Positions 1 to 64,000 of a stretch of 64,000 bases of DNA are shown piece after piece. Both the position numbers and the translations under genes were made by a program. The DNA lies in assembly GCA_017999345.1 (NCBI GenBank), contig JAGNLY010000001.1:88744-152743 (forward strand), read 5' to 3'. Each line of letters opens with the position of its first letter. Position 1 is the first letter of the stretch. The DNA comes from Candidatus Woesebacteria bacterium. GTDB taxonomy: Bacteria > Patescibacteriota > Microgenomatia > UBA1400 > PJMF01. The notes beneath the pieces were generated by a model. The model was not told the DNA's origin. It did not search any database and saw only the letters and a program-made list of their open reading frames with translations.

Positions 1-273
1 GTCAGAATCGTTAAGTTCGTCAAAATTGTTGCCATATATTAATTTTGGCAATGATAATTCAATCTTTAAAGATAAACCAAAAGTACCAAAATTAGTAAAC
101 CGCTTAGTTAGTGTAAGTCTGGGTTTATAGAAACCAGCCTTGAGTTCCGACTTTGTCGGATTTTGTTTACATTGCATATAACCTCGACCACCCATATAGC
201 CAGATCCCTCAGTTAAAATTCTAGCTGATGGTTCAAATCTATCTGGATTTTGTATTGTGTAACCCTCATGCAT
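1..273 (-). CDS. Hypothetical protein, N-terminal part only. The gene starts at about 273 and runs off the left edge of the window.
   Basis: An open minus-strand frame begins with ATG (plus-strand cat at ~271-273) and continues to position 1. The translation begins MHEGYTIQNPDRFEPSARILTEGSGYMGG. No family was recognised. Confidence 0.3.
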   Translation of the reverse strand, partial: MHEGYTIQNPDRFEPSARILTEGSGYMGGRGYMQCKQNPTKSELKAGFYKPRLTLTKRFTNFGTFGLSLKIELSLPKLIYGNNFDELNDSD

Positions 274-562
274 GACTAAAACTACTGTATCTAACATAAT
301 TTTTCATTACTTCTTCATATTTATTAATTACTGCTATTTCAACTTCATTACTCGCTATTTTGTTAATTGGATAAAATATATTTATTTTTGTGTTTGCAAC
401 CGCTTTTGTTGGGTATGTAAGTCTATATCCACCTTCAGGACGAGTAAAAATACCGATTGAGCCTAAATACCAGATATCATTTATTACTAGACTCGCAAAT
501 GCTACTAAGCCGTTATTTGGTTTTATTGGTGTAATTTGAATTTCACTTATTTTTTGATTCAT
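266..562 (-). CDS. spoVG: SpoVG family protein
   Basis: ORF 266-628, trimmed to the internal Met at 562 (MNQKISEIQITPIKPNNGLVAFASLVINDIWYLGSIGIFTRPEGGYRLTYPTKA). This matches the SpoVG core (NGL.A.AS...D....I..I.......G..L..P.K). An AAGGAAA ribosome-binding site sits upstream of the 562 start, and the gene ends in TGA. Confidence 0.8.
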   Translation of the reverse strand: MNQKISEIQITPIKPNNGLVAFASLVINDIWYLGSIGIFTRPEGGYRLTYPTKAVANTKINIFYPINKIASNEVEIAVINKYEEVMKNYVRYSSFSHA

Positions 563-674
563 ATATTTTTTTCCTTTTAATACCTTCTTTGATTGCTTCA
601 GAAAGACAAGATTTATAAATTTCTTCAAGCATTCTCATCAACTCTTTTTGGTACCTCATTTGTGCTTTGTTCAT
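543..674 (-). CDS. Small hypothetical protein of about 43 aa, upstream of spoVG
   Basis: Internal Met of ORF 543-740 (MNKAQMRYQKELMRMLEEIYK...). A strong AAAGGAG ribosome-binding site lies 5 nt upstream. No homology was recognised. Confidence 0.35.
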   Translation of the reverse strand: MNKAQMRYQKELMRMLEEIYKSCLSEAIKEGIKRKKIYESKNK

Positions 675-903
675 AAACGCTCCTTTCATTAACTTTTTTA
701 TTTTCTTGATCAATATCAATAAGAATGGAAAAGAAATCACGAATTTTATTCATTTCGTGTAACGAATAAGTAGAAGATGTTTTTTGATTATTAGTGCTTA
801 TTTCTTTCACAAGCACAGTTATATGGAAAAATGATTAATTGGTCGTTTTAGTCTCACAATTTCACACAATTGCTTACTAGACCTTACTTTGTCTCACTCT
901 GTC

Positions 904-1644
904 TCACAATTTTTTGAAATTTATTGCAGGTAAGTCATGTTTTATGGAGTATTCTCTTGATATGGGGTTCATGAACATAATTTTATCTTTTGTTATAACT
1001 GGGAAAAATATTTTCTTAAGATTGCCAGTAAAACCAAGATCTCTGACTATGTGAGCTAGCCTTTTATTTATTTTGCTTCCAACTGCTTGTCCAAGTTCTT
1101 CAATTCCAATTGGTCTGCCAGCATTTGCAAGTATATATTGAAAACAATTATCATTTTCAGAATCAAAATCTGGTTTAGCAATTACTAAATGATTGAGTTT
1201 AACCTCTCTAGTATGGTCATTGTATGTAATTTTGTACAAAATGCCTGCCTGATATTCTTTATCTGCAATTTCTCGTTTGATTGCAAGGCTTTGCTTTTCC
1301 TCAACTCTTATGATTATGTCTTCTAGTGCAAAAAGATGTTTTCCCAAACCATATGATAATTCGCCAATTGGGTGTGTAAAACTAAGGGCTTCACTTTTAA
1401 TTTCTACAAAGTGAAAATAATAGTGTCTGTCAAAGTTTTGAAAAATGTATTCAGCTACAGATCTATACCATGTGTTAATTTGACTATCATAATCTTCTTT
1501 AAACTTTATTAAGTCAAAACCATCTTTAATTTTTTCAGCGTCATATTTAGAGTAGCTTTGTCTTTTGAGTAAGAACCCAGCATAAAGAAAGTTATTGAGT
1601 TCGTCAAAGCTGATATTATTAGTAACGTTGTTATAACTTATCAT
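904..1644 (-). CDS. Hypothetical protein of 246 aa, the downstream partner of the DUF2779-like nuclease
   Basis: ORF with an ATG start. It overlaps the stop of the upstream nuclease gene by 14 nt, which suggests an operon. No family was recognised. Confidence 0.55.
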   Translation of the reverse strand: MISYNNVTNNISFDELNNFLYAGFLLKRQSYSKYDAEKIKDGFDLIKFKEDYDSQINTWYRSVAEYIFQNFDRHYYFHFVEIKSEALSFTHPIGELSYGLGKHLFALEDIIIRVEEKQSLAIKREIADKEYQAGILYKITYNDHTREVKLNHLVIAKPDFDSENDNCFQYILANAGRPIGIEELGQAVGSKINKRLAHIVRDLGFTGNLKKIFFPVITKDKIMFMNPISREYSIKHDLPAINFKKL

Positions 1645-3076
1645 TATTATTTTTTACTGTTTCACTAAATTTTCTATAAATCTCAACCATAGCCAAAGTA
1701 TCCAACTCACAATAATCTAGAAGATCTTTTGCAGTTTCATCAGCAGAAGTTCCAGCATTAGTTATCATATTCCACCAAGTAATCATCGCTTGGTCGCCTT
1801 TATTGACTGTAAGGTTCTTGTAAGAAAGGTTTGGCACCATAACAGGAAGGACATTTTTAATTGACCAAATTCCTCTAAACAATGGATGAACATAAAAACC
1901 TTCTTTAATTGGGTCAGCTAGGTCATACATCCTTTCATTTATATCCAATAAAAAGTCACTAAACTCAGGATGAATTTCTGCAAGTTCTTTGTTTCTGGTT
2001 GCTTCAAAGGTTTTATTCCAAACAAGTACTGAGCCAGTATTTCCAATGTCTCTTTTAAGCTGTTTTAAGAGGTTGGAACCTGGTTCGTTTGTATTTGTCG
2101 CTAGATATTCAGTATGGGTAAGTTCAGCGTTAGGATGCTCAAGTTTGTGAAGCGAATACTGAAACACCATTTGTTGTTGTGGGTGGTATCCGTCATGTAG
2201 GGGAATCGCGGAATTATATGTTTCGTAGTCCAAGAAGTACAAAGGATATGCAAGGTTTTCTAGTTCATGTTGAATGGCAGAATGGTCAATAATTGGTTCA
2301 TTTGTTTTTGCAACTTCTTTGACTAGATTTTGTTTGTAAGAAAGTTTGAAGTTATTTGGAATATCTTGGGCTTGAGTTACACCCATTTCAAGCAACTGTT
2401 TCTTTTTCTTTTTAGTTAGGTTTGGAATATCAAAAATAGAAAAAGTAGGTTTATCTTTATGACATAAGCTTTTGCATCGGCAGTTTTTGGGGTTGTAACA
2501 GGCTTCTATATTGAAGTGATTCTCACTATTAAGCACCAGTAAAGCTCTCTCTCGTTCAATATCCACATCTTGCAAAAGTTCTTTGACTTTATCTGTAATA
2601 TCTTCGGCAACAAATAGTGAATCAATGTTTAATGCACCAAAGCGAGTGTACTCAGCACTCAAGTGCAATATGTGAACTTTATTAATTTTGATGTGTTTAT
2701 TAAGAACTAGATACTGAAATGTCGCATCGTATAGGTTTGTTTTATCAACAGATGTTGAGCTTTTGATTTCGTAGATGTCGTAGGAGTTAGTTTCAGTATT
2801 GTGAATGAGGGCGTCGGCTTTAGCTTCGTAGTTTTTGTCGTTGTAAGTTGATTGCCAGATGAGTTTGAATTGAGGATTGTTGTGAACAAAGTTTTGTAAG
2901 TACTCTTTGGCAAGTTTTTCTACTTTGTATCCTTCTTGAAGAAGGTGTTGATCGTAAACAGTCAGTGGTTTTTCAAATTTATTGTTGTCATCTGCCCAAA
3001 GGTGCATTGGAGCATCAAGGTAGGTTAGGAAGTTTGATTTAGTTAGGTTTTTCATTACGTCTTTATTTTGAACCAT
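1631..3076 (-). CDS. Two-domain nuclease. The N-terminal part is a PD-(D/E)xK Cas4/RecB-like nuclease with a 4-Cys cluster. The C-terminal part is a DUF2779-like domain, probably a DEDD/RNase-H-fold exonuclease.
   Basis: Motifs YDIYEIKSS (D..E.K) and CYNPKNCRCKSLCH (a Cas4/AddB-like Cys cluster) are present. The C-terminal half contains FLDYETY and YCELDTLAMVEIY, typical of DUF2779. The start was placed at the first ATG (MVQNK...), whereas the ORF track begins at a GTG at 3109. Confidence 0.65.
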   Translation of the reverse strand: MVQNKDVMKNLTKSNFLTYLDAPMHLWADDNNKFEKPLTVYDQHLLQEGYKVEKLAKEYLQNFVHNNPQFKLIWQSTYNDKNYEAKADALIHNTETNSYDIYEIKSSTSVDKTNLYDATFQYLVLNKHIKINKVHILHLSAEYTRFGALNIDSLFVAEDITDKVKELLQDVDIERERALLVLNSENHFNIEACYNPKNCRCKSLCHKDKPTFSIFDIPNLTKKKKKQLLEMGVTQAQDIPNNFKLSYKQNLVKEVAKTNEPIIDHSAIQHELENLAYPLYFLDYETYNSAIPLHDGYHPQQQMVFQYSLHKLEHPNAELTHTEYLATNTNEPGSNLLKQLKRDIGNTGSVLVWNKTFEATRNKELAEIHPEFSDFLLDINERMYDLADPIKEGFYVHPLFRGIWSIKNVLPVMVPNLSYKNLTVNKGDQAMITWWNMITNAGTSADETAKDLLDYCELDTLAMVEIYRKFSETVKNNNDKL

Positions 3077-3095
3077 TATATAATGAACTTGAGAA

Positions 3096-3722
3096 ATGAG
3101 TATGTTCACAAATATATATCAGAAGATTTTTGCAATAAAAAAATATTGGTCTACTATTAGTTATTTTGATAGTTTCGAAAGGTATCATGTTATTTTTGAG
3201 CGTAAATCTTTTTTAGATTGTAAGATTCGTTTATGTAAACATGAGGAATACGTCAAATATGTCATGAGTACGATAGGTGAACATACAGATCCCAGACTAT
3301 TAATTAGAGATGTCTTGACGAAATCAAAGGGTTGCGTCTTCATTGTATTTGAGGCACCAGAAGGATATGTTCAGTTTTGGATTGCACAAGGTAGATTACA
3401 GGTGTGTTGGTTTTTAGATATATACGACAAAGATGAGTGGAAAAAAGATAAAAAAATAATTATAAGCATACTAAGAAAATTGAAAGTACCACGATGCATG
3501 AATGCAAGGAATACTAACAGTTTTGAAACCTACTATGCTTTTTTTAAGCTTGATAAAGATTCTGTCAGCAATGAGGATGGATTAAATGCTACAGCAGATG
3601 TCCCTATTTTTCGAGCAGATTTTAATAACGACAATGAACTCGCATCGCACTTTGTGATTCAAGTATTAGAACAGGTGTACAACTTGAAAACTATCGAGGA
3701 CTTAAGTGTCGATTTAAATTAG
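3096..3722 (+). CDS. Hypothetical protein of 208 aa
   Basis: ORF with no recognised domain. Its 5' end overlaps the divergent nuclease gene, so the true start may be the later Met (MSTIGEHTD, about 3264). Confidence 0.4.
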   Translation: MSMFTNIYQKIFAIKKYWSTISYFDSFERYHVIFERKSFLDCKIRLCKHEEYVKYVMSTIGEHTDPRLLIRDVLTKSKGCVFIVFEAPEGYVQFWIAQGRLQVCWFLDIYDKDEWKKDKKIIISILRKLKVPRCMNARNTNSFETYYAFFKLDKDSVSNEDGLNATADVPIFRADFNNDNELASHFVIQVLEQVYNLKTIEDLSVDLN

Positions 3723-3809
3723 CTTTTTTGATATATAGTATTACAAAAAATAGGTGTTATCAGGCTATAGTATAATCGTGATTACAAGAAACGTTTAGAA
3801 AAAGGAAAA

Positions 3810-4799
3810 ATGCCACACATTTTAATCAATGGGAAAAAGTTTGAGAAAAAAGATTTTGAACTTGAAAGTGATTTTGAGGATGCTGTAATTGAGAATAGCA
3901 CCAATCTATTCGGTCAAGATGCTATTTATATAGATGTCAAAAAATTAATTGGTACAGATAAGAAGTACCACAAAGGCATTCCAGACGGTTATTTAATAGA
4001 TTTTGTAGATTTGCAACAACCTCAACTGTATTTTGTTGAAAACGAGTTATCCGCTCATGATATTTATGGTCATATTACTGAGCAAATCGGTAGATTTAGT
4101 GCAATGACTATAAACTCCACAAGAGAGGTTAAAGATAAGCTTCTTGCAGTAATTAGAGAAGATGTAAAATTAATGAATCATTTACAGCAAAGAATTGAAA
4201 AGTCACCGTTTCATAATATAGATAACCTAATGGACTTCTTGACAGAAAAAAACCAAATAAAAATTGTGGTTGTTGTTGATGAAGAAACCAATGATCTTAA
4301 TTCAACCCTAAATATCTTTAGACAAAGACCTGATGTTGTTACACTTCAAAGGTATGAATACCAAAATGAAGTTGTTTATTTTTATCAACCAATGAGAGAA
4401 GAAATTGAAAACCAACAAATAATGGCAAAAGAAAATATTGTTAGAGAATTTGACACAGTTGTTTGTCCTGCATTTGAAGATGGTTTTAAAAAAGCATATC
4501 TTGAGCAAAGTGCCTGGTGGTCAATTAGATTGTCACAAAAAGCAATAGAGCAACTAAAATATTTAGCTATTTATGAGAAATCGCCAGTAGCAGAAATAAA
4601 ACATATAGCAGAGATTGACAGAATTGAGCCTTATAAAGATTCTGGTAAGTACATTTTATATCTTAAAAATAAAAGAAAAATTAACCCAGTAAAGCTCGGT
4701 AAGAATGCAAAGGCTGGCACAGCACCTCAAGGTTCAAGATATACAACTCTAGAGAAGTTGAGTAGTGTGAGTAAGTTGAATGAATTGTGGGGAAGTTAA
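3810..4799 (+). CDS. Hypothetical protein of 329 aa with a possible PD-(D/E)xK-type nuclease core
   Basis: A TATAAT box and an AAAAAGGAAAAATG ribosome-binding site lie upstream. The motif IPDGYLIDF...YFVENELS resembles a PD-(D/E)xK nuclease core. The assignment is tentative. Confidence 0.55.
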   Translation: MPHILINGKKFEKKDFELESDFEDAVIENSTNLFGQDAIYIDVKKLIGTDKKYHKGIPDGYLIDFVDLQQPQLYFVENELSAHDIYGHITEQIGRFSAMTINSTREVKDKLLAVIREDVKLMNHLQQRIEKSPFHNIDNLMDFLTEKNQIKIVVVVDEETNDLNSTLNIFRQRPDVVTLQRYEYQNEVVYFYQPMREEIENQQIMAKENIVREFDTVVCPAFEDGFKKAYLEQSAWWSIRLSQKAIEQLKYLAIYEKSPVAEIKHIAEIDRIEPYKDSGKYILYLKNKRKINPVKLGKNAKAGTAPQGSRYTTLEKLSSVSKLNELWGS

Positions 4800-4805
4800 A
4801 TCATA

Positions 4806-5393
4806 ATGATAGATAAAGAACTGTACCTAAAAATTTCAAAATCTTACGGTGAGTTTGCAAGTTGGGCAATTTGGGCAAAAGTAGGTGTTAAGCCAAAATC
4901 AAATATAGGTAACACAACTATTTTTGATTTGGAAAGTAATCCAGATTTATTAAATGAACTGAACCCAAACATTATTATGGTTGGGTTGAATTTTTCAAGA
5001 ATTGGAAGAAAAGAATGCTTCGCAAATTTTCATGATAGTAGACCTCAGGGACAAGATTATAAAATTAGGTATGCTTTCGAGGATACCAAGTTTTATGGTG
5101 CTTATATGACAGACATAATTAAAGATTTTGAAGAAAAAGTCTCAGGGAAAGTCATGTCATATTTAAGGAACAATGAAGAATTTGAACAACAAAATATCAA
5201 ATTATTCAAAGAAGAGTTGATTTCCTTAAATACTAAAAATCCTTTGATTATTGCGTTCGGAAACGATGTATATAAAATCTTACAAAAGCATTTTGTGGGT
5301 CAGTATCAGATTATTAAGATTCCTCACTATAGTAAGCATATTAGTAAAGAAGATTACAGAGCTGAAGTTGAAAAGTTATTGTCAGCTTACTAA
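4806..5393 (+). CDS. Uracil-DNA-glycosylase-superfamily-like protein (putative)
   Basis: IIMVGLNFS (UDG motif A-like G.NP) and IPHYSK (motif B-like HPS) are at the expected spacing. The gene is followed by an A1-type repeat. Confidence 0.5.
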   Translation: MIDKELYLKISKSYGEFASWAIWAKVGVKPKSNIGNTTIFDLESNPDLLNELNPNIIMVGLNFSRIGRKECFANFHDSRPQGQDYKIRYAFEDTKFYGAYMTDIIKDFEEKVSGKVMSYLRNNEEFEQQNIKLFKEELISLNTKNPLIIAFGNDVYKILQKHFVGQYQIIKIPHYSKHISKEDYRAEVEKLLSAY

Positions 5394-5459
5394 CTTTTTC
5401 TATTTTTAAATTTGTAAGTTATTATTTTGTGTCTTAATTAGTAATCTTGCAAATTTTTC

Positions 5460-5541
5460 AGCAAATCCATTAGTTTCATCCTTACTAATCCCCAGTAAAT
5501 CCTCTTTATACCCGTTCCGTAACGAGTCCAATAAGGGGAGC
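5460..5541 (+). repeat. Intergenic repeat, module A1 (long form), ending GGGGAGC. No module B follows it.
   Basis: aaatccattagtttcatccttactaatccccagtaaatcctctttatacccgttccgtaacgagtccaataaggggagc. The same element recurs at ~7338 and ~16045. Confidence 0.8.
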
Positions 5542-5569
5542 TTATGAGTAAATATATTGATAAACCAAA

Positions 5570-6484
5570 CTATTTTACGTTTAAATGGTGTTGGTTTTCA
5601 CTGTGTTTGTCAGTAACACAATCCACGCCTGAACAAGAGCTTTCATTCTCTATCTCAATAGTGGAGTGCTCAATGTGATGTTTTTCCAGTTCTGTTTTAA
5701 TAAGTGATTTCATTTCTTCTGCTTTGCTCGTAACCTGATCTTTGATGACAACATGCCCTGTGAATACGTCGGTTTCGCCATCAAGTGACCATACATGAAT
5801 GTCGTGAACTCCTACAACCTCTTTGACTTTGAGCAAACCTTTTTTGATATGGTCAATATTAATATGACTAGGTACTCCCTGCATTAAAATATTTAGGCTT
5901 TCTTTCAGATTTTTACTTACACCCCACAATATGAAAACGGTATACCCAATTGTCATAATTGGGTCGATGATAGGGTTGTTCCAAAAATACATCACTACAC
6001 TACCTATTAACACCATTACCCAACCCAATACATCTTCGAGTAAATGCCAAGTCAACGCTTTTTCGTTCATACTTTGACCACTTCTCAGTTTTAAGAAACC
6101 AAAGCCATTGAAAATCACACCAATAATGGCCAAGAAAATCATGCCCTGTACATGGACAGGTTCAGGATTGAGTAAACGCGGAATTGCTTTGCTAAGAATG
6201 AAGAGAGATCCACTCATTAACACAACTGAGGTGAAGACAGCAGCACCTAACGAAAGTCGTTTATACCCAAAGGTTCGTTTTTGATCAGGTCCTTGCTGAG
6301 ACTTTTTCTCGGCAATCCAAGCTAAAATGAGAACTAAACTATCACCAAAGTCGTGAAGAGCGTCAGACAAAATTGTCAAACTATTAGTAAAAAGACCTCC
6401 AGCGATCTCAATCAGTGTAAAAGTAATGTTTATGACAATTGCCCAAGAAAGATTATTTGTTTTGCCGTGATCGTGTGAGTGCAT
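5570..6484 (-). CDS. Cation diffusion facilitator (CDF) family metal efflux transporter of the CzcD/ZitB type
   Basis: Six transmembrane helices and a His-rich N-terminus (MHSHDHGK). The sequence contains typical CDF signatures (SLAILSDALHDFGD, HVWSLDGETDVFTGHVVI). Confidence 0.85.
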   Translation of the reverse strand: MHSHDHGKTNNLSWAIVINITFTLIEIAGGLFTNSLTILSDALHDFGDSLVLILAWIAEKKSQQGPDQKRTFGYKRLSLGAAVFTSVVLMSGSLFILSKAIPRLLNPEPVHVQGMIFLAIIGVIFNGFGFLKLRSGQSMNEKALTWHLLEDVLGWVMVLIGSVVMYFWNNPIIDPIMTIGYTVFILWGVSKNLKESLNILMQGVPSHINIDHIKKGLLKVKEVVGVHDIHVWSLDGETDVFTGHVVIKDQVTSKAEEMKSLIKTELEKHHIEHSTIEIENESSCSGVDCVTDKHSENQHHLNVK

Positions 6485-6579
6485 ATTTTAATTCTAACTG
6501 AAATAATCATTTTTATGCTGGTGAACTTTGAGCATATGATAGAGTATTTCTTTTTAAGTTGATATACTTTGTAATAAGT

Positions 6580-7284
6580 ATGTCTATTCCTTCAGAACTA
6601 ATAAAAACTAATTCTAAATATCAAGTTAAAGACGATATTTTCATTTTTACTCAAACAGAAGACCTTAGAAAAGATAATAAAAAATATTCTGGTTTTTACA
6701 ATGTAATCGCTAATCTATATGATATAGGTTCCAAAGTTTTTTTTTGGTTTCATGGTGGTGAAATAAAGGCAAGAAAAGAGTTTCTTGAAGAACTAAAAAT
6801 TGTATCTGGAGCTAAAGTATTAGAGGTATCTATTGGAACAGGGACGAACATTTCAATGTTACCTAAAGACGCTGATTACTTTGGAGTTGATATTTCATAT
6901 GGGATGCTAAAAAAATGCCAACAGAACTTGAACAAAATGGGTAGACAATCACTCTTGTTCCAAGCTGAAGCAGAGCACTTACCGTTTAATGATAATACAT
7001 TTGACTCAGTATTTCATGTGGGTGGCGTCAACTACTTTAATGAAAAAGGCAAAGCATTGGCTGAAATGGTTCGTGTATCTAAGTCTGGTACCCATCTCAC
7101 CATTGTTGATGAAACGGACAAATTTTTTGAGACACTTAGTTGGATACCATTTTTGAAAAATGCATTTCCCACAGGAAAAGCTACCAAACCACCTACTGAA
7201 TTATTACCTAGTGGTATGAAAAACATTCAAGTCAGTGAAATCGTGAATGGGAATTATTGGAGACTGACTTTCCAGAAGCCCTAG
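6580..7284 (+). CDS. Class I SAM-dependent methyltransferase (UbiE/COQ5-like)
   Basis: Motif I is VLEVSIGTGTN, followed by FGVDISYGML and FDSVFHVGGVNYF. The start was placed at ATG 6580, just downstream of TGATATACT (an extended -10). Confidence 0.8.
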   Translation: MSIPSELIKTNSKYQVKDDIFIFTQTEDLRKDNKKYSGFYNVIANLYDIGSKVFFWFHGGEIKARKEFLEELKIVSGAKVLEVSIGTGTNISMLPKDADYFGVDISYGMLKKCQQNLNKMGRQSLLFQAEAEHLPFNDNTFDSVFHVGGVNYFNEKGKALAEMVRVSKSGTHLTIVDETDKFFETLSWIPFLKNAFPTGKATKPPTELLPSGMKNIQVSEIVNGNYWRLTFQKP

Positions 7285-7337
7285 TTAATTTTTCGAAGAT
7301 TTATATTTTTTTAGATTTGACTAACTGACAACTGAAC

Positions 7338-7458
7338 AAATTGTTTACTAAATCTATTAACTTCATCTTTATTTATCCCTAACAAATGCTCTTTATATCC
7401 GTTCCGTAACGAGTCCAATAGGGGGAGCAATAACCAAATTAGATCTATATACCAATCT
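7338..7458 (+). repeat. Intergenic repeat: module A1 followed by a degenerate module B
   Basis: ...ctctttatatccgttccgtaacgagtccaatagggggagc then aataaccaaattagatctatataccaatct. Confidence 0.8.
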
Positions 7459-7660
7459 AAATTTAACTATCACACACAACATTTCAATATAAAATTGAAT
7501 AGAAATTCACTATCTTTGTTGTGTTTTTATTGTATCCTAAAATAGATTAAGAAATTTGATAATTAATCTATTTATAATATATATTTATTATTTGTGTTCG
7601 GATTCATTTTAAGTTATGCTTTCTCATGAAGAGACATAAAAAAATATTTAAAAATAAGTT

Positions 7661-8500
7661 ATGAATCAAAATGAATCGCCATCGGAAATAATTGAAAAAC
7701 TTACTGAAAGTAATAAAGAATTTCGTTCAAATACCTTACCATCGATTGATGATTTACATACTATGGCATTGATGACTCAAGACAAAGGTCTCGAATTGGG
7801 AGTTTCACTTTATACAGCATCCAAAGGAGAAATAAAAGGATCTGCATTTAATGTCGGAACCGAAAGAAGCATCTACGAGCCCACACCCCCACGTGAATTA
7901 AGAGGAAAGATTTCATCGGGTGTTTTTATTCATTGTCATCCAATTTCCGAAGATGAGAGAGTTCCTGACGGAAAATCACTTCATATACTTCCGAGTGGAA
8001 CACAGCCATTCGAAGGAGATTTTGAAGCAAGCTATATGTCTAGAGTTGTTGCAGGATACTTAAATGTTGCGAGCGAATATGGACTAACAATGATGGTAGG
8101 AATAGAAGGAATTGCAAGAGAAGATGACATTACTAGAAAAATGAGAGAAAAACTTGGTCGTTCTGATTTGGCAAGAGAACGCACATGGAAAGTTCTTAGT
8201 GGAGAACAAGGTGGTGTTGCTATGGTTGGCGATGAGTTTAAAGTAGCGGTAGACGATAAGTTTTCAATTAATGAGGATGTTGTTTTATTAAGTAACACTC
8301 AAGAGCTTGGAGTTAGATACTTTCTTCATATATCTTGGGATAAACTTAAAGAGTTGGAAAAAAGCTATGGCTCATTAGAAAATCTCTGTTTTGGCGATGG
8401 ACTTGAGTCTTTGCTTCAAGAACTAAATATTGAAGTACAACACGAAAAAAATTTGGGTTCTGCGGCTGTTCAAGTTTATAAGATGCCAAAAGAGAGATAG
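7661..8500 (+). CDS. Hypothetical protein of 279 aa
   Basis: ORF bounded by repeats on both sides. No family was recognised. Confidence 0.6.
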   Translation: MNQNESPSEIIEKLTESNKEFRSNTLPSIDDLHTMALMTQDKGLELGVSLYTASKGEIKGSAFNVGTERSIYEPTPPRELRGKISSGVFIHCHPISEDERVPDGKSLHILPSGTQPFEGDFEASYMSRVVAGYLNVASEYGLTMMVGIEGIAREDDITRKMREKLGRSDLARERTWKVLSGEQGGVAMVGDEFKVAVDDKFSINEDVVLLSNTQELGVRYFLHISWDKLKELEKSYGSLENLCFGDGLESLLQELNIEVQHEKNLGSAAVQVYKMPKER

Positions 8501-8524
8501 TCTAGGCTCTTAATATCTAAATCT

Positions 8525-8611
8525 GAGATAGTTAGCAATCCTTCCTCATAACCGTTCCTTAACGCATCCGTCAGGGGGAGCTTTTTCCAAAATAGATCTA
8601 TATATCAATCT
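8525..8611 (+). repeat. Intergenic repeat: module A2 followed by a degenerate module B
   Basis: aatccttcctcataaccgttccttaacgcatccgtcagggggagc then tttttccaaaatagatctatatatcaatct. Confidence 0.75.
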
Positions 8612-8650
8612 TTTTAAAATATTATGTATAAATTATACAGTAGGAGTGCG

Positions 8651-9118
8651 TTAACTAATTGATGTAAATATGGATTTTTCTAGGTATTGCTGTGCTTGAG
8701 CAACTAATCCATTTAGATAATCAGTTATCTCACTTGCCAAATGACCCTCAGTTGCCTTTGTGATTAGTAACTTACAGATCTGTGTTGCATAATAACCATT
8801 TGGATCTTTATCTTTATCGCATAGGTTTACTCTTGCAAGTTCAAATTGTTCTACTTCTTCCAAATTACCTTTATCACTTGATAAATAACCTATTAACCAA
8901 TATTCTTTGTCTGTTTCATTAGATTCTAGTCCAGCACTAACTCTAGTTTCAGTATTGAGTTCGTCATTTCTTGCTACTTGATTGAAAATTACATCAATTG
9001 TTGGCATGAGTAAAACATCTGCCGTTTCTGGATGTGCATTTTCTCCCGATATTAGTTCAGCAGAAGTGCAGATGGAATTTGAAACAACTGAATCATAGCC
9101 TTTGAGTATCATAAACAT
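8651..9118 (-). CDS. Hypothetical protein of about 155 aa. This is the only inverted gene inside the repeat-bounded array.
   Basis: ORF track 8651-9184, trimmed to the internal Met because the N-terminal poly-Ile extension is a translated AT-rich leader. The module B promoter on the opposite strand points into this gene. Confidence 0.55.
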   Translation of the reverse strand: MFMILKGYDSVVSNSICTSAELISGENAHPETADVLLMPTIDVIFNQVARNDELNTETRVSAGLESNETDKEYWLIGYLSSDKGNLEEVEQFELARVNLCDKDKDPNGYYATQICKLLITKATEGHLASEITDYLNGLVAQAQQYLEKSIFTSIS

Positions 9119-9162
9119 AAATATATCATATTTTATTCTAATGATAATAATAATTATTAGAT

Positions 9163-9257
9163 AAACAAGTAATTTTCCACCCACTTCCTAGTTCGAGTAA
9201 CAACCTGTTGGGGGAGCTTTTAAATTATAGGCTTATTTACGCCTATATACCAATCCT
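9163..9257 (+). repeat. Intergenic repeat: module A3 followed by a full-length module B
   Basis: aagtaattttccacccacttcctagttcgagtaacaacctgttgggggagc then ttttaaattataggcttatttacgcctatataccaatcc. The B module is identical to the copy at 16132-16170. Confidence 0.85.
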
Positions 9258-9311
9258 TTTTAATTTATATATGATCATCAGTAATTTTTAGTTATTTGAT
9301 ATAATTACTGA

Positions 9312-10529
9312 GTGATAAGTAAAGAACTACAAGAAATTTTGGATACAAGGATAGAGTCAGAGGCAACTTTAAATACGCTTTTTGCCGTTATCAGAAGTGG
9401 TTTGTTGGGTGAGATTAATGCTACTCAAAAATTAAAATTATCTGCTAGATTTGAGGAAGCCTCAATTGTTTTAAGAGAGCTCAGCGAATCGCCTAAAGAA
9501 GAAATTGCACAAACACTTCAACATGAGCAAGATAATTTAAAAGAATTACCACCATTGAATATACAATTACCGCAAATTTCTTATGGAAAGAGAATGCCTT
9601 TGGGAAGAAAGGCATATGAATATACCTTTGGTAATAGTAAAAATGCATCATCATATAAATTTTCAGATAATCCAGCTTATTATTTTACAATGGGTCAGCA
9701 GAATGACGTCAATGCAAGAGAATCTGAATTTTATAGAAGAGAAGTATTAAGGTCAAACATACCTAGGGCTATTATTCTTGATACCAGTTATATAACCGAA
9801 AGAGGCGTAAGTTTAATTAGGTTGTATAGGATGCATGATGGTTTATTTGAAAATGTCCAAGAAGGAGTTTTTGATAATTCTCGTCCATTCAAACAGGCCG
9901 ATGTTACGGTTTTGAGTCCAAAAGGAAAATTTGAGGCTGAAAATAATGAAATAATTATTGCCTTATCAAAAGGATATTCAGTATTTCCAAAAATGGCTTT
10001 TGGAGAAAGATTCACGTTTGATAGAGGACAAGAAATTTATAATGATAATTTGCTATCAGCTGACAAAACTAATTTTGATAATCGAGAGGCATTACTATGG
10101 AAAAATAATAAATTAAATTCTGATAAAGTAGTTGAAATAATAGCAAAAAGCTTACTTTACTTAAAAAAAGGAATGTCAATAATAATTTTTTCAGACCTAT
10201 TGGAGATAAGTAATCTTGATGAAATTGATAAGACAATTATATTTGAAATGATATATTTTCTTGCATTAGGAATGGGAATTACAGAGTCTCTTGGCTTCCA
10301 ATCGGACCTTTCTGCGAGATCGCCTCAGAAAGTAAATTTTTATAATTCAAATGATCGACCTGAAGGAATTTTTCATAAGCCTAAAGAAGTTGTTTGGATA
10401 AATAAACAGCCAGAAGAAAAAACTCAAGAAGAGATTGCGCTCGTAGAAAAAATAAACGACACATTTAGGTCTGGAGGAAGTTGGATAGAGAACTATGAAA
10501 AGTGGAAAGAAGCATTTCTAAATAAGTAA
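9312..10529 (+). CDS. Hypothetical protein of 405 aa
   Basis: ORF with a GTG start 9 nt after TGATATAAT (an extended -10). Its TAA stop is the first triplet of the following A3 repeat. Confidence 0.6.
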   Translation: MISKELQEILDTRIESEATLNTLFAVIRSGLLGEINATQKLKLSARFEEASIVLRELSESPKEEIAQTLQHEQDNLKELPPLNIQLPQISYGKRMPLGRKAYEYTFGNSKNASSYKFSDNPAYYFTMGQQNDVNARESEFYRREVLRSNIPRAIILDTSYITERGVSLIRLYRMHDGLFENVQEGVFDNSRPFKQADVTVLSPKGKFEAENNEIIIALSKGYSVFPKMAFGERFTFDRGQEIYNDNLLSADKTNFDNREALLWKNNKLNSDKVVEIIAKSLLYLKKGMSIIIFSDLLEISNLDEIDKTIIFEMIYFLALGMGITESLGFQSDLSARSPQKVNFYNSNDRPEGIFHKPKEVVWINKQPEEKTQEEIALVEKINDTFRSGGSWIENYEKWKEAFLNK

Positions 10530-10604
10530 TTTTCCACCCACTTCCTAGTTCGAGTAACAACCTGTTGGGGGAGCAAATACTAAATTATAGCCATAAACCA
10601 ATCT
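10521..10604 (+). repeat. Intergenic repeat: module A3 followed by a degenerate module B
   Basis: aagtaattttccacccacttcctagttcgagtaacaacctgttgggggagc then aaatactaaattatagccataaaccaatct. Confidence 0.8.
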
Positions 10605-10971
10605 TTTTTAATATCAATTTTTTTTAAACAGTTGTAATTATTTATTATAATTTTATACTGATGTTAGCGTTAATTAATTCTATATATGAATCTAATTGCA
10701 TTTTTTTACTTATATTGGAAACAGATAATTGCTGTAATTTTGTTTGTTTTACTACCATTTATTTGGCTGTCATTTCAATGGGGACTTATTATTTATTTAA
10801 TTGAAACTAAACTTAGACCTAAGTTAAAGAAAAAGAATTAGAGGTTATTAAAAATGTTGTCAACTCTCTTTTTAAGAAAATTATAAGTACAGTTGAAGTT
10901 GAATAATTGTTTTCTAGATATTCTCAGTCTGTTTCAAAGAAAATTTGTTAACATGTTATAATCTGTTTCAT

Positions 10972-11598
10972 ATGAAAAAAAATAAGATTATAATAATTTT
11001 ATTAGCTTTTTTAATCACTTTCTTTGGAATTTATTTACTCTCAAAAAACGTTAGATTTAATGATAATAAGAAAGTTGTTGCTGAAACAGAAAATGATAAT
11101 TTGGAGCTTGAAGAAATTTCCCACTTTGATGATGACGCACTAGGGTTATCACTTAATTTTCCTGAGGGATGGTTTATCCACAAAGTAACTTCAAATGGCA
11201 ATGGAGCAAGACAAGTTACATTTACAAATCATTATTCTATAAATCCACCATGGGATTTAGATGAAAATAGCGGAATTGCTATTTTTGTTTCAAACAGTGT
11301 TTTAGACACCTGTTACTCTGAAGATGATTATCAACCAATGATTGATTTACCAATGAATGACAAATATAAAAATGAATGCAGAATCTTTACTAAGATAAAT
11401 GAATTTATGATCGATGGAAGCACTGCATATGTATTTGAACAACAAAATGTTGGTTCATCTATTGAAGGTGAAGCTAAGATTAATCTTTATTTAATTAATA
11501 CTCCTTCAGGTACAATTAATTTGGAGATCTTTAGCAAGAATTTAGATTTATCATTCGAAAAACCTGAACACATAATTTCTTCTGCAAGTTTATTGTAG
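10972..11598 (+). CDS. Secreted or membrane-anchored hypothetical protein
   Basis: N-terminal signal or anchor (MKKNKIIIILLAFLITFFGIYLLS). ATG 10972 follows TGTTATAAT (an extended -10) by 9 nt. Confidence 0.65.
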   Translation: MKKNKIIIILLAFLITFFGIYLLSKNVRFNDNKKVVAETENDNLELEEISHFDDDALGLSLNFPEGWFIHKVTSNGNGARQVTFTNHYSINPPWDLDENSGIAIFVSNSVLDTCYSEDDYQPMIDLPMNDKYKNECRIFTKINEFMIDGSTAYVFEQQNVGSSIEGEAKINLYLINTPSGTINLEIFSKNLDLSFEKPEHIISSASLL

Positions 11599-11880
11599 TT
11601 CCATTATTTTTCATATAACTCAACCATAATCATATTTCTTTGTATAAGCCTTATACATTGACCATATAATCTTACCCTATATAATCAGTTTTTGTGCACT
11701 ATAAATAGTACACAACATAGTCATAGAAGGTTAGCAATAGTACAAAAACGTATTTGAGCTGGCCCGATGGATTGTTCTTTAACAGTTGAATATAAAAAAG
11801 GAGGTAGTCTTCTCAAAAATGTTCGTTGTTGTTTAATCAGATTTTCAAAACGATTTCTATAGAAAAAGGAGTTAGGTACT

Positions 11881-14800
11881 ATGTTAGCAAAACATAAGTT
11901 TTTCAGATTTTTGTTAGCTTTTTGGTTAATTATGTCGCAAGGCATAACAGCTTTGGCATCTGGTGAGCTTTCAAGCTACAGGTTGCCTTACTATGGACCA
12001 GCAGAGATGGTCTATGGAAGTTCATATCATTCAGGCCTTTCATTCCAAGCAAGAGATTTTGATATTGGAGTGGATACAGGTGTATATGCTGACGAGGAAG
12101 GATATGTACTATTTGCTGGCTGGCGAAATGATGGCTTTGGATATACTCTTGTGTTGATGCACGATGATGGTTACATGAGTCTGTTTGGACACTTATCTAG
12201 AGCCACATACGACCAAGGTGATACTGTCAATGATGAGGTCTTTTTTGCAGTAAGTGAAGGAGAAAATGTTGCTAAAGGACAATTGATTGCTTTTACTGGC
12301 AATTCTGGATCGAATGGCAGCCCAGCTCATCTGCATTATGAGGTTAGATACAATAATGATTTCAATGGACAGACACATCAACAAATTCAAGGAACTGCAT
12401 CGCTAAATAACTTTTGGTTGGCAGATCAGGCAGTGAGTCTTGACTCTATACCTGATTTAGATGCAAACAACTACTCAAATGATATGGTTGGTCCGCCTGT
12501 TTCAGATCCTGCATGCGGAGATAGGTCATATTCTGGCATAGATTTTTTTGATGATGAATATTGCCAGAATCAAAGCCTGTGGTATTCAAATTCCACGGGT
12601 TCACAAAGTGTTTCTGCACAAAATGTTGAATCAATTTTTGTTGGCTCAGGATGGTCCGCATACATTACTGATGGAGTCAATGTAGGCATTTGTGCAAACA
12701 GAAATCTATGGGATTTGGGAAAAGATTTTTACCCAAATGGCAGTAATATAAAACACAACATTGCATTTGTTCAGGTTTACAATGATTCTACTTGCAATGG
12801 TATGGTTGAGCCTTATAACCCAGATATATCTGCCAGTGGAGGTACTGGAGGCGGTGGAACTGCGAGTGGTTATGTAGAGATCTTCCAATCCACTAACTTT
12901 GGTGGAACAAAATTGGGAGACTACTCAATTGGTACTCACAGCTTTTCTGTAAATACCCTAATGTATTCTTTCAGAATGAAAGATGGGGCTAACAGTTTTG
13001 TTGTGAAGGACGACACTGGCAACAACCAATGCTTTGACTCAGATGTTTCGAATATGCAAGATAATTCAGATTTTTGGAACAAAACGGTTGAAGTTGAGGT
13101 TTTCACAAGCAATGTTTGTGGAAGCGTTAACGGTGAAGTTATAGTTTACAGCGCTACAAACTATACTGGAAATGTGGTAGGAACTTACACGGCAGGCAAT
13201 ACATACACCTTCCCTGTAAATACTCTCATGTTTTCTTTTGATACAAATGGCGCTGGTAGTTTTGTCGTAACTGCTCCTGATGGACGTCGTCAATGTTTTA
13301 ACTCTGACGTCCCAAACATGCAAGATTATTCTGAATACTGGAGAGAAACGATAAAACTTGAAGTAAATACGAACGACTACTGTCCTCCTGTTGGCAGTCC
13401 TGCTCCTGTAGTAGGGAGTGGGAATGGTCTTTGGAGAAATGAATTTAGAATCCTTTGGGAGGAAGTAGATATTCCAGATTTCACTTACATTGCCCCATTA
13501 TCTTGGGGTCCTGTAAACACAGTAACAAGAGAAGGTCACTCTAGAAGTGATCAATTTGGTATGCAGTTTGAAGGTTGTATAGAGCTTCCAGCTACTGATA
13601 CATATACTTTCTATCTTCTGTCTGACGATGGGAGTAGGCTGTACATTGATAATCAGCTGGTAGTTAATAATGATGGTCGACACTCTGCAACTGAAGTAAG
13701 TAGTTCTGTTGTCAAACAATCAGGACAATATGATTTCAAGGTTGATTACTATGAAGATGATGGTGGTGAAGAGCTGTTCTTACAAGTCTCGACACCAACA
13801 ATGACAAAACAACCTGTTCCTGATAGTTGGTATAGCTATGGCTTGGCCTGTACTGGTGTTCAAGTGGGAACCCCACTAAATACTTCCAGTTGGGCATATA
13901 GCCAAACCCTCACAATCGATTCAGATTTTGTGGGTGAAGATTTAATAAACTTTCCTGCGCTTCTGTCTGATGGAGTTTTCGTAGATGATGTTTACGTAAA
14001 CGCCTTGGATAATGGTGCAGATCTTAGATTTACTTCAGATGCTCTTGGAACTAATGAACTAGCTTTCGAAGTAGTGAGTTGGAACCAATCTGCCAAAACC
14101 AGTGAAGTTTGGGTCAATATACCCAGTGTGTCGGCTTCAGTCGATACATCAATATACGTTTGGTATGGCAATACATCTGCTGTGGCATATGCCAGTGGCG
14201 AAACGTATGGTAGCCAAAATGTGTGGGGTGACTACGCGTTGGTTATGCATATGAGCCAATATGGTAAAGCAAGTTTTGATTCAACCAGCAACTACAACAA
14301 TGCTCGGTCTACTATGAGCATTGCAAGTAATGTTGGAAAGGTGGGTTCGGCGTCTGATTTTGAGGCTGATGGTAGTCAATTTATGACCATTATGCCTAAT
14401 AACAATACGCTGGATTTACCGACTTACACTATTCAAGCATGGGCTTTCAACGAGTCCTTTGCTTATACATATCCATCGATTGTTAATAACAGAAGTGCAT
14501 CAAGTTCGAATGGTAACTATGTTGTTATGTTCCATGGTGATATCGGATACAAACCGCATTCACAACATTGGACGGGATCAGCATGGTCATCTGTTCCATG
14601 GGGAACTAGTGCTTCGCCACAAACTTGGTACATGGTTAACGCAGTATACGATGGTTCATTGCACAAAATGTCTGTTGATGGCGATTCTTTTGTCATTGGC
14701 AGCAGTCAAGTCGCACCACAGCTTAACGATAATCCAATCTTGATTGGCAACTATACGTCCAACTACTTTGATGGACTTATTGATGAGTTGCGCATGAGTG

Positions 14801-15882
14801 ATGTTGTGAGATCTCAAACATGGATCGAAACTGAGTATAATAATCAGTCAGATCCAGAAGTATTTTTTTCAGGAAGTGGTGTCTCAGGTGGTTCATCTAC
14901 TTGGGATTACAGTCAGACCTTGACGATTGATGCCAGTAAAGTTGTTGCTGATGCAATTAATTTTCCTGTGTTGATATCTGATGGAGTTTTAGCTGATCAC
15001 TTCTATAACAATTCCAATACCGACTGCACAGATCTTCGTTTCAGTAGCGATGCAGCAATGACCAACGAACTTCCTTTTGAGGTAGTGAGTTGTGATACTG
15101 TTGCAAAGACCGCTGAGATTTGGGTTAAAGTGCCGACTATATCAAGTAGCGTTAACACTGTGTTTTATGCTTGGTATGGAAATAGTTCGGCCACTGCATA
15201 TGTAGACACTGATATATATGGTGCTCAAAACGTGTGGAACGATTACGCGTTGGTTATGCATATGAATGAGGCAAGTGGGTCAAGATATGACTCAACTGCA
15301 AACAACAGTGTAGCTACGCCGACTGGTTCTATTATCAGTGGTGTTGGAAAAATTGGTTCTGGGGTAGATTTGGAATATAGTAGTTCTCAGTACCTAACAG
15401 TAACTCAGAACGCTGTCCTAGATCTGCCAACCTATACCATTCAGGCTTGGGCATTTAATGAGTCGTTTGCTTCTACGTATCCTACGATTATTAGTAATAG
15501 AAGTAACAGCGATTCAAATGGTAACTATTTTGTACTGTTCCATGGTGATATCGGATACAAACCGCATTCACAATACTGGACAGGATGGACTTGGTCATCC
15601 GTATACACGAATACTAGCTCATCAGCACAAACTTGGTATATGGTAAATGTCGTTTATGACGGAGCTAATCACAAAATCTCTGCAAATGCTGAGACATTCG
15701 TTTCAAGTGTAAAACCCGCTCCGCAACTAAATAACAATCCTATCCTAATTGGCAAGTACACCAATCACTATTTTGATGGGATTATTGATGAACTAAGAAT
15801 GTCGAGTGTAGTTCGCTCACAAGCTTGGATTGATACTGAGTATAACAACCAGTCCGATCCATCGTCATTCTTTGTTCCTTAG
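11881..15882 (+). CDS. Giant secreted multidomain protein. From the N-terminus: a signal peptide, an M23 (LytM-type) metallopeptidase domain, a PA14 domain, and two copies of a DUF2341 plus LamG-like jelly-roll module.
   Basis: AAGGAG ribosome-binding site upstream. M23 motifs are present (HDDGYMSLFGHL, GNSGSNGSPAHLHYEV). PA14 region: FGMQFEGCIELPATDTYTFYLLSDDGSRLYIDNQLVV...YYEDDGG. DUF2341-like regions: SQTLTID...NFPALLSDG...DLRF...WV..P..S......YYGN. LamG-type module endings: DELRMSDVVRSQTWIETEYNNQSDP. A terminator follows the gene. Confidence 0.85.
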   Translation: MLAKHKFFRFLLAFWLIMSQGITALASGELSSYRLPYYGPAEMVYGSSYHSGLSFQARDFDIGVDTGVYADEEGYVLFAGWRNDGFGYTLVLMHDDGYMSLFGHLSRATYDQGDTVNDEVFFAVSEGENVAKGQLIAFTGNSGSNGSPAHLHYEVRYNNDFNGQTHQQIQGTASLNNFWLADQAVSLDSIPDLDANNYSNDMVGPPVSDPACGDRSYSGIDFFDDEYCQNQSLWYSNSTGSQSVSAQNVESIFVGSGWSAYITDGVNVGICANRNLWDLGKDFYPNGSNIKHNIAFVQVYNDSTCNGMVEPYNPDISASGGTGGGGTASGYVEIFQSTNFGGTKLGDYSIGTHSFSVNTLMYSFRMKDGANSFVVKDDTGNNQCFDSDVSNMQDNSDFWNKTVEVEVFTSNVCGSVNGEVIVYSATNYTGNVVGTYTAGNTYTFPVNTLMFSFDTNGAGSFVVTAPDGRRQCFNSDVPNMQDYSEYWRETIKLEVNTNDYCPPVGSPAPVVGSGNGLWRNEFRILWEEVDIPDFTYIAPLSWGPVNTVTREGHSRSDQFGMQFEGCIELPATDTYTFYLLSDDGSRLYIDNQLVVNNDGRHSATEVSSSVVKQSGQYDFKVDYYEDDGGEELFLQVSTPTMTKQPVPDSWYSYGLACTGVQVGTPLNTSSWAYSQTLTIDSDFVGEDLINFPALLSDGVFVDDVYVNALDNGADLRFTSDALGTNELAFEVVSWNQSAKTSEVWVNIPSVSASVDTSIYVWYGNTSAVAYASGETYGSQNVWGDYALVMHMSQYGKASFDSTSNYNNARSTMSIASNVGKVGSASDFEADGSQFMTIMPNNNTLDLPTYTIQAWAFNESFAYTYPSIVNNRSASSSNGNYVVMFHGDIGYKPHSQHWTGSAWSSVPWGTSASPQTWYMVNAVYDGSLHKMSVDGDSFVIGSSQVAPQLNDNPILIGNYTSNYFDGLIDELRMSDVVRSQTWIETEYNNQSDPEVFFSGSGVSGGSSTWDYSQTLTIDASKVVADAINFPVLISDGVLADHFYNNSNTDCTDLRFSSDAAMTNELPFEVVSCDTVAKTAEIWVKVPTISSSVNTVFYAWYGNSSATAYVDTDIYGAQNVWNDYALVMHMNEASGSRYDSTANNSVATPTGSIISGVGKIGSGVDLEYSSSQYLTVTQNAVLDLPTYTIQAWAFNESFASTYPTIISNRSNSDSNGNYFVLFHGDIGYKPHSQYWTGWTWSSVYTNTSSSAQTWYMVNVVYDGANHKISANAETFVSSVKPAPQLNNNPILIGKYTNHYFDGIIDELRMSSVVRSQAWIDTEYNNQSDPSSFFVP

Positions 15883-15984
15883 AAAGAGGCTTAAATATAA
15901 AATATTCAACAATTAAAGATTTAAAAAATGTTTTTTGCTAACACTGGCTCAAATTTGCGAGTCAATTGTTAACAGAAGATAAGT

Positions 15985-16026
15985 AACTAAGACCCTCAGG
16001 TTTGATAACTGAGGGTCTTTTTTTTA
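15985..16026 (+). terminator. Rho-independent terminator
   Basis: gaccctcag - gtttgataa - ctgagggtc followed by a T-run. Confidence 0.75.
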
Positions 16027-16044
16027 TTGAAACTGTTACAAAAT

Positions 16045-16170
16045 TGTATGTTAAATTCTTTAACCTCTGACATAGTGATCTCTAACAAATGCTCTTTATA
16101 TCCGTTCCGTAATGAGTCCAATAGGGGGAGCTTTTAAATTATAGGCTTATTTACGCCTATATACCAATCC
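16045..16170 (+). repeat. Intergenic repeat: module A1 (long form) followed by a full-length module B
   Basis: ctctaacaaatgctctttatatccgttccgtaatgagtccaatagggggagc then ttttaaattataggcttatttacgcctatataccaatcc. Confidence 0.85.
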
Positions 16171-16276
16171 TCTTTTAATATAATGAAAAACTACTTAACT
16201 TTAAAAATTAAGTATCTTTATTTGTCAGTAAATTTTTATGTTACATAAAAAATAAAAGTAATGGTATTCTTTATTT

Positions 16277-18409
16277 ATGCACGAGCGAAGTGGTAATAAA
16301 TTTTTAGTCAAACAATTTCCCGATCTGCACAAATCAGAAGATGTTTTGGCTGCAACAATAAAAGTTTCTAGAAAAAACCTAGGCCATCAAAATCCAAATT
16401 CTTTTAATAAAGAGGAGCGGGTTAATATTTACCTAGATCGTATAAAAAAACTTTTTATTGATCCTGACGAAAGAGCTAGAAAACGTAACATAAAGTTAGT
16501 GGCTAGTAAGTTATTTGAAGATATAGTTATTTCTGAAGACAATTTTCCTGATGCCTATTTAGAAAATGAACAAAAATTGGCAAAAGAGCGTGGACATGGT
16601 CATATTGAGATTACCCAAGAACTGAAAAGAAAAGCTATTGGATTTGTTCAGAATGATCAAAAAGCTAGTTATAGTAGATGGTTAGATTATTTTTCAAGTG
16701 ATGATGCACCTTATCCTACATGGTTTAAATATTATGTATTGAGAGGCGTGTCAAAACTTCTGCCATATGATAAAGTTAGTGGTAAATTCCACAAACGCTC
16801 AAAGAGCTCTACGAAAATTTTTCCTGAAATTAATAGAGAAGCACTAGCATTTGTTTATGAGGCTATGGATACTGACGAGACTTCAGATATTGATCAACAG
16901 CTTAAAAGCTTACTTGTTGGTGGTAATTTTGCAAAGTTATATGGTTATGCTGTGGAAACGCAATTATCGCAATCAATTGAAGCTAAAGAAAAACGTAAAA
17001 GTATTAAAGGGAGCTGGAAGTTATTCGAGCAGTATGATGAAACTAAACTTGATGAATCCGAAGCTAACTTGAGAACACTTGTTGATTCAATACAGGGAAT
17101 GGGGACTGGTTGGTGTACAGTGGGCGAAGAAATGGCGAGGAGTCAATTAGAGGGCGGTGACTTTTATGTTTTTTATTCTCGTGATGATAATGAGCAAGAC
17201 ACAGTTCCTAGAGTTGCAATCAGAATGGAGCATGGTGAGGTTGCTGAGGTTAGGGGTGTAAACCCCGATCAAGAGCTAGAGCCAGAACTAATTGATACTG
17301 CTAGAGAAAAATTTGTAGAATTGCCAGGTGGTGATAGGTATGAGAAGAAGGTCTTAGATATGAAAAGACTAACTAAGCTGGAAGAAATGATTTCCAAAAA
17401 TGAAGAGCTTACAGTTGATGATTTGCGTTTTTTATATGAATTAGATAGTTTAATAGAAGGATTTGGTTACACAAACGATCCAAGAATTAAAAAACTTCAA
17501 TCACAGAGAGACATCGATATAGACTACAACCGTTTGTTCATAAAAACAACAGATATAGAACTCAAAATAAGAGAAGGTAAAGAACTTACCAGAGAAGAAC
17601 TTATTTACTTATATGGAGTTGAGCGCCTTTTTAATCCTTCAAAAGACGTTGAAGACAAGAGGCTTAAAAATAATAAGATGTTTGTCAAAAATAAGAAAAA
17701 GCTACTTGAACTTTCTCAAGAAAGAGAAATTCGTGCAGAGGAAATCGCTTCCATATTTGGAATTAGTACTGAAGAAGTTGCTACTAAAAAAGAAGGTGCG
17801 GGAGAGAAGACAAAAATATATGTAGGCAAAATATTTCCAGGAATAAAGAATTTGCAAAACCTTGAACATATTTACATATCTTTTCCTGACTCAGAGTTGA
17901 TTACTACCGAAGTAAGAACGAAAGCAAATTCCTCTCAAGAACTTCTAGATATTGTTAATAATAGCTCAAATGTTGGTATAACTAAGGCATATGGTGAAAG
18001 TACTCAAAGAGACATTGAGGGAACGATATTAAATTTAAAGGTATTTAAATCTGAAAAAAGTATTATAAATGAAGTTTGTATTATGACATCTGAACAACTT
18101 GGTTTAACGCCTTTTTTTGGAGAAAGATTTGAGCAAGGAGGTTTGGAAGCAGTATTTGATAGAATAGAAAGTTTAGGTTTAGAAGTCTGTCCACCAGAAA
18201 TAGCGTTGGAATATGCTATTCAAAATATTGGCAAGATACCTAGTGGAACTAAATTTTATTTAGGAAAAGATCCTGTAGAAAGACCAAATAAAACACCTGG
18301 TTATCTTAAACTAGAATTTTTCAATACGAATATTATTGTAGATTTTTACGGTGTTCCAAGAGGTAGTAACTTTTGTAATAATTATGTAGTAAGAATTCCT
18401 GTTATCTAA
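16277..18409 (+). CDS. Hypothetical protein of 710 aa, large and hydrophilic, with no recognised domain
   Basis: Long ORF with an ATG start. It is flanked by A/B repeats on both sides. Confidence 0.7.
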   Translation: MHERSGNKFLVKQFPDLHKSEDVLAATIKVSRKNLGHQNPNSFNKEERVNIYLDRIKKLFIDPDERARKRNIKLVASKLFEDIVISEDNFPDAYLENEQKLAKERGHGHIEITQELKRKAIGFVQNDQKASYSRWLDYFSSDDAPYPTWFKYYVLRGVSKLLPYDKVSGKFHKRSKSSTKIFPEINREALAFVYEAMDTDETSDIDQQLKSLLVGGNFAKLYGYAVETQLSQSIEAKEKRKSIKGSWKLFEQYDETKLDESEANLRTLVDSIQGMGTGWCTVGEEMARSQLEGGDFYVFYSRDDNEQDTVPRVAIRMEHGEVAEVRGVNPDQELEPELIDTAREKFVELPGGDRYEKKVLDMKRLTKLEEMISKNEELTVDDLRFLYELDSLIEGFGYTNDPRIKKLQSQRDIDIDYNRLFIKTTDIELKIREGKELTREELIYLYGVERLFNPSKDVEDKRLKNNKMFVKNKKKLLELSQEREIRAEEIASIFGISTEEVATKKEGAGEKTKIYVGKIFPGIKNLQNLEHIYISFPDSELITTEVRTKANSSQELLDIVNNSSNVGITKAYGESTQRDIEGTILNLKVFKSEKSIINEVCIMTSEQLGLTPFFGERFEQGGLEAVFDRIESLGLEVCPPEIALEYAIQNIGKIPSGTKFYLGKDPVERPNKTPGYLKLEFFNTNIIVDFYGVPRGSNFCNNYVVRIPVI

Positions 18410-18481
18410 TTAGTTTTTTAACAATATTAAAATTTTTCTGAAAACAAAAATCCCATAACAAATTTCTCAACATTTTTCTTC

Positions 18482-18559
18482 CAGATCTGATGAGTTCGAG
18501 TAACAACCTGTTGGGGGAGCTTTAAAATTATAGGCTTATTTATGCCTATATACCAATCT
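18482..18559 (+). repeat. Intergenic repeat: module A4 (a 5'-truncated relative of A3) followed by a full-length module B
   Basis: ctgatgagttcgagtaacaacctgttgggggagc then tttaaaattataggcttatttatgcctatataccaatct. Confidence 0.85.
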
Positions 18560-18568
18560 TTTTTTACA

Positions 18569-18634
18569 TATACACCCCCGACAGGACACTTTAGCCTTGG
18601 ACCCGAACAGAGTAAACTATTTGATATAATATTT
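18569..18634 (+). promoter_or_regulatory. Module C upstream element ending in the extended -10 TGATATAAT. It probably produces a leaderless transcript for gene 18637.
   Basis: cccccgacaggacactttagccttggacccgaacagagtaaactatttgatataat, with the ATG 8 nt downstream. Confidence 0.55.
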
Positions 18635-18636
18635 AG

Positions 18637-19128
18637 ATGAACAAACTTACTCTTGAAGCAGCAAAAGTACTTAAAAAAATTCTGTATATAAATATTGCAT
18701 CGATTACTCCAGAAGGTGAGCCATGGAATACACCAGTATATTGCGCATATGATTCAAAGTTAAATTACTATTGGTTATCATGGAAAGATAACCAACATTC
18801 TATAAATGTTAGAAATAATCCCAAAGTTTTTATAACTTCTTATGATTCGACAGTTCCCGCAAGCACAGGTTTTGGCGTGTATCTAAAAGGAGAAGCAAAA
18901 GAATTAAAAAATCCAAAAGATATGTTGATTGCGATAACAGAAGTTTATAAAAGAGAAAAAAGAAAACCAAGACAGGTTGCTGAATTTCTCAAAAAGTTTC
19001 CTAGAAGAATATACAAGTTTACACCAAATCAAGTGTGGGTTAATGGAGACGCTAAAATAGATGGAAACTTTATTGATGTTCGTACAGAACTTAATCTAGA
19101 TGAACTTAGGGAAGCTATAAAGAAATAA
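18637..19128 (+). CDS. Pyridoxamine 5'-phosphate oxidase-like (PNPOx-fold) FMN-binding family protein
   Basis: The N-terminal pattern LYINIASITPEGEPWNTPVYCAYD...NPKVFI is typical of PNPOx-like general stress proteins. A paralogous fold is encoded at 41927. Confidence 0.65.
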   Translation: MNKLTLEAAKVLKKILYINIASITPEGEPWNTPVYCAYDSKLNYYWLSWKDNQHSINVRNNPKVFITSYDSTVPASTGFGVYLKGEAKELKNPKDMLIAITEVYKREKRKPRQVAEFLKKFPRRIYKFTPNQVWVNGDAKIDGNFIDVRTELNLDELREAIKK

Positions 19129-19139
19129 AGGTTTTTGCT

Positions 19140-19574
19140 GTGAATTTAATTATAACTAAATCAACTGAGAAAGAAGTCGAAGCCTTTGAAGCTCAATCTT
19201 GGAGTGCTGAGGATCTAAAACATTATAGAAGAGAAGTTTCTTGGGATGAATGGAATCCAACCAAATTTATTTTCAAAGCAGAACTAGATAACGAGATTGC
19301 TGGCATTATTGGAGGAAATATTACCGTTGGCGTTACTTTCATAGAAAGAATAATTGTTTCTGAATCATTTAGGAAAATGGGTATCGGTAAACAACTTATA
19401 CAAAAAGTTGAAGATTATGCAAAAGAGCTGAATTCTCATAAAATATATCTTTATACTGGAAAAGATTGGTCTTCAAACAAATTTTATGAACAAATTGGTT
19501 TTAAAAATACTGGCGAACTTGAAAATCACTATTTAAATGTTGATTTTGTAATTTACACTAAATTCTTGAAATAA
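19140..19574 (+). CDS. GNAT family N-acetyltransferase
   Basis: The acetyl-CoA binding region is RKMGIGKQLIQKVEDYAKE (the R/Q-x-x-G-x-G/A motif). A GTG start lies 11 nt after the upstream stop, and the pair probably forms an operon with 18637. Confidence 0.8.
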   Translation: MNLIITKSTEKEVEAFEAQSWSAEDLKHYRREVSWDEWNPTKFIFKAELDNEIAGIIGGNITVGVTFIERIIVSESFRKMGIGKQLIQKVEDYAKELNSHKIYLYTGKDWSSNKFYEQIGFKNTGELENHYLNVDFVIYTKFLK

Positions 19575-19626
19575 TAAGTAATTTTCCACCCACTTCCTAG
19601 TTCGAGTAACACCCCAGCGGGGGAGC
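19571..19626 (+). repeat. Intergenic repeat, module A3 variant. Its 5' end overlaps the tandem TAA stops of the GNAT gene, and it has no module B.
   Basis: taagtaattttccacccacttcctagttcgagtaacaccccagcgggggagc. Confidence 0.8.
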
Positions 19627-19639
19627 CACATTTTTTACT

Positions 19640-19695
19640 CGAAAAGAATTTCATTATCCCAAACAGGACTCGAACTCCTGTTATAATTCATTTTA
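19640..19695 (+). promoter_or_regulatory. Module C (short form) ending in the extended -10 TGTTATAAT, upstream of gene 19698
   Basis: cccaaacaggactcgaactcctgttataat, with the ATG 10 nt downstream. Confidence 0.5.
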
Positions 19696-19697
19696 AT

Positions 19698-20291
19698 ATG
19701 AGAAAAATTATCCTAGTAGAGTTTATGACAATCGATGGTGTGATGCAGGCGCCCGGTGGATCCAAAGAAGATACTGCAGAAGGCTTCAAGTATGGTGGGT
19801 GGATGGGTCCGCATTTTGATGAAGTTGGTGGGAAAGAAATGGAATTTCAAATGAAAGAGACAGCTGCATTACTCATAGGACGCAAAACATATGATATTTT
19901 TTCTGAATATTGGCCAGACCATTCAGAACCTTGGCCCCAAGTAAATAGGATTGCCAAATATGTTGTATCCAAAACCTTAAAAAACCCAACTTGGGAAAAT
20001 ACGGAAGTGATAAGAGATGTTAAAGAGTTAAAAGAACTAAAAAATTCAATCGGTCCAGACCTACAAGTGTACGGAAGTAGTAACCTTGTGCAGACTTTAT
20101 TAGCAAATGATCTGGTAGACGAACTTTGGCTCAAAATCTTTCCAATTACTCTTGGAACTGGAAAGCGGTTGTTTGAAAAAGGTACAATACCTGCTGCTTT
20201 CAAGCTCTCAAAGTCTAAGGTTACCCCAAGCGGTGTCATCATTGTCTATTATCAACGTGCAGGGGAAGTCAAAACCGAAGATATTGAATAA
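19698..20291 (+). CDS. Dihydrofolate reductase family protein (RibD C-terminal domain / YwjB-like)
   Basis: MRKIILVEFMTIDGVMQAPGG...LLIGRKTYDIF...WP is a typical RibD_C / DHFR-like reductase signature. Confidence 0.8.
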   Translation: MRKIILVEFMTIDGVMQAPGGSKEDTAEGFKYGGWMGPHFDEVGGKEMEFQMKETAALLIGRKTYDIFSEYWPDHSEPWPQVNRIAKYVVSKTLKNPTWENTEVIRDVKELKELKNSIGPDLQVYGSSNLVQTLLANDLVDELWLKIFPITLGTGKRLFEKGTIPAAFKLSKSKVTPSGVIIVYYQRAGEVKTEDIE

Positions 20292-20369
20292 AAACCTAGC
20301 CTCATAGGTATGTACACTATTCTAATTATAGATATAAAAGTCTTGTTTAGATGACAGCAATCAAAGAAA

Positions 20370-20439
20370 GCACTTCCTGATTTCCTCTATGACGGGGAGC
20401 ATTTAAATTAAAATCTTATTTATTCCTATATACAAATCT
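20370..20439 (+). repeat. Intergenic repeat: module A5 (short form) followed by a degenerate module B
   Basis: cacttcctgatttcctctatgacggggagc then atttaaattaaaatcttatttattcctatatacaaatct. Confidence 0.7.
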
Positions 20440-20448
20440 TTTTTCAAT

Positions 20449-20515
20449 ATATATACCCCGATAGGACAGGTTTGCTCGAGACTCGAACTGAGATAAAAAT
20501 GTCTGCTATAATTTT
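20449..20515 (+). promoter_or_regulatory. Module C ending in the extended -10 TGCTATAAT, upstream of gene 20531/20564
   Basis: ataccccgataggacaggtttgctcgagactcgaactgagataaaaatgtctgctataat. Confidence 0.5.
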
Positions 20516-20563
20516 ATTATTAACTTGAATATGTTAAAAAATATTTCTTTTGAAAGGAATAAA

Positions 20564-21769
20564 ATGTCTCTATCTCATGAAAAGGATGATAAATTAAATA
20601 TTGATCATAGTGAAGACTATAAAGATGGGATTTTTTATTTACCTGAGAGAGGCTTAGTTACAGATGGCACATTTAAATATACAAAGCAGGCTGTACAATT
20701 AAAATTAGAAACTCTTTTAGCAAATCAATCATCATATCCAGCAGATAAAGATAATGTTCAAAATGCCATAAAACAAACAGAATATATGCTTTCTTTATTT
20801 CCAGAAGAAAGAGATGATGAAAAACCCTTCATAGGTCAAACTTCTCCTAATCTAGAGAGTGAGGAGAAAGCTTTTCATCCTGATAAAAATGACACACTAG
20901 AAAATCAACTAAAAAAATATCAAGATTTAGTCAAATATTCTGGACCTCACTCAATTTTAGGTAAATTCTATAGAACACAAATTGCAAGAATTAATAGACT
21001 TATATCTCGTGAAGAAATTAAATTATTTGAAGAAAAAGCTGTTGCTATAAAGAGAATAAATAAGCTAGCAAGTGACTTAGGAGTTTCTATCAGGGAGCCT
21101 TATGTAAAGGATAGAGCACCAGGATTAGATGAGGCAACTTATGCATATCGTTTGCAAGTACTTCCCATGCTTAGAATTCTGTCCAAATTAATTGATTCTT
21201 GGTCAATAAATCTAGCCAATATGCCAGTGGTTGAATTGCTATCTCATGGCTCAAAGGTTTCGGATGAAGATTTATTAAAAGTAGCTAATAAGCTAGCAAC
21301 TTTTGTATTGAATGCACTCGACAATAAGTCTTCTGATCCAGAATTTGCTCATAAAATTAATAATTTATTAAACGCAGGCTCATTATCAGAGTTATTAGAT
21401 GCTATTGAAAAAGAATTTGATAAGAGTTCTCTTGACACAGAATCTCAAGAATCAACACTACTCACAGAACAAACTTCTGAAGTTGCAGAATATGAAAGCA
21501 ATGCTCAAGAAGTAGATATCTCATCAATTGCTGAAACTTTGATGGAAGCAAGAAGAAGTGTGGAACCAACTATGCCATGGGATCTAATTAAAAAATTAGC
21601 TGTATTAATTGTTGAGAATCATCCTGAAATTATTATGGTTTTTAATAATCAAATGCAAACATTACTAGCTGAATCTCATCAAACGCTTCCTAGTGGAGTT
21701 CATGATTCTGATGTAGCAGGAAGATTGAATCCACTCATCATTGAATTGAGATCTAAATTAAAATCATAA
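20564..21769 (+). CDS. Hypothetical protein of about 400 aa. It is a paralog of the gene at 23628 through a shared segment of about 40 aa.
   Basis: The start was chosen at the ATG preceded by GAAAGGAATAAA. Alternative ATG starts exist at 20531 and a TTG at 20525. The protein contains ENQLKKYQDLVKYSGPHSILGKFYRTQIARIN. Confidence 0.6.
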   Translation: MSLSHEKDDKLNIDHSEDYKDGIFYLPERGLVTDGTFKYTKQAVQLKLETLLANQSSYPADKDNVQNAIKQTEYMLSLFPEERDDEKPFIGQTSPNLESEEKAFHPDKNDTLENQLKKYQDLVKYSGPHSILGKFYRTQIARINRLISREEIKLFEEKAVAIKRINKLASDLGVSIREPYVKDRAPGLDEATYAYRLQVLPMLRILSKLIDSWSINLANMPVVELLSHGSKVSDEDLLKVANKLATFVLNALDNKSSDPEFAHKINNLLNAGSLSELLDAIEKEFDKSSLDTESQESTLLTEQTSEVAEYESNAQEVDISSIAETLMEARRSVEPTMPWDLIKKLAVLIVENHPEIIMVFNNQMQTLLAESHQTLPSGVHDSDVAGRLNPLIIELRSKLKS

Positions 21770-21946
21770 ATCGTCATAAGCAATTATTGTTACGTGATTT
21801 GTAAATTCTTTAATAGCATCTTTATAATATTTTTCAGTAAAATTCTTTGTTCCCATCAAGATTGTATAACTTTCATTTTTTAAATTCATAACTGGATTTT
21901 AGCATAGTGGACTACTACTTTTAATATTTTGCTATAATCAACTCCT

Positions 21947-23164
21947 ATGAACATCAATCAATATTATTCTCAAATCAAACTGGAAGAAAAAAGAAATGAA
22001 GAATTTTTGCATTTAACCGCAAACGAGCCATTAATGTCAGAAACAGCAAGGGCATTTATGAGTTCAAAAATTGCAGACAGATATTTTTTGGGCGCAGGTG
22101 AAGATTCTAAAGTAGATTTAGGTCCTTTCACGGCTTTGGGTTTTCCAGGGATTGCTTCTTTAATTGAGGCCGCCGTAGAAGCCTCCAAAGAAATGTTGGG
22201 TGCAAGTGTAGTAAATTTAAGTTGCCTTTCTGGCGTTCATGCCATGATGTGTGCAATTTTGTCCACAACTGAGCCTGGCGATGTTGTAATGACAGTCCAT
22301 CATGATCACGGCGGACATTTTGCTACAAAAGGAATAATAGAAAGAGTTGGTAGAAAGCATGTTTTTGCAGAGTACAATTTTAATACACTTTCATTTGATG
22401 TCGAAAAACTTGCAAAGAAATTTAAAGAATCGGGAGCTACTGCATTTTATATGGATGTCTCATACTATTTAAATCCTCACAATTTACGTGAAATAAGAGA
22501 GGCTTTGGGAAGCGATGCAATAATTATTTATGATGCAAGTCACACAATGGGGTTGATCATGGGACAAACATTTCAAAATCCATTTTTAGAGGGAGCTGAT
22601 GTTATTTGTGCAAATACTCATAAAACATTACCTGGTCCTCACAAGGGTATGATAGCTTTTAGAGATCTTGAGCTGGGAACTAAGGCAAATAATATTATTA
22701 AAAGTTGTTTATTTTCTTCGCCAATCACACATCATTTAATTGCACTGGCAACCACAATTCTAGAAATGAAAGAGTTTGGCCAAGAATATGCAAAACAAAT
22801 TATTGCAAACTCCAACGCCTTAGCAGAAGCATTGGTTGATAAGGGTTACTCAGTTAGAAAAGCAAACACTGGCCGTTATTCAGAAAATCATCAAGCACAT
22901 TTATTAACACAAGAAATAGGTGATTATAAAAAACTTTACGATCAATTATTCAATAATAATATTGCAGTTAATTTTGATAATTTGTTTGATAAGGGTATTT
23001 TTATTCGTTTGGGAACTCAAGAAATAACTCGAAGAGGTATGAAAGAAAATGAGATGAAAAAAATTGCTGAATTTATTGACCGATCATTTAAGGGTGAAGA
23101 TCTTAAAAAAGAAGTTGAAAATTTTGTCAGCTTATTTCAAAAAGCACACTATTCTTTTGATTGA
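21947..23164 (+). CDS. Serine hydroxymethyltransferase-like PLP-dependent enzyme (divergent GlyA family)
   Basis: The PLP-lysine motif ANTHKTLPGPHKG (compare SHMT TTHKTLRGPRGG) is present. The N-terminal HLTANEPLMS matches the SENFTS region, with the HHDHGGH block. The whole is clearly divergent from canonical GlyA. Confidence 0.7.
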   Translation: MNINQYYSQIKLEEKRNEEFLHLTANEPLMSETARAFMSSKIADRYFLGAGEDSKVDLGPFTALGFPGIASLIEAAVEASKEMLGASVVNLSCLSGVHAMMCAILSTTEPGDVVMTVHHDHGGHFATKGIIERVGRKHVFAEYNFNTLSFDVEKLAKKFKESGATAFYMDVSYYLNPHNLREIREALGSDAIIIYDASHTMGLIMGQTFQNPFLEGADVICANTHKTLPGPHKGMIAFRDLELGTKANNIIKSCLFSSPITHHLIALATTILEMKEFGQEYAKQIIANSNALAEALVDKGYSVRKANTGRYSENHQAHLLTQEIGDYKKLYDQLFNNNIAVNFDNLFDKGIFIRLGTQEITRRGMKENEMKKIAEFIDRSFKGEDLKKEVENFVSLFQKAHYSFD

Positions 23165-23201
23165 GTAGATAATTTTTCTCTTTTAGATATAATTAAATAT
23201 A

Positions 23202-23483
23202 ATGTCATTTCAAGCATATTTAGATAACATTGAGGAAAAAACTGGAAAAACTCCACAACAGTTTATTGATTTGGCAAAAGCCAAAGGTTTCGACAAAAAC
23301 ACAAAGGCTGGGGAAATTCTTACTTGGTTAAAAGATGAGTATGGACTAGGTCGAGGACATGGCATGGCACTAGTGCATATCATTAAAAATGGACCAAATA
23401 TTGGTGATAAAAATGTAAACAGTGGTGGAGTTCACAGTGACTCATCAGATACCTTAATCCTTACTGGAAGAAATATTAAATAA
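23202..23483 (+). CDS. DUF4287 domain protein
   Basis: MSFQAYLDNIEEKTGKTPQQFIDLAKAKGF...EILTWLKDEYGLGRGHGMALVHII matches the DUF4287 pattern. Confidence 0.7.
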   Translation: MSFQAYLDNIEEKTGKTPQQFIDLAKAKGFDKNTKAGEILTWLKDEYGLGRGHGMALVHIIKNGPNIGDKNVNSGGVHSDSSDTLILTGRNIK

Positions 23484-23560
23484 TTATATAAATCAATGCT
23501 TCTAGTATTGCAAGTTCACTTATCCATATAGGAAAGGTTTGCCAGGGACTCTAATTAATT
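23484..23560 (+). repeat. Degenerate module B 3' part followed by a module C-like element upstream of gene 23628
   Basis: ttatataaatcaatgcttct (compare ctatataccaatct of module B), then ccatataggaaaggtttgccagggactc (compare ccccgataggacaggtttgctcgagactc of module C). Confidence 0.5.
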
Positions 23561-23627
23561 ATTCTTTTTGATATGGAATCAAAGATTAACGATGCTGCTG
23601 TGTTAGAATTTATTTAAGGAATTTTAT

Positions 23628-24518
23628 ATGCAAATTGAATCTGATGACTTCCACACAGGAAGTGGAATTAATGAAGAACAATATGACGCGCTGGAGAATC
23701 AATTAAAAAAATATCAAGATTTAGCCAATTATTCTGGACCTCATTCAATATTAGGTAAATTCTATAGAACACAAATTGCAAGAATTAATAGTCTTATACT
23801 TAGCAATAAAATTCAACCTTTGGAAAAAAATGAAGGTGATGAAAGCCCAGGTAAACAAACGGCTTCATCTGAGCAGGATTTACCATCTATTGAGGAATTA
23901 GATAGAGAGCTTAATGATTTATCTCATGAAATTGCAAAAGGATTCTATAATGATCAAGCTTACATGATTAATATAATGAACCTTAATATCATATTGAGTT
24001 TAGTAAAAAATTTAATAGTTAGAGGAAATGGCCAGTTTGGATTGAGCATCAGAGAAGGTCTTTCATACATACTAAGAAATGAAACTGCTAGAAGAGAAAT
24101 CATAAATTCATCAACACTTATGCTGGTAGCAGTCACTACAACGGAAGCCTATCTGGAAGGGAAAATGGAAATACTGAGTGGTGGAGATAGTAATTCTCAA
24201 TATTACGAAAATTTATACATGAATTACGGTCCATCTCAGCCGAGAAGTGGCGTTGATTTTAGATTAAATGGAGTAACTAATGGTGATATAGATGCATTAG
24301 CTAAAGTTTTTGTTTCTAACCAGAAAGATGGGATTATGTTGGATTCATTTGGCCAAATTGCTAATATTTTTCAACATGCAAAGAAGTATGGCATAAATCC
24401 AATAAGAACCCTGATTAGAATTAAGGATGTAATTCTAGAATTAGGTACAAGAGCTTCTGAATATCAAAAAAGAACCTTAATTAATGTGAATGATGCACTC
24501 TCTAAATTACTTGGATAA
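23628..24518 (+). CDS. Hypothetical protein of 296 aa, a partial paralog of the gene at 20564
   Basis: Contains ENQLKKYQDLANYSGPHSILGKFYRTQIARIN. This region is encoded by a ~113 nt stretch about 91 percent identical to 20881-20995. Confidence 0.6.
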   Translation: MQIESDDFHTGSGINEEQYDALENQLKKYQDLANYSGPHSILGKFYRTQIARINSLILSNKIQPLEKNEGDESPGKQTASSEQDLPSIEELDRELNDLSHEIAKGFYNDQAYMINIMNLNIILSLVKNLIVRGNGQFGLSIREGLSYILRNETARREIINSSTLMLVAVTTTEAYLEGKMEILSGGDSNSQYYENLYMNYGPSQPRSGVDFRLNGVTNGDIDALAKVFVSNQKDGIMLDSFGQIANIFQHAKKYGINPIRTLIRIKDVILELGTRASEYQKRTLINVNDALSKLLG

Positions 24519-24712
24519 ATTGATTTTTTTCCATTTTGTATCAACCTTTTTTCAACTTGATAAAATATTTCAATGAACAAACTTACTTTTGATTATAATT
24601 ATTTTTGAGTGTAATATCATAGTATGAGTCATTTACTAAGAGTAAATAGTATTAATTAAGTAGCTGACATAAGTCGGTTTTTTTGTAGTTAAAATAAAGG
24701 AGATGTAAATAT

Positions 24713-25003
24713 ATGGTAAATGAGAATCAAGATGCTGCAGCTAAAGCAGCTGAAGAAGCCTGGAAAGTTTACGATAGAGCCAAGGCCTACCTGTATCCTA
24801 GACAAGAGTCTCCTAGTGCAAAACAACTTGAGCTTGCTCAAATGAGTGTTGATTATGAGCAAAGAGATCTTGCAAAAGTTCAAGAACTTGTTACTGAAAT
24901 TAAGGAGAAATTTGGTGTAGTTATGCATGATATTGTTAGATTAGAAGAAGCAACCGATTCAATGCAGCATCTTACTGAACATATCACTGGTAAGAAATTC
25001 TAA
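24713..25003 (+). CDS. Hypothetical protein of 96 aa
   Basis: ORF with a good ribosome-binding site (AAGGAGATGTAAATATATG). No homology was recognised. Confidence 0.5.
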   Translation: MVNENQDAAAKAAEEAWKVYDRAKAYLYPRQESPSAKQLELAQMSVDYEQRDLAKVQELVTEIKEKFGVVMHDIVRLEEATDSMQHLTEHITGKKF

Positions 25004-25096
25004 TATATTCGTATAATGCTTTGTTTTATTTACAAAATTTGCATAGTCTTGCCCTCAAGCTTGTGCTAGCTCTTGTTTCTTTGTATTATTACTCCT

Positions 25097-26401
25097 ATGG
25101 AATCTTTTATTAAAAAGATCAAGCGCAAGCTTAATCATTTTATTCGTATTTTGGGTCCCGGCATAGTTACAGGTGCAGCTGACGACGATCCTTCTGGTAT
25201 AGCAACGTATTCGCAGGCAGGAGCGCAGTTTGGTTTCCTCATGCCTTGGACGATGCTTTTTACCTATCCACTGATGACTGCCGTTCAAGATGCCTGTGTT
25301 AGAGTTGGAGCCGTAACCGGGAAAGGTTTGGCTGCAATAATTCGTGACCATTATCCAAAAAAAGTACTCTATCCAGTGGTAGCTCTTGTAGTGTTTGCGA
25401 ACACTTTAAATATTGGTTCAGATATTGGAGCTATGGCTGCGAGCGCACGTTTGTTATTTCCTAACGTGCCATTTGTCGTTCTGGCTATATTTTTTGCACT
25501 CATAATCTTGCTTATGGAAGTTCTTATTCCATATAAAAAATACATACAAGTTCTCAAATGGTTATCTATGGCTCTATTCGCATATATGATTACTGCTTTT
25601 TTAGTGAATGTTCCGTGGATGCAAGTAATTAAAGCAACTTTTATTCCTCAATTTGAATTTAGTAAAGAATTTTTGCTAATCATTGTTGCCATTTTTGGAA
25701 CAACCATCTCGCCGTACTTATTTTTTTGGGAAACAAGTAATGTTGTAGAAGATGAAATCATGAAACATCGCTTAGCTGAAAAAGGGGGAATTCCAAGATT
25801 AAGTGTTTCGTATTTGAGAGATCTTAGAATTGATAGTGCCTTTGGAATGCTTTTTTCCAATGTTATGGCTTGGTTTATCATCGTGGTTGGCGCTGTAGTT
25901 TTAAATCATGCTGGGGTGACAAATATTACCAGTGCCGCTGACGCAGCTCGTGCTCTTGAACCTTTGGTACAAAGTTTTCCAAACGCTGGCTTTTTGGCAA
26001 AGGTAATTTTCTCAATTGGAGTCATTGGAATTGGACTACAAAGCATACCTGTTTTGGCAGGATCTTCATCTTATGCTGTCTCGGAAGCTTTTGGTTGGCG
26101 CGAAGGGTTATTTCGCAAATTTAAAGCTGCTCGTGGATTTTACTTCATTATCATACTAGGTACGTTAATTGGATTGTTTTTTAATTTTATTGGATTTGAT
26201 CCAATAAAAGCTCTGATACTGACTGCAGTTTTCAACGGGATTGCAGCTGTTCCACTTATTTATCTTATTGCTCGTATTTCAAGTAGAGAAGAAATTATGG
26301 GTGAACACAAAAATGATATTTATTCAAAACTTGGTCTTTGGATTGCATTTGGTATTATGGGTATTTTTGCAGTAGCTTTACTTTTATCTTTTATCTTTTG
26401 A
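25097..26401 (+). CDS. NRAMP-family divalent metal (Mn/Fe) transporter, MntH-like
   Basis: GPGIVTGAADDDPSGIATYSQAGAQFGF is the Nramp N-terminal signature. The protein has about 11 transmembrane helices. The start was moved to the internal ATG (MESFIKK). Confidence 0.8.
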   Translation: MESFIKKIKRKLNHFIRILGPGIVTGAADDDPSGIATYSQAGAQFGFLMPWTMLFTYPLMTAVQDACVRVGAVTGKGLAAIIRDHYPKKVLYPVVALVVFANTLNIGSDIGAMAASARLLFPNVPFVVLAIFFALIILLMEVLIPYKKYIQVLKWLSMALFAYMITAFLVNVPWMQVIKATFIPQFEFSKEFLLIIVAIFGTTISPYLFFWETSNVVEDEIMKHRLAEKGGIPRLSVSYLRDLRIDSAFGMLFSNVMAWFIIVVGAVVLNHAGVTNITSAADAARALEPLVQSFPNAGFLAKVIFSIGVIGIGLQSIPVLAGSSSYAVSEAFGWREGLFRKFKAARGFYFIIILGTLIGLFFNFIGFDPIKALILTAVFNGIAAVPLIYLIARISSREEIMGEHKNDIYSKLGLWIAFGIMGIFAVALLLSFIF

Positions 26402-26449
26402 TAAACAGATAGAACAGAGAAGAATAAATTAGTTAAAAATATTTTAATT

Positions 26450-26782
26450 ATGAACTTAATTTCAGTTATCTCTATTTATTTGCTGACTATTGTTACTGCA
26501 TTTGGTGACACATTTTTAAAAAGGGCAGGTCAATTAAAAAACACAAATTATACATATCTCGCGATAGGTCTGATTGTGTATGCATTAACAGGAGCCGTGT
26601 GGTTTTTTATTTATAAAAATACGAAATTTTCAGTGGTTGGTTCAGTTTATGGTGTTGCCACAGCAGTGATTTTTGCTTTAGTAGGTATTTTTTATTTTAA
26701 AGAAACACTAAGACCACAAGAAATTCTAGGATTAGTACTCGCGGTAACCTCTATTATTTTATTGAGCAGATTTGGTAATTAA
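26450..26782 (+). CDS. Small DMT/SMR-like 4-TM transporter family protein
   Basis: 110 aa with four predicted transmembrane helices and an SMR/EamA-like pattern. Confidence 0.6.
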   Translation: MNLISVISIYLLTIVTAFGDTFLKRAGQLKNTNYTYLAIGLIVYALTGAVWFFIYKNTKFSVVGSVYGVATAVIFALVGIFYFKETLRPQEILGLVLAVTSIILLSRFGN

Positions 26783-26829
26783 TTTTTTTAACCCCGTGGC
26801 AGATGATCAAACCTTGATATAATTAAATT

Positions 26830-27306
26830 ATGAAAATTAATCCTCAAGTAAAGATAGGCCATGTACATTTGACTGTTGCTGATCTCGATCGATCATTAGC
26901 TTTTTATCGTGATATTTTAGGATTTGAAGTAACAGCTCAATTTGGTAGCCAAGCAGTTTTTCTGTCCGCAGGTGGTTATCACCATCATATCGGTCTAAAT
27001 ACATGGGCAGGCAAGGGAGTTACCCCGCCACCTGAAGGACACTCAGGTTTATATCATTTTGCTATTTTGTTTCCGACAAGAAAAGAACTGGCCAAAGCAT
27101 TCAAAAATTTACTCGACGCCAATTATCCAATCAACGGAGCCTCTGATCATGGGGTTTCAGAAGCAATTTACCTTGAAGATCCTGACAAAATTGGCATTGA
27201 GTTGTATACAGATAGACCTGAAAATGAGTGGAAAAAAATTGATGGTCAAATAGAAATGGTGAGTCAGCCACTCGATTTAGATGAGTTATTAGCAGAATTG
27301 GAATAA
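26830..27306 (+). CDS. VOC family protein (glyoxalase / extradiol dioxygenase fold)
   Basis: IGHVHLTVADLDRSLAFYRDILGFEV...HHIGL match the VOC family. Confidence 0.8.
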   Translation: MKINPQVKIGHVHLTVADLDRSLAFYRDILGFEVTAQFGSQAVFLSAGGYHHHIGLNTWAGKGVTPPPEGHSGLYHFAILFPTRKELAKAFKNLLDANYPINGASDHGVSEAIYLEDPDKIGIELYTDRPENEWKKIDGQIEMVSQPLDLDELLAELE

Positions 27307-27361
27307 TAAATTATTTAAAAGTAGTCTTGACAACCCTTCTAACATATTCTAAAATTAGAAT

Positions 27362-27847
27362 ATGTATACACAAATCTTTGAGTTACAAGCTGACCTTCTA
27401 CAATCTTTAGCACATCCGCGTCGTTTGGAAATTATTCAATTACTTCGAGACCAAGAACTTCCAGTAAGTGACATTCATACCATGCTCGATCTCCCCCAAG
27501 CTAATATTAGTCAACATTTGATGATCTTGCGTGATGCACAAGTCGTCAAAACTAGAAGAGACGGCAAGCAAGTTTATTATTCACTGAATAACGAAAAAAT
27601 CCTTCAGGCCAATGATCTATTGAGAGAGGTATTAATTGATCAGTACAAAGGCACTGAAGTGGCTGATGACTTAACCCTAAAAATGAAAGACCTTGTGCCA
27701 GTTGTCCACGATCCAGTCTGTCAAATGAGAGTTTCTCCAAAGACTGCAAGTTTTACCTATAGCCATCAGGGTGAAGATTATTTTTTTTGTGCAAGCGGCT
27801 GTCTAAAAACATTTAAAACCAATCCAGAAAAATATACTAACCATTAA
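27362..27847 (+). CDS. ArsR/SmtB family metal-responsive regulator fused to a C-terminal YHS/TRASH metal-binding domain
   Basis: The winged HTH region is LAHPRRLEIIQLL...ISQHLMILRDAQVV. The C-terminal DPVCQMRV...FFCASGC matches a YHS domain. Confidence 0.8.
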   Translation: MYTQIFELQADLLQSLAHPRRLEIIQLLRDQELPVSDIHTMLDLPQANISQHLMILRDAQVVKTRRDGKQVYYSLNNEKILQANDLLREVLIDQYKGTEVADDLTLKMKDLVPVVHDPVCQMRVSPKTASFTYSHQGEDYFFCASGCLKTFKTNPEKYTNH

Positions 27848-27878
27848 AACAGAAATGATCAAACTGCGTGACGGACAT

Positions 27879-30203
27879 ATGAAAAAAACTGTAACAGTAA
27901 AAGGCATGCATTGTGCGAGTTGTAGCTCAATCATTACGAAAAAAATTAACAAATTGCCTGGGGTGGAAGCTTGTACGATTAACATAGTTTCTGAAAAGGC
28001 TTCATTAGAATATGATCCTGCCAAAGTGAATATAGACCATATGAATGAAGAGATTGGTAAGCTTGGCTATAGTTTTGTTGATCGCTCTGGCAATCATGAA
28101 AAAACTGAGCAACAGCCAGCTCATGACATGTCCAATATGCCGGCAGGTATGGATCATAGTGAGCACTTAGGTCTCAATCAGTCCAAAGATGAAAAATTAA
28201 AAGAACTAGAAAAGTTAAGAAGAAAAGTTGAATTTGTTGTGCCTATTACGTTTTTGGTTTTCGTATTAATGATGTGGGAACTCGGATCACAAGTATTTAG
28301 TTGGCTGCCACGATTGCCATTGCCAATGGCCTTGTTTAACACAATTAGTTTTCTTTTAGCTACAGTAGTTTTATTCTGGATTGGCAGACCTTTTCTCAAT
28401 GCTGTTAAAAGATTTGCTGTCTACAGAGTAGCTAACATGGATACATTGGTCGGCATAGGTACGCTGACAGCCTACATTTATAGTTCACTAGTCTTTTTAG
28501 TTCCACCGGTTGGACAGTTATTGCAGGCGAGTGAGTACACCTACTTTGATGTAACCATTGTTGTGATTGGTTTTATTGTTTTTGGCAAATACTTAGAGGC
28601 TGGTTCAAAGTTAAAAACTGGAGAAGCAATTCAGAAGCTAATTGGATTACAAGCCAAAGATGCTACTGTGATACGTCATGGTAAAGAAATAAAAATTCCA
28701 ATAGAGCAAGTTATTATTGGTGATATATTAATCGTTAAGCCTGGTCAAAAAATTCCAGTTGATGGCGAAATTACTCAAGGGACAACTTCGATTGATGAAT
28801 CGATGATTACCGGTGAATCAATTCCAGTTGATAAGAAAATTGGCGACATCGTGATTGGTTCAACAATTAATAAACAAGGATCCTTACAAGTTAAAGCCAC
28901 TAAGGTTGGTGGTGGGACTGTTTTGTCCCAAATTATCAAAATGGTTGAGGAGGCTCAAGGTTCTAAAGCTCCTATAGAAAAACTAGCTGACCAAGTTTCT
29001 GCAGTGTTCGTGCCTGTTGTTCTAGTCTTTGCCGTACTTGTGTTAATAGCTTGGATATTAATTGGTTCTCAATTTATGCCGCTTTCTCAAGCTGTAACTT
29101 TAGGTTTGCTTAGTTTTGTAGGTGTCCTAGTTATTGCTTGTCCATGTGCGATGGGCTTAGCTACACCTACTGCCGTTATCGTTGGAGTTGGTAAGGCAGC
29201 ACAGAATGGTATTCTCATTAAAAATGCGGAAAGTTTGGAAAAGTTTAACGGAGTCAATTTCGTGGTGATGGATAAAACTGGGACGATCACCAAAGGCCAA
29301 CCAGAATTGATCGACATTAAGACCGTAGGGGATGAGTCTGAAAAAGAAGTCCTTCAATTATTAGCTTCACTAGAAGCTTTATCAGAACACCCGTTAGCGG
29401 AAGCTATTGTTAAAAGGGCGCAAGAATTGAATCTGACTTTAAATAAAGTTAAGGATTTTGCAGCGATTGAAGGTAAAGGTTTGCGAGGTAGTATCGATGG
29501 CAAAGAATACTTGGCTGGAAATTTAAAACTAGTAAAAGATTTAAATTTAAAAGTTGATCAAGAAGTCATTGATGGCTTTAGTTTGCAGGGAAAAACACCG
29601 GTGGTACTAATGACTAAGCAAAATATTATCGCCTACATCAGCATTGCTGACACTGTTAAAGCTGATGCTAAACAAGTAGTCGCTGATCTTCATAGTCAAG
29701 GTATTAAAGTTGCTATGTTAACTGGAGATAACCAAAAAACTGCTCAATATATCGCTAACCAAGTTGGGATTGATCGAGTTCTTGCCGAAGTTCTACCTGT
29801 AGACAAAGTCAATGAAATTAAAAAACTTCAGAAAGAAGGTTATCGAGTTGCGATGGTGGGCGATGGCATTAACGATGCACCAGCTTTAACCACCGCTGAT
29901 GTTGGAGTAGCTATGGGAACAGGTACTGATGTCGCCATTGAATCAGCTGGGATTACTTTATTGGGTGGTCAGATTTCTAAACTGCCTAAAGCAATCAAGC
30001 TTGCCAGGGCAACTATGAGAACTATCAAACAAAATTTATTTTGGGCCTTTTTCTACAATGTCGTAGGTATACCAATAGCAGCCGGTTTGTTGTACCCTTT
30101 CTTTGGAATTTTGCTTAACCCAGGGATTGCGGGAGCGGCTATGGCCTTTTCAAGTGTCAGTGTGGTTTTAAATGCCTTGAGATTGAAAACTGTAAAGTTG
30201 TAA
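27879..30203 (+). CDS. copA: Copper-translocating P1B-type ATPase (CopA)
   Basis: An N-terminal HMA domain (GMHCASCSS) is present. Further motifs are TGES, the CPC motif (IACPCAMGLATP), DKTGTIT and GDGINDAP. An alternative start lies at 27855. Confidence 0.9.
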   Translation: MKKTVTVKGMHCASCSSIITKKINKLPGVEACTINIVSEKASLEYDPAKVNIDHMNEEIGKLGYSFVDRSGNHEKTEQQPAHDMSNMPAGMDHSEHLGLNQSKDEKLKELEKLRRKVEFVVPITFLVFVLMMWELGSQVFSWLPRLPLPMALFNTISFLLATVVLFWIGRPFLNAVKRFAVYRVANMDTLVGIGTLTAYIYSSLVFLVPPVGQLLQASEYTYFDVTIVVIGFIVFGKYLEAGSKLKTGEAIQKLIGLQAKDATVIRHGKEIKIPIEQVIIGDILIVKPGQKIPVDGEITQGTTSIDESMITGESIPVDKKIGDIVIGSTINKQGSLQVKATKVGGGTVLSQIIKMVEEAQGSKAPIEKLADQVSAVFVPVVLVFAVLVLIAWILIGSQFMPLSQAVTLGLLSFVGVLVIACPCAMGLATPTAVIVGVGKAAQNGILIKNAESLEKFNGVNFVVMDKTGTITKGQPELIDIKTVGDESEKEVLQLLASLEALSEHPLAEAIVKRAQELNLTLNKVKDFAAIEGKGLRGSIDGKEYLAGNLKLVKDLNLKVDQEVIDGFSLQGKTPVVLMTKQNIIAYISIADTVKADAKQVVADLHSQGIKVAMLTGDNQKTAQYIANQVGIDRVLAEVLPVDKVNEIKKLQKEGYRVAMVGDGINDAPALTTADVGVAMGTGTDVAIESAGITLLGGQISKLPKAIKLARATMRTIKQNLFWAFFYNVVGIPIAAGLLYPFFGILLNPGIAGAAMAFSSVSVVLNALRLKTVKL

Positions 30204-30258
30204 GGAATTGGGAAATTTATTCAAATTAGTAGGATATTCCCCAAAATTGTAATTAGCT

Positions 30259-31047
30259 CTATATTTTTCGCAACACGAAGTCTCTTATTTTATCTGGCAA
30301 TATGGTAGCTATTTGAACTAAATACCAATATTTGTTTGGGGCAACATATCTAATTTTGGGATTTTTATTTTCTACTGCATCTACGATCGCGTTTACAACA
30401 GAATCTGTTTTATATTGGTTTTGTAAAAGTGATTGATGATGTTTTTGCATCCTTAAAATTTCGTTTTTGGGGATAGCACTTTTTGGTAGCCAATGGTTTT
30501 TGCTCTCAACCATTTCTTCATTAAATCCTGTGGCGAAAGGTCCTGGTTCAATTATACTTACAAAAATTCCATAAGGACGAAGTTCTTGTCTAAGACTATC
30601 AGAAGCAGCTTCGAGAGCAAATTTTGTTGCATTATAAATGCCTAGATATGGGATTGCGATTTTACCAGCCACAGAACTTATATTAATGATTCTCCCTTTA
30701 TTTTTTTTAATAAATTTTGGTGTAAAAAGTTGGATCATCGCTAATGTCCCAAAAACATTTACCTCAAAATTATTTTTAATTTCATTCATTGGCACATAAG
30801 AAATTGGTCCTGATCTGCCTATTCCTGCGTTATTTATTAGCACGTCAATTTCTAAGTTTTCAAATTTTTTACGATCAGTTTCTAAAGTAATGTCGCCAAC
30901 TAGTGGTGTAATATTTGTTAAAGATTTAAATTTGTCTAAATCTGTTTTTGAATGGATTAATGCAAATACGTGGTGGTTGCGTTTTGCTAGTTTGAGAGTT
31001 GTAGCGTAACCAATTCCAGAGCCTGCTCCTGTGATTAGAATATTCAT
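30259..31047 (-). CDS. SDR family NAD(P)-dependent oxidoreductase
   Basis: Glycine-rich loop TGAGSGIG, an NNAG motif, and a catalytic YxxxK (YNATK). Confidence 0.85.
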   Translation of the reverse strand: MNILITGAGSGIGYATTLKLAKRNHHVFALIHSKTDLDKFKSLTNITPLVGDITLETDRKKFENLEIDVLINNAGIGRSGPISYVPMNEIKNNFEVNVFGTLAMIQLFTPKFIKKNKGRIINISSVAGKIAIPYLGIYNATKFALEAASDSLRQELRPYGIFVSIIEPGPFATGFNEEMVESKNHWLPKSAIPKNEILRMQKHHQSLLQNQYKTDSVVNAIVDAVENKNPKIRYVAPNKYWYLVQIATILPDKIRDFVLRKI

Positions 31048-31054
31048 AAGGTAA

Positions 31055-31315
31055 TCAAGATGCTTCAGCTTCTTTTTCCATTTTCATCAAACGCGTGTAA
31101 TAATCGGGAAACTCATTAAGATGAGCGAGTGCAATTTTACCAGTTACTGTCAAGTCATCATGGCTTACATCAGTAGAAGGATTAACACTTCCATGTTCCA
31201 TTTCTACTTCCATACCCATCTTATATTGATCTACGTCAAATTTATCCCAAGTAATTCCTAGTTTTTCTCCAGTCTGTTTAGCTTCTTCTACAGAAATTAA
31301 TTTTTTTACTGACAT
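31055..31315 (-). CDS. Hypothetical small protein of 86 aa
   Basis: ORF immediately upstream of the SDR gene on the same strand. Confidence 0.5.
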   Translation of the reverse strand: MSVKKLISVEEAKQTGEKLGITWDKFDVDQYKMGMEVEMEHGSVNPSTDVSHDDLTVTGKIALAHLNEFPDYYTRLMKMEKEAEAS

Positions 31316-31463
31316 AAAAGATTTTTCCTTACATATTTAATTGTACTCGTCTTTTATGGAAAAGGTGAGGAGTATACCTAATTTTACAAATGATGGAGCG
31401 TGATCCTAGACAAAAAATCATCTTCTATATAGATTTTTTTTAAATAGGCGTATCATCAATTTA

Positions 31464-31781
31464 ATGATGTCTATAGAATATTTACGACAATTTAAAATTG
31501 GACAATTTGCAATTTTTGACATAGTAATTTCTTATGTGGGAATTGCAATTCTTTCACCTATTTTAATTTGGCTTGCATCAAAATTTAATCTCAAAATTCC
31601 CGTTGTTTCATGGCTTTGGTTCAACTTGCCGATAGCTGTTATCTTTCATATTATTTTTGGTCAATCAACTCCAATGATGAAAATGTTTTCAGACCCTTGG
31701 AATTATCAATTTTATGTTGTTGTTTTAATTCTTATTTTTATGACCCATATGGGCATAAGAAAAATTCACAAAATTAATTAG
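31464..31781 (+). CDS. Hypothetical membrane protein of 105 aa
   Basis: Three predicted transmembrane helices. Confidence 0.5.
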   Translation: MMSIEYLRQFKIGQFAIFDIVISYVGIAILSPILIWLASKFNLKIPVVSWLWFNLPIAVIFHIIFGQSTPMMKMFSDPWNYQFYVVVLILIFMTHMGIRKIHKIN

Positions 31782-31925
31782 TCTTTAGGAGCACCTTTGT
31801 ACTTTTTCTTGTTTATCGTCATCACCAACTGAAGCTACTGTATTCAATCAGCTATTACCAGTCTGTAATGAAAAAAGTGGCAACTAACCACAAACTAGAT
31901 ACCCAATAGATTATAATTGATCACA

Positions 31926-32585
31926 ATGATTAAAAGTAAGACCAAAGTTTTTGAAGATTTTTTCTCTCAGTTTCAATTACGAAAGTATAAATAAGGAGAA
32001 ATGTTGATACGAGCAGATGATGATCCTCAGGGAATTTTTTTTCTTACCAAAGGTTATGTTCGTCAATACATTATTTCTAGAACTGGTGAAGAACTAACGT
32101 TACATATTTTACAACCGATTTCCTACTTTCCTATGGTTTGGGCATTTAACGATACGCCAAATGAATATTTTTATGAAGCACTCACCCCAGTTGAAATTGG
32201 TAGAGCACCAAGGGATCAAGTTTTGGAATTTATAAAAGATAAGCCAGATTTAATTTTTGAACTCATGAGTGCGTTACTCAAACGTTATGAAGAATCATTA
32301 ACAAGAATAGAACATTTAGTTTTTAGTGATGCATATAGAAGAGTGATTTCTGTCCTGCTTTATATTGCTCAATATTTTGGTAAAAAAAGTGGGACTAAGG
32401 TGGTTGTAGATCATCGTTTCACCCATCAGGATATTTCGACTTTAGTTGGTGTTGCTAGAGAGACCGTCAGTATTGAAATGGGTAAACTGGCTCAAAACAA
32501 TCTGGTTGAATTTGTTGAACGCGCCATGATTTTTAGTAATATTGAAAAACTTGAACAAGAACTAGTTAGCGTTAAAAAACTCTAG
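31926..32585 (+). pseudogene. Crp/Fnr family transcriptional regulator interrupted by an in-frame TAA at 31992-31994
   Basis: The 5' piece encodes MIKSKTKVFEDFFSQFQLRKYK and is followed by TAA in the same frame. The downstream ORF (32001-32585) continues GEMLIRADDDPQGIFFLTKGYVRQY, which is the cNMP-binding beta-roll, and carries a C-terminal HTH (ISTLVGVARETVSIEMGKL). The stop sits exactly where the conserved K of the KKGE motif is expected. Confidence 0.6.
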
Positions 32586-32700
32586 TTAACAGTTAGCTAG
32601 TAATCTCCCTCACAAATTTATTCACTGTTAAATCACTGAAGTAATCGATTGATTGGCATATGCTTTCTTTAGAAGTAAATATATAAGGAAGGTAAATTGA

Positions 32701-32919
32701 ATGCCAACAATTATAAACAATCCAACCCCACAGAAAGATTCTGGAGGCATGGGATTCCTAATAGGAATTATCATATTCATAGTTTTCTTGGGAGTGCTGA
32801 TATTTTATGGGATTCCAGCGTTTCAAAATAGGGGTCCAATAGAGGTGAACTTGCCAGAGACCCAAATTAATATGCCTGCACCTGAGGTGAATGTTGAAGC
32901 TCCTGCGCCTACAGAATAA
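32701..32919 (+). CDS. Small hypothetical membrane protein of 72 aa
   Basis: One transmembrane helix and a proline-rich C-terminus. Confidence 0.45.
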   Translation: MPTIINNPTPQKDSGGMGFLIGIIIFIVFLGVLIFYGIPAFQNRGPIEVNLPETQINMPAPEVNVEAPAPTE

Positions 32920-32949
32920 TTAATAAATAATAAAAAGAAAGTGAAGATT

Positions 32950-33216
32950 ATGACTAATAAAAATCAAAAACAAACTGTTGTCGCTGCAGTGACTGGAGCC
33001 GTTGTTGGCGCCGGGGTTGTTGCTGCAGGAATAGTGGCGATGAGAAATAATAAAAATAGAGCTAAAGCCAAAGAGATTGTCAATCAAGTCAAAGCAAAGG
33101 CTTCTGAGTATATGAAATCAGCTAAAGATCAAGCTGATGACGGGAAAACAAAATTAAAACAAACAGCCTCAGTTGCTAAACAATCAAAAAAGGAAGTGAA
33201 AAAAATATGGGATTAA
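32950..33216 (+). CDS. Small hypothetical membrane-associated protein
   Basis: A transmembrane helix (VVAAVTGAVVGAGVVAAGIVAM) followed by a Lys-rich helical tail. The start was set at ATG 32950; the ORF track starts at GTG 32941. Confidence 0.5.
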   Translation: MTNKNQKQTVVAAVTGAVVGAGVVAAGIVAMRNNKNRAKAKEIVNQVKAKASEYMKSAKDQADDGKTKLKQTASVAKQSKKEVKKIWD

Positions 33217-33353
33217 TTGACATCATCATCATAATTTTGATTATTTCTTGGATAGGTGGATTTTCGTTAAAAATTGGTGGCGGTCTAATACACGCACTGT
33301 TGGTTATCGCAGTAATAGTATTTATAGCTCGTTTATTGGGTTTTAAAATATAA
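33207..33353 (+). CDS. lmo0937-family small membrane protein of 48 aa, absent from the ORF track
   Basis: It translates to MGLIDIIIIILIISWIGGFSLKIGGGLIHALLVIAVIVFIARLLGFKI. The GGGLIH.LLVIA core is characteristic of the lmo0937 family. The gene overlaps the previous stop in the sequence ATATGGGATTAA. Confidence 0.6.
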   Translation: MGLIDIIIIILIISWIGGFSLKIGGGLIHALLVIAVIVFIARLLGFKI

Positions 33354-33426
33354 ATCCTTTATAAGCTTTCAAGCTTGTATTTATGAATGCGTTTATTAGC
33401 TCAATTCAAACTGATATAATAAACGC

Positions 33427-33732
33427 ATGTCAAAAAATCCATTCCTCAACGCGCTAGGCGCTTCAGTATACATTTTCTTGGTTGTTTCAGTGATGACATT
33501 CGTGACCCAACCTTTGAGAAACAAGCCAGATACCTTTTTTGCTCCAATTACAGTTCTATTTGTTTTAACCCTTTCAGTTGCGATAATGGCGTTTCTCTTT
33601 TTTTATCAACCTTTATTGCTTTTTATTGATGGAAAGAAAAAAGAAGCAGTAAATTTATTTGTTAAAACCATGGGGATTTTTGCAGCTATCACCGCTGTAG
33701 TTTTGACCTTACTTTTTATTGGTGTGATTTAG
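33427..33732 (+). CDS. Hypothetical membrane protein of 101 aa
   Basis: Three predicted transmembrane helices. Confidence 0.5.
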   Translation: MSKNPFLNALGASVYIFLVVSVMTFVTQPLRNKPDTFFAPITVLFVLTLSVAIMAFLFFYQPLLLFIDGKKKEAVNLFVKTMGIFAAITAVVLTLLFIGVI

Positions 33733-33733
33733 T

Positions 33734-34888
33734 TTATTTTTCAAAAAATTGCTCAATTTCTTTTTTAAGTGTTTCTAGATTAAATCCAGAGTTTGCAGAA
33801 ATTGAGATAATAGATTTTAGGTTTTCTTTAGTATCAGATTCAAATAAATAGCCACTAAGTTTTTGTTTTATCATTTCAAGTTGATCTGGAATTAAGAGAT
33901 CAACTTTATTTAATACCAAAATCACTGGTTGAGTAGCTTTTAAATTTTTTAATATATTTTGAACAACAATTACTTTATCTAAAACGCTGGGGTCACTAGC
34001 ATCGACAACATGTAGCAAAAGTTTTGCTTCAAGCGATTCAAGTAAAGTGGATTTGAAAGAATCGATTAAAACAGGAGGCAGGTTACTAATAAAGCCAATT
34101 GTGTCAGAAATCAGAATTGGTTGCTCAAACTTTACAGATTTTAGTTTGCCGACAACAGTATCAAGCGTAGTAAATAGTCCCTTATTAATCTCTTTTTCTT
34201 TATTTGTTAAAGCATTGAAGAGAGTGGTTTTTCCTGCACTAGTGTAACCAACCAAAGCGACCGGTCCAATTCCAAGGTCACTTCTTTTTTGAAGCCTTTT
34301 CTGTTTTTGTTTGATTAATTTTTTTAGCTCTTTATTGATTTTTTGTTGAGATACTTTTATTTGTCTGCGTTCAAACTCAATGTTTGTTTCTCCTTTTCCA
34401 CGAGTTCCAACACCTCCACCTTGTCGAGACAGTTCAGTAACCCCAAGACCATAAATTCTTGGTCCCATATGGGTTGCGCGAGCAAGTTTTATTTGAAGCT
34501 TTGATTCAACGGTGGTTGCATGTTGCTCAAAAATATTAAGAATTAGATCAATCCTATCCCAAACCATAATTTTGGTGGAAACTTCCCATAATTCTTTTTC
34601 AATTCTAAAAAGTTGACTACTTTTTACTAAACCATTAACCACGACTACATCAATTTTTTCAGCAAGACACCATTGTTTGAGTTCCTCCATTTTGCCAGCA
34701 CCAATGTAAAAATTTGGATCAGGATGATCCTTTTGCTGGATCATTTTTTTGATAACCACACCTCCAAAGGTAGATATAAGCTGCTCTGTTTCAAGCTGGT
34801 CCTTTTCTATTTCATTTATGTCAGATTGTTTCGGAACAACTTGAATTATTAAGAATCTACTGTTACTTTTTTGTTTGCCTTGGTTCAT
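33734..34888 (-). CDS. hflX: GTPase HflX
   Basis: G1 motif GYTSAGKTTLFNALT, a DTIGF motif and NKVD. The N-terminal HflX-type domain is present. Confidence 0.9.
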   Translation of the reverse strand: MNQGKQKSNSRFLIIQVVPKQSDINEIEKDQLETEQLISTFGGVVIKKMIQQKDHPDPNFYIGAGKMEELKQWCLAEKIDVVVVNGLVKSSQLFRIEKELWEVSTKIMVWDRIDLILNIFEQHATTVESKLQIKLARATHMGPRIYGLGVTELSRQGGGVGTRGKGETNIEFERRQIKVSQQKINKELKKLIKQKQKRLQKRSDLGIGPVALVGYTSAGKTTLFNALTNKEKEINKGLFTTLDTVVGKLKSVKFEQPILISDTIGFISNLPPVLIDSFKSTLLESLEAKLLLHVVDASDPSVLDKVIVVQNILKNLKATQPVILVLNKVDLLIPDQLEMIKQKLSGYLFESDTKENLKSIISISANSGFNLETLKKEIEQFFEK

Positions 34889-35021
34889 AACTAAGCATAG
34901 TTTAACCTAGTTTCATATTCCAAACAAATAGAATGATCTCTTTTTGAAGCATTTGGTTATAAATAAGTGAGATAGAGCTTGTGATATACTCAACTTACTT
35001 AGTAAGCTATGAAGGACTAAT

Positions 35022-35663
35022 ATGAAAAAATTTCATGCAGTTGTACTAATTGGCAGTGTGTTTTTATTTAGTGGATGTTTGAAAAAAACACCAAATACTA
35101 CTGCGACAATTGAAGACGGTCAAACGACTAAGGAATCTGTTTCTGAGTGGCAAAAAATTGGCGAAGCTATGGAATCTGGAAAATCAATTAAGTGTGAAAT
35201 GACCAACACACAAAATCAACAAACTAGCCAATATTATATGAATGGCGAAAAAGTTCGCGTCGATACATTAGATGAAAAAAATCCTGAGGCAAGTGGCTCG
35301 TTTTTAACTGACAGTGAGTTTATGTACACTTGGAACGATACAAAAAAAGAAGGTGTGAAATTTGCAGTAGTAGAGCCAACTGAAGATCAAGATGATCAGA
35401 AACTAGAACCTTCAGTATCAACAAAGACTCCTGACTTTTCAAAAGAGTCAGCATGGGAAGATTACAAAAATCTTGGTTATACTGTAACATGCACGACTGA
35501 ATCAGTTGATGACGCAATGTTTACGCCTCCAGCAGATGTTAAATTCACAGATATGAGTGCTTTCATGCAAAAACCACCAGTTAGTGGTGACAAAAGCAAA
35601 GATGATGAGCCAGAAATGAATCAAGAGCAAATCGATCAAATAATGAAACAATATCAAGAGTAG
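35022..35663 (+). CDS. Lipoprotein, hypothetical
   Basis: Signal peptide with a lipobox (LFSGC). The mature protein is acidic. Confidence 0.65.
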   Translation: MKKFHAVVLIGSVFLFSGCLKKTPNTTATIEDGQTTKESVSEWQKIGEAMESGKSIKCEMTNTQNQQTSQYYMNGEKVRVDTLDEKNPEASGSFLTDSEFMYTWNDTKKEGVKFAVVEPTEDQDDQKLEPSVSTKTPDFSKESAWEDYKNLGYTVTCTTESVDDAMFTPPADVKFTDMSAFMQKPPVSGDKSKDDEPEMNQEQIDQIMKQYQE

Positions 35664-35688
35664 AAATTATTTTTAGGAGGAAAATATT

Positions 35689-36069
35689 ATGTCTAAATAT
35701 GTTGATGGGTTCATACTCGTTGTTCCAAAGGATAAAACTGAAGATTATAAAAAAATGGCTGAAGGTGGCAGAGATTCATGGATGAAGAATGGTGCTCTTG
35801 GTTATTATGAATGCCAAGGCAATGATTTAAAGCCACAAGAAATGGGTGACGAAAAATCTCGTGATTTTACTGAAATGGCAGAAGCAACTGAGGGAGAGAC
35901 TGTCTGGTTTTCTTTTATAATTTTTAAATCTAAAGAACATCGTGATGAGGTTAATGCTAAGGTGATGGCAGAAATGAGCGAACAAATGAAAGAATTTTCA
36001 GATATGCAAATGCCAGTTGATATGAAAAGAATGGCTTATGGTGGTTTTCAAGTTGAGGTTGAGGGGTAG
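35689..36069 (+). CDS. DUF1428 domain protein
   Basis: The N-terminus MSKYVDGFILVVPKDKTEDYKKMAE matches the DUF1428 consensus. Confidence 0.7.
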   Translation: MSKYVDGFILVVPKDKTEDYKKMAEGGRDSWMKNGALGYYECQGNDLKPQEMGDEKSRDFTEMAEATEGETVWFSFIIFKSKEHRDEVNAKVMAEMSEQMKEFSDMQMPVDMKRMAYGGFQVEVEG

Positions 36070-36075
36070 GAAGTT

Positions 36076-37023
36076 ATGAAAATTAATTTAATTACATCAA
36101 CTGCTAGACCTACTGAAAAACAGTTTGAAGAATTTAAAAAACTTGGTGACTTCAAAATTATTGATGCTCAAAAGTGGTCTGCATATGAAGTAATCGCAAA
36201 TGCAGCTGACACAGAAATTTTGGTTGCTGGAACTTCTGGTGTTCAAGAAATTTCAAGAGATCTTCTTTTTGGTCTTAAAAATTTAAAATATATTTCTACT
36301 CTAACAGTAGGGATGGATTGGGTGGATCTTAAGTCTGCTCAAGAATTAAATATTCCAATTAGCAACATCAAAGGTGCAAATAGCGAATCAGTTGCAGAAC
36401 ATACTTGGGGAATGATTTTAGATTTGTCTAAACGTATAACCGAATTTAATAGAGACGCTATTAGTAAAGGTGCTTATAAGTTTGGTGATTATAGAGGTAT
36501 CGAAGTCTATGGTAAAACAATCGGAATTATTGGTTTGGGAGATATAGGTAAAAAAGTGGCTCGCATCGCTCACGGTTTTGATATGAAAGTTTTGGGAACT
36601 AATAAAAGTGGTAATCAAGTGGAGGGAATCCAATTAGTAGATTTACCAACTTTACTTAAAAATAGTGATGTAATTGTTGTCTGTGTTCCTTACACTTCTG
36701 AAACCAATAATATAATTGATAAACATCAGGTCGATTTGATGAAAGAAGGTGTAATCATTATTAATCCAGCGCGTCCAGAAATGACAAATAAACAAGCAAT
36801 TTTAGAAGGTCTTGGCACAGGTAAGATTTATGGTTTTGGTATAGAAACAGAAATAATGCAACCAATTTCTAAAGATGATCCTTATCTTACTCATCCACGA
36901 ATTATTGCCACACCTCACAACGCTTTTAATACAATTGATGCTGAGATAAAATCTTTTGACACTGTTGTTGATAATATTAAAGCATTTTTAGGCGGTAATC
37001 CTCAAAATATAGTAAGATTATGA
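36076..37023 (+). CDS. D-isomer-specific 2-hydroxyacid dehydrogenase family protein
   Basis: GKTIGIIGLGDIGKKVA is a Rossmann GxGxxG motif. The protein carries the conserved catalytic region of the family. Confidence 0.85.
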   Translation: MKINLITSTARPTEKQFEEFKKLGDFKIIDAQKWSAYEVIANAADTEILVAGTSGVQEISRDLLFGLKNLKYISTLTVGMDWVDLKSAQELNIPISNIKGANSESVAEHTWGMILDLSKRITEFNRDAISKGAYKFGDYRGIEVYGKTIGIIGLGDIGKKVARIAHGFDMKVLGTNKSGNQVEGIQLVDLPTLLKNSDVIVVCVPYTSETNNIIDKHQVDLMKEGVIIINPARPEMTNKQAILEGLGTGKIYGFGIETEIMQPISKDDPYLTHPRIIATPHNAFNTIDAEIKSFDTVVDNIKAFLGGNPQNIVRL

Positions 37024-37077
37024 TTTTCTTTGATTAATTATAAAAATAATCTAACGTACTTTTGGTATAATAAATTT

Positions 37078-37470
37078 ATGCACAAAGACATAAAATCATA
37101 CAACGCTTCTCAACAAGCATCAGACAGAGTAATCTGTGAAATTTTAATGAAGATTATTGATAAGAATCTTCATTTTACTGAAAGCAAAATTTGGCACGCA
37201 CATCCAGTTTGGTTCATAGATGGCAATCCAATTGTTGGTTACAGCAAACTTAAGGCGTGTGTCAAATTAATGTTTTGGAGCGGAGCTGATTTTGATGAGA
37301 AAGATCTAGACCTAGGTACTGGAAAATTTAAAGATGCTTCATCATCTTATACAGATAAAGATCAAATAAATGAAGCAAGCATTATAAGATGGCTTGATAA
37401 GTCAGAGAAAATACAGTGGGATTATAAAAATATTGTTAAGCGTAAAGGTGAGCTGAGACGATTAATTTAA
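37078..37470 (+). CDS. DUF1801 (YdhG-like) domain protein
   Basis: HPVWFIDGNPIVGYSKLKACVKLMFWSG matches the DUF1801 pattern. The start was set at the internal Met; the ORF track begins at 37030. Confidence 0.6.
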   Translation: MHKDIKSYNASQQASDRVICEILMKIIDKNLHFTESKIWHAHPVWFIDGNPIVGYSKLKACVKLMFWSGADFDEKDLDLGTGKFKDASSSYTDKDQINEASIIRWLDKSEKIQWDYKNIVKRKGELRRLI

Positions 37471-37544
37471 AAGTTTAGAATCAACTTTTTGTACCAAATA
37501 AAACTTACCACTCAACTGCAAATTAATTGCAAACATTTCGGCGA

Positions 37545-38522
37545 CTACTTTAATTTTTCCCATTCATTAATATCCACCCGACCAAAATGTCCATTCTTAG
37601 CTAGGTCCAAATAAATTGGTCTTCTTAATCCAAATTGCTCAATGATTGCTGCCGGTCGACAGTCATAATCAAAACTTGTTTGAACACCATCAATGAGTGC
37701 TATTTTTATAAGTGGTTCAGCTTTGCCGATTACATAGCCAATTTTTACTAGAACTTCTTGAGCACCTGATTTTTTAAGTAGCTGCATGGCCACCCATCTA
37801 GCCATGTACGCGGCGCTTCGATCAACTTTAGTAGCATCTTTGCCAGAAAAAGCACCACCACCCACTGGGACTCTTGGACCATAAGCATCAACTACAATCT
37901 TTCGTCCGGTGCAGCCACTATCTGCAGTAAAGCCCCCAACTTCAAAGGCGCCGGTATAATTGGCAAATATTTTTTCTTGATCAATTTTAAGTCCGCACTT
38001 CGCTACATGATTTTTAAGTTGAGCTTGTGATTGTCCTTGAACAGACAAAACAACTGATGCTAACTTTCCATTTTCCAATGTGACCTGAGATTTGCCATCG
38101 ACATCAAATCCTTGTAATAATTTTCTAGCTAAAAACATTTCTTGAGGCATGTAAGCCTTATTTTCATTACAAGCATATCCAACCATAATTCCCTGATCAC
38201 CAGCCCCGCCAATATCAACACCTTGAGCTATTTCTGGTGATTGAGCAACTATATGAGATACAACATTAATATCTTGGCCAGTAATTTTTTTGTAGTATTC
38301 TTTGGTCACAGCCATATGATCAACTTTTCCTTTTGAGGTAACTTCGCCAAAATGAGCAAGATATCCATGACCGCCGGCTGTTTCAATTGCCACTCTAGAA
38401 TATGGATCCTGCTTTAAATATTTATCTAACAATAAATCTGAAATTTGGTCGCAAATTTTATCTACGTGTAGATAGGTAACAGACTCAGCAATTAATTGGG
38501 AATTTTTCATATTACCTTTCAT
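37545..38522 (-). CDS. metK: Methionine adenosyltransferase (S-adenosylmethionine synthetase)
   Basis: AESVTYLHVDKICDQISD (compare SESVSEGHPDKICDQISD), GAGDQGIMVGYA and GGGAFSGKDATKVDRSAAY. The protein is shorter than the E. coli enzyme. Confidence 0.9.
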   Translation of the reverse strand: MKGNMKNSQLIAESVTYLHVDKICDQISDLLLDKYLKQDPYSRVAIETAGGHGYLAHFGEVTSKGKVDHMAVTKEYYKKITGQDINVVSHIVAQSPEIAQGVDIGGAGDQGIMVGYACNENKAYMPQEMFLARKLLQGFDVDGKSQVTLENGKLASVVLSVQGQSQAQLKNHVAKCGLKIDQEKIFANYTGAFEVGGFTADSGCTGRKIVVDAYGPRVPVGGGAFSGKDATKVDRSAAYMARWVAMQLLKKSGAQEVLVKIGYVIGKAEPLIKIALIDGVQTSFDYDCRPAAIIEQFGLRRPIYLDLAKNGHFGRVDINEWEKLK

Positions 38523-38625
38523 CTATTTTGGTTGAAGCACCTTTTTGTATATAAATACTGAGGTTGCTGGTGGGTCATAGAGCCAAATCTCTCGCCACAC
38601 TCTTTATAAAAGAATAGAAATTATT
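38523..38625 (-). promoter_or_regulatory. SAM-I (S-box) riboswitch in the metK leader
   Basis: The minus-strand RNA reads UCUAUUC UUUUAUAAAGAGUGUGGCGAGAGAUUUGGCUCUAUGACCCACCAGCAACC ... AAAAAGGUGCUUCAACC AAAAUAGA UG. This matches the S-box consensus (UUAUCAAGAG.GG.GGAGGGA..GGCCC.AUGAA.CC.GCAACC ... GGUGCUAA.UCC) with P1 formed by UCUAUU/AAUAGA. The P1 3' strand abuts the start codon. Confidence 0.65.
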
Positions 38626-39033
38626 GTAGCATTTTTATTGAGAGGAAATAGTATTAATTTTTTGTTTTTACCACTACGTTTTTCTTTGTTAGATCTGCTT
38701 ATTTTTTTGTTGTCACTCAAAATTTATCCTATATATTACTACTATACAATATATTTAATTTCAGGTATTATGAAACTAACTAAAATTTCACAAGTTAGTC
38801 ACTTATTAAGGTAAATAATTACATCCGATACACAAAAAATTGAAACTCAAATTGCTGAAAAACAGATAAAAGACGATATTATTGTTGAGAATTTAATCCA
38901 AAAATCAAATAGAATTCTTGTTAGTATTTCATCACACGCATTTCCCGTAGATTTCTTTCCTAATACCTTAGTAATAGAAGAGGAAAGAGTTACTATCGTA
39001 ATCAGGGAATTTTTATCATCTCAAGTTCATAGT

Positions 39034-39288
39034 GTGGATATTAAAAATATTTCTAATGTGCTTATAAATACCACATTATTTTTTTCACAGCTGGTTTTTA
39101 TTTCAAAAACTTTTGAAGAAAATCAAATTAAAATTAGAAACTTAAGAACAAACGAAGCGGTTTATGCAAGAAGAATAATTGAGGGTTTAAGAACTTTTAA
39201 TACAAAACAAATAAATACTTCAACATATTCAAAAGAAGAATTAATTTTAAAACTCGAAGAACTAAGTACGACCGAAATTATATTATAA
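39034..39288 (+). CDS. Hypothetical protein of 84 aa
   Basis: ORF only. Confidence 0.4.
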   Translation: MDIKNISNVLINTTLFFSQLVFISKTFEENQIKIRNLRTNEAVYARRIIEGLRTFNTKQINTSTYSKEELILKLEELSTTEIIL

Positions 39289-39312
39289 AATTATAAATTA
39301 GAAAGAAAAATT

Positions 39313-39720
39313 ATGTCAGAAGTCACAAGAGAAACAATAACAACAAAGGAACTTAATAATAGGCCAGTTGCACAAAGTTCGATAAAAAGTACAACTAAAA
39401 CTAACGTATCAAAGTCTCAACAGATTGAACAAATATTATATTTTGCATTTGGTGCATTGGAAGTACTTTTAACTTTTAGATTTATTCTGAAGTTGACTGG
39501 CGCAAGTCAAATAAGTTCATTTGTTCAGTTTATTTATAATTTGAGCAGGATATTCATCTTGCCTTTTGAAGGAATTTTCCGCAGAGCAGTGGCAGAAGGT
39601 ATTGAAACAAATTCAATTATTGAGCCATCAACATTGGTCGCACTCATCGTTTACCCAATTTTTGTTTGGGGTATTGTTTCATTGGTAAGAATGTTTTCAG
39701 GAGAATCACAAACAGAATAA
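39313..39720 (+). CDS. YggT family membrane protein
   Basis: FAFGALEVLLTFRFILKLTG...RIFILPFEGIFR matches the YggT repeat pattern. Confidence 0.6.
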   Translation: MSEVTRETITTKELNNRPVAQSSIKSTTKTNVSKSQQIEQILYFAFGALEVLLTFRFILKLTGASQISSFVQFIYNLSRIFILPFEGIFRRAVAEGIETNSIIEPSTLVALIVYPIFVWGIVSLVRMFSGESQTE

Positions 39721-39759
39721 ATTAACACAGTAAAAAATTAATTAAAGAAAGAAAATAAT

Positions 39760-40002
39760 ATGAACATATTACTTTGGATTTTATTAGGAGCTATAGCAGG
39801 ATGGTTAGCAGGTATTTTCATGAAGAGCGATCATGGCACGATTGAAGATATAATTTTGGGAATAATTGGCTCATTCGTTGGTGGATTTATTATGAACTTT
39901 ATTGGTCAACCAGGAGTTACTGGCTTCAATCTTTATAGTGTCATTGTTTCATCAATTGGAGCAGCAGTTGTAATTTTTTTGGGAAGAGTTTTGCGTAGAT
40001 AG
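39760..40002 (+). CDS. GlsB/YeaQ/YmgE family stress response membrane protein
   Basis: MNILLWILLGAIAGWLAGIFMKSDHGTIEDIILGIIGSFVGGFI is characteristic of the family. Confidence 0.8.
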   Translation: MNILLWILLGAIAGWLAGIFMKSDHGTIEDIILGIIGSFVGGFIMNFIGQPGVTGFNLYSVIVSSIGAAVVIFLGRVLRR

Positions 40003-40021
40003 ATAAATTTTGGAGATCATT

Positions 40022-40366
40022 ATGCTTTCATTAATTTTTCTATTAATTGTAGGGGCGGGTATTACATTTTTATCGATGCAAAATACCGCCGTAGTCTCTC
40101 TTAATTTTTTAGACTACACTTTTCCAAATTTGCCAATTTACTACGTTATAATCGGATCGATATTAGTGGGTGTTTCACTGGCATATTCTATTAGCTTTAT
40201 AAATTCGATTTCTACCTACATGCTAATTCGTAAGCAACATAAAAAAATTGGGATAGAGAGAAAAGAAGTGGCTGAGCTAACTAAAAGAGTGCATCAGCTT
40301 GAATTAGAAAATGTTGGTTTGAAAACTGAAAATGATCCTTCAAGTTTTGATCAAAAATCTTTATGA
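40022..40366 (+). CDS. LapA-like (DUF1049) inner membrane protein
   Basis: Two N-terminal transmembrane helices and a C-terminal coiled-coil. A GGAGA ribosome-binding site lies upstream of ATG 40022; the ORF track begins at TTG 40010. Confidence 0.6.
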   Translation: MLSLIFLLIVGAGITFLSMQNTAVVSLNFLDYTFPNLPIYYVIIGSILVGVSLAYSISFINSISTYMLIRKQHKKIGIERKEVAELTKRVHQLELENVGLKTENDPSSFDQKSL

Positions 40367-40818
40367 AGCTAATTTTGTCTAAGTTGTGGAAATTATTTCA
40401 TTTGCCAAAAAACATTCAATTGTTTGTGATGCGCTTGCTTCAGGATCAGTTTTTGGTCGGAGTTACAGGAATTATTTTTAATGATAAAAAAGAGATTCTT
40501 TTATTTAAACATGTTTATCGTGCACACTCATGGAGTTTGCCCGGTGGTTATATGAAGGCAGGCGAGCACCCAAGAGAAGGCATAGAACGAGAAATTTTTG
40601 AAGAATCTGGATTAGTGGTAAGTGCTGATGAAATGCTCAAAACTAGAACCGATCGCAGTTCTGCGCGACTCGATCTTTGCTATATTGGAGCTTTTATTGG
40701 TGGAGATTTTAAACCAACTCATGAGGTATCAGAGTATGGTTTTTTTAATCAAGATTCACTTCCACTTTTGAGAAAAAATCAATTATTTTTGATTGATCAG
40801 GCACTAAAACAAATATAA
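40363..40818 (+). CDS. NUDIX hydrolase
   Basis: Nudix box GGYMKAGEHPREGIEREIFEESGL. The start ATGA overlaps the upstream stop. Confidence 0.85.
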   Translation: MKLILSKLWKLFHLPKNIQLFVMRLLQDQFLVGVTGIIFNDKKEILLFKHVYRAHSWSLPGGYMKAGEHPREGIEREIFEESGLVVSADEMLKTRTDRSSARLDLCYIGAFIGGDFKPTHEVSEYGFFNQDSLPLLRKNQLFLIDQALKQI

Positions 40819-40845
40819 ATTTATGATTTTGTTATAATATAAATC

Positions 40846-41196
40846 ATGGAAAAACATAAAGTTTACACAATGAGTTTTGCACGGGTTTATCCACTTTACT
40901 TCACTAAAGTTGAGAAAAAAGGGCGCAAAAAATCAGAGGTAGATGAAATTATTTGTTGGTTGACCGGATACTCTCAAAAAGAGCTGGAATTACATATTAA
41001 AAATCTGACAGATTTTGAAAATTTTTTTGCACAAGCTCCAAACCTAAATCCATCAAGATCTCTAATTAAAGGCGTAATTTGTGGCGTTCGAATAGAAGAT
41101 ATTCAAGAACCAACCATGCGAGAAATTCGCTATTTAGATAAATTAATAGATGAGTTGGCTCATGGAAAAACCATGGAGAAGATTTTAAGGAAATAA
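40846..41196 (+). CDS. DUF2200 domain protein
   Basis: [42 protein letters not shown] matches DUF2200. Confidence 0.65.
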
Positions 41197-41236
41197 TTGA
41201 GGGAGATGAGTTAATATTATTTGCTATACTTAGTTT

Positions 41237-41905
41237 ATGTTTGAATCAGAAGCAACAGTATCAGAAGTCGTTTCACCAAAAACTGAAGGACTAGTTCCTG
41301 ATGTATCCCCAGAGACCATGGAAAAGGCAACAACCTTATCAAGAATGGTTGAGGAAGCATTACAAAAGAATGATATAGCGGCATTAGGAGTTTTGGCTGA
41401 AAGCGTTAAGGGTGACCCTCAATTACTTGCAGCAATTGAGAAGCGTCGTCTTGAAATCCTAGATGCAGAGGGCCAACAAAAACAAGCAGAACAAAATGAT
41501 GAAAATGAAAAACTAGAACTTGGAAAAATAAAACAAGCTTTTGAAGAACTTCATAGTAAGTTTATCCGCATTGCTAGTCTATCGGCTGAAGCAATTGGTG
41601 GTAATGCTCAGATGGAAAGTCTTTTTTGGAATGATGATGAAAGATCGGCTGCTATTCAAAAAGTTGAAGCATTGAGCTCAGCAGTTGAAGGCGCTAGTAA
41701 AGTTGATGATGTTCAAGCTGCTTTAGATGTTTTTTCAAAATGGCATGATGATTTTCAAGAGGCAACAAAGATCCGAACCATTCGCAAGCGTGGATATTTT
41801 GACGGAGAACTGCCACAGAGATTAGTTGTTCAAATGAAAAAATTTGATGCCTTAAAAGATGACATTGATGCTATGAAGCGTTATATACTTTCAGCAAAAA
41901 ATTAG
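41237..41905 (+). CDS. Hypothetical protein of 222 aa, acidic and helical
   Basis: ORF only. Confidence 0.5.
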   Translation: MFESEATVSEVVSPKTEGLVPDVSPETMEKATTLSRMVEEALQKNDIAALGVLAESVKGDPQLLAAIEKRRLEILDAEGQQKQAEQNDENEKLELGKIKQAFEELHSKFIRIASLSAEAIGGNAQMESLFWNDDERSAAIQKVEALSSAVEGASKVDDVQAALDVFSKWHDDFQEATKIRTIRKRGYFDGELPQRLVVQMKKFDALKDDIDAMKRYILSAKN

Positions 41906-41926
41906 TTAGTTGTTATAATTAAAAAT

Positions 41927-42388
41927 ATGATCATTGATATCGAAAAAACAATCAGAGAGTATTTGCCAAACGTGATGCATTTGTCATTGGCTACCGTTAG
42001 AGATAATAAGCCATGGGTTTGTGAAGTTCATTATGTATTCGATAATGAACTAAATTTATATTTTCGTTCAAAAACTGCAAGAAGACATAGCCAAGAAATT
42101 GCAGATAATCACTTTGTTGCTGGCAATATTGTTAAACAACATATTCTTCCAGAAAAACCAAGAGGTGTGTATTTTGAAGGTGTCGTCCAGTTGCTTGAAA
42201 ATGTTACTAAATTAGATGATGCTTATAAATTATATTGCGATCGGTTCGGCACCGGTCCAGATATTTTGGAAGAAGCTAAATTGGACGATGGCCATAAATT
42301 TTATAAAATCACTGTGAATAATTATTGTTTGTTTGATAGTTTGGAATCTTCTCCAAGCCAAAAATATGAATTAATTTGGAAGAAATAA
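41927..42388 (+). CDS. Pyridoxamine 5'-phosphate oxidase family protein
   Basis: HLSLATVRDNKPWVCEVHYVFD...LYFRS is the PNPOx-like split-barrel pattern. Confidence 0.7.
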   Translation: MIIDIEKTIREYLPNVMHLSLATVRDNKPWVCEVHYVFDNELNLYFRSKTARRHSQEIADNHFVAGNIVKQHILPEKPRGVYFEGVVQLLENVTKLDDAYKLYCDRFGTGPDILEEAKLDDGHKFYKITVNNYCLFDSLESSPSQKYELIWKK

Positions 42389-42414
42389 CAAATAAAATGT
42401 TGAAAGGTAAATAG

Positions 42415-42864
42415 ATGCAAAAAATTGTACCCAATCTTTGGTTTTCTAGGAATGCAAGTGAGGCAGTGGATTTTTATGTTTCAGTATTTCCTGATGCTAA
42501 AATTATTAGCACAGTTTACTATCCAAAAGATGGCTTAGAAGATTTTCAAAAAGAATTTGCTGGTAAAGTGCTTACGATTGATTTTGAATTAAATGGTCAA
42601 CGATTTACTGCAATTAATGCCGGCGATGAATTTAAGTTTACGGAAGCAATCTCACTTGCGGTTTTTTGCAAAGACCAAAAAGAAATAGATTATTTTTGGA
42701 GCAAACTTTCGGCTGTTCCTAGCTCAGAGCAATGTGGTTGGTGCAAGGATAAATACGGTTTGAGTTGGCAAATAGTTCCAGAAAACATTGAGGAATTAAT
42801 GAAAAAACCTGGCGCATTTGTAATAATGATGCAGCAGAAGAAAATCGTAATAAGTGAGTATTAA
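42415..42864 (+). CDS. VOC family protein (PhnB-like / 3-demethylubiquinone-9 methyltransferase-domain type)
   Basis: IVPNLWFSRNASEAVDFYVSVFPDAKII...LTIDFELNGQRFTAIN matches the PhnB-like family. Confidence 0.7.
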   Translation: MQKIVPNLWFSRNASEAVDFYVSVFPDAKIISTVYYPKDGLEDFQKEFAGKVLTIDFELNGQRFTAINAGDEFKFTEAISLAVFCKDQKEIDYFWSKLSAVPSSEQCGWCKDKYGLSWQIVPENIEELMKKPGAFVIMMQQKKIVISEY

Positions 42865-44837
42865 ACGATTCCTAGCTTCTTAGCCGCAGTGAGCGCTAGA
42901 ATTGCATCAAATAACTCTATTGATTCAGACCATGTTGAGGTTGGAATTCTCATTTCTCCGCTAATAATTAAACCTTGACCACCTGGAGAAGTCTTTTGAA
43001 CATTTTTTTTGCCACTTTGGTTGTCAAAAGGTGATAACCAACCAACATCTAGTAGGTCAACTAGCCTGCCATCTTTTTCGTAAGTTCCTGCTCCTGAGTG
43101 AGGGTGTAATCCAGATACTAGGACATCATGACCACCGTCATTGAATCTGGTGTCATAAGCTGTTAGACCAGTAAGTGCTTTTGAGTATGAACCATGACCT
43201 TTAATACCATCTAAAGCCATAATGCTGTGCCTTAGATTACTGAGAGTATGATCTTTGTCGCCATGGAAAATTTCAATTGAACTACCTCCAACAATTAAAG
43301 GCACGCCCGTGTTTTGACTCACATAAGAACCTGGTGGAACATATTCTAAGCCTTCAATCTCATTTCTCCAGTTTTCAGTTCTCAGCGCAGAATCTAGCAA
43401 CAGTGCAACCACGCGCTTGATACCTATTGTTTGAATAATACTGATTAAATCATCTAAAGTATCAATTCTAGTGTCTTTTTTGGCCACATCTTTATCAACA
43501 ACGTTGCCCATAAAAGCTAACAAAATATGGGGATTTTTTAAGATTACATCCTTAATCATTGCATCAAGGGCTTTTTTGCCTTCATAACTAGCCCCCATGC
43601 GAACGTTAGCTATCGGAAGAAATAAACTTGGCCAATCAGTTTTAACTTTGAATGAAGCTTTGTCATAAAGAGGTTGAAGATCTTTTTCATCCCAAATTTT
43701 TGCTTCACTTGGTTCACTTTCAGTTTCAATATCTCCATTCTTTTTTTCTGCCAACTCTAATTGTTCTTCTTTAGTTAGCAAATCTTCTGAGTCAGTCGAT
43801 AGGGTTGATTTTTTTCTACGAAAATAAACCTCTGGAACAAAGCTCTTGGCAAAATCTGCAGCCTCTATTGCTGCCAAATTTTCATTTTCCCAAAAATCCA
43901 TAGCTGCTTCGATCATTTTTCCTTGTGGCAAATTTATAGCTCGGTATCTATGTCCACCTTTTGAAAGAATTAACATTTGACCTGGTTGTCCGGGAGTTTC
44001 ACCAAAACCAGCTTTTGACGCAAATGGATCAGCTGGAAGATGAGGGCTATTCCCTTTAAATGCACCAGATTGTATCAAGATTGCTTGAGTAGGAGCATCT
44101 GGATAATTTTCAGCTCCAACCGCAGCTTGATGAGTATGTCCACTAGCCACAGCATTAGGTTTTTTTTCTTTTTTCTTGGTTTTCCAGCGCTCTCTTTGTG
44201 AATGTAGATAATCAACCTTGCTTTTTCCTTGAAAATAATGAGCTACATCTATTTTCGTACTAATAGTTTCGCCATTTTCACCTTCATAATTAAGATTTAC
44301 CGAACTTCCATTCATTAGCACTCTAATTCCATACGGTCCATACATTCTTTCCCAAGGGTTATCTCCAGAAGAATCTTGAGACCAGCCAGTATGACCAAAA
44401 AAGTGTCCTACTGCTCCAATAACTCTGTGACCAATTCTATCTAAAACTAATTGTTGAAAATCTTCAATGTCTTCATCTATGCCACCGGTTCTATGACCTT
44501 CAATGGTTCTATATTCAGGTTTAGACCCTTCAATTTCATCACCTAATAAAACTACATAGGCATTAGGATGCGCTTCAATAAAGTCAACAATTGCAGTTAT
44601 TTTTTCTTCATCCACAGTATCTGAACCCACATGAAGATCGTTTAGAAATAAAATTATATGCGGGCCTTTTCCTTTTAAGATAATATCTAATGTTTTTTCT
44701 GCTTCAGCCAATTTTACAACTTCAGCTCTTTTTCTTCTCGCTTCTCTTCTAAGGCGGCCAATTTCTTTTTTATTTTTTTCTGGAGTTTCTATGGTAAACC
44801 CTGTTTCTTTTGGACCAGATTCTACTTTTGCAAACAT
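42861..44837 (-). CDS. Metallophosphoesterase family protein with two calcineurin-like phosphoesterase domains
   Basis: Motifs LNDLHVG, VVLLGDEIEG and ASGHTHQ are in the N-terminal half. A second set (AFMGNVVDKD, GLHPHSG) lies in the C-terminal half. Confidence 0.7.
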   Translation of the reverse strand: MFAKVESGPKETGFTIETPEKNKKEIGRLRREARRKRAEVVKLAEAEKTLDIILKGKGPHIILFLNDLHVGSDTVDEEKITAIVDFIEAHPNAYVVLLGDEIEGSKPEYRTIEGHRTGGIDEDIEDFQQLVLDRIGHRVIGAVGHFFGHTGWSQDSSGDNPWERMYGPYGIRVLMNGSSVNLNYEGENGETISTKIDVAHYFQGKSKVDYLHSQRERWKTKKKEKKPNAVASGHTHQAAVGAENYPDAPTQAILIQSGAFKGNSPHLPADPFASKAGFGETPGQPGQMLILSKGGHRYRAINLPQGKMIEAAMDFWENENLAAIEAADFAKSFVPEVYFRRKKSTLSTDSEDLLTKEEQLELAEKKNGDIETESEPSEAKIWDEKDLQPLYDKASFKVKTDWPSLFLPIANVRMGASYEGKKALDAMIKDVILKNPHILLAFMGNVVDKDVAKKDTRIDTLDDLISIIQTIGIKRVVALLLDSALRTENWRNEIEGLEYVPPGSYVSQNTGVPLIVGGSSIEIFHGDKDHTLSNLRHSIMALDGIKGHGSYSKALTGLTAYDTRFNDGGHDVLVSGLHPHSGAGTYEKDGRLVDLLDVGWLSPFDNQSGKKNVQKTSPGGQGLIISGEMRIPTSTWSESIELFDAILALTAAKKLGIV

Positions 44838-44865
44838 TTTTATCTTTCTTTTTTAAGCTTTTTAT

Positions 44866-44893
44866 TAAAAAAAAACGAGACATTGTCTCGTTT
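44866..44893. promoter_or_regulatory. Perfect 8-bp inverted repeat ACGAGACA-tt-TGTCTCGT in the divergent promoter region between 42861(-) and 45083(+). It may be an operator.
   Basis: aaaaaaaaacgagacattgtctcgttttaaat lies about 30 nt upstream of the minus-strand start codon. Confidence 0.35.
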
Positions 44894-45082
44894 TAAATAT
44901 TTCATTTTTATAAATTTTACGTTTTTTGTATTTTGCGGCCATTGATGTTTTTAATTATTTTACTTTATAGATTGTTTTGTTCTTACAAACCTACCAAAAC
45001 GTACTATGGCTTGTCAATGGTCTAAAAGCTAATTACACATCGAGTAAGTACTAATATTTTTTATTTTTGTTATAATAAAAAT

Positions 45083-45634
45083 ATGCAATTAAATACAAAA
45101 CAAAAAATTGAATTGATTGGAACATTAAAACTACGATTTGAAAAAAACATAACTCGTCACAAAAATTTAGTTTGGGAAGATATCGCAAAAAAACTTGAAG
45201 CAAGCCCACACAAACTTTGGACTCTCAATGGGATGGAAAAAACCGGTGGCGAGCCCGACGTCGTTGGTTTTGACAAAAAAACTGGTGAATATATTTTTTA
45301 TGATTGCTCTGCTGAGAGCCCAAAAGGTAGAAGAAGTCTGTGTTATGACCACCGGGCTTTGGAATCTCGCAAAGCAAATAAGCCAAAGAATAGTGCAATT
45401 GGTTTGGCAAAAGAAATGGGAATTAAAATTCTGACCGAAACTGAATATCGAATGCTTCAAGAATTTGGAAAGTTTGACACCAAAACCTCTAGCTGGGTGG
45501 AAACTCCATCTGAAATTAGAAAGCTTGGTGGTGCGATTTTTGCCGATCGTCGCTATGAGACAGTCTTCATTTATCACAATGGCGCAGAATCTTATTACGC
45601 TGTTAGGGGTTTTCGTGGGTCGGTGAGGGTGTAA
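45083..45634 (+). CDS. DUF4256 domain protein
   Basis: MQLNTKQKIELIGTLKLRFEKN...WTLNGMEKTGGEPDVVG matches DUF4256. Confidence 0.7.
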   Translation: MQLNTKQKIELIGTLKLRFEKNITRHKNLVWEDIAKKLEASPHKLWTLNGMEKTGGEPDVVGFDKKTGEYIFYDCSAESPKGRRSLCYDHRALESRKANKPKNSAIGLAKEMGIKILTETEYRMLQEFGKFDTKTSSWVETPSEIRKLGGAIFADRRYETVFIYHNGAESYYAVRGFRGSVRV

Positions 45635-45868
45635 GGCTTCTTATTTTTCCTGTCATTATTGACTTTAAACTGTTTATATGATAATATTATAGGGTATTTA
45701 TCTGTTTATTTTGTTAAGCACAATCTTTTACTGGTAAATACAGTTCTTTAACATTCAACGACTAAAAAAATCTACTAGGTTATTAGAAAATGACGCTTTT
45801 TACATGCGTTTTTTAATAACCTAGTAGAACTGTTCTGCTAGGAAACCAAAATTAAGGAGAATTTTTCG

Positions 45869-46867
45869 ATGGAAACAAACGAAGGTATCAAGTTACAAGG
45901 GCAGATTAGAAACCTGCTGGCAGCACTATTGGTGGTCGCGATTTTTGCGATCGTTGTGTTTGCTCCTGGCTGGACTTTCGGGTCACAGCAGTCTGAATGG
46001 CTTAATCCAGGGTGGCACTATTTGGATGAACATCAAGAAAAAGAGTTCTATCTAGTTGTGCCTCCGGGTAATCAAGTTACCATTAAGGCAAGCTCTGACA
46101 ACGATGTTGTCCTCATTATCGATGATTATGTCATTGATAGTGCTGGAAGCGCTGATCCTGAAGCATTTGTACTTAATGTAGGTCAGCACGAAATCAAGAT
46201 TCGTGAATATAATGGTTTTCACGGATTTGTTGAGGTTGAACTGACCCAAATTTATACCTCTAATGAACCGGAGCATTCTGAGGAATCATCCAGATCAGAA
46301 ACAACTAACGAGGAAATCTCGTTCGGCGGTTTCATTGAGCTGGATGAAGAAGAAAAATCCTATTTTTCGGGTTATGTGACCAAAAGCTATTTCGTGATTG
46401 AAATAGCGCAAGGCAATAGTTATGAGTTTGGAGTTCATGGCTATGCCTCAGGCACGATTTTTGATGCCGACGGTTATACTATCGGAGAATTCCAAGAGAC
46501 GGATTTTTATATCGTCCTTGATGAGGGCAAGTACTTTATTGCCTTTACTGAACGTGACCCCGAACTTTGGGTCTCGTTCGATTCTACCTACCAGGTGGTG
46601 TGGGACTCCTCGGAGGAGCACACTGTCCAGGCGAGTTCATATTACGAGATTGAAGTCTCCGTAACTGAGACCACGATTTTTGCGGTTGAAAGTGACGGAG
46701 ATGCCCGCATCGAAATATATGATGGTGGAGGGCTTGCTCAAACCGTAGACGAATATGTCTCTGCGGAAGATGAAAGCTTCATTCTCGAACCAGGGGTTTA
46801 TACCCTGAGGTTTACAGAGTGGAGTGGATATGAGATGAATTTCATCATCAAATCCCGCGCCGAATAA
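45869..46867 (+). CDS. Hypothetical exported or membrane-anchored protein of 332 aa
   Basis: N-terminal transmembrane helix (LLAALLVVAIFAIVVFAPGW) and an acidic beta-rich body. Confidence 0.6.
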   Translation: METNEGIKLQGQIRNLLAALLVVAIFAIVVFAPGWTFGSQQSEWLNPGWHYLDEHQEKEFYLVVPPGNQVTIKASSDNDVVLIIDDYVIDSAGSADPEAFVLNVGQHEIKIREYNGFHGFVEVELTQIYTSNEPEHSEESSRSETTNEEISFGGFIELDEEEKSYFSGYVTKSYFVIEIAQGNSYEFGVHGYASGTIFDADGYTIGEFQETDFYIVLDEGKYFIAFTERDPELWVSFDSTYQVVWDSSEEHTVQASSYYEIEVSVTETTIFAVESDGDARIEIYDGGGLAQTVDEYVSAEDESFILEPGVYTLRFTEWSGYEMNFIIKSRAE

Positions 46868-46885
46868 ATAAGTCGTTTGAATGCA

Positions 46886-46920
46886 AAACACCTCCCCTCA
46901 CAAGGAGGTGTTTTCATTTT
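46886..46920. terminator. Bidirectional rho-independent terminator between convergent genes
   Basis: aacacctcc-cctcacaa-ggaggtgtt followed by T-rich sequence. Confidence 0.65.
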
Positions 46921-46993
46921 ATATTGATCTTTTTTTGAAGTTTCCCCTAAAAGATTAATTGATTAATAATCCGTGTGATAATAATAACGATTT

Positions 46994-47914
46994 TTATTTT
47001 CCAAATCTCGTAAACATTCCGGTGGATAATAATCTATCAGAATTTGCTTGCTGCAAAAATAGTTCTCCAGACTCAATTTTATAGCCTGATTTTGCCATTG
47101 CATTATTAGTCATTGCATTACTTAACATGAAATCATTTAACATTTCACCCAATCGATCGGCCGAAATAGAAACTGCATAAGCATTAACCAAAACAAACAA
47201 CGGGTTTTCAACTAAAATTTGATTACATAGTTCTAATAACTGCGGAAATGATGATTTAAAATTCCAAATTTCTCCATTTGCGCCGTGTCCATAGGCCGGT
47301 GGATCCATAATAATTCCGTCGTATTTAACTCCTCTTTTGATTTCTCTTTTCACAAACTTCACAACATCATCCAGAATCCATCTAATTGATCTTCCATCCA
47401 GTCCAGATGCAAGTTGATTTTGTTTTGCCCATCCAATTGAAGATCTAGATGAGTCGACGTGAGTGATTTTTGCACCCATTTTTGCACATACGACACTTGC
47501 CATGCCTGTGTAAGCAAATAGGTTTAAAATATGAGGTTGATACTCAGGGTTTTGTTTTTTTTGTTCAGCTAAAATATTTTTAATCCAACTCCAATTAGCA
47601 CTTTGTTCTGGAAATATTCCGGTGTGTTTATATGGAGAGAGATAAACATTTGCCGTTAAATCTTGCCAGTGAATTTTCCAAGATTCTGGAAGTGGCTTAT
47701 TAGTTTTCCAATAACCTTTGTCACCTTTAGTTCTAATAAAAACTGCATCGGCTTGGTCCCAAAATTCTTTTGATTTTGATTTTGAAATGTTGATTTCTGG
47801 GTAAGGTCTAGCAATTATAAAATCACCAAATCTTTCAAGTTTTTCACCATCGCCAAAGTCCAAAAGCTCGTATTTAGTCCATTCAGCTTGTTTTGCTATT
47901 AAGGTTTGATTCAT
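46994..47914 (-). CDS. Class I SAM-dependent RNA methyltransferase (RlmI/RlmK-like)
   Basis: LNLFAYTGMASVV...DGIIMDPPAYGHG are SAM-binding and catalytic motifs typical of rRNA m5C/m2G methyltransferases. Confidence 0.7.
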   Translation of the reverse strand: MNQTLIAKQAEWTKYELLDFGDGEKLERFGDFIIARPYPEINISKSKSKEFWDQADAVFIRTKGDKGYWKTNKPLPESWKIHWQDLTANVYLSPYKHTGIFPEQSANWSWIKNILAEQKKQNPEYQPHILNLFAYTGMASVVCAKMGAKITHVDSSRSSIGWAKQNQLASGLDGRSIRWILDDVVKFVKREIKRGVKYDGIIMDPPAYGHGANGEIWNFKSSFPQLLELCNQILVENPLFVLVNAYAVSISADRLGEMLNDFMLSNAMTNNAMAKSGYKIESGELFLQQANSDRLLSTGMFTRFGK

Positions 47915-48205
47915 ACCCTGGAATTATAGCATTATTTATGTATACGAATAGCATCCTATAACATTTGATTTTTTACAAAAATAGAGTATAATTAAGGGGC
48001 TTTTATTTTCTTGACATATACAGCATATGTTCACTGGAAGTAAGGCTATTTAAAAGACTAATTACGATTTTTATTTTCTTCTCTAGTTGTTGTGAGCGGG
48101 GATATAAAGACATCATTCTTAAATGTTGATATTGGTGTTTTTATACCCCCTGCTTGCAACAAAACCAAACTATTTTGGCAGGGCGAGAAAAAAAGGAGTT
48201 AATTT

Positions 48206-48598
48206 ATGAATTACGGAAAATGGCCCTTGTTGGGTCAAATCTTGGCATCGATATGGTGGGTTTTTTGGACCGCACTGATGCTGGGTCTGATAGCTTTTTG
48301 GTTGGCAACTGAGAAGGCTGCGCCCGTAGTGGTATTTTCGGTCGGTATCGTTGGCTGGATGATTTTCATGACAGCGCCAGATGTATTCCACTTGATTAAT
48401 AAGTGGGTGTCCATCGATGACGAGAAGTTAAGATTCAAGCGGATTTTATTTCTCGTTCCATTCGGCGGGGTGGCCACGTACTTGATCATTTCAGCGATCA
48501 CAAGATCCGGAGTAATTTCTGGGTTTGTGGCAGCTGGGATCATGATCTTCTGGGTCCGCGTATACCGCCCGTCAAAAACCAGCTCTGAAGAATCGTAA
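48206..48598 (+). CDS. Hypothetical membrane protein of 130 aa
   Basis: Four predicted transmembrane helices. Confidence 0.55.
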   Translation: MNYGKWPLLGQILASIWWVFWTALMLGLIAFWLATEKAAPVVVFSVGIVGWMIFMTAPDVFHLINKWVSIDDEKLRFKRILFLVPFGGVATYLIISAITRSGVISGFVAAGIMIFWVRVYRPSKTSSEES

Positions 48599-48677
48599 TT
48601 TAGTCAATTCGTAAAAATTGGACTTTAAATTTGGCAGAGAATATCTTCCAAAAAAAGTTCGATCTAGCGAAATTTAG

Positions 48678-48713
48678 TAACGACCCTTCCTGAGATGAAG
48701 GGTCGTTTTTTTT
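48678..48713 (+). terminator. Rho-independent terminator
   Basis: aacgacccttcctgagatgaagggtcgtttttttt. Confidence 0.75.
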
Positions 48714-48977
48714 GTAAGTGAATTTGCCAAAATCAGGACCAAATAATCTTATTTTTATGAAATTGAAATTTTACCTCTTTCGCCACATTTTTTACAACAT
48801 TCTCCTCTGAAGTATTCACCAATAGTTGTTTCAACAATAACTCTTATTTTTTCTCTGCAACTACTTCTATTTCTTGCATATAGCTTATTTATCTTATGTA
48901 TTTAAAACTTTAGCAAGACCCAAGAAAGTTACAAAACCAAAAAACGTCAGTGGCTGATGTGATATATAATTATTCGC

Positions 48978-49643
48978 ATGAATATTGAACAGTTGGGTAG
49001 TAGCGAACTATTAGTTGGGAAATTTGATGTTGTTATTGCCTTGGGAAAAAATTGGAGGCTGCCAATAGAAAAAAATAGCAGAATTCATCTTAGTCTTGAG
49101 TCAAAAATGACTACAATTGCTGCTGGAGAATTATATATTCAAGGAAAAGTTAATAAAATTATTTTTTCGACAGGTAAAACAGCAGGAAAAGATTCTAAAG
49201 GCATTGATTTTCCATCCGAAGCTGAAGAAATGAAATCATATTTGAGAAATTATTTTTCTATAGATCAAATTCCTGATCAAGATATAATTCTTGAGATAAA
49301 TTCTTTTGATACTGCTGGAAATGCTGAAGAAGTTAAAAAAATATTGGAAACAGAAAAAATGGAGAGATCCTTGTTGCTTACGGTTGAAACACACTTAGAA
49401 AGGTCTCAGGAATTATTTGAGAATCATGGAGTTTTGATTTCAAACTCTTTATCTTCTGAAAGTGTATTGCGGCAAAGAAGTAAATGGCATGAATTACTGG
49501 TTGAAAAATATCATAGTTCAAAAAAACATCGTCAGGAAAAATTCAAAGAAAAACTTGGCCAATTATTAGTTGCCACAATTGATTCAAAAGGGAAGTGGCT
49601 GAGGTCTCTAACAACTCTCACAAGACATAGAACAAAAGGGTGA
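48978..49643 (+). CDS. DUF218 / YdcF-like (ElyC family) protein
   Basis: FDVVIALGKNWR...IIFSTGKTAG matches the YdcF-like pattern. Confidence 0.6.
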   Translation: MNIEQLGSSELLVGKFDVVIALGKNWRLPIEKNSRIHLSLESKMTTIAAGELYIQGKVNKIIFSTGKTAGKDSKGIDFPSEAEEMKSYLRNYFSIDQIPDQDIILEINSFDTAGNAEEVKKILETEKMERSLLLTVETHLERSQELFENHGVLISNSLSSESVLRQRSKWHELLVEKYHSSKKHRQEKFKEKLGQLLVATIDSKGKWLRSLTTLTRHRTKG

Positions 49644-49653
49644 TTATTTTGGT

Positions 49654-49977
49654 TTAAGCTAGATATTTTTTGGTTAGGTTTTTTTCGCCCCATTTATCAA
49701 GTTCTTTTAAAACTAAATTTAATGAGACACCTTTTTTGGTGAGAGAATATTCCACTTTGGGAGGTACAACAGCAAATACTTTCCTTGAAATCAATCCATC
49801 ATTTTCTAATTCTCTAAGACTTGCAGTTAGCATTTTTTGACTAATGCCAGTGATTGATTTTTCTAGTTCGGAAAATCTCATGGTAGATTTTTCTAAATAC
49901 CACAAAATTATTAGTTTCCATTTTCCGCCGATCATATTTAAAGTATGATCTAAGGTACATGAGCTTACTTTTTTCAT
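49654..49977 (-). CDS. HxlR family transcriptional regulator
   Basis: CTLDHTLNMIGGKWKLIILWYL...RFSELEKSITGISQKMLTASLRELENDGLISR is the classic HxlR winged HTH. Confidence 0.85.
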   Translation of the reverse strand: MKKVSSCTLDHTLNMIGGKWKLIILWYLEKSTMRFSELEKSITGISQKMLTASLRELENDGLISRKVFAVVPPKVEYSLTKKGVSLNLVLKELDKWGEKNLTKKYLA

Positions 49978-50039
49978 AGTGTCTTTATTTTATGTACGTA
50001 CTTGCTATTTATATAGCTTCTAACTATTATATAGCACAT

Positions 50040-50657
50040 ATGAACTATAATAAATTAGCAGATCCAGCTTTATTGGATAAAACATCAAAATCATTAAAAA
50101 ATCTTGGCTACGAAGTAGTTGTTGTCAAAAACAAAGCTGAGGCTCTTGAACAAATAAAATCTTCTGTTCCAAAAGGTGCTTCAGTTATGAATGGATCTTC
50201 GGTGACATTAGAGCAGATTGGTTATCAAGATTATATCAAAAATGGCAATCACGGCTGGAATGATCTTCACGCAAAAATTTATGCGGAATCAGACAATGTT
50301 AAAAGAGCAGCACTTAGAAAAGAATCAGTTTCCTCTGAATACTACTTAGGTAGTGTACATGCTTTAGTCAGCAATGGAGAATTTATAGTTGCAAGTAATA
50401 CTGGCAGTCAGCTTCCACATTTAGTTTTTACCTCTGCTAACCTAATTTTGGCAGTAAGTACCAAAAAAATAGTTGAAAATATGTCCGATGCTATGAGCAG
50501 ACTCGAAGATCACATCATGCCTTTAGAAGATAAACACATGCAAGAACTTTATAAGGTTAATACTGCTTTTAGAAAACTTTTGGTTTTTAAAAGTGAAAAT
50601 CCTGGAGGTGGCAGAAAAATTAAATTTATACTTATCCAAGAAGATTTGGGATTCTAA
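50040..50657 (+). CDS. LUD domain (lactate-utilisation protein LutC/YkgG-like) protein
   Basis: LADPALLDKTSKSLKNLGYEVVVVKNKAEALEQIK matches the LUD domain. The start was set at the internal ATG. Confidence 0.6.
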   Translation: MNYNKLADPALLDKTSKSLKNLGYEVVVVKNKAEALEQIKSSVPKGASVMNGSSVTLEQIGYQDYIKNGNHGWNDLHAKIYAESDNVKRAALRKESVSSEYYLGSVHALVSNGEFIVASNTGSQLPHLVFTSANLILAVSTKKIVENMSDAMSRLEDHIMPLEDKHMQELYKVNTAFRKLLVFKSENPGGGRKIKFILIQEDLGF

Positions 50658-50681
50658 TTATCTTTGTTATAATTGGAGTTA

Positions 50682-51281
50682 ATGAGAAAAATTTATTTAG
50701 TAAGACATGCTCAATATTCCAACCCAAGAAATATTTTAGTCGGCAGACTTCCTGTTGAACTTTCTCAAGAAGGAAAGCAGGAAGCTTCTGATTTAGCTGA
50801 TTATTTTTCAGACAAAGAAATCTTTAAAATTTATTCTAGTTCTGTGCTTCGATGCAAACAAACAAGTGAGATTATTTCAAAAAATCAAATTGAGATAAAG
50901 TACGATACTAGGATTCTTGAAACTTTTTCAGCAATGCAGGGTTATTGGGAATTTGATTGGCTACATTTTTTTAATAATATTGATACCTTGGGGGGAGAAA
51001 CTCCGGAAGATATTTCCAAAAGAATGCTTGATTTTTGGGATGATATTATTTCTAGCGAAAACGATAAAAATATAATTATTTGTTCTCATGGCGATCCACT
51101 TTATGTTTTATATGCTCATTTAGCAGATATTGCTTTGCCATCCATAAAAGGTCTTTACGAAATTCCTAAAGTTGACTATCAAGAAAAAGCATCAGTGAGA
51201 ACTATTGAAATCGATAATTTCGGAAAACTTTTTATTAAACCAACTTTAACAATCAATAATATTAGAGAGTTACAAAAATAG
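50682..51281 (+). CDS. Histidine phosphatase family protein (phosphoglycerate mutase-like)
   Basis: IYLVRHAQ (the RHG motif) and SHGDPL. A GGAG ribosome-binding site lies upstream of ATG 50682. Confidence 0.8.
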   Translation: MRKIYLVRHAQYSNPRNILVGRLPVELSQEGKQEASDLADYFSDKEIFKIYSSSVLRCKQTSEIISKNQIEIKYDTRILETFSAMQGYWEFDWLHFFNNIDTLGGETPEDISKRMLDFWDDIISSENDKNIIICSHGDPLYVLYAHLADIALPSIKGLYEIPKVDYQEKASVRTIEIDNFGKLFIKPTLTINNIRELQK

Positions 51282-51290
51282 GAAGGTCAT

Positions 51291-51707
51291 ATGACATTAA
51301 GTTTTTTTTCAATTCTTTTGTGTGGAGTGTTTTCGATGATCCTTGGATTTGTTTGGTATGGCCCATTATTCGGTAAAAAATGGATGGAAATAATTGGTAC
51401 TTCAAATCAATCTGAAGAAGCTAGAAAAAAAATGCAAAAAGAGGCAGGGCCATTGTATTTAGTTTCATTTTTATTGGCTCTATTTGAAGCTTGGGTGTTG
51501 GCTATGTTCAATGAAGGTGTTGCCACTTATTATGCTATCTCAAATGCTTTTTGGATTTGGTTGGCATTTATAGTTCCGGCATTGGCAGGTTCTGTTATGT
51601 GGACCAATGAAAAACCAGTAATCAAAAAATCAAGATTTTTAATTCAAACAGGTTATCAATTATTATTATTAGTTGGATTTGCACTCATAATTTCTTTATT
51701 GAATTAA
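51291..51707 (+). CDS. DUF1761 family membrane protein
   Basis: FSILLCGVFSMILGFVWYGPLFGKKWME matches the DUF1761 pattern. Confidence 0.55.
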   Translation: MTLSFFSILLCGVFSMILGFVWYGPLFGKKWMEIIGTSNQSEEARKKMQKEAGPLYLVSFLLALFEAWVLAMFNEGVATYYAISNAFWIWLAFIVPALAGSVMWTNEKPVIKKSRFLIQTGYQLLLLVGFALIISLLN

Positions 51708-51729
51708 ACAAACAGTTTGAAAACTAAAT

Positions 51730-52479
51730 ATGAATTCAAAACAAAAGTTTTATGATGGTTATCATAAAAAAAATAATAAATATTCTGGAATAATTAAAAA
51801 AAATAATTTTACTTATTTTGAGATTTTAAGATTTTTTTATGATTCTGTTTTTGCAAAATTTCCAAAAAAAATTAAGAAGATAAATATTCTGGATGTTGGC
51901 TGTGGTGTTGGCACAATGGCTTTATTTTTTGGCTCACTGGGAGCTAATGTTAGAGGAATTGATGTTTCACAAAGAGCAATTGATATAGCTAAAGAAGCTA
52001 GAAATAAATCAGGTTTTAAAAATGTTATTTTTGCCAAACAACTATTGAAAGCAGGAAAACAAAATTATGATATGGTTTTGATATCAGAGGTTATTGAGCA
52101 TGTTGAAGATGAAAATCAATTTTTAAAATTAATTGCCAGTAATTTAAATAAAAATGGTTTGTTGTTTTTGACCACTCCGTCTAAAGATAATTTTCTTTAC
52201 AGAATTGGTTTTTATAAAAAGTTTGATAATGAAGTCGGGCATTTGAGAAGATATACACAAGAATCAATTTCAGAACTTTTAGAAAAAAATGGTTTTGAAA
52301 TTTTGCATTTAAAAAAGGTAGAGGGTCCACTAAGAAACTTACTTTTTACCACCGGGGTTGGATTTTTGATTAGATTTATAAGGGGGCCACTAATTCCAAT
52401 CTTTCATTTTTTTGATCATATAACTATTCATTTTTTTGGAGCCGCAGACATTATCATCTTGGCAAAAAAATCTTCTTGA
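51730..52479 (+). CDS. Class I SAM-dependent methyltransferase
   Basis: Motif I ILDVGCGVGTMALFF and motif II DMVLISEVIEHV. Confidence 0.8.
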   Translation: MNSKQKFYDGYHKKNNKYSGIIKKNNFTYFEILRFFYDSVFAKFPKKIKKINILDVGCGVGTMALFFGSLGANVRGIDVSQRAIDIAKEARNKSGFKNVIFAKQLLKAGKQNYDMVLISEVIEHVEDENQFLKLIASNLNKNGLLFLTTPSKDNFLYRIGFYKKFDNEVGHLRRYTQESISELLEKNGFEILHLKKVEGPLRNLLFTTGVGFLIRFIRGPLIPIFHFFDHITIHFFGAADIIILAKKSS

Positions 52480-52567
52480 CAAAATATTAGCAATCGTTGT
52501 ATTCTACTGCTAACACACAAATAAAAAGTGTGAGTAAAATTTAAAAAAAAATGAAAGGAGACAGAAT

Positions 52568-52984
52568 ATGTCAAATTTAGTTCCGCTAAAATCCATGTTA
52601 GGCACACTTAATCGTTGGCCAAATTTTTGGGATGATGATGACTTACAACTTTATCCTTCAGTCGATAATGGTGTGGATATCTATGAAACCGAAAATGAAG
52701 TTGTCGTCAAAGCCAATATTGCCGGTGTTTCTTCTGACGATGTTGATGTAACTTTTGAAAAAGGTTCTTTATGGATTCAAGCAAAATCTACAAAGGAAGA
52801 AGATGATGATAAAAATAAATATTATAGTAAGTCATCCAGAAGCTATTCTTATAAAATTGCTGTTCCTGGTTTGATTGATCATTCCAAAGAGCCAGAAGTT
52901 ACTTTGGAGAATGGTATTCTTAAAGTTGAATTTATAAAATCAGAAGCTTCTAAGCCAAAAAAGCTTTCTATTAAAACAAAATAA
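52568..52984 (+). CDS. Hsp20/alpha-crystallin family small heat-shock protein
   Basis: VDIYETENEVVVKANIAGVSSDDVDVTFEKGSLWIQA is an ACD domain. Confidence 0.85.
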   Translation: MSNLVPLKSMLGTLNRWPNFWDDDDLQLYPSVDNGVDIYETENEVVVKANIAGVSSDDVDVTFEKGSLWIQAKSTKEEDDDKNKYYSKSSRSYSYKIAVPGLIDHSKEPEVTLENGILKVEFIKSEASKPKKLSIKTK

Positions 52985-53086
52985 TAAAATTTTATTTCGC
53001 CAACAGTATAATAAATAGCTCCTTTTATGATTTATTAAGAGGAGCTATTTTATATTCTATTTAAAAACATAAGTTATAATATAAAT

Positions 53087-53293
53087 ATGTCAGTTTTAGT
53101 TTTCAATAACATAAGAGCTTTGAGAGTTAGTAAAAAAATAACTCAGGAAGATCTAGCAAATGAAATTGGCGTAACTCGTCAAACAATAATTGCTATGGAA
53201 AAAGGAAACTATGTTCCTTCGGTTATGTTAGCTCTAAAAATTTCCCTGTTTTTTAAAAAACCAGTAGAGAGTATATTTACTTTAGAAATATGA
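53087..53293 (+). CDS. XRE family HTH transcriptional regulator
   Basis: ITQEDLANEIGVTRQTIIAMEKGNYVPSVMLALKIS. Confidence 0.85.
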   Translation: MSVLVFNNIRALRVSKKITQEDLANEIGVTRQTIIAMEKGNYVPSVMLALKISLFFKKPVESIFTLEI

Positions 53294-53649
53294 AAACATT
53301 TTTTGAGTTTTTATTAATTTTTTTAATTTTAGGAATATTGATTTTATTTTTGAATCCAACCCATTTACTAATGCCTAATAGCATAAGTGTGATGATGAAG
53401 CTTGGCTTGATAGTAATTTTTCTAGTTTTTGTCGGCATGTTTTGGAGAGAAAAAGCTAGCGACGAAAGAGATGCTATACATATTCAAAAATCTGGCAGAG
53501 TTTCTTTTTTTGTAGGTGTTGGAATTTTGCTTTTAGGAATTATTATTCAGGCTTCAATGTATGAAATTGACCCTTGGTTACTCCTCACTTTTTCTGGAAT
53601 GGTTCTAACAAAATTAATTTCCAGAATTTATCATCGCTATAAAAATTAG
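53290..53649 (+). CDS. Hypothetical membrane protein co-transcribed with the XRE regulator
   Basis: Its start overlaps the stop of the upstream gene. Three predicted transmembrane helices. Confidence 0.55.
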   Translation: MKTFFEFLLIFLILGILILFLNPTHLLMPNSISVMMKLGLIVIFLVFVGMFWREKASDERDAIHIQKSGRVSFFVGVGILLLGIIIQASMYEIDPWLLLTFSGMVLTKLISRIYHRYKN

Positions 53650-53761
53650 ACTTTAGTTTTTATTTGTAATAGAGAACAAACTCAAAATAGTTTCCAAAAT
53701 GTAAAGTACGCTTGACATTTATTGCACAAAACCATTATTATAATTTCAAGGAGACAAACTT

Positions 53762-54349
53762 ATGAAAAATAACTCTTCAATTATTTTAATAGCATCAGTT
53801 ATCTTAATAGTAGGACTTGGAATTTTTTTCTTGAATAAAAGTAACCAGAAAAATGATGACAAAATGATGAAAGCATCAGATAGCATGGTTAAGGTTGAAG
53901 ATGATCAAGCGCTTGCACCAGATGATTCTGCAGACATGATGATGAAGGATTCTGATGAAAATGCTAATGACGACAAAATCTCCCCAGAAGATTCTATGGA
54001 AAATGATAAGCAGGCAATGATGAAGCAAGACAGTTATGTTGAATTTACTCCGCAAAATTTAATTTCTGCAGAAGGAATAAGAAGAGTTTTATTTTTCTAT
54101 GCAAATTGGTGTCCAACTTGTAAACCTGTAGATATTGAATTAGAAGAGAATATGTCGATGATTCCTAGTGATGTAAAAATCATAAAAGTAAATTACAACG
54201 ACACTGATACTGATCAAGCTGAAAAAGACTTGGCCAAAAAATACAATGTTACTTATCAGCATACATTTGTTGAAATAGATGAGGATGGAAATGCTGTAAA
54301 GACATGGAACGGCGGAAGTTTAGAAGACATACTCAATAAATTAAAGTAA
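53762..54349 (+). CDS. Secreted thioredoxin-like protein
   Basis: Signal or anchor sequence, then FFYANWCPTCKP (a CxxC motif). Confidence 0.75.
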   Translation: MKNNSSIILIASVILIVGLGIFFLNKSNQKNDDKMMKASDSMVKVEDDQALAPDDSADMMMKDSDENANDDKISPEDSMENDKQAMMKQDSYVEFTPQNLISAEGIRRVLFFYANWCPTCKPVDIELEENMSMIPSDVKIIKVNYNDTDTDQAEKDLAKKYNVTYQHTFVEIDEDGNAVKTWNGGSLEDILNKLK

Positions 54350-54352
54350 CTT

Positions 54353-56065
54353 ATGTTAATACTTTTAGCTTTTTCATTTTTAGCTGGTGTTGTTACAATT
54401 CTTTCTCCATGTATTTTACCGATTTTACCAATTATATTGTCTTCGTCATCAGTAGATTCGAGTAAGAAAAGACCTATCGGTGTGGTAGTAGGATTTGTTT
54501 TAAGTTTTACTTTTTTCACTCTTTTTCTTTCATCAATTGTTAAGTTTAGTGGATTTCCAGCAGAATCTTTAAGATTTATTTCAATATTTATTCTAAGTAT
54601 TTTTGGTGCCTCACTTTTAATACCAAAAGTACAAGTTTTAATAGAACAATTATTTAGCAGGCTCTCATCTTTAGTTCCAAATGGAAAAAATAAAAAAGGT
54701 TTTAGTGGTGGAGTTTTAATTGGATTTTCATTAGGACTCTTGTGGACTCCATGTGTTGGTCCAATATTAGCTTCAGTTATTAGTTTGGCAATATCAGGAT
54801 CAGTTAGCTCTCAAGCATTTTTAATAACCCTTGCTTATTCATTGGGAACAGCAATTCCTATGTTCATGATTATGCAAGCTGGATCAACAGCTTTACAAAA
54901 AGTACCATGGTTAGTTCGAAATACCGCAAAAATTCAAAAATCATTTGGAGTATTAATGATAATCACAGCGGTTGGAATATATTTCAATTTGGATCGCCAA
55001 TTTCAAACTTTTGTTCTTGAAACTTTTCCTCAGTATGGAACCGGTTTAACTAAATTTGAAGATAATGAAAAAGTTAAACAAGAATTAGATAGAGTTAATG
55101 ATCCTTATGCAAACGAATCAACAAACAAAAAAAGTAGTTTGTTTGAGAAGAAAGTTTATGCTCCTGAAATTATTGCTGGAGGAGAATGGTTTAATAGCGA
55201 GCCTTTGAAGATCTCAGACTTAAAAGGAAAAGTAGTTTTGGTAGATTTTTGGACATATTCTTGTATTAACTGCCAAAGAACATTTCCATATTTAAAAAAC
55301 TGGTGGGAAAAATATAAAGACCAAGGTCTAGTTATAATAGGAGTTCATTCTCCAGAATTTGAGTTTGAAAAAAATCCAGAAAATGTCACTAAAGCTTTAG
55401 ATGATTTTGAAATTACTTATCCAGTTGTTCAGGATAATAATTTTGATACTTGGAAAGCATATAAAAACAGATACTGGCCAGCGAAATACTTAATTGACCA
55501 AAATGGTGAAATTAGATATTCCCATTTTGGTGAAGGCGATTATGATGAGACTGAGCAAATGATTCAGAAGTTATTGAATGAAATTGGTGCAGAAGTTTCA
55601 GCCGACGATGTGAACAACCCAGAATATTTAACCTATTCAAGAACTCCAGAACTGTATTTAGGATACGATCGAATTAAGAATTTTTTATCTCCAGAAATAA
55701 TAATTGAAGATGAAGAATCTGAATATAGTTTTCCGCAGAATTTGTCAAAAAATACTTTTGCATTTCAAGGTAATTGGAAATTAATGCCTGAATATTCCTC
55801 AGCAAAAAAAGGATCAAAATTAGAATTAAACTTTGAATCCAAAGAAGTATTTATAGTCGCAAGATCCAAAAATTCAAATGCTAAATTTTCAGTTCTGATA
55901 GATGGCAAAGTTGAGTCGATGGGTGAAGATGCTTCAAATGGTGTTGTGACTCTTGATTCAGATAGACTTTATCATTTAATCAGTTTGCCATCTGCCGGCT
56001 CGCATACTTTACTAATTGAATTCTTGGATGACGACATAGAAGTTTATGCTTTTACCTTTGGTTAA
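54353..56065 (+). CDS. Cytochrome c biogenesis CcdA/DsbD-like transmembrane electron transporter fused to a thioredoxin-like (TlpA/ResA) domain and a C-terminal extension
   Basis: The DsbD membrane-domain cysteines are present (LSPCILPILP and LLWTPCVGPIL). A redoxin domain with WTYSCINCQRT follows. Confidence 0.85.
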   Translation: MLILLAFSFLAGVVTILSPCILPILPIILSSSSVDSSKKRPIGVVVGFVLSFTFFTLFLSSIVKFSGFPAESLRFISIFILSIFGASLLIPKVQVLIEQLFSRLSSLVPNGKNKKGFSGGVLIGFSLGLLWTPCVGPILASVISLAISGSVSSQAFLITLAYSLGTAIPMFMIMQAGSTALQKVPWLVRNTAKIQKSFGVLMIITAVGIYFNLDRQFQTFVLETFPQYGTGLTKFEDNEKVKQELDRVNDPYANESTNKKSSLFEKKVYAPEIIAGGEWFNSEPLKISDLKGKVVLVDFWTYSCINCQRTFPYLKNWWEKYKDQGLVIIGVHSPEFEFEKNPENVTKALDDFEITYPVVQDNNFDTWKAYKNRYWPAKYLIDQNGEIRYSHFGEGDYDETEQMIQKLLNEIGAEVSADDVNNPEYLTYSRTPELYLGYDRIKNFLSPEIIIEDEESEYSFPQNLSKNTFAFQGNWKLMPEYSSAKKGSKLELNFESKEVFIVARSKNSNAKFSVLIDGKVESMGEDASNGVVTLDSDRLYHLISLPSAGSHTLLIEFLDDDIEVYAFTFG

Positions 56066-56132
56066 AAATTATTTTTATAGATTTTCAGCCAATTAATGCG
56101 CTTTGCTATGAATAGTGCTATTATTTACTTAT

Positions 56133-56420
56133 ATGAAATTTAATATCCGTTTTCTCTATTTGTATTTATTTTCTTTTGTTGGCCTTTTGATTGCTATCAT
56201 TGGTAGCATAGGCATCATCGATCTTACTCTTAAAACCTACGTTTTTAGAGTATCTACACAATCGTATTATAATTATCCAGTTGACCCAGCAATGGAAGAA
56301 ATTAACAAGCAACAACAAAAGGACGACATTAAAAGGCAAATGAGTAATTCATTAGCCATGATAATTATTGGAACTCCGGTCTACCTATATCATTGGAAGA
56401 CAATTAGGAAAGAAAAATAA
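56133..56420 (+). CDS. Hypothetical small membrane protein
   Basis: Two predicted transmembrane helices. The start was set at the internal ATG. Confidence 0.45.
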   Translation: MKFNIRFLYLYLFSFVGLLIAIIGSIGIIDLTLKTYVFRVSTQSYYNYPVDPAMEEINKQQQKDDIKRQMSNSLAMIIIGTPVYLYHWKTIRKEK

Positions 56421-56453
56421 TCTTCTTTTTTTTGCTAACAATTCATTTACGCA

Positions 56454-57794
56454 TTAATCAATAAAACTTAAGGCAACACCAGTTTTGTTTGCTCTACCTG
56501 TTCTACCAATTCTATGTATATAGTCTTCGTAAGTTTGTGGTAAATCAAAATTGATCACGTGAGTCACGTTGTCGATGTCTAAACCTCTAGAAGCAATGTC
56601 TGTTGCCAAAAGAACTTGAATAGCATCATTTTTGAATTGAGACAAAGCTCTTTGTCTTTGTGATTGGGATTTATTGCCATGAATTGCAGCAACTTTAACA
56701 CCTCTCTCAACTAATTTTTCAGACAATTTGTTTAAACCATGCTTTGTTCTGCCAAATACCAAAACTTTATCAAATCCATCTTTGTCTAAAAGTTCATGTA
56801 AGACATCAATTTTTGATCTTCCTTGAATTTTTATAATATCTTGGTTGACATTAACTGAAGCTTTTTGTTTTTCAATTTCAACTTTGATTGGATTGTATAA
56901 AAAGCTATTAACAACATCATTCATTTTAACTGGCAAAGTTGCTGAGAAAAATAAAGAATGTCTTTTTTCTGGTAAGTTTTGAATGACATATTTAATGTCA
57001 TTGATAAATCCCATGTCAAACATTTGGTCAACTTCATCTAAGACAATTGCTGAGAAGGTATCTAAACTAAATATTCCTCTTTTTTCTAAGTCAATTAATC
57101 TTCCTGGTGTGCCAATAATAAAGTGAGGCTGTCTTCTAAGTGAAGAGATTTGGCTACTCATGTTAGCGCCACCAATACAAAGTGAAGAATATATTCCCAT
57201 GCCTTCAGCAAACATTTTGAATTCTGCATTTATTTGAAGCGCAAGCTCTCTTGTTGGAGCCATAATGAGGACTCTTCCGAGTTTTTGAGTTTTATCTTCA
57301 ATAGTTTTGAAAATATTATTTATCAATGGAATTAGGAAGGCAGCAGTTTTTCCTGTGCCTGTACTTGCTAAACCCACAACATCTCTATTATCAAGAATAT
57401 GGTTAATTATTTGATCTTGAATCGGAGTAGGAGTGATATAGCCTCTTGATACAATGTTTTGCTTTAATGGTTCACAAATATCAAAATCGACAAAATTATT
57501 TTTTGATACGTATTCTTGTTTAACTACTGGATTAATTTGCAATGAAGCTGCGGCAGCTTGAATGATCATAGTAGGGTTGAAAGAACTTTGTTGTCTTCCT
57601 CTTCCACCTCTGCCACCAGAAAAGTTGCGATTTCCTCCATCAGAATTAGATCTAAAATTTCTATTACGATTGCCGTCACTATGGCTTCTGCCACCATTGC
57701 TACGGTTTCCACCATCGCTACTGCGGTTACTACCACCACGACTATCACGAGTATTATTTCCAAACTTTTGTCTGGAATTAGAAGAACGAAACAT
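56454..57794 (-). CDS. DEAD-box ATP-dependent RNA helicase with an N-terminal RG/RGG-rich low-complexity tail
   Basis: Q-motif region, LASTGTGKTAAF, a DEAD box (the DEVD variant), SAT and HRIGRTGRA. The tail runs GGSNRSSDGGNRSNGGRSHSDGNRNRNF.... Confidence 0.9.
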   Translation of the reverse strand: MFRSSNSRQKFGNNTRDSRGGSNRSSDGGNRSNGGRSHSDGNRNRNFRSNSDGGNRNFSGGRGGRGRQQSSFNPTMIIQAAAASLQINPVVKQEYVSKNNFVDFDICEPLKQNIVSRGYITPTPIQDQIINHILDNRDVVGLASTGTGKTAAFLIPLINNIFKTIEDKTQKLGRVLIMAPTRELALQINAEFKMFAEGMGIYSSLCIGGANMSSQISSLRRQPHFIIGTPGRLIDLEKRGIFSLDTFSAIVLDEVDQMFDMGFINDIKYVIQNLPEKRHSLFFSATLPVKMNDVVNSFLYNPIKVEIEKQKASVNVNQDIIKIQGRSKIDVLHELLDKDGFDKVLVFGRTKHGLNKLSEKLVERGVKVAAIHGNKSQSQRQRALSQFKNDAIQVLLATDIASRGLDIDNVTHVINFDLPQTYEDYIHRIGRTGRANKTGVALSFID

Positions 57795-58064
57795 ATTACT
57801 GCTTTCTTTGTCTTAACCTTGACGTATTTTATTTAAAGGTTAAAGACAAGAAGCGAATAAGGGAAATTGAAAATTGAAATTCAAAAATCTTTAGCTAGCT
57901 TAAACCCAGTGGTTATTTTTCTTAATTTAATTTAAGAAGGAGTTATTATAGCATATTATCACTGTAATATCAAGTTATCATTAGGCACTATTGAAATAAA
58001 GATGGTGATATTAGCTTAGACAATTGACATTATTGAAAATACAATTTAATCTTATTTAATCCAC

Positions 58065-59714
58065 ATGGTTAAAAAAATACTTATATTTCTAATAATATTT
58101 GCTAGTTCAACTAACAAAGTTTCTGCAACAAATTATTTTGTTTCACCAAGTGGCAACGATGCCAATGTAGGTTCTTCAGAATCTGCTCCATGGAGAACTA
58201 TCCGCAAAGCAACCTCAACTGTAGTGCCAGGTGATTCAGTGTATGTACATAATGGAACATATGCAGAGACAGTTGTCATTTCAAAGAGTGGCACATCAGC
58301 TGGAAGGATTACTTTTTCAGCATCTCCAAACGAGAACCCAATAATTGATGGAAGTGGCATGACAAGCATCGCAACAGATGGACTTGTGCAAATCAATGAC
58401 AATGTGAACCACATCACATTTAGTGGCTTTACAGTCAAAGGGTCCCCTAAAATGGGAATTGCCAACAGGGGCAGTAACAACATCGTCAATAGTAACAAAA
58501 TTTTACTCTCTTACGATTCAGCTATCTGGCATAGATTTGGAACAAATACAGTTTTTAGAAATAACGAAGTGTACTACAATGTCAGGATGTTCACGGTGTC
58601 GGCATCCGAGAACGGCATAGTCTGTAATGGTTCTGCGTCTTGGTGGCCAGCAACACTTAACTCTCAAAATTCTACAGGAGCATTATGGGAAGGCAATTAC
58701 GTCCATAACAACTGCGGTGAAGGAATAGTTGCTCACACTGGTGACAGGATAATCGGAAACAAGTTTCGCGATAACTGGAGTATCAATATCTATATCGACA
58801 ATGGAACTGGGGTACTAATAGATAGAAACTTCGTGTATGACACAGATTCGGTATTCAGCGTTTGGCCTGGAAACGGTCGCAATATACCAATAGGTATAGC
58901 CCTCGCCGATGAACAAACTCCGTGTAATACCTTTGACAATACAATTAGCAATAACATTATCGTTAACGCACGATTTGGAGTGAGTTTTTATCCTTATACT
59001 TCTTGCTCCGGTGTAATTAATACCAAAATTATTAATAATAGTTTTATCAATTCTTGGGAATATGGCATTAGGATTACTGGTTCTGCAGCTGCTAATTCAA
59101 AAAGCATCATCGCAAATAATATTTTTTCAACAAACAGAGGTAAATCTTTGATAATCGATAATTTGAAAGATTTCAAAATCCAAAATAATCTATGGTATTC
59201 TGGTAATACCAACTCAGCTGCCCAGTTTAAAATTGGCACAGCAGTCACTGATTTAGCAGGATTCAATGCTGCATTCCCAACTCAAATAAGCGGCAATATC
59301 TGGGCAGATCCACAATATTCTTCTAGTCTTCCAACAGATTTATCTCAATTAACCCCGTCAGTATTTTCTCTCAAAAATACATCTGTTGCGATTGATAAAG
59401 GTGCAGGTAGTGTTGCAGTAGCTGCTGATTTTATCGGCAAGTCTAGACCTCAGGGTGCTGCGATTGATTTGGGAGCATTTGAATATGGAGGTATAGGAGC
59501 AGCTGTTCCACCCCCATCGGCTACTCAATTAAATGCCGTTGCTTCTTCTCCAACCCCAACTCCAAAGCCATGGACAACTCTTACCACTGACTATGCTAAC
59601 TGGTTATCATATTATCTGCAGTCAGTTCGCGGCTTCGCAAAAGGTGACTTTAATGAGAATGGCAAGGTAGATGGAATCGATTATATGTTGTGGGTCAACA
59701 ATTATGGCAAATAA
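58065..59714 (+). CDS. Secreted right-handed parallel beta-helix (pectate-lyase-fold) repeat protein with a C-terminal dockerin-like segment
   Basis: Signal peptide, many NxxI/NNxG beta-helix rungs, and a C-terminal DFNENGKVDGIDYMLWVNNYG (a dockerin-type Ca-binding repeat). Confidence 0.7.
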   Translation: MVKKILIFLIIFASSTNKVSATNYFVSPSGNDANVGSSESAPWRTIRKATSTVVPGDSVYVHNGTYAETVVISKSGTSAGRITFSASPNENPIIDGSGMTSIATDGLVQINDNVNHITFSGFTVKGSPKMGIANRGSNNIVNSNKILLSYDSAIWHRFGTNTVFRNNEVYYNVRMFTVSASENGIVCNGSASWWPATLNSQNSTGALWEGNYVHNNCGEGIVAHTGDRIIGNKFRDNWSINIYIDNGTGVLIDRNFVYDTDSVFSVWPGNGRNIPIGIALADEQTPCNTFDNTISNNIIVNARFGVSFYPYTSCSGVINTKIINNSFINSWEYGIRITGSAAANSKSIIANNIFSTNRGKSLIIDNLKDFKIQNNLWYSGNTNSAAQFKIGTAVTDLAGFNAAFPTQISGNIWADPQYSSSLPTDLSQLTPSVFSLKNTSVAIDKGAGSVAVAADFIGKSRPQGAAIDLGAFEYGGIGAAVPPPSATQLNAVASSPTPTPKPWTTLTTDYANWLSYYLQSVRGFAKGDFNENGKVDGIDYMLWVNNYGK

Positions 59715-60621
59715 AAAAAGAAAAAAATCACTGTTTTCAGTCAGCAAATTTATATTGTTTGCAGGTCTTCTGATAATGGTTTCTATTACTTTGTACTTTG
59801 CAAATGTATTAGTGAATCGCAATCAAACTTTGAGTGTTGGAGCCACTGCCGGTGTAGCAGAACTATTTTTCGAGCCATCTTCACTAGTATTGTCACCAGA
59901 TGGTCTCGTAAATCTCTGGGTTACAACTGATAAGCAGCTTGGTTTTTTTGCAACTGATTTAACTTTTGATCCCTCCATCATCTCTTTGGCACAAGAAATA
60001 ACGCTCCCAACAACTGGGCTAGCCAAAAAAATTAGAGTCACTTCTATGTCAGAAGCAAATGCAACAGGCAAGATATCAATAGTATTGGGCGTAGAACCAT
60101 CAGCAATTTCGACCGCGCCAACCGGCACTTTTAAGATAGCAAATTTAAAATTCACCAAGAAATCTACGTTAGCTAACAAATCAACTTTATTATCTATCGT
60201 ACCGAGCGCTACTCAACTAGTCGATATGGGCGCCATCCCATTTAACTCATCAACAAAAAACGCCAGTTTCACGCTCAACCCAGTTGCATCAGCTACTCCG
60301 GCACCTCCCTCAACTTCCACAACTACTAATGGTGCTGGTCCTATAATTACAATTAAGTCGCCAGCTGAAAACTCTAAGATTCCACGTGGTGGCGTATGGG
60401 TTGGCTCTGTTGTTTCAGATCCAGATGGAGTTTCTCAAACTACATTCTATTTTGACGATGTTTTAATCAAGACTTGTCCGGCAAATCAATTAGAGTGCAA
60501 CTTTACCTACAGAAAAAGAACATCTTCAGGAAATCATGTAATTAGGGTCGAGGCAATTGACAATAGTCCAAGCAAAAATAAGTCTCAAACTATTATTAAT
60601 GTTGTCAAACAATCTAGGTAA
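59704..60621 (+). CDS. Membrane-anchored cohesin-like domain protein with a C-terminal Ig-like domain
   Basis: An N-terminal transmembrane anchor is followed by LWVTTDKQLGFFATDLTFDPSIISLAQEI, a cohesin-like pattern. The start ATG overlaps the upstream stop in ATGGCAAATAA. Confidence 0.55.
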   Translation: MANKKRKKSLFSVSKFILFAGLLIMVSITLYFANVLVNRNQTLSVGATAGVAELFFEPSSLVLSPDGLVNLWVTTDKQLGFFATDLTFDPSIISLAQEITLPTTGLAKKIRVTSMSEANATGKISIVLGVEPSAISTAPTGTFKIANLKFTKKSTLANKSTLLSIVPSATQLVDMGAIPFNSSTKNASFTLNPVASATPAPPSTSTTTNGAGPIITIKSPAENSKIPRGGVWVGSVVSDPDGVSQTTFYFDDVLIKTCPANQLECNFTYRKRTSSGNHVIRVEAIDNSPSKNKSQTIINVVKQSR

Positions 60622-60650
60622 CATCAATATTTTCTTTATTCTAAATATCA

Positions 60651-60724
60651 TTGCAGTTTTAGGACGCCGCACTCAATTTATTGGATTGATCAACTTTAGG
60701 ACGCCGCACTCAATTTATGAGATT
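60651..60724. repeat. Tandem direct repeat (two copies of ~37 nt), each carrying a TTGATCAA palindrome and a GC-rich GGACGCCGCACTC core. It lies between convergent genes.
   Basis: tttaggacgccgcactcaatttattggattgatcaac followed by tttaggacgccgcactcaatttatgagattgatcaac. Confidence 0.75.
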
Positions 60725-60726
60725 GA

Positions 60727-61194
60727 TCAACTGAGTGATTTAAAAAAATCCAACACCTCGCTAGCATTTTTTGTCGCATCCACTTTTGGCCAAACCATAA
60801 TAATTTTGCCAGCTTTATCAATTGCAAAAGTTATCCTAAGAATGCCCATATAAACTTTGCCAAACATTGATTTTTGTCCAACGGCACCAAAAGCAGAAAT
60901 TAACTCTCTGTTTTTATCAGACCAAAGATCAAAGTTGAGATTATGTTTTTGTGCAAAATTTTGATGAGATTTTGGAGAGTCAGCGCTAACGCCGATTACT
61001 TGAACTCCTAATTTTGTTAGTTCATTGTTAAAGTCTCGATAGCTACACGCTTCTTTTGTGCATCCTGGGGTATTATCTTTTGGATAGAAATAAATTACCG
61101 CTGGACGGCCGACCAATTTCGAAAGTGAAATTTCCTTGCCATTTTGATCAAGTACATTAATATTTAGTGGGGCTTTATCGCCAATTTTCAGCAT
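60727..61194 (-). CDS. bcp: Thiol peroxidase Bcp (peroxiredoxin)
   Basis: YFYPKDNTPGCTKEACSYRD is the Bcp signature. Confidence 0.85.
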   Translation of the reverse strand: MLKIGDKAPLNINVLDQNGKEISLSKLVGRPAVIYFYPKDNTPGCTKEACSYRDFNNELTKLGVQVIGVSADSPKSHQNFAQKHNLNFDLWSDKNRELISAFGAVGQKSMFGKVYMGILRITFAIDKAGKIIMVWPKVDATKNASEVLDFFKSLS

Positions 61195-61238
61195 ATTCCT
61201 TAATTGTAACAGATAGAATAAAATGAGATTATATAATT

Positions 61239-63272
61239 ATGAAAATATCATTGAAATTTCTATCCTTTTTCCTTATTTGTTTAACCGTTTTGATTACACC
61301 AAGATCAATTTTCGCAAAATCATATTCTATTGATGCAGCAAAAATTGACGCCAGAATTTCAAAAGATGGCTCGATGAAAGTTGATGAAAGAAGAACATAT
61401 AATTTTTCAGGCGATTATTCATATGCTTATCAATATATTTATAAATTTCCTGACCAAACTAAGAGTCCAGGAAGGACTGCGCCATATTTACTTGGAGAGT
61501 TTAGTGTTTGCGAAATGGTGGATCTTAAGAAAAATTGTTACAAGCAAATAGATGAGCTTCAAGCAGACTACAATAATCCCAAAAATAATCCTAGCGAAAG
61601 TTTTTTTGTAATTGATGAGGGAACTAGATATTATCTTCAATGGAATTATCAAGCAGTTAATGAAAAAAAGGACTTTCAAGTTTCATATAACGTTACAAAT
61701 GCCGTTACGCTTCATGAAGATACAGCCGAGCTCTATTGGATTTTTGTTGGCTCTCAGTGGGAGTTGGCTCAGAATAATATTTTGGTAAATTTAAGTTTTT
61801 CAAATGACATTAAGGGACAAGATCTTCGAGCATGGGCACATGGTCCATTAGAGGGAAACGTTTCCATTTCTGAATCGGAAACTAAGCCGGTGGTTTCATT
61901 TAAGCTTTCTTCAATTTCAATCGGCGAAGCTTTGGAATCTAGAGTTTTAATGCCTAAAGAAAATTTTACTGATGGAGCAACAGGTAGTAGCTCTAAGCAA
62001 GAAATAATCAATCAAGAAGAAAAATTTATTACAGAAACGATTGGAGCAAGAAAAAAAGCGATATTTTTAAGAAATATTTTGAATGGTCTAATTTTATTGA
62101 TTTTTGTTTTAATAATTTTTAGATTTGTTAAACAGTTAAAATTATTTTTGAAATATGGCAAAGACACTCCTTTGCCAAAAGTTAATCAGTCGGGCACGCT
62201 TTGGGAACCACCAAGCAATATCGATCCAGCTCAAATTGAGCAATTAATTTCTGGCAACAAAACACTTACTCCAAACTCATTTACAGCTACGGTTTTATCT
62301 TTGGTGCAAGACAAGTATTTTAAATTCGTGAGAAGTGATAATAAAGAAGGATTATTTTCTAAGAATTATAAATATTATTTAGAGCCATATAATTCAAACA
62401 AACAATATTTTATTAAGCCAGAAAAACCATTGTCTTCAATTCAAGAAAATGTGATGAATTTCTTGGTAGAGAATATTGGATACAAAAATATTGAGGCTGA
62501 GGGCAAAGAAAGATCTGTAATCTCTTTAGAAAGTATTGTATCGTGGTCAAGAACACATCAGATAGCAAGTCAAACTTTTTTTAAATCATTGAAAGATATT
62601 GTCTTAAAAGAAAATTTAAGTGAAGGATTTTTTGATCGAAATTCTCATAAATCACAAAATCAAGCCAGTGGCGGCTTAATTATCTTTTTAGCAATTGTTG
62701 AATTTGCAATCTCATTTTTTATTGCGCCAACACTATTTACTTCAATTGGCAGTGACGTTTCATTTTCTTCAGTAATGGTTCTTAGTGGAATGGCTGGATT
62801 TTTCGGGTTCATATTGGGAATAATAGTTTTCATGTTTAAGGAATTTGGTGAACGAAGAACTCCAAGTGGTAGTAAAGAAACTGCTCAGTGGCTTGCATTT
62901 AAAAAGCACATGAAAAATTATAAAAAAACAGAAAAATATGAGATAGACTCAGTTATTTTGTGGGAAAAATATTTGGTCTACGGAACGCTGTTGGGAGTGT
63001 CATCCAAAGCATTGTCTCAGTTACCTATTAAGTTTAATGAAGCTGATGCGATGATTGCGTCGTCATATTGGGGAGGAAGAGCGCTTTCAACTAATGGATC
63101 TATTGATGGTATGAATGACATTACCTCAGCAATCGATAATGTAACAAGCGCAATATCTAGCGTTTCACAATCTGCAATGAGCAGCTATGGTGCTTCAGGA
63201 TCAGGTTCTTCCGGAGGCTTCTCAGGAGGTGGCGGCGGAGGAGGTGGCGGCGGAGGCGGCGGAGCAGGTTGA
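61239..63272 (+). CDS. DUF2207 domain membrane protein with a C-terminal poly-Gly tail
   Basis: Signal peptide, a DUF2207-type N-terminal domain, internal transmembrane helices, and a C-terminal GGFSGGGGGGGGGGGGGAG tail. Confidence 0.75.
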   Translation: MKISLKFLSFFLICLTVLITPRSIFAKSYSIDAAKIDARISKDGSMKVDERRTYNFSGDYSYAYQYIYKFPDQTKSPGRTAPYLLGEFSVCEMVDLKKNCYKQIDELQADYNNPKNNPSESFFVIDEGTRYYLQWNYQAVNEKKDFQVSYNVTNAVTLHEDTAELYWIFVGSQWELAQNNILVNLSFSNDIKGQDLRAWAHGPLEGNVSISESETKPVVSFKLSSISIGEALESRVLMPKENFTDGATGSSSKQEIINQEEKFITETIGARKKAIFLRNILNGLILLIFVLIIFRFVKQLKLFLKYGKDTPLPKVNQSGTLWEPPSNIDPAQIEQLISGNKTLTPNSFTATVLSLVQDKYFKFVRSDNKEGLFSKNYKYYLEPYNSNKQYFIKPEKPLSSIQENVMNFLVENIGYKNIEAEGKERSVISLESIVSWSRTHQIASQTFFKSLKDIVLKENLSEGFFDRNSHKSQNQASGGLIIFLAIVEFAISFFIAPTLFTSIGSDVSFSSVMVLSGMAGFFGFILGIIVFMFKEFGERRTPSGSKETAQWLAFKKHMKNYKKTEKYEIDSVILWEKYLVYGTLLGVSSKALSQLPIKFNEADAMIASSYWGGRALSTNGSIDGMNDITSAIDNVTSAISSVSQSAMSSYGASGSGSSGGFSGGGGGGGGGGGGGAG

Positions 63273-63299
63273 TAAACTAATTAGGATATTTTTACCTGA

Positions 63300-64000
63300 T
63301 TAATAATTTAACTCTGACGCAATAAATTTATGTACTTCATTCCAATCATTGAGTCCTGATTTTGGCACAATTATATATTGGCCAGTACTGGATTTTGATG
63401 AACTGAAAACATTTGAAGTACTGAGTGTAATATTTTTAACCTCAATGTCTTTTGATTTTGCTAGCATAGGAGCAAGAGATTTTATGGTTTCAACGTCTAG
63501 ACTTGTATTGGTGTGTTGAATTATTTGTTTAAAAAATTCTGGAATATTTGCCAAGGCATCCATTTTAAAAAGCTTATCTCTAAGTGCTAATATTAACGCT
63601 TGTTGTCTTTGACTTCTATCAAAATCTCCGCCAGCGGATCCATGTCTTGAACGAACATAAGCTAGAGCGTCACCACCCTCCATGAAGTTTGTGCCTTTGT
63701 CGAAATGTATATGTTCGTAGCGACATTCAAATTGTCTTTCTAGTTCAAAGCCTGAAAATTGAGAGCTTAAACTGGCAATTTCTTCAGGAGTTTTTCCACA
63801 TGGATCTTGTTCGTTGCCACTGATTGGATACCAAGGGTCATCCAGGGTTTCTGGGACATTTACTTCAAGTCCATTTAAAACATATCCTATCGCTCTTTTA
63901 AAACCAACAAAATCGACTGAAATATAATGATTAATCTTAAGTCCTGTGACAGTTTCTATCATCGCTGCGCTTACTTTGGCTCCAGAATTAATTGGGTCAG
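63300..64000 (-). CDS. LytR-CpsA-Psr (LCP) family protein. The C-terminal about 230 aa lie in the window, and the N-terminus lies beyond the right edge.
   Basis: INHYISVDFVGFKRAIGYVLNGLEVNV...ALAYVRSRHG...GDFDRSQRQQALILA. The frame stays open upstream of the tracked Met (…DPINSGAKVSAAMIETVTG). Confidence 0.8.
   Translation of the reverse strand, partial: DPINSGAKVSAAMIETVTGLKINHYISVDFVGFKRAIGYVLNGLEVNVPETLDDPWYPISGNEQDPCGKTPEEIASLSSQFSGFELERQFECRYEHIHFDKGTNFMEGGDALAYVRSRHGSAGGDFDRSQRQQALILALRDKLFKMDALANIPEFFKQIIQHTNTSLDVETIKSLAPMLAKSKDIEVKNITLSTSNVFSSSKSSTGQYIIVPKSGLNDWNEVHKFIASELNY

Follow-up and report, generated by a model that had tools for sequence, protein, structure and literature searches.

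The locus examined here raises the question of what an ultra-small bacterium does with a 1333-amino acid protein that joins a peptidase-like head to a long array of putative binding domains, and how such a protein came about. The gene belongs to an uncultured member of Candidatus Woesebacteria (Microgenomates, CPR) and was studied in a metagenome-assembled genome, within a 64-kb window (the whole stretch of DNA that was analyzed).

Gene, expression signals and domain architecture

An uninterrupted ORF with an ATG start codon (11881..15882, + strand) encodes the 1333 aa of NCBI entry MBP7700538.1 and is a genuine gene of the Candidatus Woesebacteria genome. The protein consists of a signal peptide, an M23 domain, three beta/gamma-crystallin-type domains, a PA14 domain, and two DUF2341 + LamG modules. 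The features of the locus are as follows.

10519..10614, +: intergenic repeat copy, left bound of the interval
10945..11598, +: ORF of 217 aa with one N-terminal transmembrane anchor, upstream of the target gene
11658..11685, +: sigma-70-like promoter TTGACC-16-TATAAT, a consensus match only (11/12 positions), ~195 nt 5' of the ATG
11866..11871, +: Shine-Dalgarno site AAGGAG, 9 nt 5' of the ATG
11881..11958, +: predicted Sec-type signal peptide, aa 1-26 (read from the translation)
11986..12375, +: M23 (LytM/lysostaphin-fold) metallopeptidase head, aa ~36-165 (Pfam, PDB sequence matches, AF2 and Foldseek)
12508..12798, +: first beta/gamma-crystallin-like domain (D1), aa 210-306, with two Cys pairs (AF2 pLDDT 72-93)
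12799..12867, +: Gly-rich linker, aa 307-329 (identity jump versus homologue P0001)
12868..13395, +: two tandem beta/gamma-crystallin-type domains, aa 330-415 and 416-505 (pLDDT > 90)
13423..13845, +: PA14 domain region, aa ~515-655 (Pfam PA14 at aa 557-648, 64.8 bits)
13885..14895, +: DUF2341 + LamG (ConA-like) module 1, aa 669-1005 (Pfam, alignment)
14896..15879, +: DUF2341 + LamG module 2, aa 1006-1333 (Pfam, alignment)
15990..16026, +: intrinsic terminator with a 10-bp GC-rich stem (AGACCCTCAG/CTGAGGGTCT), a 9-nt loop and a T8 run (read from the sequence)
16040..16183, +: intergenic repeat copy, right bound of the interval

Neighboring genes mostly lack a Shine-Dalgarno site and carry TATAAT near the start codon; in many of them this box lies 6-10 nt 5' of the start codon, which gives them a leaderless appearance. 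Across the region, the total of promoter-like sites was not above that of shuffled sequences. The terminator did not appear in the automatic scan listing, probably owing to a scan loop limit of 8. The target gene shares its inter-repeat interval with the 10945..11598 ORF, the probable start of which is the MKKNK ATG at nt 10972 and which gave no Pfam or NCBIfam matches. In four other loci, an ORF of 256-266 aa lies directly 5' of a family member, and an N-terminal hydrophobic anchor was seen in all three of those read (L003, L004, and L005); homology of the 10945..11598 ORF to these upstream ORFs was not significant (BLASTP E 0.3-1.0; hhalign probability 5%). Its product is a possible partner of MBP7700538.1.

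The N-terminus (MLAKHKFFRFLLAFWLIMSQGITALA|SGE), read by eye, has a basic n-region and a hydrophobic core, with A-L-A preceding the probable cleavage site, and that of the nearest homologue P0001 is analogous. The Peptidase_M23 match (aa 59-159) scored 63.6 bits versus a cutoff of 28.7. The HLHYE motif occupies aa 150-154, and an alignment of the His/Asp region across the family confirmed the presence of D61, H104, H150, and H152. In the HxxxD motif, Ala57 takes the place of the canonical first His. A candidate ligand is H50, and an upstream His is conserved among the M23-bearing family members; in the AF2 model, H50 sits in a low-confidence loop (aa 48-54, pLDDT < 50). Owing to the Ala57 replacement and the position of H50 in this loop, M23 activity is not assured. 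PDB sequence searches with the head matched TagE/Csd, StM23, lysostaphin, LytM, and also EnvC, and Foldseek matched the head model to lysostaphin, LytM, StM23, and EnvC (E 2e-8); the AF2 model behind these and the crystallin fold matches has a mean pLDDT of 77. The best structural matches of the head include degenerate LytM domains such as that of EnvC.

Residues 210-505 form three beta/gamma-crystallin-type domains, two of which represent a second tandem duplication. These two share 47% amino acid identity (E 6e-27), contain DNA repeats at 264-267 nt spacing (repeat families D3 and D5), matched gamma-crystallins in Foldseek over ~185 columns (E 1.6e-6), and display FxxxxFxG and YxxxxYxG signatures when read in the sequence. 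At the position equivalent to D1, Pfam Crystall/Crystall_3 matches were obtained in the homologues P0039 and P0032. S, G, N, D, and T are abundant in the protein, and K, R, and E are scarce; its 12 cysteines are paired inside domains, consistent with disulfide bonds.

The intact ORF, the AAGGAG site and terminator that set this gene apart from its neighbors, and the surrounding repeat-bounded array, which is made of same-orientation intergenic repeats, were all found as described in the original prediction. Its domain list (signal peptide, M23, PA14, and two DUF2341-LamG modules) was right as far as it went, with all Pfam matches exceeding their gathering scores, but had overlooked the three crystallin-type domains and their tandem duplication.

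Age of the DUF2341-LamG duplication

Both modules were recognized by Pfam (DUF2341 in two stretches, 58.4 bits; Laminin_G_3 in two stretches, 78 bits). In the AF2 model of the module, the DUF2341 part reached a pLDDT of ~90; the LamG part was modeled at lower, low confidence and gave weak PDB matches (E > 0.01). Modules 1 and 2 are identical at 207 of 329 amino acid positions (63%, E 1e-149) and at 63.7% of nucleotides over 328 codons, in agreement with their proposed homology at the DNA level. Identity at third codon positions was 45%, and the proportion of synonymous differences was 0.75, i.e. saturation, with a dN of 0.32; thus, both modules are under purifying selection. P0001, which stems from another sample, carries two equivalent modules, with 82% identity between the first copies, 83% between the second copies, and 57-63% between copies; 64 sites favored orthology and 2 favored within-genome pairing. 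The duplication is therefore older than the split of the two lineages. The ~1-kb module duplication is real and ancient, and the claim of a relatively recent in-gene event is contradicted by the synonymous saturation and by the presence of both modules in P0001.

The exact identities that had been taken to indicate recency exist and are longer than first reported, in two runs:

14528-14565 = 15536-15573, +: 38 nt, containing the 30-mer originally noted at 14536/15544
14233..14254 = 15244-15265, +: 22 nt, the second copy beginning at 15244 instead of 15243

A run of at least 38 nt occurred in 0.04% of 5000 codon-column shuffles. The 38-nt run overlaps aa 889-891, which are GYK in both copies here and NFR in copy 1 of P0001; the 22-nt run overlaps aa 786, an Ala here and a Val in copy 1 of P0001. 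Copy-2 residues that are missing from copy 1 of P0001 thus appear in copy 1 at the identical runs, which suggests short gene-conversion patches or local constraint. The longer run is probably a short tract of copy 1 that was converted with copy 2 as the donor, a direction deduced from the residue pattern, and the shorter one a possible second patch.

Exchangeable head and distribution of the family

P0001 is 79% identical overall and has a trypsin-like (S1) head in place of M23. From aa 321 onward the two proteins are 89-92% identical (92% in the PA14 region), compared with 24% for the head and 34% for D1; in 40-aa blocks, identity rose from 40% (block 281) to 85% (block 321). With a trypsin-like head and only 24-34% identity ahead of a ~90% identical body, the head qualifies as an exchangeable cassette. 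The Gly-rich linker (pLDDT < 50 at aa 310-328), where identity changes from ~30% to ~90%, appears to mark a recombination breakpoint. Head and D1 are closer to another homologue, P0015, than to P0001 (42% identity, E 1e-59, D1 being the better conserved part), and the two probably travel as one exchangeable unit. Both alternative heads are endopeptidases. The original prediction had noted neither that heads are exchanged among close homologues nor that P0001 has a type IV pilus context.

The crystallin-like segment was found in just 39 of 1.84 billion representative clusters, with M23 as its commonest companion, and only two full-length relatives were found among 5.8 billion clusters; MBP7700538.1 is therefore not a core gene. 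The head was M23 in 16 of 41 family members and trypsin in two of 41; P0018 stands with P0001 on the trypsin side of this alternation. Tails vary (fn3, PKD, CARDB, LamG, PA14, a neurotoxin-type receptor-binding domain, SH3), and so do the genomic contexts, some of which adjoin recombinase and restriction-modification genes.

Proposed function and comparison with known systems

MBP7700538.1 may be a Sec-secreted, extracellular, glycan-targeted envelope hydrolase that acts on other cells, a reading to which we give about an even chance. After Sec export of the multidomain protein, the PA14 and LamG modules would bind glycans or receptors on the surface of another cell, the crystallin domains would serve as a rigid spacer, and the M23 head would cleave peptide bridges of the target cell peptidoglycan. 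An episymbiotic or predatory cell would use it for attachment, feeding, or lysis and not for housekeeping wall remodeling. A receptor-binding character of the DUF2341-LamG modules is suggested by Foldseek matches to viral models of DUF2341/LamG virion and tail proteins (E down to 1e-17), by a DUF2341 protein within a phage tail module (L007), by the pilus cluster around P0001, and by proposals that DUF2341 proteins are pilus-tip adhesins (PMC4858521; PMC11809585). M23 copies of other Patescibacteria have been proposed to be host-lysing (PMC9530719; PMC11393006). The CPR identity fits the earlier guess of an epibiont, and the suggested function as host-attack effector is plausible. The protein would have arisen via domain shuffling: purifying selection has maintained the old DUF2341-LamG tandem duplication, which short gene conversion has probably patched, the paired crystallin domains stem from a duplication that is presumably older, and head and D1 were apparently swapped at the Gly-rich linker, so that this protein has M23 and P0001 an S1 protease.

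It is rather unlikely that the DUF2341-LamG modules dock the protein on a type IV pilus or pilus-like machinery, whose extension and retraction would deliver the protease head to the host surface. The P0001 gene, with its ~90% identical body, does lie within a type IV pilus cluster, between pilin genes, prepilin peptidase, and PilC/PilT/PilB; the literature ties DUF2341 to type IV pilus loci, with archaeal and PilY-type docking proposed, and, in structure, the lectin-bearing minor pilin PilC of S. sanguinis was a weak match (E 0.03). However, this adjacency is confined to one locus, the gene lies outside any pilus locus within the 64-kb window, five other family loci (L002-L006) are likewise outside pilus clusters, and the protein starts with an ordinary Sec signal and not with a class III prepilin signal.

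A nutrient-scavenging exoenzyme, tethered to detrital walls or polysaccharide matrices and supplying peptides to an auxotrophic cell without a specific host, is improbable. Degradative enzymes that bind glycans often contain PA14 and LamG/ConA-like modules according to the Pfam descriptions, some family tails carry a mannanase galactose-binding domain, PPC, or PKD, and the swap from a metallo- to a serine protease head would suit general proteolysis; yet no glycoside hydrolase or transporter genes adjoin the MBP7700538.1 gene, and M23 enzymes are narrow-specificity endopeptidases, as the lysostaphin and LytM matches illustrate.

Quite improbable is a housekeeping autolysin or autolysin activator of the LytM, EnvC, DipM, or MepM type, acting on the cell's own peptidoglycan in growth or division. 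M23 enzymes frequently cut the wall of their producer, which counts against a foreign target; EnvC, DipM, Csd, and ShyA are among the best sequence and structure matches, and a dcw-type cluster with genes for MraZ, the methyltransferase RsmH, a penicillin-binding protein, and Mur ligases is located ~2.5 kb away from the gene of the family member P0020. Conversely, the family is extremely sparse and its genomic context variable, the nearest homologue has a trypsin-like head, the large lectin-like tail is atypical of division enzymes, and no NCBIfam M23 subfamily came near its cutoff, all scores being 10-50 times below. Despite the metagenomic origin, it is highly improbable that an assembly error or a very recent event gave rise to the duplication or to the junction of head and body, because copies with 64% nucleotide identity are far below the level that confuses assemblers and leave no possibility of collapse or expansion, P0001 shows the same two-module layout, an independent, near-identical 240-aa fragment in ENA (P0010) spans the C-terminal part of module 2, GC content is even over head, middle, and modules (0.40-0.41), and the reading frame is intact.

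Among known systems, microbial beta/gamma-crystallins (Pfam Crystall, Crystall_3; I36/SMPI inhibitor fold) share the gamma-crystallin fold match and the Y/FxxxxY/FxG signatures with MBP7700538.1. The Pfam crystallin families match 10-11 of the 41 family members but miss the domains in MBP7700538.1 itself, where the Ca-binding motif positions are only partly kept as read by eye; a crystallin-M23 fusion was not found in the literature search. The modules also resemble the LamG/ConA-like jelly-rolls of phage receptor-binding and tail proteins, and the M23 domain matches phage endolysins, in keeping with tail-associated M23 lysins; however, no phage structural genes surround the gene, which has its own promoter-like site, Shine-Dalgarno sequence, signal peptide, and terminator. 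Large DUF2341 proteins encoded in type IV pilus loci (arCOG03508, Methanococci), for which an adhesin role at the tip, of PilY type, has been hypothesized (PMC4858521) and whose pilus link is hypothetical in the literature as well, resemble MBP7700538.1 in the DUF2341 domain that it contains twice. MBP7700538.1 differs in its enzyme head, its Sec signal peptide, and the location of its gene outside any pilus locus within 64 kb.

With lysostaphin, LytM, and zoocin A-type M23 endopeptidases, the protein shares the M23/LytM fold, the HxH motif, and the combination of a secreted catalytic domain with a targeting module. Its targeting part spans ~1100 aa (three crystallin, one PA14, and two DUF2341-LamG units) instead of a single SH3b-type domain, its first zinc-ligand His is off the canonical HxxxD position, and the neighbors that were scanned included no FemABX-type immunity gene. 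The predator Lysobacter, an unrelated taxon, uses both alpha-lytic (S1) and beta-lytic (M23A) proteases to lyse other bacteria; these are separate small enzymes with pro-domains and not alternative heads on a shared scaffold, and by analogy they may parallel the alternation of M23 and trypsin-like heads between MBP7700538.1 and P0001 or P0018.

Domain architecture, catalytic head and expression signals

The gene at 11881-15882 (+) starts with ATG and encodes, without interruption, a protein of 1333 aa that is identical to the record MBP7700538.1, located on a 253-kb contig; its source organism is a member of the Microgenomates/CPR radiation. A Pfam scan placed all four domain types named in the original prediction (M23, PA14, DUF2341 and LamG) above their gathering scores, and the DUF2341 and Laminin_G_3 profiles were both matched, in tandem, twice.

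Pfam domains of the 1333-aa protein
aa 59-159, Peptidase_M23 (PF01551), 63.6 bits versus a cutoff of 28.7
aa 557-648, PA14, 64.8 bits versus a cutoff of 24
two stretches, DUF2341, 58.4 bits
two stretches, Laminin_G_3, 78 bits

The N-terminus, read by eye, showed the n-, h- and c-regions of the expected Sec signal peptide, ending in A-L-A. The earlier domain list was correct in what it named but missed three crystallin-type domains and their tandem duplication.

The M23 head has a LytM-type fold, with Foldseek matches to EnvC LytM, StM23, lysostaphin and LytM (E 2e-8 to 5e-7, TM(target) 0.65-0.75); none of the NCBIfam M23 subfamilies was approached. The HxH motif, the site of the second zinc ligand and the catalytic His in this family, is present: H150-L-H152 aligns to the HLH of TagE, StM23 and lysostaphin. 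H104, within GHLS, corresponds to the His conserved in mid-domain. D61 aligns with the canonical Asp of HxxxD, the motif of the first zinc ligands, whereas the canonical His position four residues before it is occupied by Ala57. Further upstream lies H50, with the spacing H-x10-D. In the M23-bearing relatives the His is found 6-10 residues upstream of the Asp, with one member, P0021, keeping the canonical HxxxD; we take this longer spacing to resemble that of LasA-type M23A enzymes. Because H50 falls in a low-confidence loop of the AlphaFold model (aa 48-54), enzymatic activity of the head is probable but not assured.

Residues 330-415 and 416-505 are tandem duplicates of each other (47% identity, E 6e-27), the second such pair in the protein, and show in the DNA as repeats spaced 264-267 nt. 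In the AlphaFold model of aa 1-520 (mean pLDDT 77) this segment exceeded a pLDDT of 90, and Foldseek identified a double Greek-key fold matching gamma-D, gamma-B and gamma-E crystallins (E 1.6e-6 to 3e-6, approximately 185 columns). A third, more divergent crystallin-type domain (D1, aa 210-306) precedes it, and the equivalent position in relatives is matched by Pfam Crystall and Crystall_3. Neither profile matched the protein itself at E ≤ 1; both match homologous domains in 10-11 of 41 family members (best E 2.9e-12). The cysteines are paired within each domain.

Only 39 proteins sharing aa 205-520 were retrieved when 1.84 billion cluster representatives were scanned in full with HMMER; together with the target protein and its nearest homologue, P0001, they made up the 41-sequence set. 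The M23 plus beta/gamma-crystallin architecture is a rare family. Sixteen of the 41 sequences carry M23 and two trypsin, and the tails vary (fn3, PKD, CARDB, LamG, PA14, a neurotoxin-type receptor-binding domain, SH3). Only one member bears a taxon label, Candidatus Microgenomates. Scanning genome contigs with a profile of the family alignment gave one match, an unrelated M23 in a Thermodesulfobacteriota MAG, and a first scan of metagenome contigs gave no relative; a literature search found nothing relevant on an M23-crystallin fusion.

The canonical AAGGAG site attributed to the gene was located at 11866-11871, 9 nt 5' of the ATG, and its own terminator is a strong intrinsic one at 15990-16026. 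A near-consensus promoter (TTGACC-16-TATAAT) lies upstream at 11658-11685. The predicted difference from the neighbours was likewise borne out: at the starts 9312, 18637, 19698, 20525, 21947, 26830 and 61239 a TATAAT box, often TGnTATAAT-like, ends 6-10 nt upstream of the start codon and no Shine-Dalgarno sequence is present. These genes therefore look leaderless, which suggests that leaderless mRNAs are widespread in this Woesebacteria genome; the target gene, with its AAGGAG and a leader of about 190 nt, is an exception. Its GC content is 0.41 versus 0.34 for the window (GC3 0.32 versus 0.19-0.31). As an argument for horizontal transfer this is weak, since codon position 2, and with it amino-acid composition, accounts for much of the excess, and similar values (GC 0.40, GC3 0.32) are found for another gene, 58065-59714, whose product is probably secreted too (right-handed beta-helix, DUF1565). 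Raised GC may be a class trait of surface and secreted proteins and not necessarily a sign of foreign origin. Inverted repeats flank the gene (11776-11793 with 15902-15919; 11882-11902 with 15923-15943); they were rejected as terminal repeats, being short, AT-rich, only 81-89% complementary and not mirrored in order.

Module duplication and apparent head exchange

BLASTP and a codon alignment demonstrated the duplication of the DUF2341-LamG module. Module 1 (aa 669-1005) and module 2 (aa 1006-1333) are 63% identical (E 1e-149), and the claimed homology at the DNA level holds, with 63.7% nucleotide identity (69%, 77% and 45% at codon positions 1, 2 and 3). Tandem Repeats Finder reported nothing in the gene, the period of about 1 kb exceeding its 500-nt limit and the identity being too low. 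Synonymous sites are saturated (proportion of differences 0.747) at a dN of 0.315; the two modules are therefore old and under purifying selection. The relatively recent duplication proposed originally is not supported, in view of this saturation and of the comparison with P0001, a 1400-aa protein encoded on a 334-kb contig of a JGI metagenome (3300072015) that also has two DUF2341-LamG modules. In the four-way alignment 64 sites unite the corresponding copies across the two genomes, versus 2 sites that unite the copies within a genome, and orthologous modules are 82-83% identical versus 57-63% for paralogous ones. The duplication is therefore older than the split of the two lineages. The 64% nucleotide identity between the copies rules out that the duplication is an assembly artefact, and an artefact affecting either the duplication or the head/body junction is highly improbable.

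The identical stretches in the two copies are real, amounting to 38 nt at 14528/15536 and 22 nt at 14233/15244; the 38-nt run is unexpected, only 0.04% of codon-column shuffles containing one of that length. The two runs fall on residues at which the two target copies agree and copy 1 of P0001 differs (GYK versus NFR at aa 889-891, A versus V at aa 786). Copy 1 of P0001 is also the odd one out at 20 sites, versus 6-14 for the other three module sequences. We take this pattern to reflect possible short gene-conversion patches directed from copy 2 to copy 1; faster evolution of P0001 copy 1 is an alternative explanation. Both these tracts and the breakpoint described below were judged against P0001 at the protein level.

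The original prediction described the domain content of the gene correctly but missed its mosaic relation to P0001. The head (aa 1-205) is 24% identical to P0001 and D1 34%; the stretch from aa ~321 up to and including PA14 reaches 89-92%, and the modules 82-83%. The head of P0001 is a trypsin-like S1 protease. The M23 head and D1 of the target are closer to those of another relative, P0015 (42%, E 1e-59). A further relative, P0002, has a third, unrecognisable head (aa 1-209) with no relative in the PDB and no Pfam domain. The mosaic identity to P0001, combined with the closeness of head and D1 to P0015, argues that the catalytic domain and D1 were exchanged as a unit, presumably by recombination in or near the Gly-rich linker at aa 307-329.

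Genomic neighbourhood

As predicted, the gene lies inside a repeat-bounded array, between two of the nine same-orientation copies of an intergenic repeat family.

Copies of the intergenic repeat, all in the same orientation
5450-5571
7337-7458
8543-8611
9162-9269
10519-10614, upstream of the target gene
16040-16183, downstream of the target gene
18465-18572
19571-19626
20373-20452

The repeat core GGGGGAGC occurs in 7 exact copies in the window versus 0.38 expected, and the repeats separate cassette-like genes (a methyltransferase, hypotheticals, the target gene, PNPOx plus GNAT, RibD_C). On its minus strand each copy has a TATAAT box followed by ATG/TTG (or a decayed AAG) and a conserved peptide. 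The peptide comes in two variants, LPLLDSLRNGYKE.LLGI.KDE and LPQQVVTRTRKWVENYL, and the ORFs that hold it are no more than 12-46 aa long. By hand count 7 of 16 differing codons between two copies were synonymous, which suggests coding constraint; a search found no homologue of the peptide. One further copy was detected on the metagenome contig Ga0163150_10000098 (L008:1170-1290). An integron gene cassette was rejected: the repeats were no more stably folded than shuffled sequences (z -0.3 to -1.5) and do not resemble attC, Rfam gave no match to them, and no tyrosine recombinase was present among ORFs 904-5393. The array could have arisen by serial site-specific insertions or could represent a small-ORF/promoter module.

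The inter-repeat interval of the target gene also holds a membrane-anchored 217-aa ORF (10945-11598). ORFs of 256-266 aa lie directly upstream of family members in four other loci.

Small upstream ORFs (217-266 aa)
window, 10945-11598
L003, 8813-9598
L004, 9102-9881
L005, 9031-9828
P0001 locus, 9066-9836

Homology could be demonstrated solely between the ORFs of L003 and L004 (E 4e-7); the 217-aa ORF showed no significant similarity to those of the other loci. Four of the five sequences (window, L003, L004, L005) read as having a membrane anchor at the N-terminus, and four of five share the motif D/E-x-x-G-x-S-x-x-(F/L)-P about 60-80 aa in. The products could be anchor or immunity partners.

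In L002 and L006 the family member lies within a few kb of a large serine recombinase gene and of restriction-modification methylase genes, and these places may be island borders; other family loci examined have unrelated contexts.

Recombinase/methylase neighbourhoods of family members
L002, 1007-2482, 2479-4803 and 7831-9237
L006, 13846-15141, 17074-18426 and 19694-22673

A gene for a DUF2779 protein lies two genes upstream of P0002 in L002 and also occurs in the window at 1631-3109. Elsewhere in the window, a SAM-I riboswitch (Rfam RF00162, 48.8 bits versus a gathering score of 44.4) is located at 38516-38612 (-), directly upstream of the S-adenosylmethionine synthetase gene (37545-38522, -). 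A 151-nt direct repeat (84% identity; 20886-21036 and 23680-23830) lies inside two ORFs without Pfam match, 20525-21769 (414 aa) and 23628-24518 (296 aa), which flank a DegT/SHMT-like aminotransferase gene and are apparently paralogues. Two perfectly adjacent 37-nt direct repeats (60658-60731, 95% identical, TTTAGGACGCCGCACTCAATTTAT..GATTGATCAAC) are intergenic between 59671-60621 (+) and 60727-61194 (-).

Proposed function and relation to known systems

In the model of module 1 the DUF2341 part reached a pLDDT of about 90 and the LamG part was weaker. Its PDB matches were weak (E > 0.01) and included the lectin-like jelly-rolls of sialidases and of the binding domains of clostridial neurotoxins as well as PilC of S. 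sanguinis, a lectin-bearing minor pilin. Among viral models it significantly matched numerous virion proteins of the LamG/ConA-like and DUF2341 types (E down to 1e-17). The DUF2341 relative P0006 (1252 aa, L007:10001-13759) sits in a phage-like structural module, downstream of major capsid and tape-measure genes and upstream of an SLT/PG_binding lysin, and is probably a tail fibre or receptor-binding protein.

In the best-supported reading, to which we give an even chance, the target protein is secreted by the Sec route, directed to a glycan or receptor, and hydrolyses the envelope of other cells. The C-terminal binding modules would attach to the target cell, the crystallin domains would form a stalk between them and the head, and the M23 head at the tip would cut peptidoglycan as an endopeptidase. 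Host lysis has been suggested for M23 copies of other Patescibacteria (PMC9530719, PMC11393006).

That the protein is docked to a pilus is an unlikely alternative. In the literature DUF2341 is predicted to belong to type IV pilus-like systems, and a tip-adhesin role has been proposed for DUF2341 proteins (PMC4858521, PMC11809585). The pilus-cluster location of such adhesins is found for P0001, whose gene is flanked by pilin genes, a prepilin peptidase and PilC/PilT/PilB, but not for the target gene: no pilin, PilB/C/T or prepilin-peptidase genes were present among the ORFs examined in the 64-kb window (larger ORFs by Pfam, the rest of 39-54 kb by eye). A scavenging exoenzyme is improbable, and an autolysin about equally so. 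A foreign target is favoured over housekeeping of the own wall because the family is rare and taxonomically restricted, its binding tails vary, one endopeptidase head has apparently been swapped for another, and the modules resemble virion receptor-binding proteins.

Extending the reading of an envelope hydrolase to the whole family, Microgenomates (CPR) may own a small family of "plug-in head" secreted lysins, with a conserved body (beta/gamma-crystallin stalk, PA14, DUF2341-LamG), pilus docking, and heads (M23, S1 protease or unknown) swapped at the Gly-rich linker. This is a tentative and rather doubtful proposal; if true, these would be the enzymes by which such episymbionts breach or feed on hosts.

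Host attachment and resource extraction by CPR/Patescibacteria are little understood beyond a few cultured Saccharibacteria. The target protein, a predicted secreted M23 peptidase on a long lectin-like body, is a concrete, testable candidate for such host interaction; in its nearest relative, encoded within a type IV pilus operon, the head position is taken by another protease. The single gene exemplifies putative domain-cassette exchange, possible small-scale gene conversion, and an ancient tandem duplication of a module that is under purifying selection. Even without host attack, the combination of M23 with beta/gamma-crystallin domains would stand out by its rarity (39 of 1.84 billion representative clusters).

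All parts of the protein, and multidomain secreted peptidoglycan hydrolases as a kind, are already known. New are the architecture (M23, three beta/gamma-crystallin domains, PA14, two DUF2341-LamG modules), the apparent head-cassette exchange on a body conserved at ~90%, and the position of the sister gene inside a pilus cluster. Beside the target gene no immunity gene was identified, the upstream 217-aa ORF having no recognisable family. Polymorphic toxin and bacteriocin systems have a conserved delivery region, a variable C-terminal toxin and an adjacent immunity gene, whereas the variable part of the target protein is N-terminal; the likeness to these systems is to be taken as an analogy only.

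Follow-up and report, generated by a model that had tools for sequence, protein, structure and literature searches.

Overlapping genes for a dockerin-bearing beta-helix protein and a predicted membrane-anchored cohesin protein in Candidatus Woesebacteria

The 64-kb window (the whole stretch of DNA that was analysed) contains on its plus strand a gene for a predicted enzyme ending in a dockerin, here called gene A, directly followed by a gene for a cohesin protein, gene B, with a single promoter-like site upstream of the two. Both proteins belong to Candidatus Woesebacteria (CPR), in agreement with the remark of the initial annotation about a reduced genome. CPR bacteria are tiny-genome organisms whose cell surfaces are for the most part uncharacterised. 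The neighbouring genes on the minus strand are a divergent DEAD-box helicase and a convergent peroxiredoxin, so that A and B stand alone as a two-gene unit; a DUF2207 gene is also found nearby. Gene A displays the following features.

58065..59714, plus strand: gene A, ORF of 549 aa, assigned by identity to the public record MBP7700594.1
58065..58127, plus strand: putative signal peptide of A, aa 1-21, MVKKILIFLIIFASSTNKVSA (by-eye reading of the sequence)
58128..59354, plus strand: right-handed parallel beta-helix, predicted catalytic region of A, about aa 22-430, PL9/GH120-like (Pfam, NCBIfam)
59364..59486, plus strand: choice-of-anchor Q domain of A, aa 434-474 (NCBIfam NF041518, 39.6 bits for a cut-off of 25)
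59553..59711, plus strand: dockerin module of A, aa 497-549 (partial Dockerin_1 match, alignment, AF2 fold)
59646-59681, plus strand: intact second Ca loop of this module, D528-D539, DFNENGKVDGID (read from the sequence)

The public annotation of MBP7700594.1 (Candidatus Woesebacteria) is "right-handed parallel beta-helix repeat-containing protein". The protein is composed of the signal peptide, a PL9-like beta-helix, the choice-of-anchor Q domain, a P/T linker and a C-terminal module of about 53 aa. The signal peptide, putatively of the Sec type, has a KK n-region, a hydrophobic core and a VSA/T cleavage-type motif, which on inspection would place the cut after the 21 residues given above and before T. 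In Pfam, the protein matches Beta_helix (6.6e-12) and DUF1565 (8e-5), and the proposal that this ORF encodes a secreted beta-helix protein was thus borne out. The NCBIfam model PelN, which describes PL9 pectate lyases, gives an E-value of 2e-11, yet only 43 bits against a cut-off of 740, and the PDB sequence matches, namely the xylosidase 3vst (7e-6) and the rhamnogalacturonan lyase 5olq (6e-4), are restricted to the N-terminal cap. A Pel9A-like_beta_helix is present in homologues of A.

The module that follows the P/T-rich linker occupies the extreme C-terminus of the protein, behind the signal peptide and the catalytic beta-helix, and ends with GDFNENGKVDGIDYMLWVNNYGK just before the stop codon. 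It begins with a degenerate loop (P498-D509, PTPKPWTTLTTD) and a first helix, YANWLSYYLQ; the second loop and a final helix, YMLWVNNY, come next. The Ca ligands at positions 1, 3, 5, 9 and 12 are all there in the second loop, while in the alignment four of the five ligand positions of the first loop are gone and the Asp at position 12 alone is kept. Aligned with two-repeat dockerins, the module of A spans their full length, with both helices and the second loop present. The earlier statement that only one dockerin repeat is evident has therefore to be revised: both segments appear to be there, and what is missing from the first is its Ca ligands. Both Ca loops are retained in the related loci L002, L006, L008, L013, L017 and L020.

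Searched with the Pfam profile Dockerin_1 (PF00404), A scores 14.3 bits (E 0.048, aa 526-545, profile positions 1-20), below the gathering threshold (GA) of 22.9, but the homologous module from L006 passes it with 28.3 bits over profile positions 1-50, and that from L008 reaches 18.8 bits. The profile check that had been proposed thus fails for the protein of the window itself and succeeds for its homologue, and the dockerin-like repeat noticed at the end of A, whose Ca loop is intact, belongs to a module homologous to a recognised dockerin. Among the PDB sequence matches of the module profile, 8/12 are dockerin chains. A word-index search with the 54-aa module alone gave no match. An AF2 model of the module (pLDDT 80) has two helices, from an input alignment that included canonical dockerins and so was biased toward the dockerin fold. 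With this model, all 12 Foldseek matches in the PDB are dockerins or dockerin-containing chains, with weak E-values (0.097 at best); the best one, 2y3n_B, superimposes with an rmsd of 1.4 A over 42 columns.

In the six frames of the window, a single copy of the Ca-loop motif is found. A motif alone would be insufficient to exclude a chance occurrence; this is excluded because the whole module of about 53 aa is conserved at the C-termini of unrelated enzymes in all related loci. Judged from the alignment, the Pfam scores of its orthologues and the fold matches, the C-terminal module of A is a divergent dockerin. With four of five ligands missing from its first Ca loop, it might be non-functional or bind in another way. 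Among the dockerins that have been tested, none of precisely this kind is known to us.

Gene B and its connection to gene A are described by the following features.

58017..58045, plus strand: candidate promoter of the A-B bicistron, TAGACA-17-TACAAT (consensus scan, 10/12 matches)
59704..59714, plus strand: 11-nt overlap of A and B, ATGGCAAATAA, the start codon of B lying inside the last codons and the stop of A (YGK* / MAN)
59704..60621, plus strand: gene B, 305 aa, MBP7700595.1 (Candidatus Woesebacteria), annotated "hypothetical protein"
59749..59817, plus strand: predicted N-terminal transmembrane (TM) signal-anchor of B, about aa 16-38 (sequence reading)
59830..60282, plus strand: cohesin domain of B, aa 43-193 (AF2, Foldseek, profile)
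60340..60609, plus strand: C-terminal Big_7 Ig-like domain of B, aa 213-302 (Pfam, AF2 strands)

The ATG of B at 59704 confirms that this gene overlaps the stop of A. The 11-nt overlap recurs in 10 more distinct loci (L002-4, L006-9, L012, L017 and L020), and the corresponding gap is 5 nt or less in two additional ones. No clear Shine-Dalgarno sequence is evident ahead of the ATG of B. The promoter-like site is a pattern match only. A longer ORF for B, starting at 59671 (MESIICCGSTIMANK...), was also considered; its start is not conserved, and we dropped it because all homologues (9/9) start at the codon for MA(N/T/S).

The product of B consists of an N-terminal TM helix, a beta-sandwich of 150 aa, a linker and a Big_7 Ig domain, and contains LWVTTDKQLGFFATDLTFDPSIISLAQEITLP. 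Its AF2 model has an overall pLDDT of 81.9, with values mostly above 90 in aa 50-195 and low confidence in the linker (aa 194-212). The top PDB matches obtained with Foldseek are nearly all cohesins, and among the first 50 those of types I, II and III as well as non-cellulosomal ones prevail, with E-values down to 1e-10, TM(target) of 0.72-0.79 and rmsd of 2.7-3.7 A over about 150 columns. The top match is 2w1n, the cohesin+FN3 part of C. perfringens GH84C; CaCohA2 (6kge_A) follows the same fold with an E-value of 1e-10, a TM of 0.77 and an rmsd of 3.0, and others are 1aoh, 2vn5, 4uyp, 2xdh, Coh-OlpC (4dh2) and Coh-OlpA (3ul4). This supports the suggestion that the first domain of B is cohesin-like and not a generic Ig fold. 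The Ig-like domain that had been noticed behind it is likewise found, as a Pfam Big_7 match (3.9e-8, aa 213-282) with AF2 strands in aa 214-302. We also observed a weak similarity of this domain to the CbhA Fn3-like modules 3pdd and 3pe9.

At the level of sequence, the Pfam profile Cohesin (PF00963) gives no match in B even at E <= 10, nor does a profile of the B domain match any PDB sequence, so the assignment rests on the fold and on transitive Pfam matches. This profile collects 573 cluster representatives, with E <= 1e-10 for 455, and all members with a source name are Microgenomates. Pfam Cohesin is found in 10/141 scanned members (best 2.3e-11); in P0135, for example, it scores 27.4 bits (GA 24.1) at aa 56-152, inside the profile match at aa 34-174. 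The search proposed for the cohesin was hence negative for B and positive for its homologues. By the fold of its model, the beta-sandwich of B is a cohesin.

One would also wonder whether the resemblance of both modules could be superficial, with an unrelated EF-hand-like loop at the end of A and a generic Ig or beta-sandwich domain in B. The failure of both window proteins at the Pfam gathering thresholds and the lack of a PDB sequence match for the cohesin profile would fit such a view. On the other hand, it is specifically cohesins and dockerins that the fold searches match, two-repeat dockerins can be aligned with the module of A from end to end, and homologues of both proteins match Pfam above threshold, which counts transitively. 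An EF-hand-like loop of other origin is opposed by the 12 dockerin matches in 12, allowing for the canonical dockerins in the alignment, and this explanation, already largely refuted, is highly improbable.

The N-terminus of B carries a KKRKK tail followed by the hydrophobic segment, and we predict from the positive-inside rule that the tail would be cytoplasmic. The cohesin would then adjoin the membrane, with the Ig domain distal, which refines the initial annotation. Alternatively, the segment might be cleaved off as a signal peptide, leaving B soluble; by analogy with the ClcC protein discussed below, which has no cell anchor, A and B might be a secreted heterodimer that Big_7 targets to a substrate or to a host surface. 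Indeed, a small-residue motif, SVGA/TAG, stands behind the hydrophobic segment, its conserved pattern being S.GA[AS].G, and B is devoid of SLH, LPXTG or any other wall-binding module. Nevertheless, a stretch of about 22 hydrophobic residues after a strongly basic tail is signal-anchor-like, AF2 gives one continuous long helix (aa 13-44), and M25, Y31, F32, N34 and L36 of the segment are invariant, which would be unusual for a signal peptide that is discarded. We thus regard a soluble B as improbable.

The strongest evidence for a pairing of A and B is their genomic linkage. Close homologues of B are encoded directly after a gene ending in a dockerin module in 9/9 cases, and a dockerin-ending gene is again found directly upstream of the anchor in the distant loci L012, L013, L017, L018 and L020, whose cohesins are 33-51% identical. 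The cargo joined to the dockerin, always beside the anchor gene, is of at least six unrelated types at the related loci: besides the PL9-like helix, there are another kind of beta-helix, PL1-like and DUF4832 cargos, and two unknown ones. The locus behaves as a cassette in which anchor and dockerin are kept while the catalytic part is swapped across relatives. Anchors that lack a dockerin of their own have a dockerin gene directly upstream in 13/14 distinct loci, against 0/7 for anchors with their own C-terminal dockerin (Fisher p = 7e-5, uncorrected for phylogeny, the counts coming from related lineages that are not phylogenetically independent); L014 has an anchor with neither. Despite the differing cargos, pairwise identities of dockerins and cohesins correlate (Mantel r 0.52, p 0.02), a mirror-tree signal that could equally come from shared phylogeny, from which it is inseparable, and that lends modest support. 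In the window itself, a search for further dockerin-bearing proteins, as had been recommended, yielded none besides A, and with a regular expression and three HMMs in six frames we found exactly one cohesin and one dockerin.

We propose that, largely in line with the initial annotation, A and B quite probably form a minimal, bicistronic, and probably translationally coupled, non-cellulosomal cohesin-dockerin pair that would hold the enzyme at the cell envelope. A would be exported by Sec, as a PL9-like beta-helix polysaccharide lyase or hydrolase. Its dockerin would plug into the only cohesin of B in a Ca-dependent manner and, as one Ca-binding loop is predicted to be functional, probably in a single binding mode. 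The uncleaved signal-anchor would keep B in the cytoplasmic membrane, with the cohesin membrane-proximal. The outcome would be a 1:1 complex in which a secreted glycan-active enzyme is kept at the envelope instead of being lost to the medium.

A different hypothesis is that the modules are genuine without being mutual partners, and that their adjacency merely reflects the co-regulation of envelope proteins. The dockerin of A would in that case bind some other partner, for instance a cohesin from another locus, a polymer of the cell wall or the surface of a host, and B would have another ligand. P0014 and P0011, two dockerin-bearing beta-helix homologues of A, indeed have no adjacent anchor in their gene contexts, L012 and L005 carry two dockerin enzymes for a single cohesin, and in many members of the B family cohesin and dockerin are parts of the same chain, so that other pairings exist in these organisms. 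Yet the complementarity described above, between a dockerin on the anchor and one encoded upstream, is hard to explain if the two have no direct relationship. The dockerin-anchor junction with its 11-nt overlap is moreover retained while the cargos change, and the window offers a single cohesin for a single dockerin. We therefore find it unlikely that A and B are not partners.

The question then arises of what the complex would act on. Rather than serving in foraging or in an attack on a host, it could process the cell's own envelope polysaccharide or exopolysaccharide, the cohesin positioning a lyase or hydrolase next to a synthase or an export machine for polysaccharide, like the AlgL, PslG or BcsZ-type enzymes encoded in exopolysaccharide operons. 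Hardly any spacer separates the cohesin of B from the TM helix, so that an enzyme docked there would lie at the membrane face. In the relatives L002, L004 and L005, the next gene downstream encodes a giant GT2+GT4(+flippase-like) fusion protein, a GT-like start is seen in L007, and the window has a LytR_cpsA_psr gene 2.7 kb downstream. Conversely, the two genes are flanked in the window by the helicase, the peroxiredoxin and DUF2207 instead of a glycosyltransferase, in other relatives the genes that come next are for SpaA-like giant surface proteins and a sortase, and the PL9-like, PL1-like and DUF4832 cargos resemble a degradative repertoire more. A role on the cell's own polymer is a minority view, less unlikely than the alternatives above.

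A parallel can be drawn with ClcC and ClcD of Cellulosilyticum lentocellum, a single-cohesin and a single-dockerin protein encoded by adjacent, co-transcribed genes, whose heterodimer has been shown experimentally; the ClcD dockerin is asymmetric, hence a single binding mode is predicted (PMC13487519, 2026). Both systems have an adjacent gene pair, an asymmetric dockerin and a divergent cohesin joined to an Ig-like module, the pairing being one that we infer for A and B. They differ in cargo, a GH5 cellulase in ClcD and a PL9-like beta-helix, exchanged in relatives, in A. ClcC carries CBM3 and X2 and has no cell anchor, whereas B is devoid of a CBM and is predicted to be anchored by an N-terminal TM helix. 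About 40 bp lie between the Clc genes, each of which has its own ribosome-binding site, whereas A and B overlap by 11 nt; only the recognition pair is lost there, whereas A has lost its first Ca loop. The host of A and B is a CPR bacterium.

The fold matches of B also include non-cellulosomal cohesins, the A. fulgidus cohesin 2xdh and C. perfringens GH84C (2w1n), the latter with a cohesin-plus-Ig/FN3 architecture as in B. They are recognised by standard profiles, whereas B and the dockerin of A fall short of them. Such modules reportedly occur in small numbers per organism, in species that make no cellulosome. We know of no report in which they form a conserved cassette of two overlapping genes with a TM anchor at the N-terminus, and our literature search on cohesins and dockerins in CPR, Patescibacteria and Microgenomates retrieved generic CAZyme counts only, with no such cassette and no CPR example. 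The A-B type is new within the known non-cellulosomal cohesin-dockerin kind.

Cellulosomal anchoring scaffoldins such as OlpA/OlpC, SdbA and OlpB of C. thermocellum likewise are cell-bound, have one or few cohesins and capture a dockerin partner at the surface. They are attached to the wall by SLH modules or sortase motifs, in the service of a multi-cohesin scaffoldin or of cellulases. B would be inserted by a TM helix straight into the membrane, Pfam detecting no SLH or LPXTG in it, and a single enzyme is concerned here, with no cellulase or CBM. No Pfam or NCBIfam match to GH5, GH9, GH48 or CBM3 was found in A or B, and B has one cohesin where a cellulosome has a multi-cohesin scaffoldin. 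The A-B pair is not a cellulosome. What holds of the term "cellulosome-like" used in the initial annotation is the tethering principle only; a scaffoldin array, a cellulase, a CBM3 and an SLH or sortase anchor are all missing.

The conserved and probably translationally coupled cassette offers a concrete and testable mechanism for the surface retention of glycan-active enzymes in CPR bacteria. As a tentative extension, which we hold to be somewhat more doubtful than not, Microgenomates (CPR) may have a large, hitherto unannotated family of membrane-anchored cohesins, comprising 573 or more clusters at 50% identity, that would be a modular plug-in display system. The dockerin would, equally tentatively, be supplied either in trans, by an overlapping upstream gene whose catalytic part is freely exchanged while the locus stays fixed, or in cis on the anchor. 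Some distant members have 2-3 cohesins per chain, and these forms, together with the cis ones, could link up as mini-scaffoldins or as a lattice on the surface. If true, such a system could be the means by which wall-limited and host-dependent cells equip their surface to scavenge glycans or to attach to hosts. For work on cohesin-dockerin specificity, ready comparisons are offered by the dockerin with one loop, by the single cohesin with its TM anchor and by the cis/trans complementarity, and protein engineering may obtain small orthogonal pairs from cassettes of this type. The cohesin domain of B was previously unannotated; as it is divergent and its protein is recorded as hypothetical, Pfam and dbCAN surveys will undercount cohesins in these phyla.

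The two genes described in the initial annotation were borne out by our analysis, including both open reading frames and the overlap at the stop codon of the upstream gene. The corresponding features are:

58065..59714, + strand: gene A, open reading frame of 549 aa
59704, same strand as A: ATG, conserved start codon of gene B, within ATGGCAAATAA
58017-58045, upstream of A: single promoter-like site

The product of A carries an N-terminal Sec-type signal peptide, and its last residues before the stop codon are ...GDFNENGKVDGIDYMLWVNNYGK. Since the ATG of B lies inside ATGGCAAATAA, the two genes overlap by 11 nt. A longer reading frame for B, from 59671, was dropped because all nine homologues start with MA(N/T/S). 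Both flanking genes, for a DEAD-box helicase on the upstream side and for a peroxiredoxin on the downstream side, are on the opposite strand, which together with the single promoter-like site makes A-B an isolated bicistron. The A product has the same sequence as MBP7700594.1 ('right-handed parallel beta-helix repeat-containing protein') and the B product the same as MBP7700595.1 ('hypothetical protein'), both records being from Candidatus Woesebacteria. The host was correctly said to have a reduced genome, and the GC content of the window is 29-40%. The N-terminal ~100 aa of the helicase (56454-57794, - strand) form a low-complexity tail enriched in R, G, S and N, and the helicase gene is called in two pieces in the near-identical contig L001.

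The key evidence for the pairing of A and B is genomic linkage. All nine homologues of B are encoded immediately 3' of a gene ending in the dockerin module, i.e. the last ~53 aa of A, and every related locus likewise encodes unrelated proteins that terminate in this module.

Cargos of the dockerin module in the window and in related database loci
PL9-like beta-helix: window, L004, L006
Second kind of beta-helix: L002
314-aa protein, no family: L003
Two DUF4832 proteins, either side of the anchor: L005
PL1-like pectate lyase: L007, L008
452-aa protein, no family: L009

The same arrangement is observed in the distant loci L012, L013 (a complete Woesebacteria chromosome), L017, L018 and L020, whose cohesins are 33-51% identical to that of the window. 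The 11-nt overlap was seen again in 10 further distinct loci, with gaps of 1-5 nt in two loci, and the overlap of stop and start suggests that translation is coupled and that A and B are made at close to 1:1. Anchors devoid of a dockerin had a dockerin-ending gene upstream in 13 of 14 distinct loci (the exception is L014), whereas anchors with their own C-terminal dockerin had such a neighbour in none of 7 distinct loci (Fisher p = 7e-5, a statistic that ignores shared ancestry). Moreover, pairwise identities of dockerins and of cohesins correlate despite differing cargos (Mantel r 0.52, p 0.02). As for further dockerin-bearing proteins, the window holds exactly one cohesin and one dockerin, and it is in related loci that the same module appears on varied cargos. 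This cargo set looks degradative, as would be expected if the docked enzyme served to forage external or host glycans, which it may do.

Some loci provide two dockerin enzymes for one single-cohesin anchor. Two dockerin genes are in tandem and overlap in L012 (77-2882), and two DUF4832 paralogues flank the anchor in L005 (330-1904 and 3002-4573). One of the latter has a different dockerin-like tail, GDLNLDNEVNLLDYNLLVAGYGTKYTIFDYNSIVSNYGKQ, a type also present on P0012, a 51%-identical homologue of A.

The dockerin-like nature of the A tail is supported, even though Pfam Dockerin_1 scores below threshold on A itself (14.3 bits, E 0.048, gathering score 22.9; aa 526-545, profile positions 1-20). 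The module exists in a one-loop form, that of the window (PKPWTTLxxDYxxWLSHYLQSVxGFxxGDFSENGxVDGIDYMLWVNNYGK), and in a two-loop form (GDANxxxxVDExDFxIWKTNFL...GDFDNNxKVDGxDYMLWLNNYGK). In L006, the module with two loops exceeds the Dockerin_1 threshold (28.3 bits, profile positions 1-50), and in L008 it reaches 18.8 bits. The window module aligns end to end with 20 canonical two-repeat dockerins. In this alignment its second Ca loop, DFNENGKVDGID, retains every ligand position, and its first, PTPKPWTTLTTD, the position-12 Asp alone. Where the initial annotation saw only one dockerin repeat, the first repeat is in fact present in degenerate form. The asymmetry of this predicted dockerin would imply a single binding mode with the cohesin. 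Dockerin chains made up 8 of 12 matches of the module profile to PDB sequences, every E-value being non-significant. The AF2 model (pLDDT 80), whose input alignment included canonical dockerins, gave only dockerins as PDB fold matches (12/12); the best was 2y3n_B (rmsd 1.4 Å over 42 columns), with an E-value of 0.097, E-values being weak for this 60-residue query.

The cohesin-like first domain proposed for B is likewise supported. A basic N-terminus is followed by a hydrophobic segment of ~22 residues, within an unbroken AF2 helix (aa 13-44), then by a 150-aa beta-rich domain (aa 43-193), which a short disordered linker joins to a Big_7 Ig domain (Pfam, 3.9e-8). Pfam Cohesin did not match B, nor did the profile of the domain match any PDB sequence. 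We modelled B with AF2 from the nine-sequence alignment (pLDDT 81.9, domain mostly >90) and searched the PDB with Foldseek. The matches were almost exclusively cohesins, which led us to reject a generic Ig identity. C. perfringens GH84C (2w1n), a cohesin+FN3 pair, ranked first, and the others included CaCohA2 (6kge_A, E 1e-10, TM 0.77, rmsd 3.0 Å), C. thermocellum CipA (1aoh), C. cellulolyticum 2vn5, ScaC (4uyp), the OlpA and OlpC cohesins and the non-cellulosomal A. fulgidus cohesin (2xdh). In the predicted membrane anchor (59704-59817, aa 1-38), residues M25, Y31, F32, N34 and L36 are invariant among nine close homologues; this conservation exceeds the needs of a passive anchor, and a membrane partner may exist.

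Concerning the enzyme part, A matches Pfam Beta_helix (6.6e-12) and DUF1565, distantly the NCBIfam PL9 pectate lyase PelN (43 bits for a cut-off of 740) and, at aa 434-474, the choice-of-anchor Q domain (NCBIfam, 39.6 bits for 25). Its nearest solved proteins by sequence, a GH120 xylosidase and a rhamnogalacturonan lyase, match the N-terminal cap only. From these matches A is predicted to be a secreted glycan-active beta-helix enzyme.

We consider it probable that A is secreted and kept at the envelope by B. A would be exported and its dockerin would dock into the B cohesin; an N-in signal-anchor would fix B in the membrane, and the enzyme would thereby be retained. We infer A-B binding and its Ca dependence, as well as B topology, translational coupling and the A substrate. 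Another possibility is that cleavage releases B. Instead of foraging, the docked enzyme may process the cell's own polymers, in keeping with the membrane-proximal position of the cohesin and with giant GT2 + GT4 genes downstream in four relatives. In the window, A-B has no gene of this kind beside it. The fusions in the relatives, of 1300-1500 aa or more, follow the anchor in L002 (3415-7401, with an additional Polysacc_synt domain), L004 (2908-7464), L005 (4673-8997) and L007 (2688-3827), and hint that the tether is connected with the synthesis of envelope polysaccharide. In L003 (2188-7962), L012 (3845-6442) and L008 (1836-7678), a giant SpaA-like (isopeptide/pilin-type) surface protein is encoded downstream, followed in L003 by a sortase.

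When the profile of the B cohesin domain (A4) was run against 1.84 billion representatives, it retrieved 573 proteins with E <= 1e-3, of which 455 had E <= 1e-10. Among 141 members scanned with Pfam, Cohesin was found in 10 (best 2.3e-11), Dockerin_1 in 21 and Big_7 in 22. In P0135, the Cohesin match (aa 56-152, 27.4 bits, above gathering score) falls inside the A4 match (aa 34-174), which gives a sequence-level connection between this family and Pfam Cohesin. The best-scoring members whose N-termini were inspected have a hydrophobic anchor immediately before the cohesin, as in B. The members whose source is named belong to Ca. Woesebacteria, Ca. Gottesmanbacteria or Ca. Shapirobacteria, and their annotation, if there is one, reads 'hypothetical' or just 'dockerin domain-containing'. 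Two architectures coexist in the family (P0102-P0250; loci L015, L016, L019 and L021-L029): dockerin-less anchors with an upstream dockerin gene versus anchors with their own two-repeat dockerin, C-terminal dockerin motifs being present in 32 of 158 members. Self-association of the latter could build chains or a lattice. Two or three tandem cohesins occur behind the same N-terminal anchor in 12 of 158 members, including P0111 (645 aa), P0118 (569 aa), P0130, P0112, P0134, P0135, P0143 and P0151, some with an added C-terminal dockerin; such proteins of CPR metagenomes resemble mini-scaffoldins fixed to the membrane.

The tether proposed at the outset is supported, with two corrections, one to the first dockerin repeat, which is degenerate, and one to the 'cellulosome-like' character of the system. 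Unlike a cellulosome, A-B has a single cohesin and no cellulase, CBM3, SLH or sortase anchor, and it belongs with the non-cellulosomal cohesin-dockerin modules (Peer et al. 2009, as cited in PMC6487960). Nearest in logic is ClcC/ClcD from Cellulosilyticum lentocellum, an adjacent single-cohesin/single-dockerin pair for which heterodimer formation was demonstrated in 2026 (PMC13487519). A-B differs by its CPR host, its TM-anchored cohesin protein with a distal Big_7, the loss of the first Ca loop, an 11-nt overlap kept across divergent lineages, cargo exchange at a fixed junction and the cis/trans complementarity of dockerins. We found no description of such a cassette in the literature on CPR, Patescibacteria or Microgenomates. 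The cohesin-dockerin principle is already familiar, but the B-type proteins form a large family that lacks annotation and has a clean organisation, in hosts with a poorly understood surface biology, and the proposed binding lends itself to direct testing.

Other features were observed in the window. A 1333-aa protein (11881-15882, + strand) combining Peptidase_M23, PA14, DUF2341 and Laminin_G_3 is encoded in a stretch of raised GC (0.40 vs about 0.33) and may be a large secreted peptidoglycan-hydrolase/lectin protein. A DUF2207 membrane protein (61239-63272, + strand) has a long C-terminal Gly/Ser run (…GGFSGGGGGGGGGGGGGAG). Finally, a SAM riboswitch (RF00162, 38516-38612, - strand, 48.8 bits) is the sole Rfam gathering-level match in the window.
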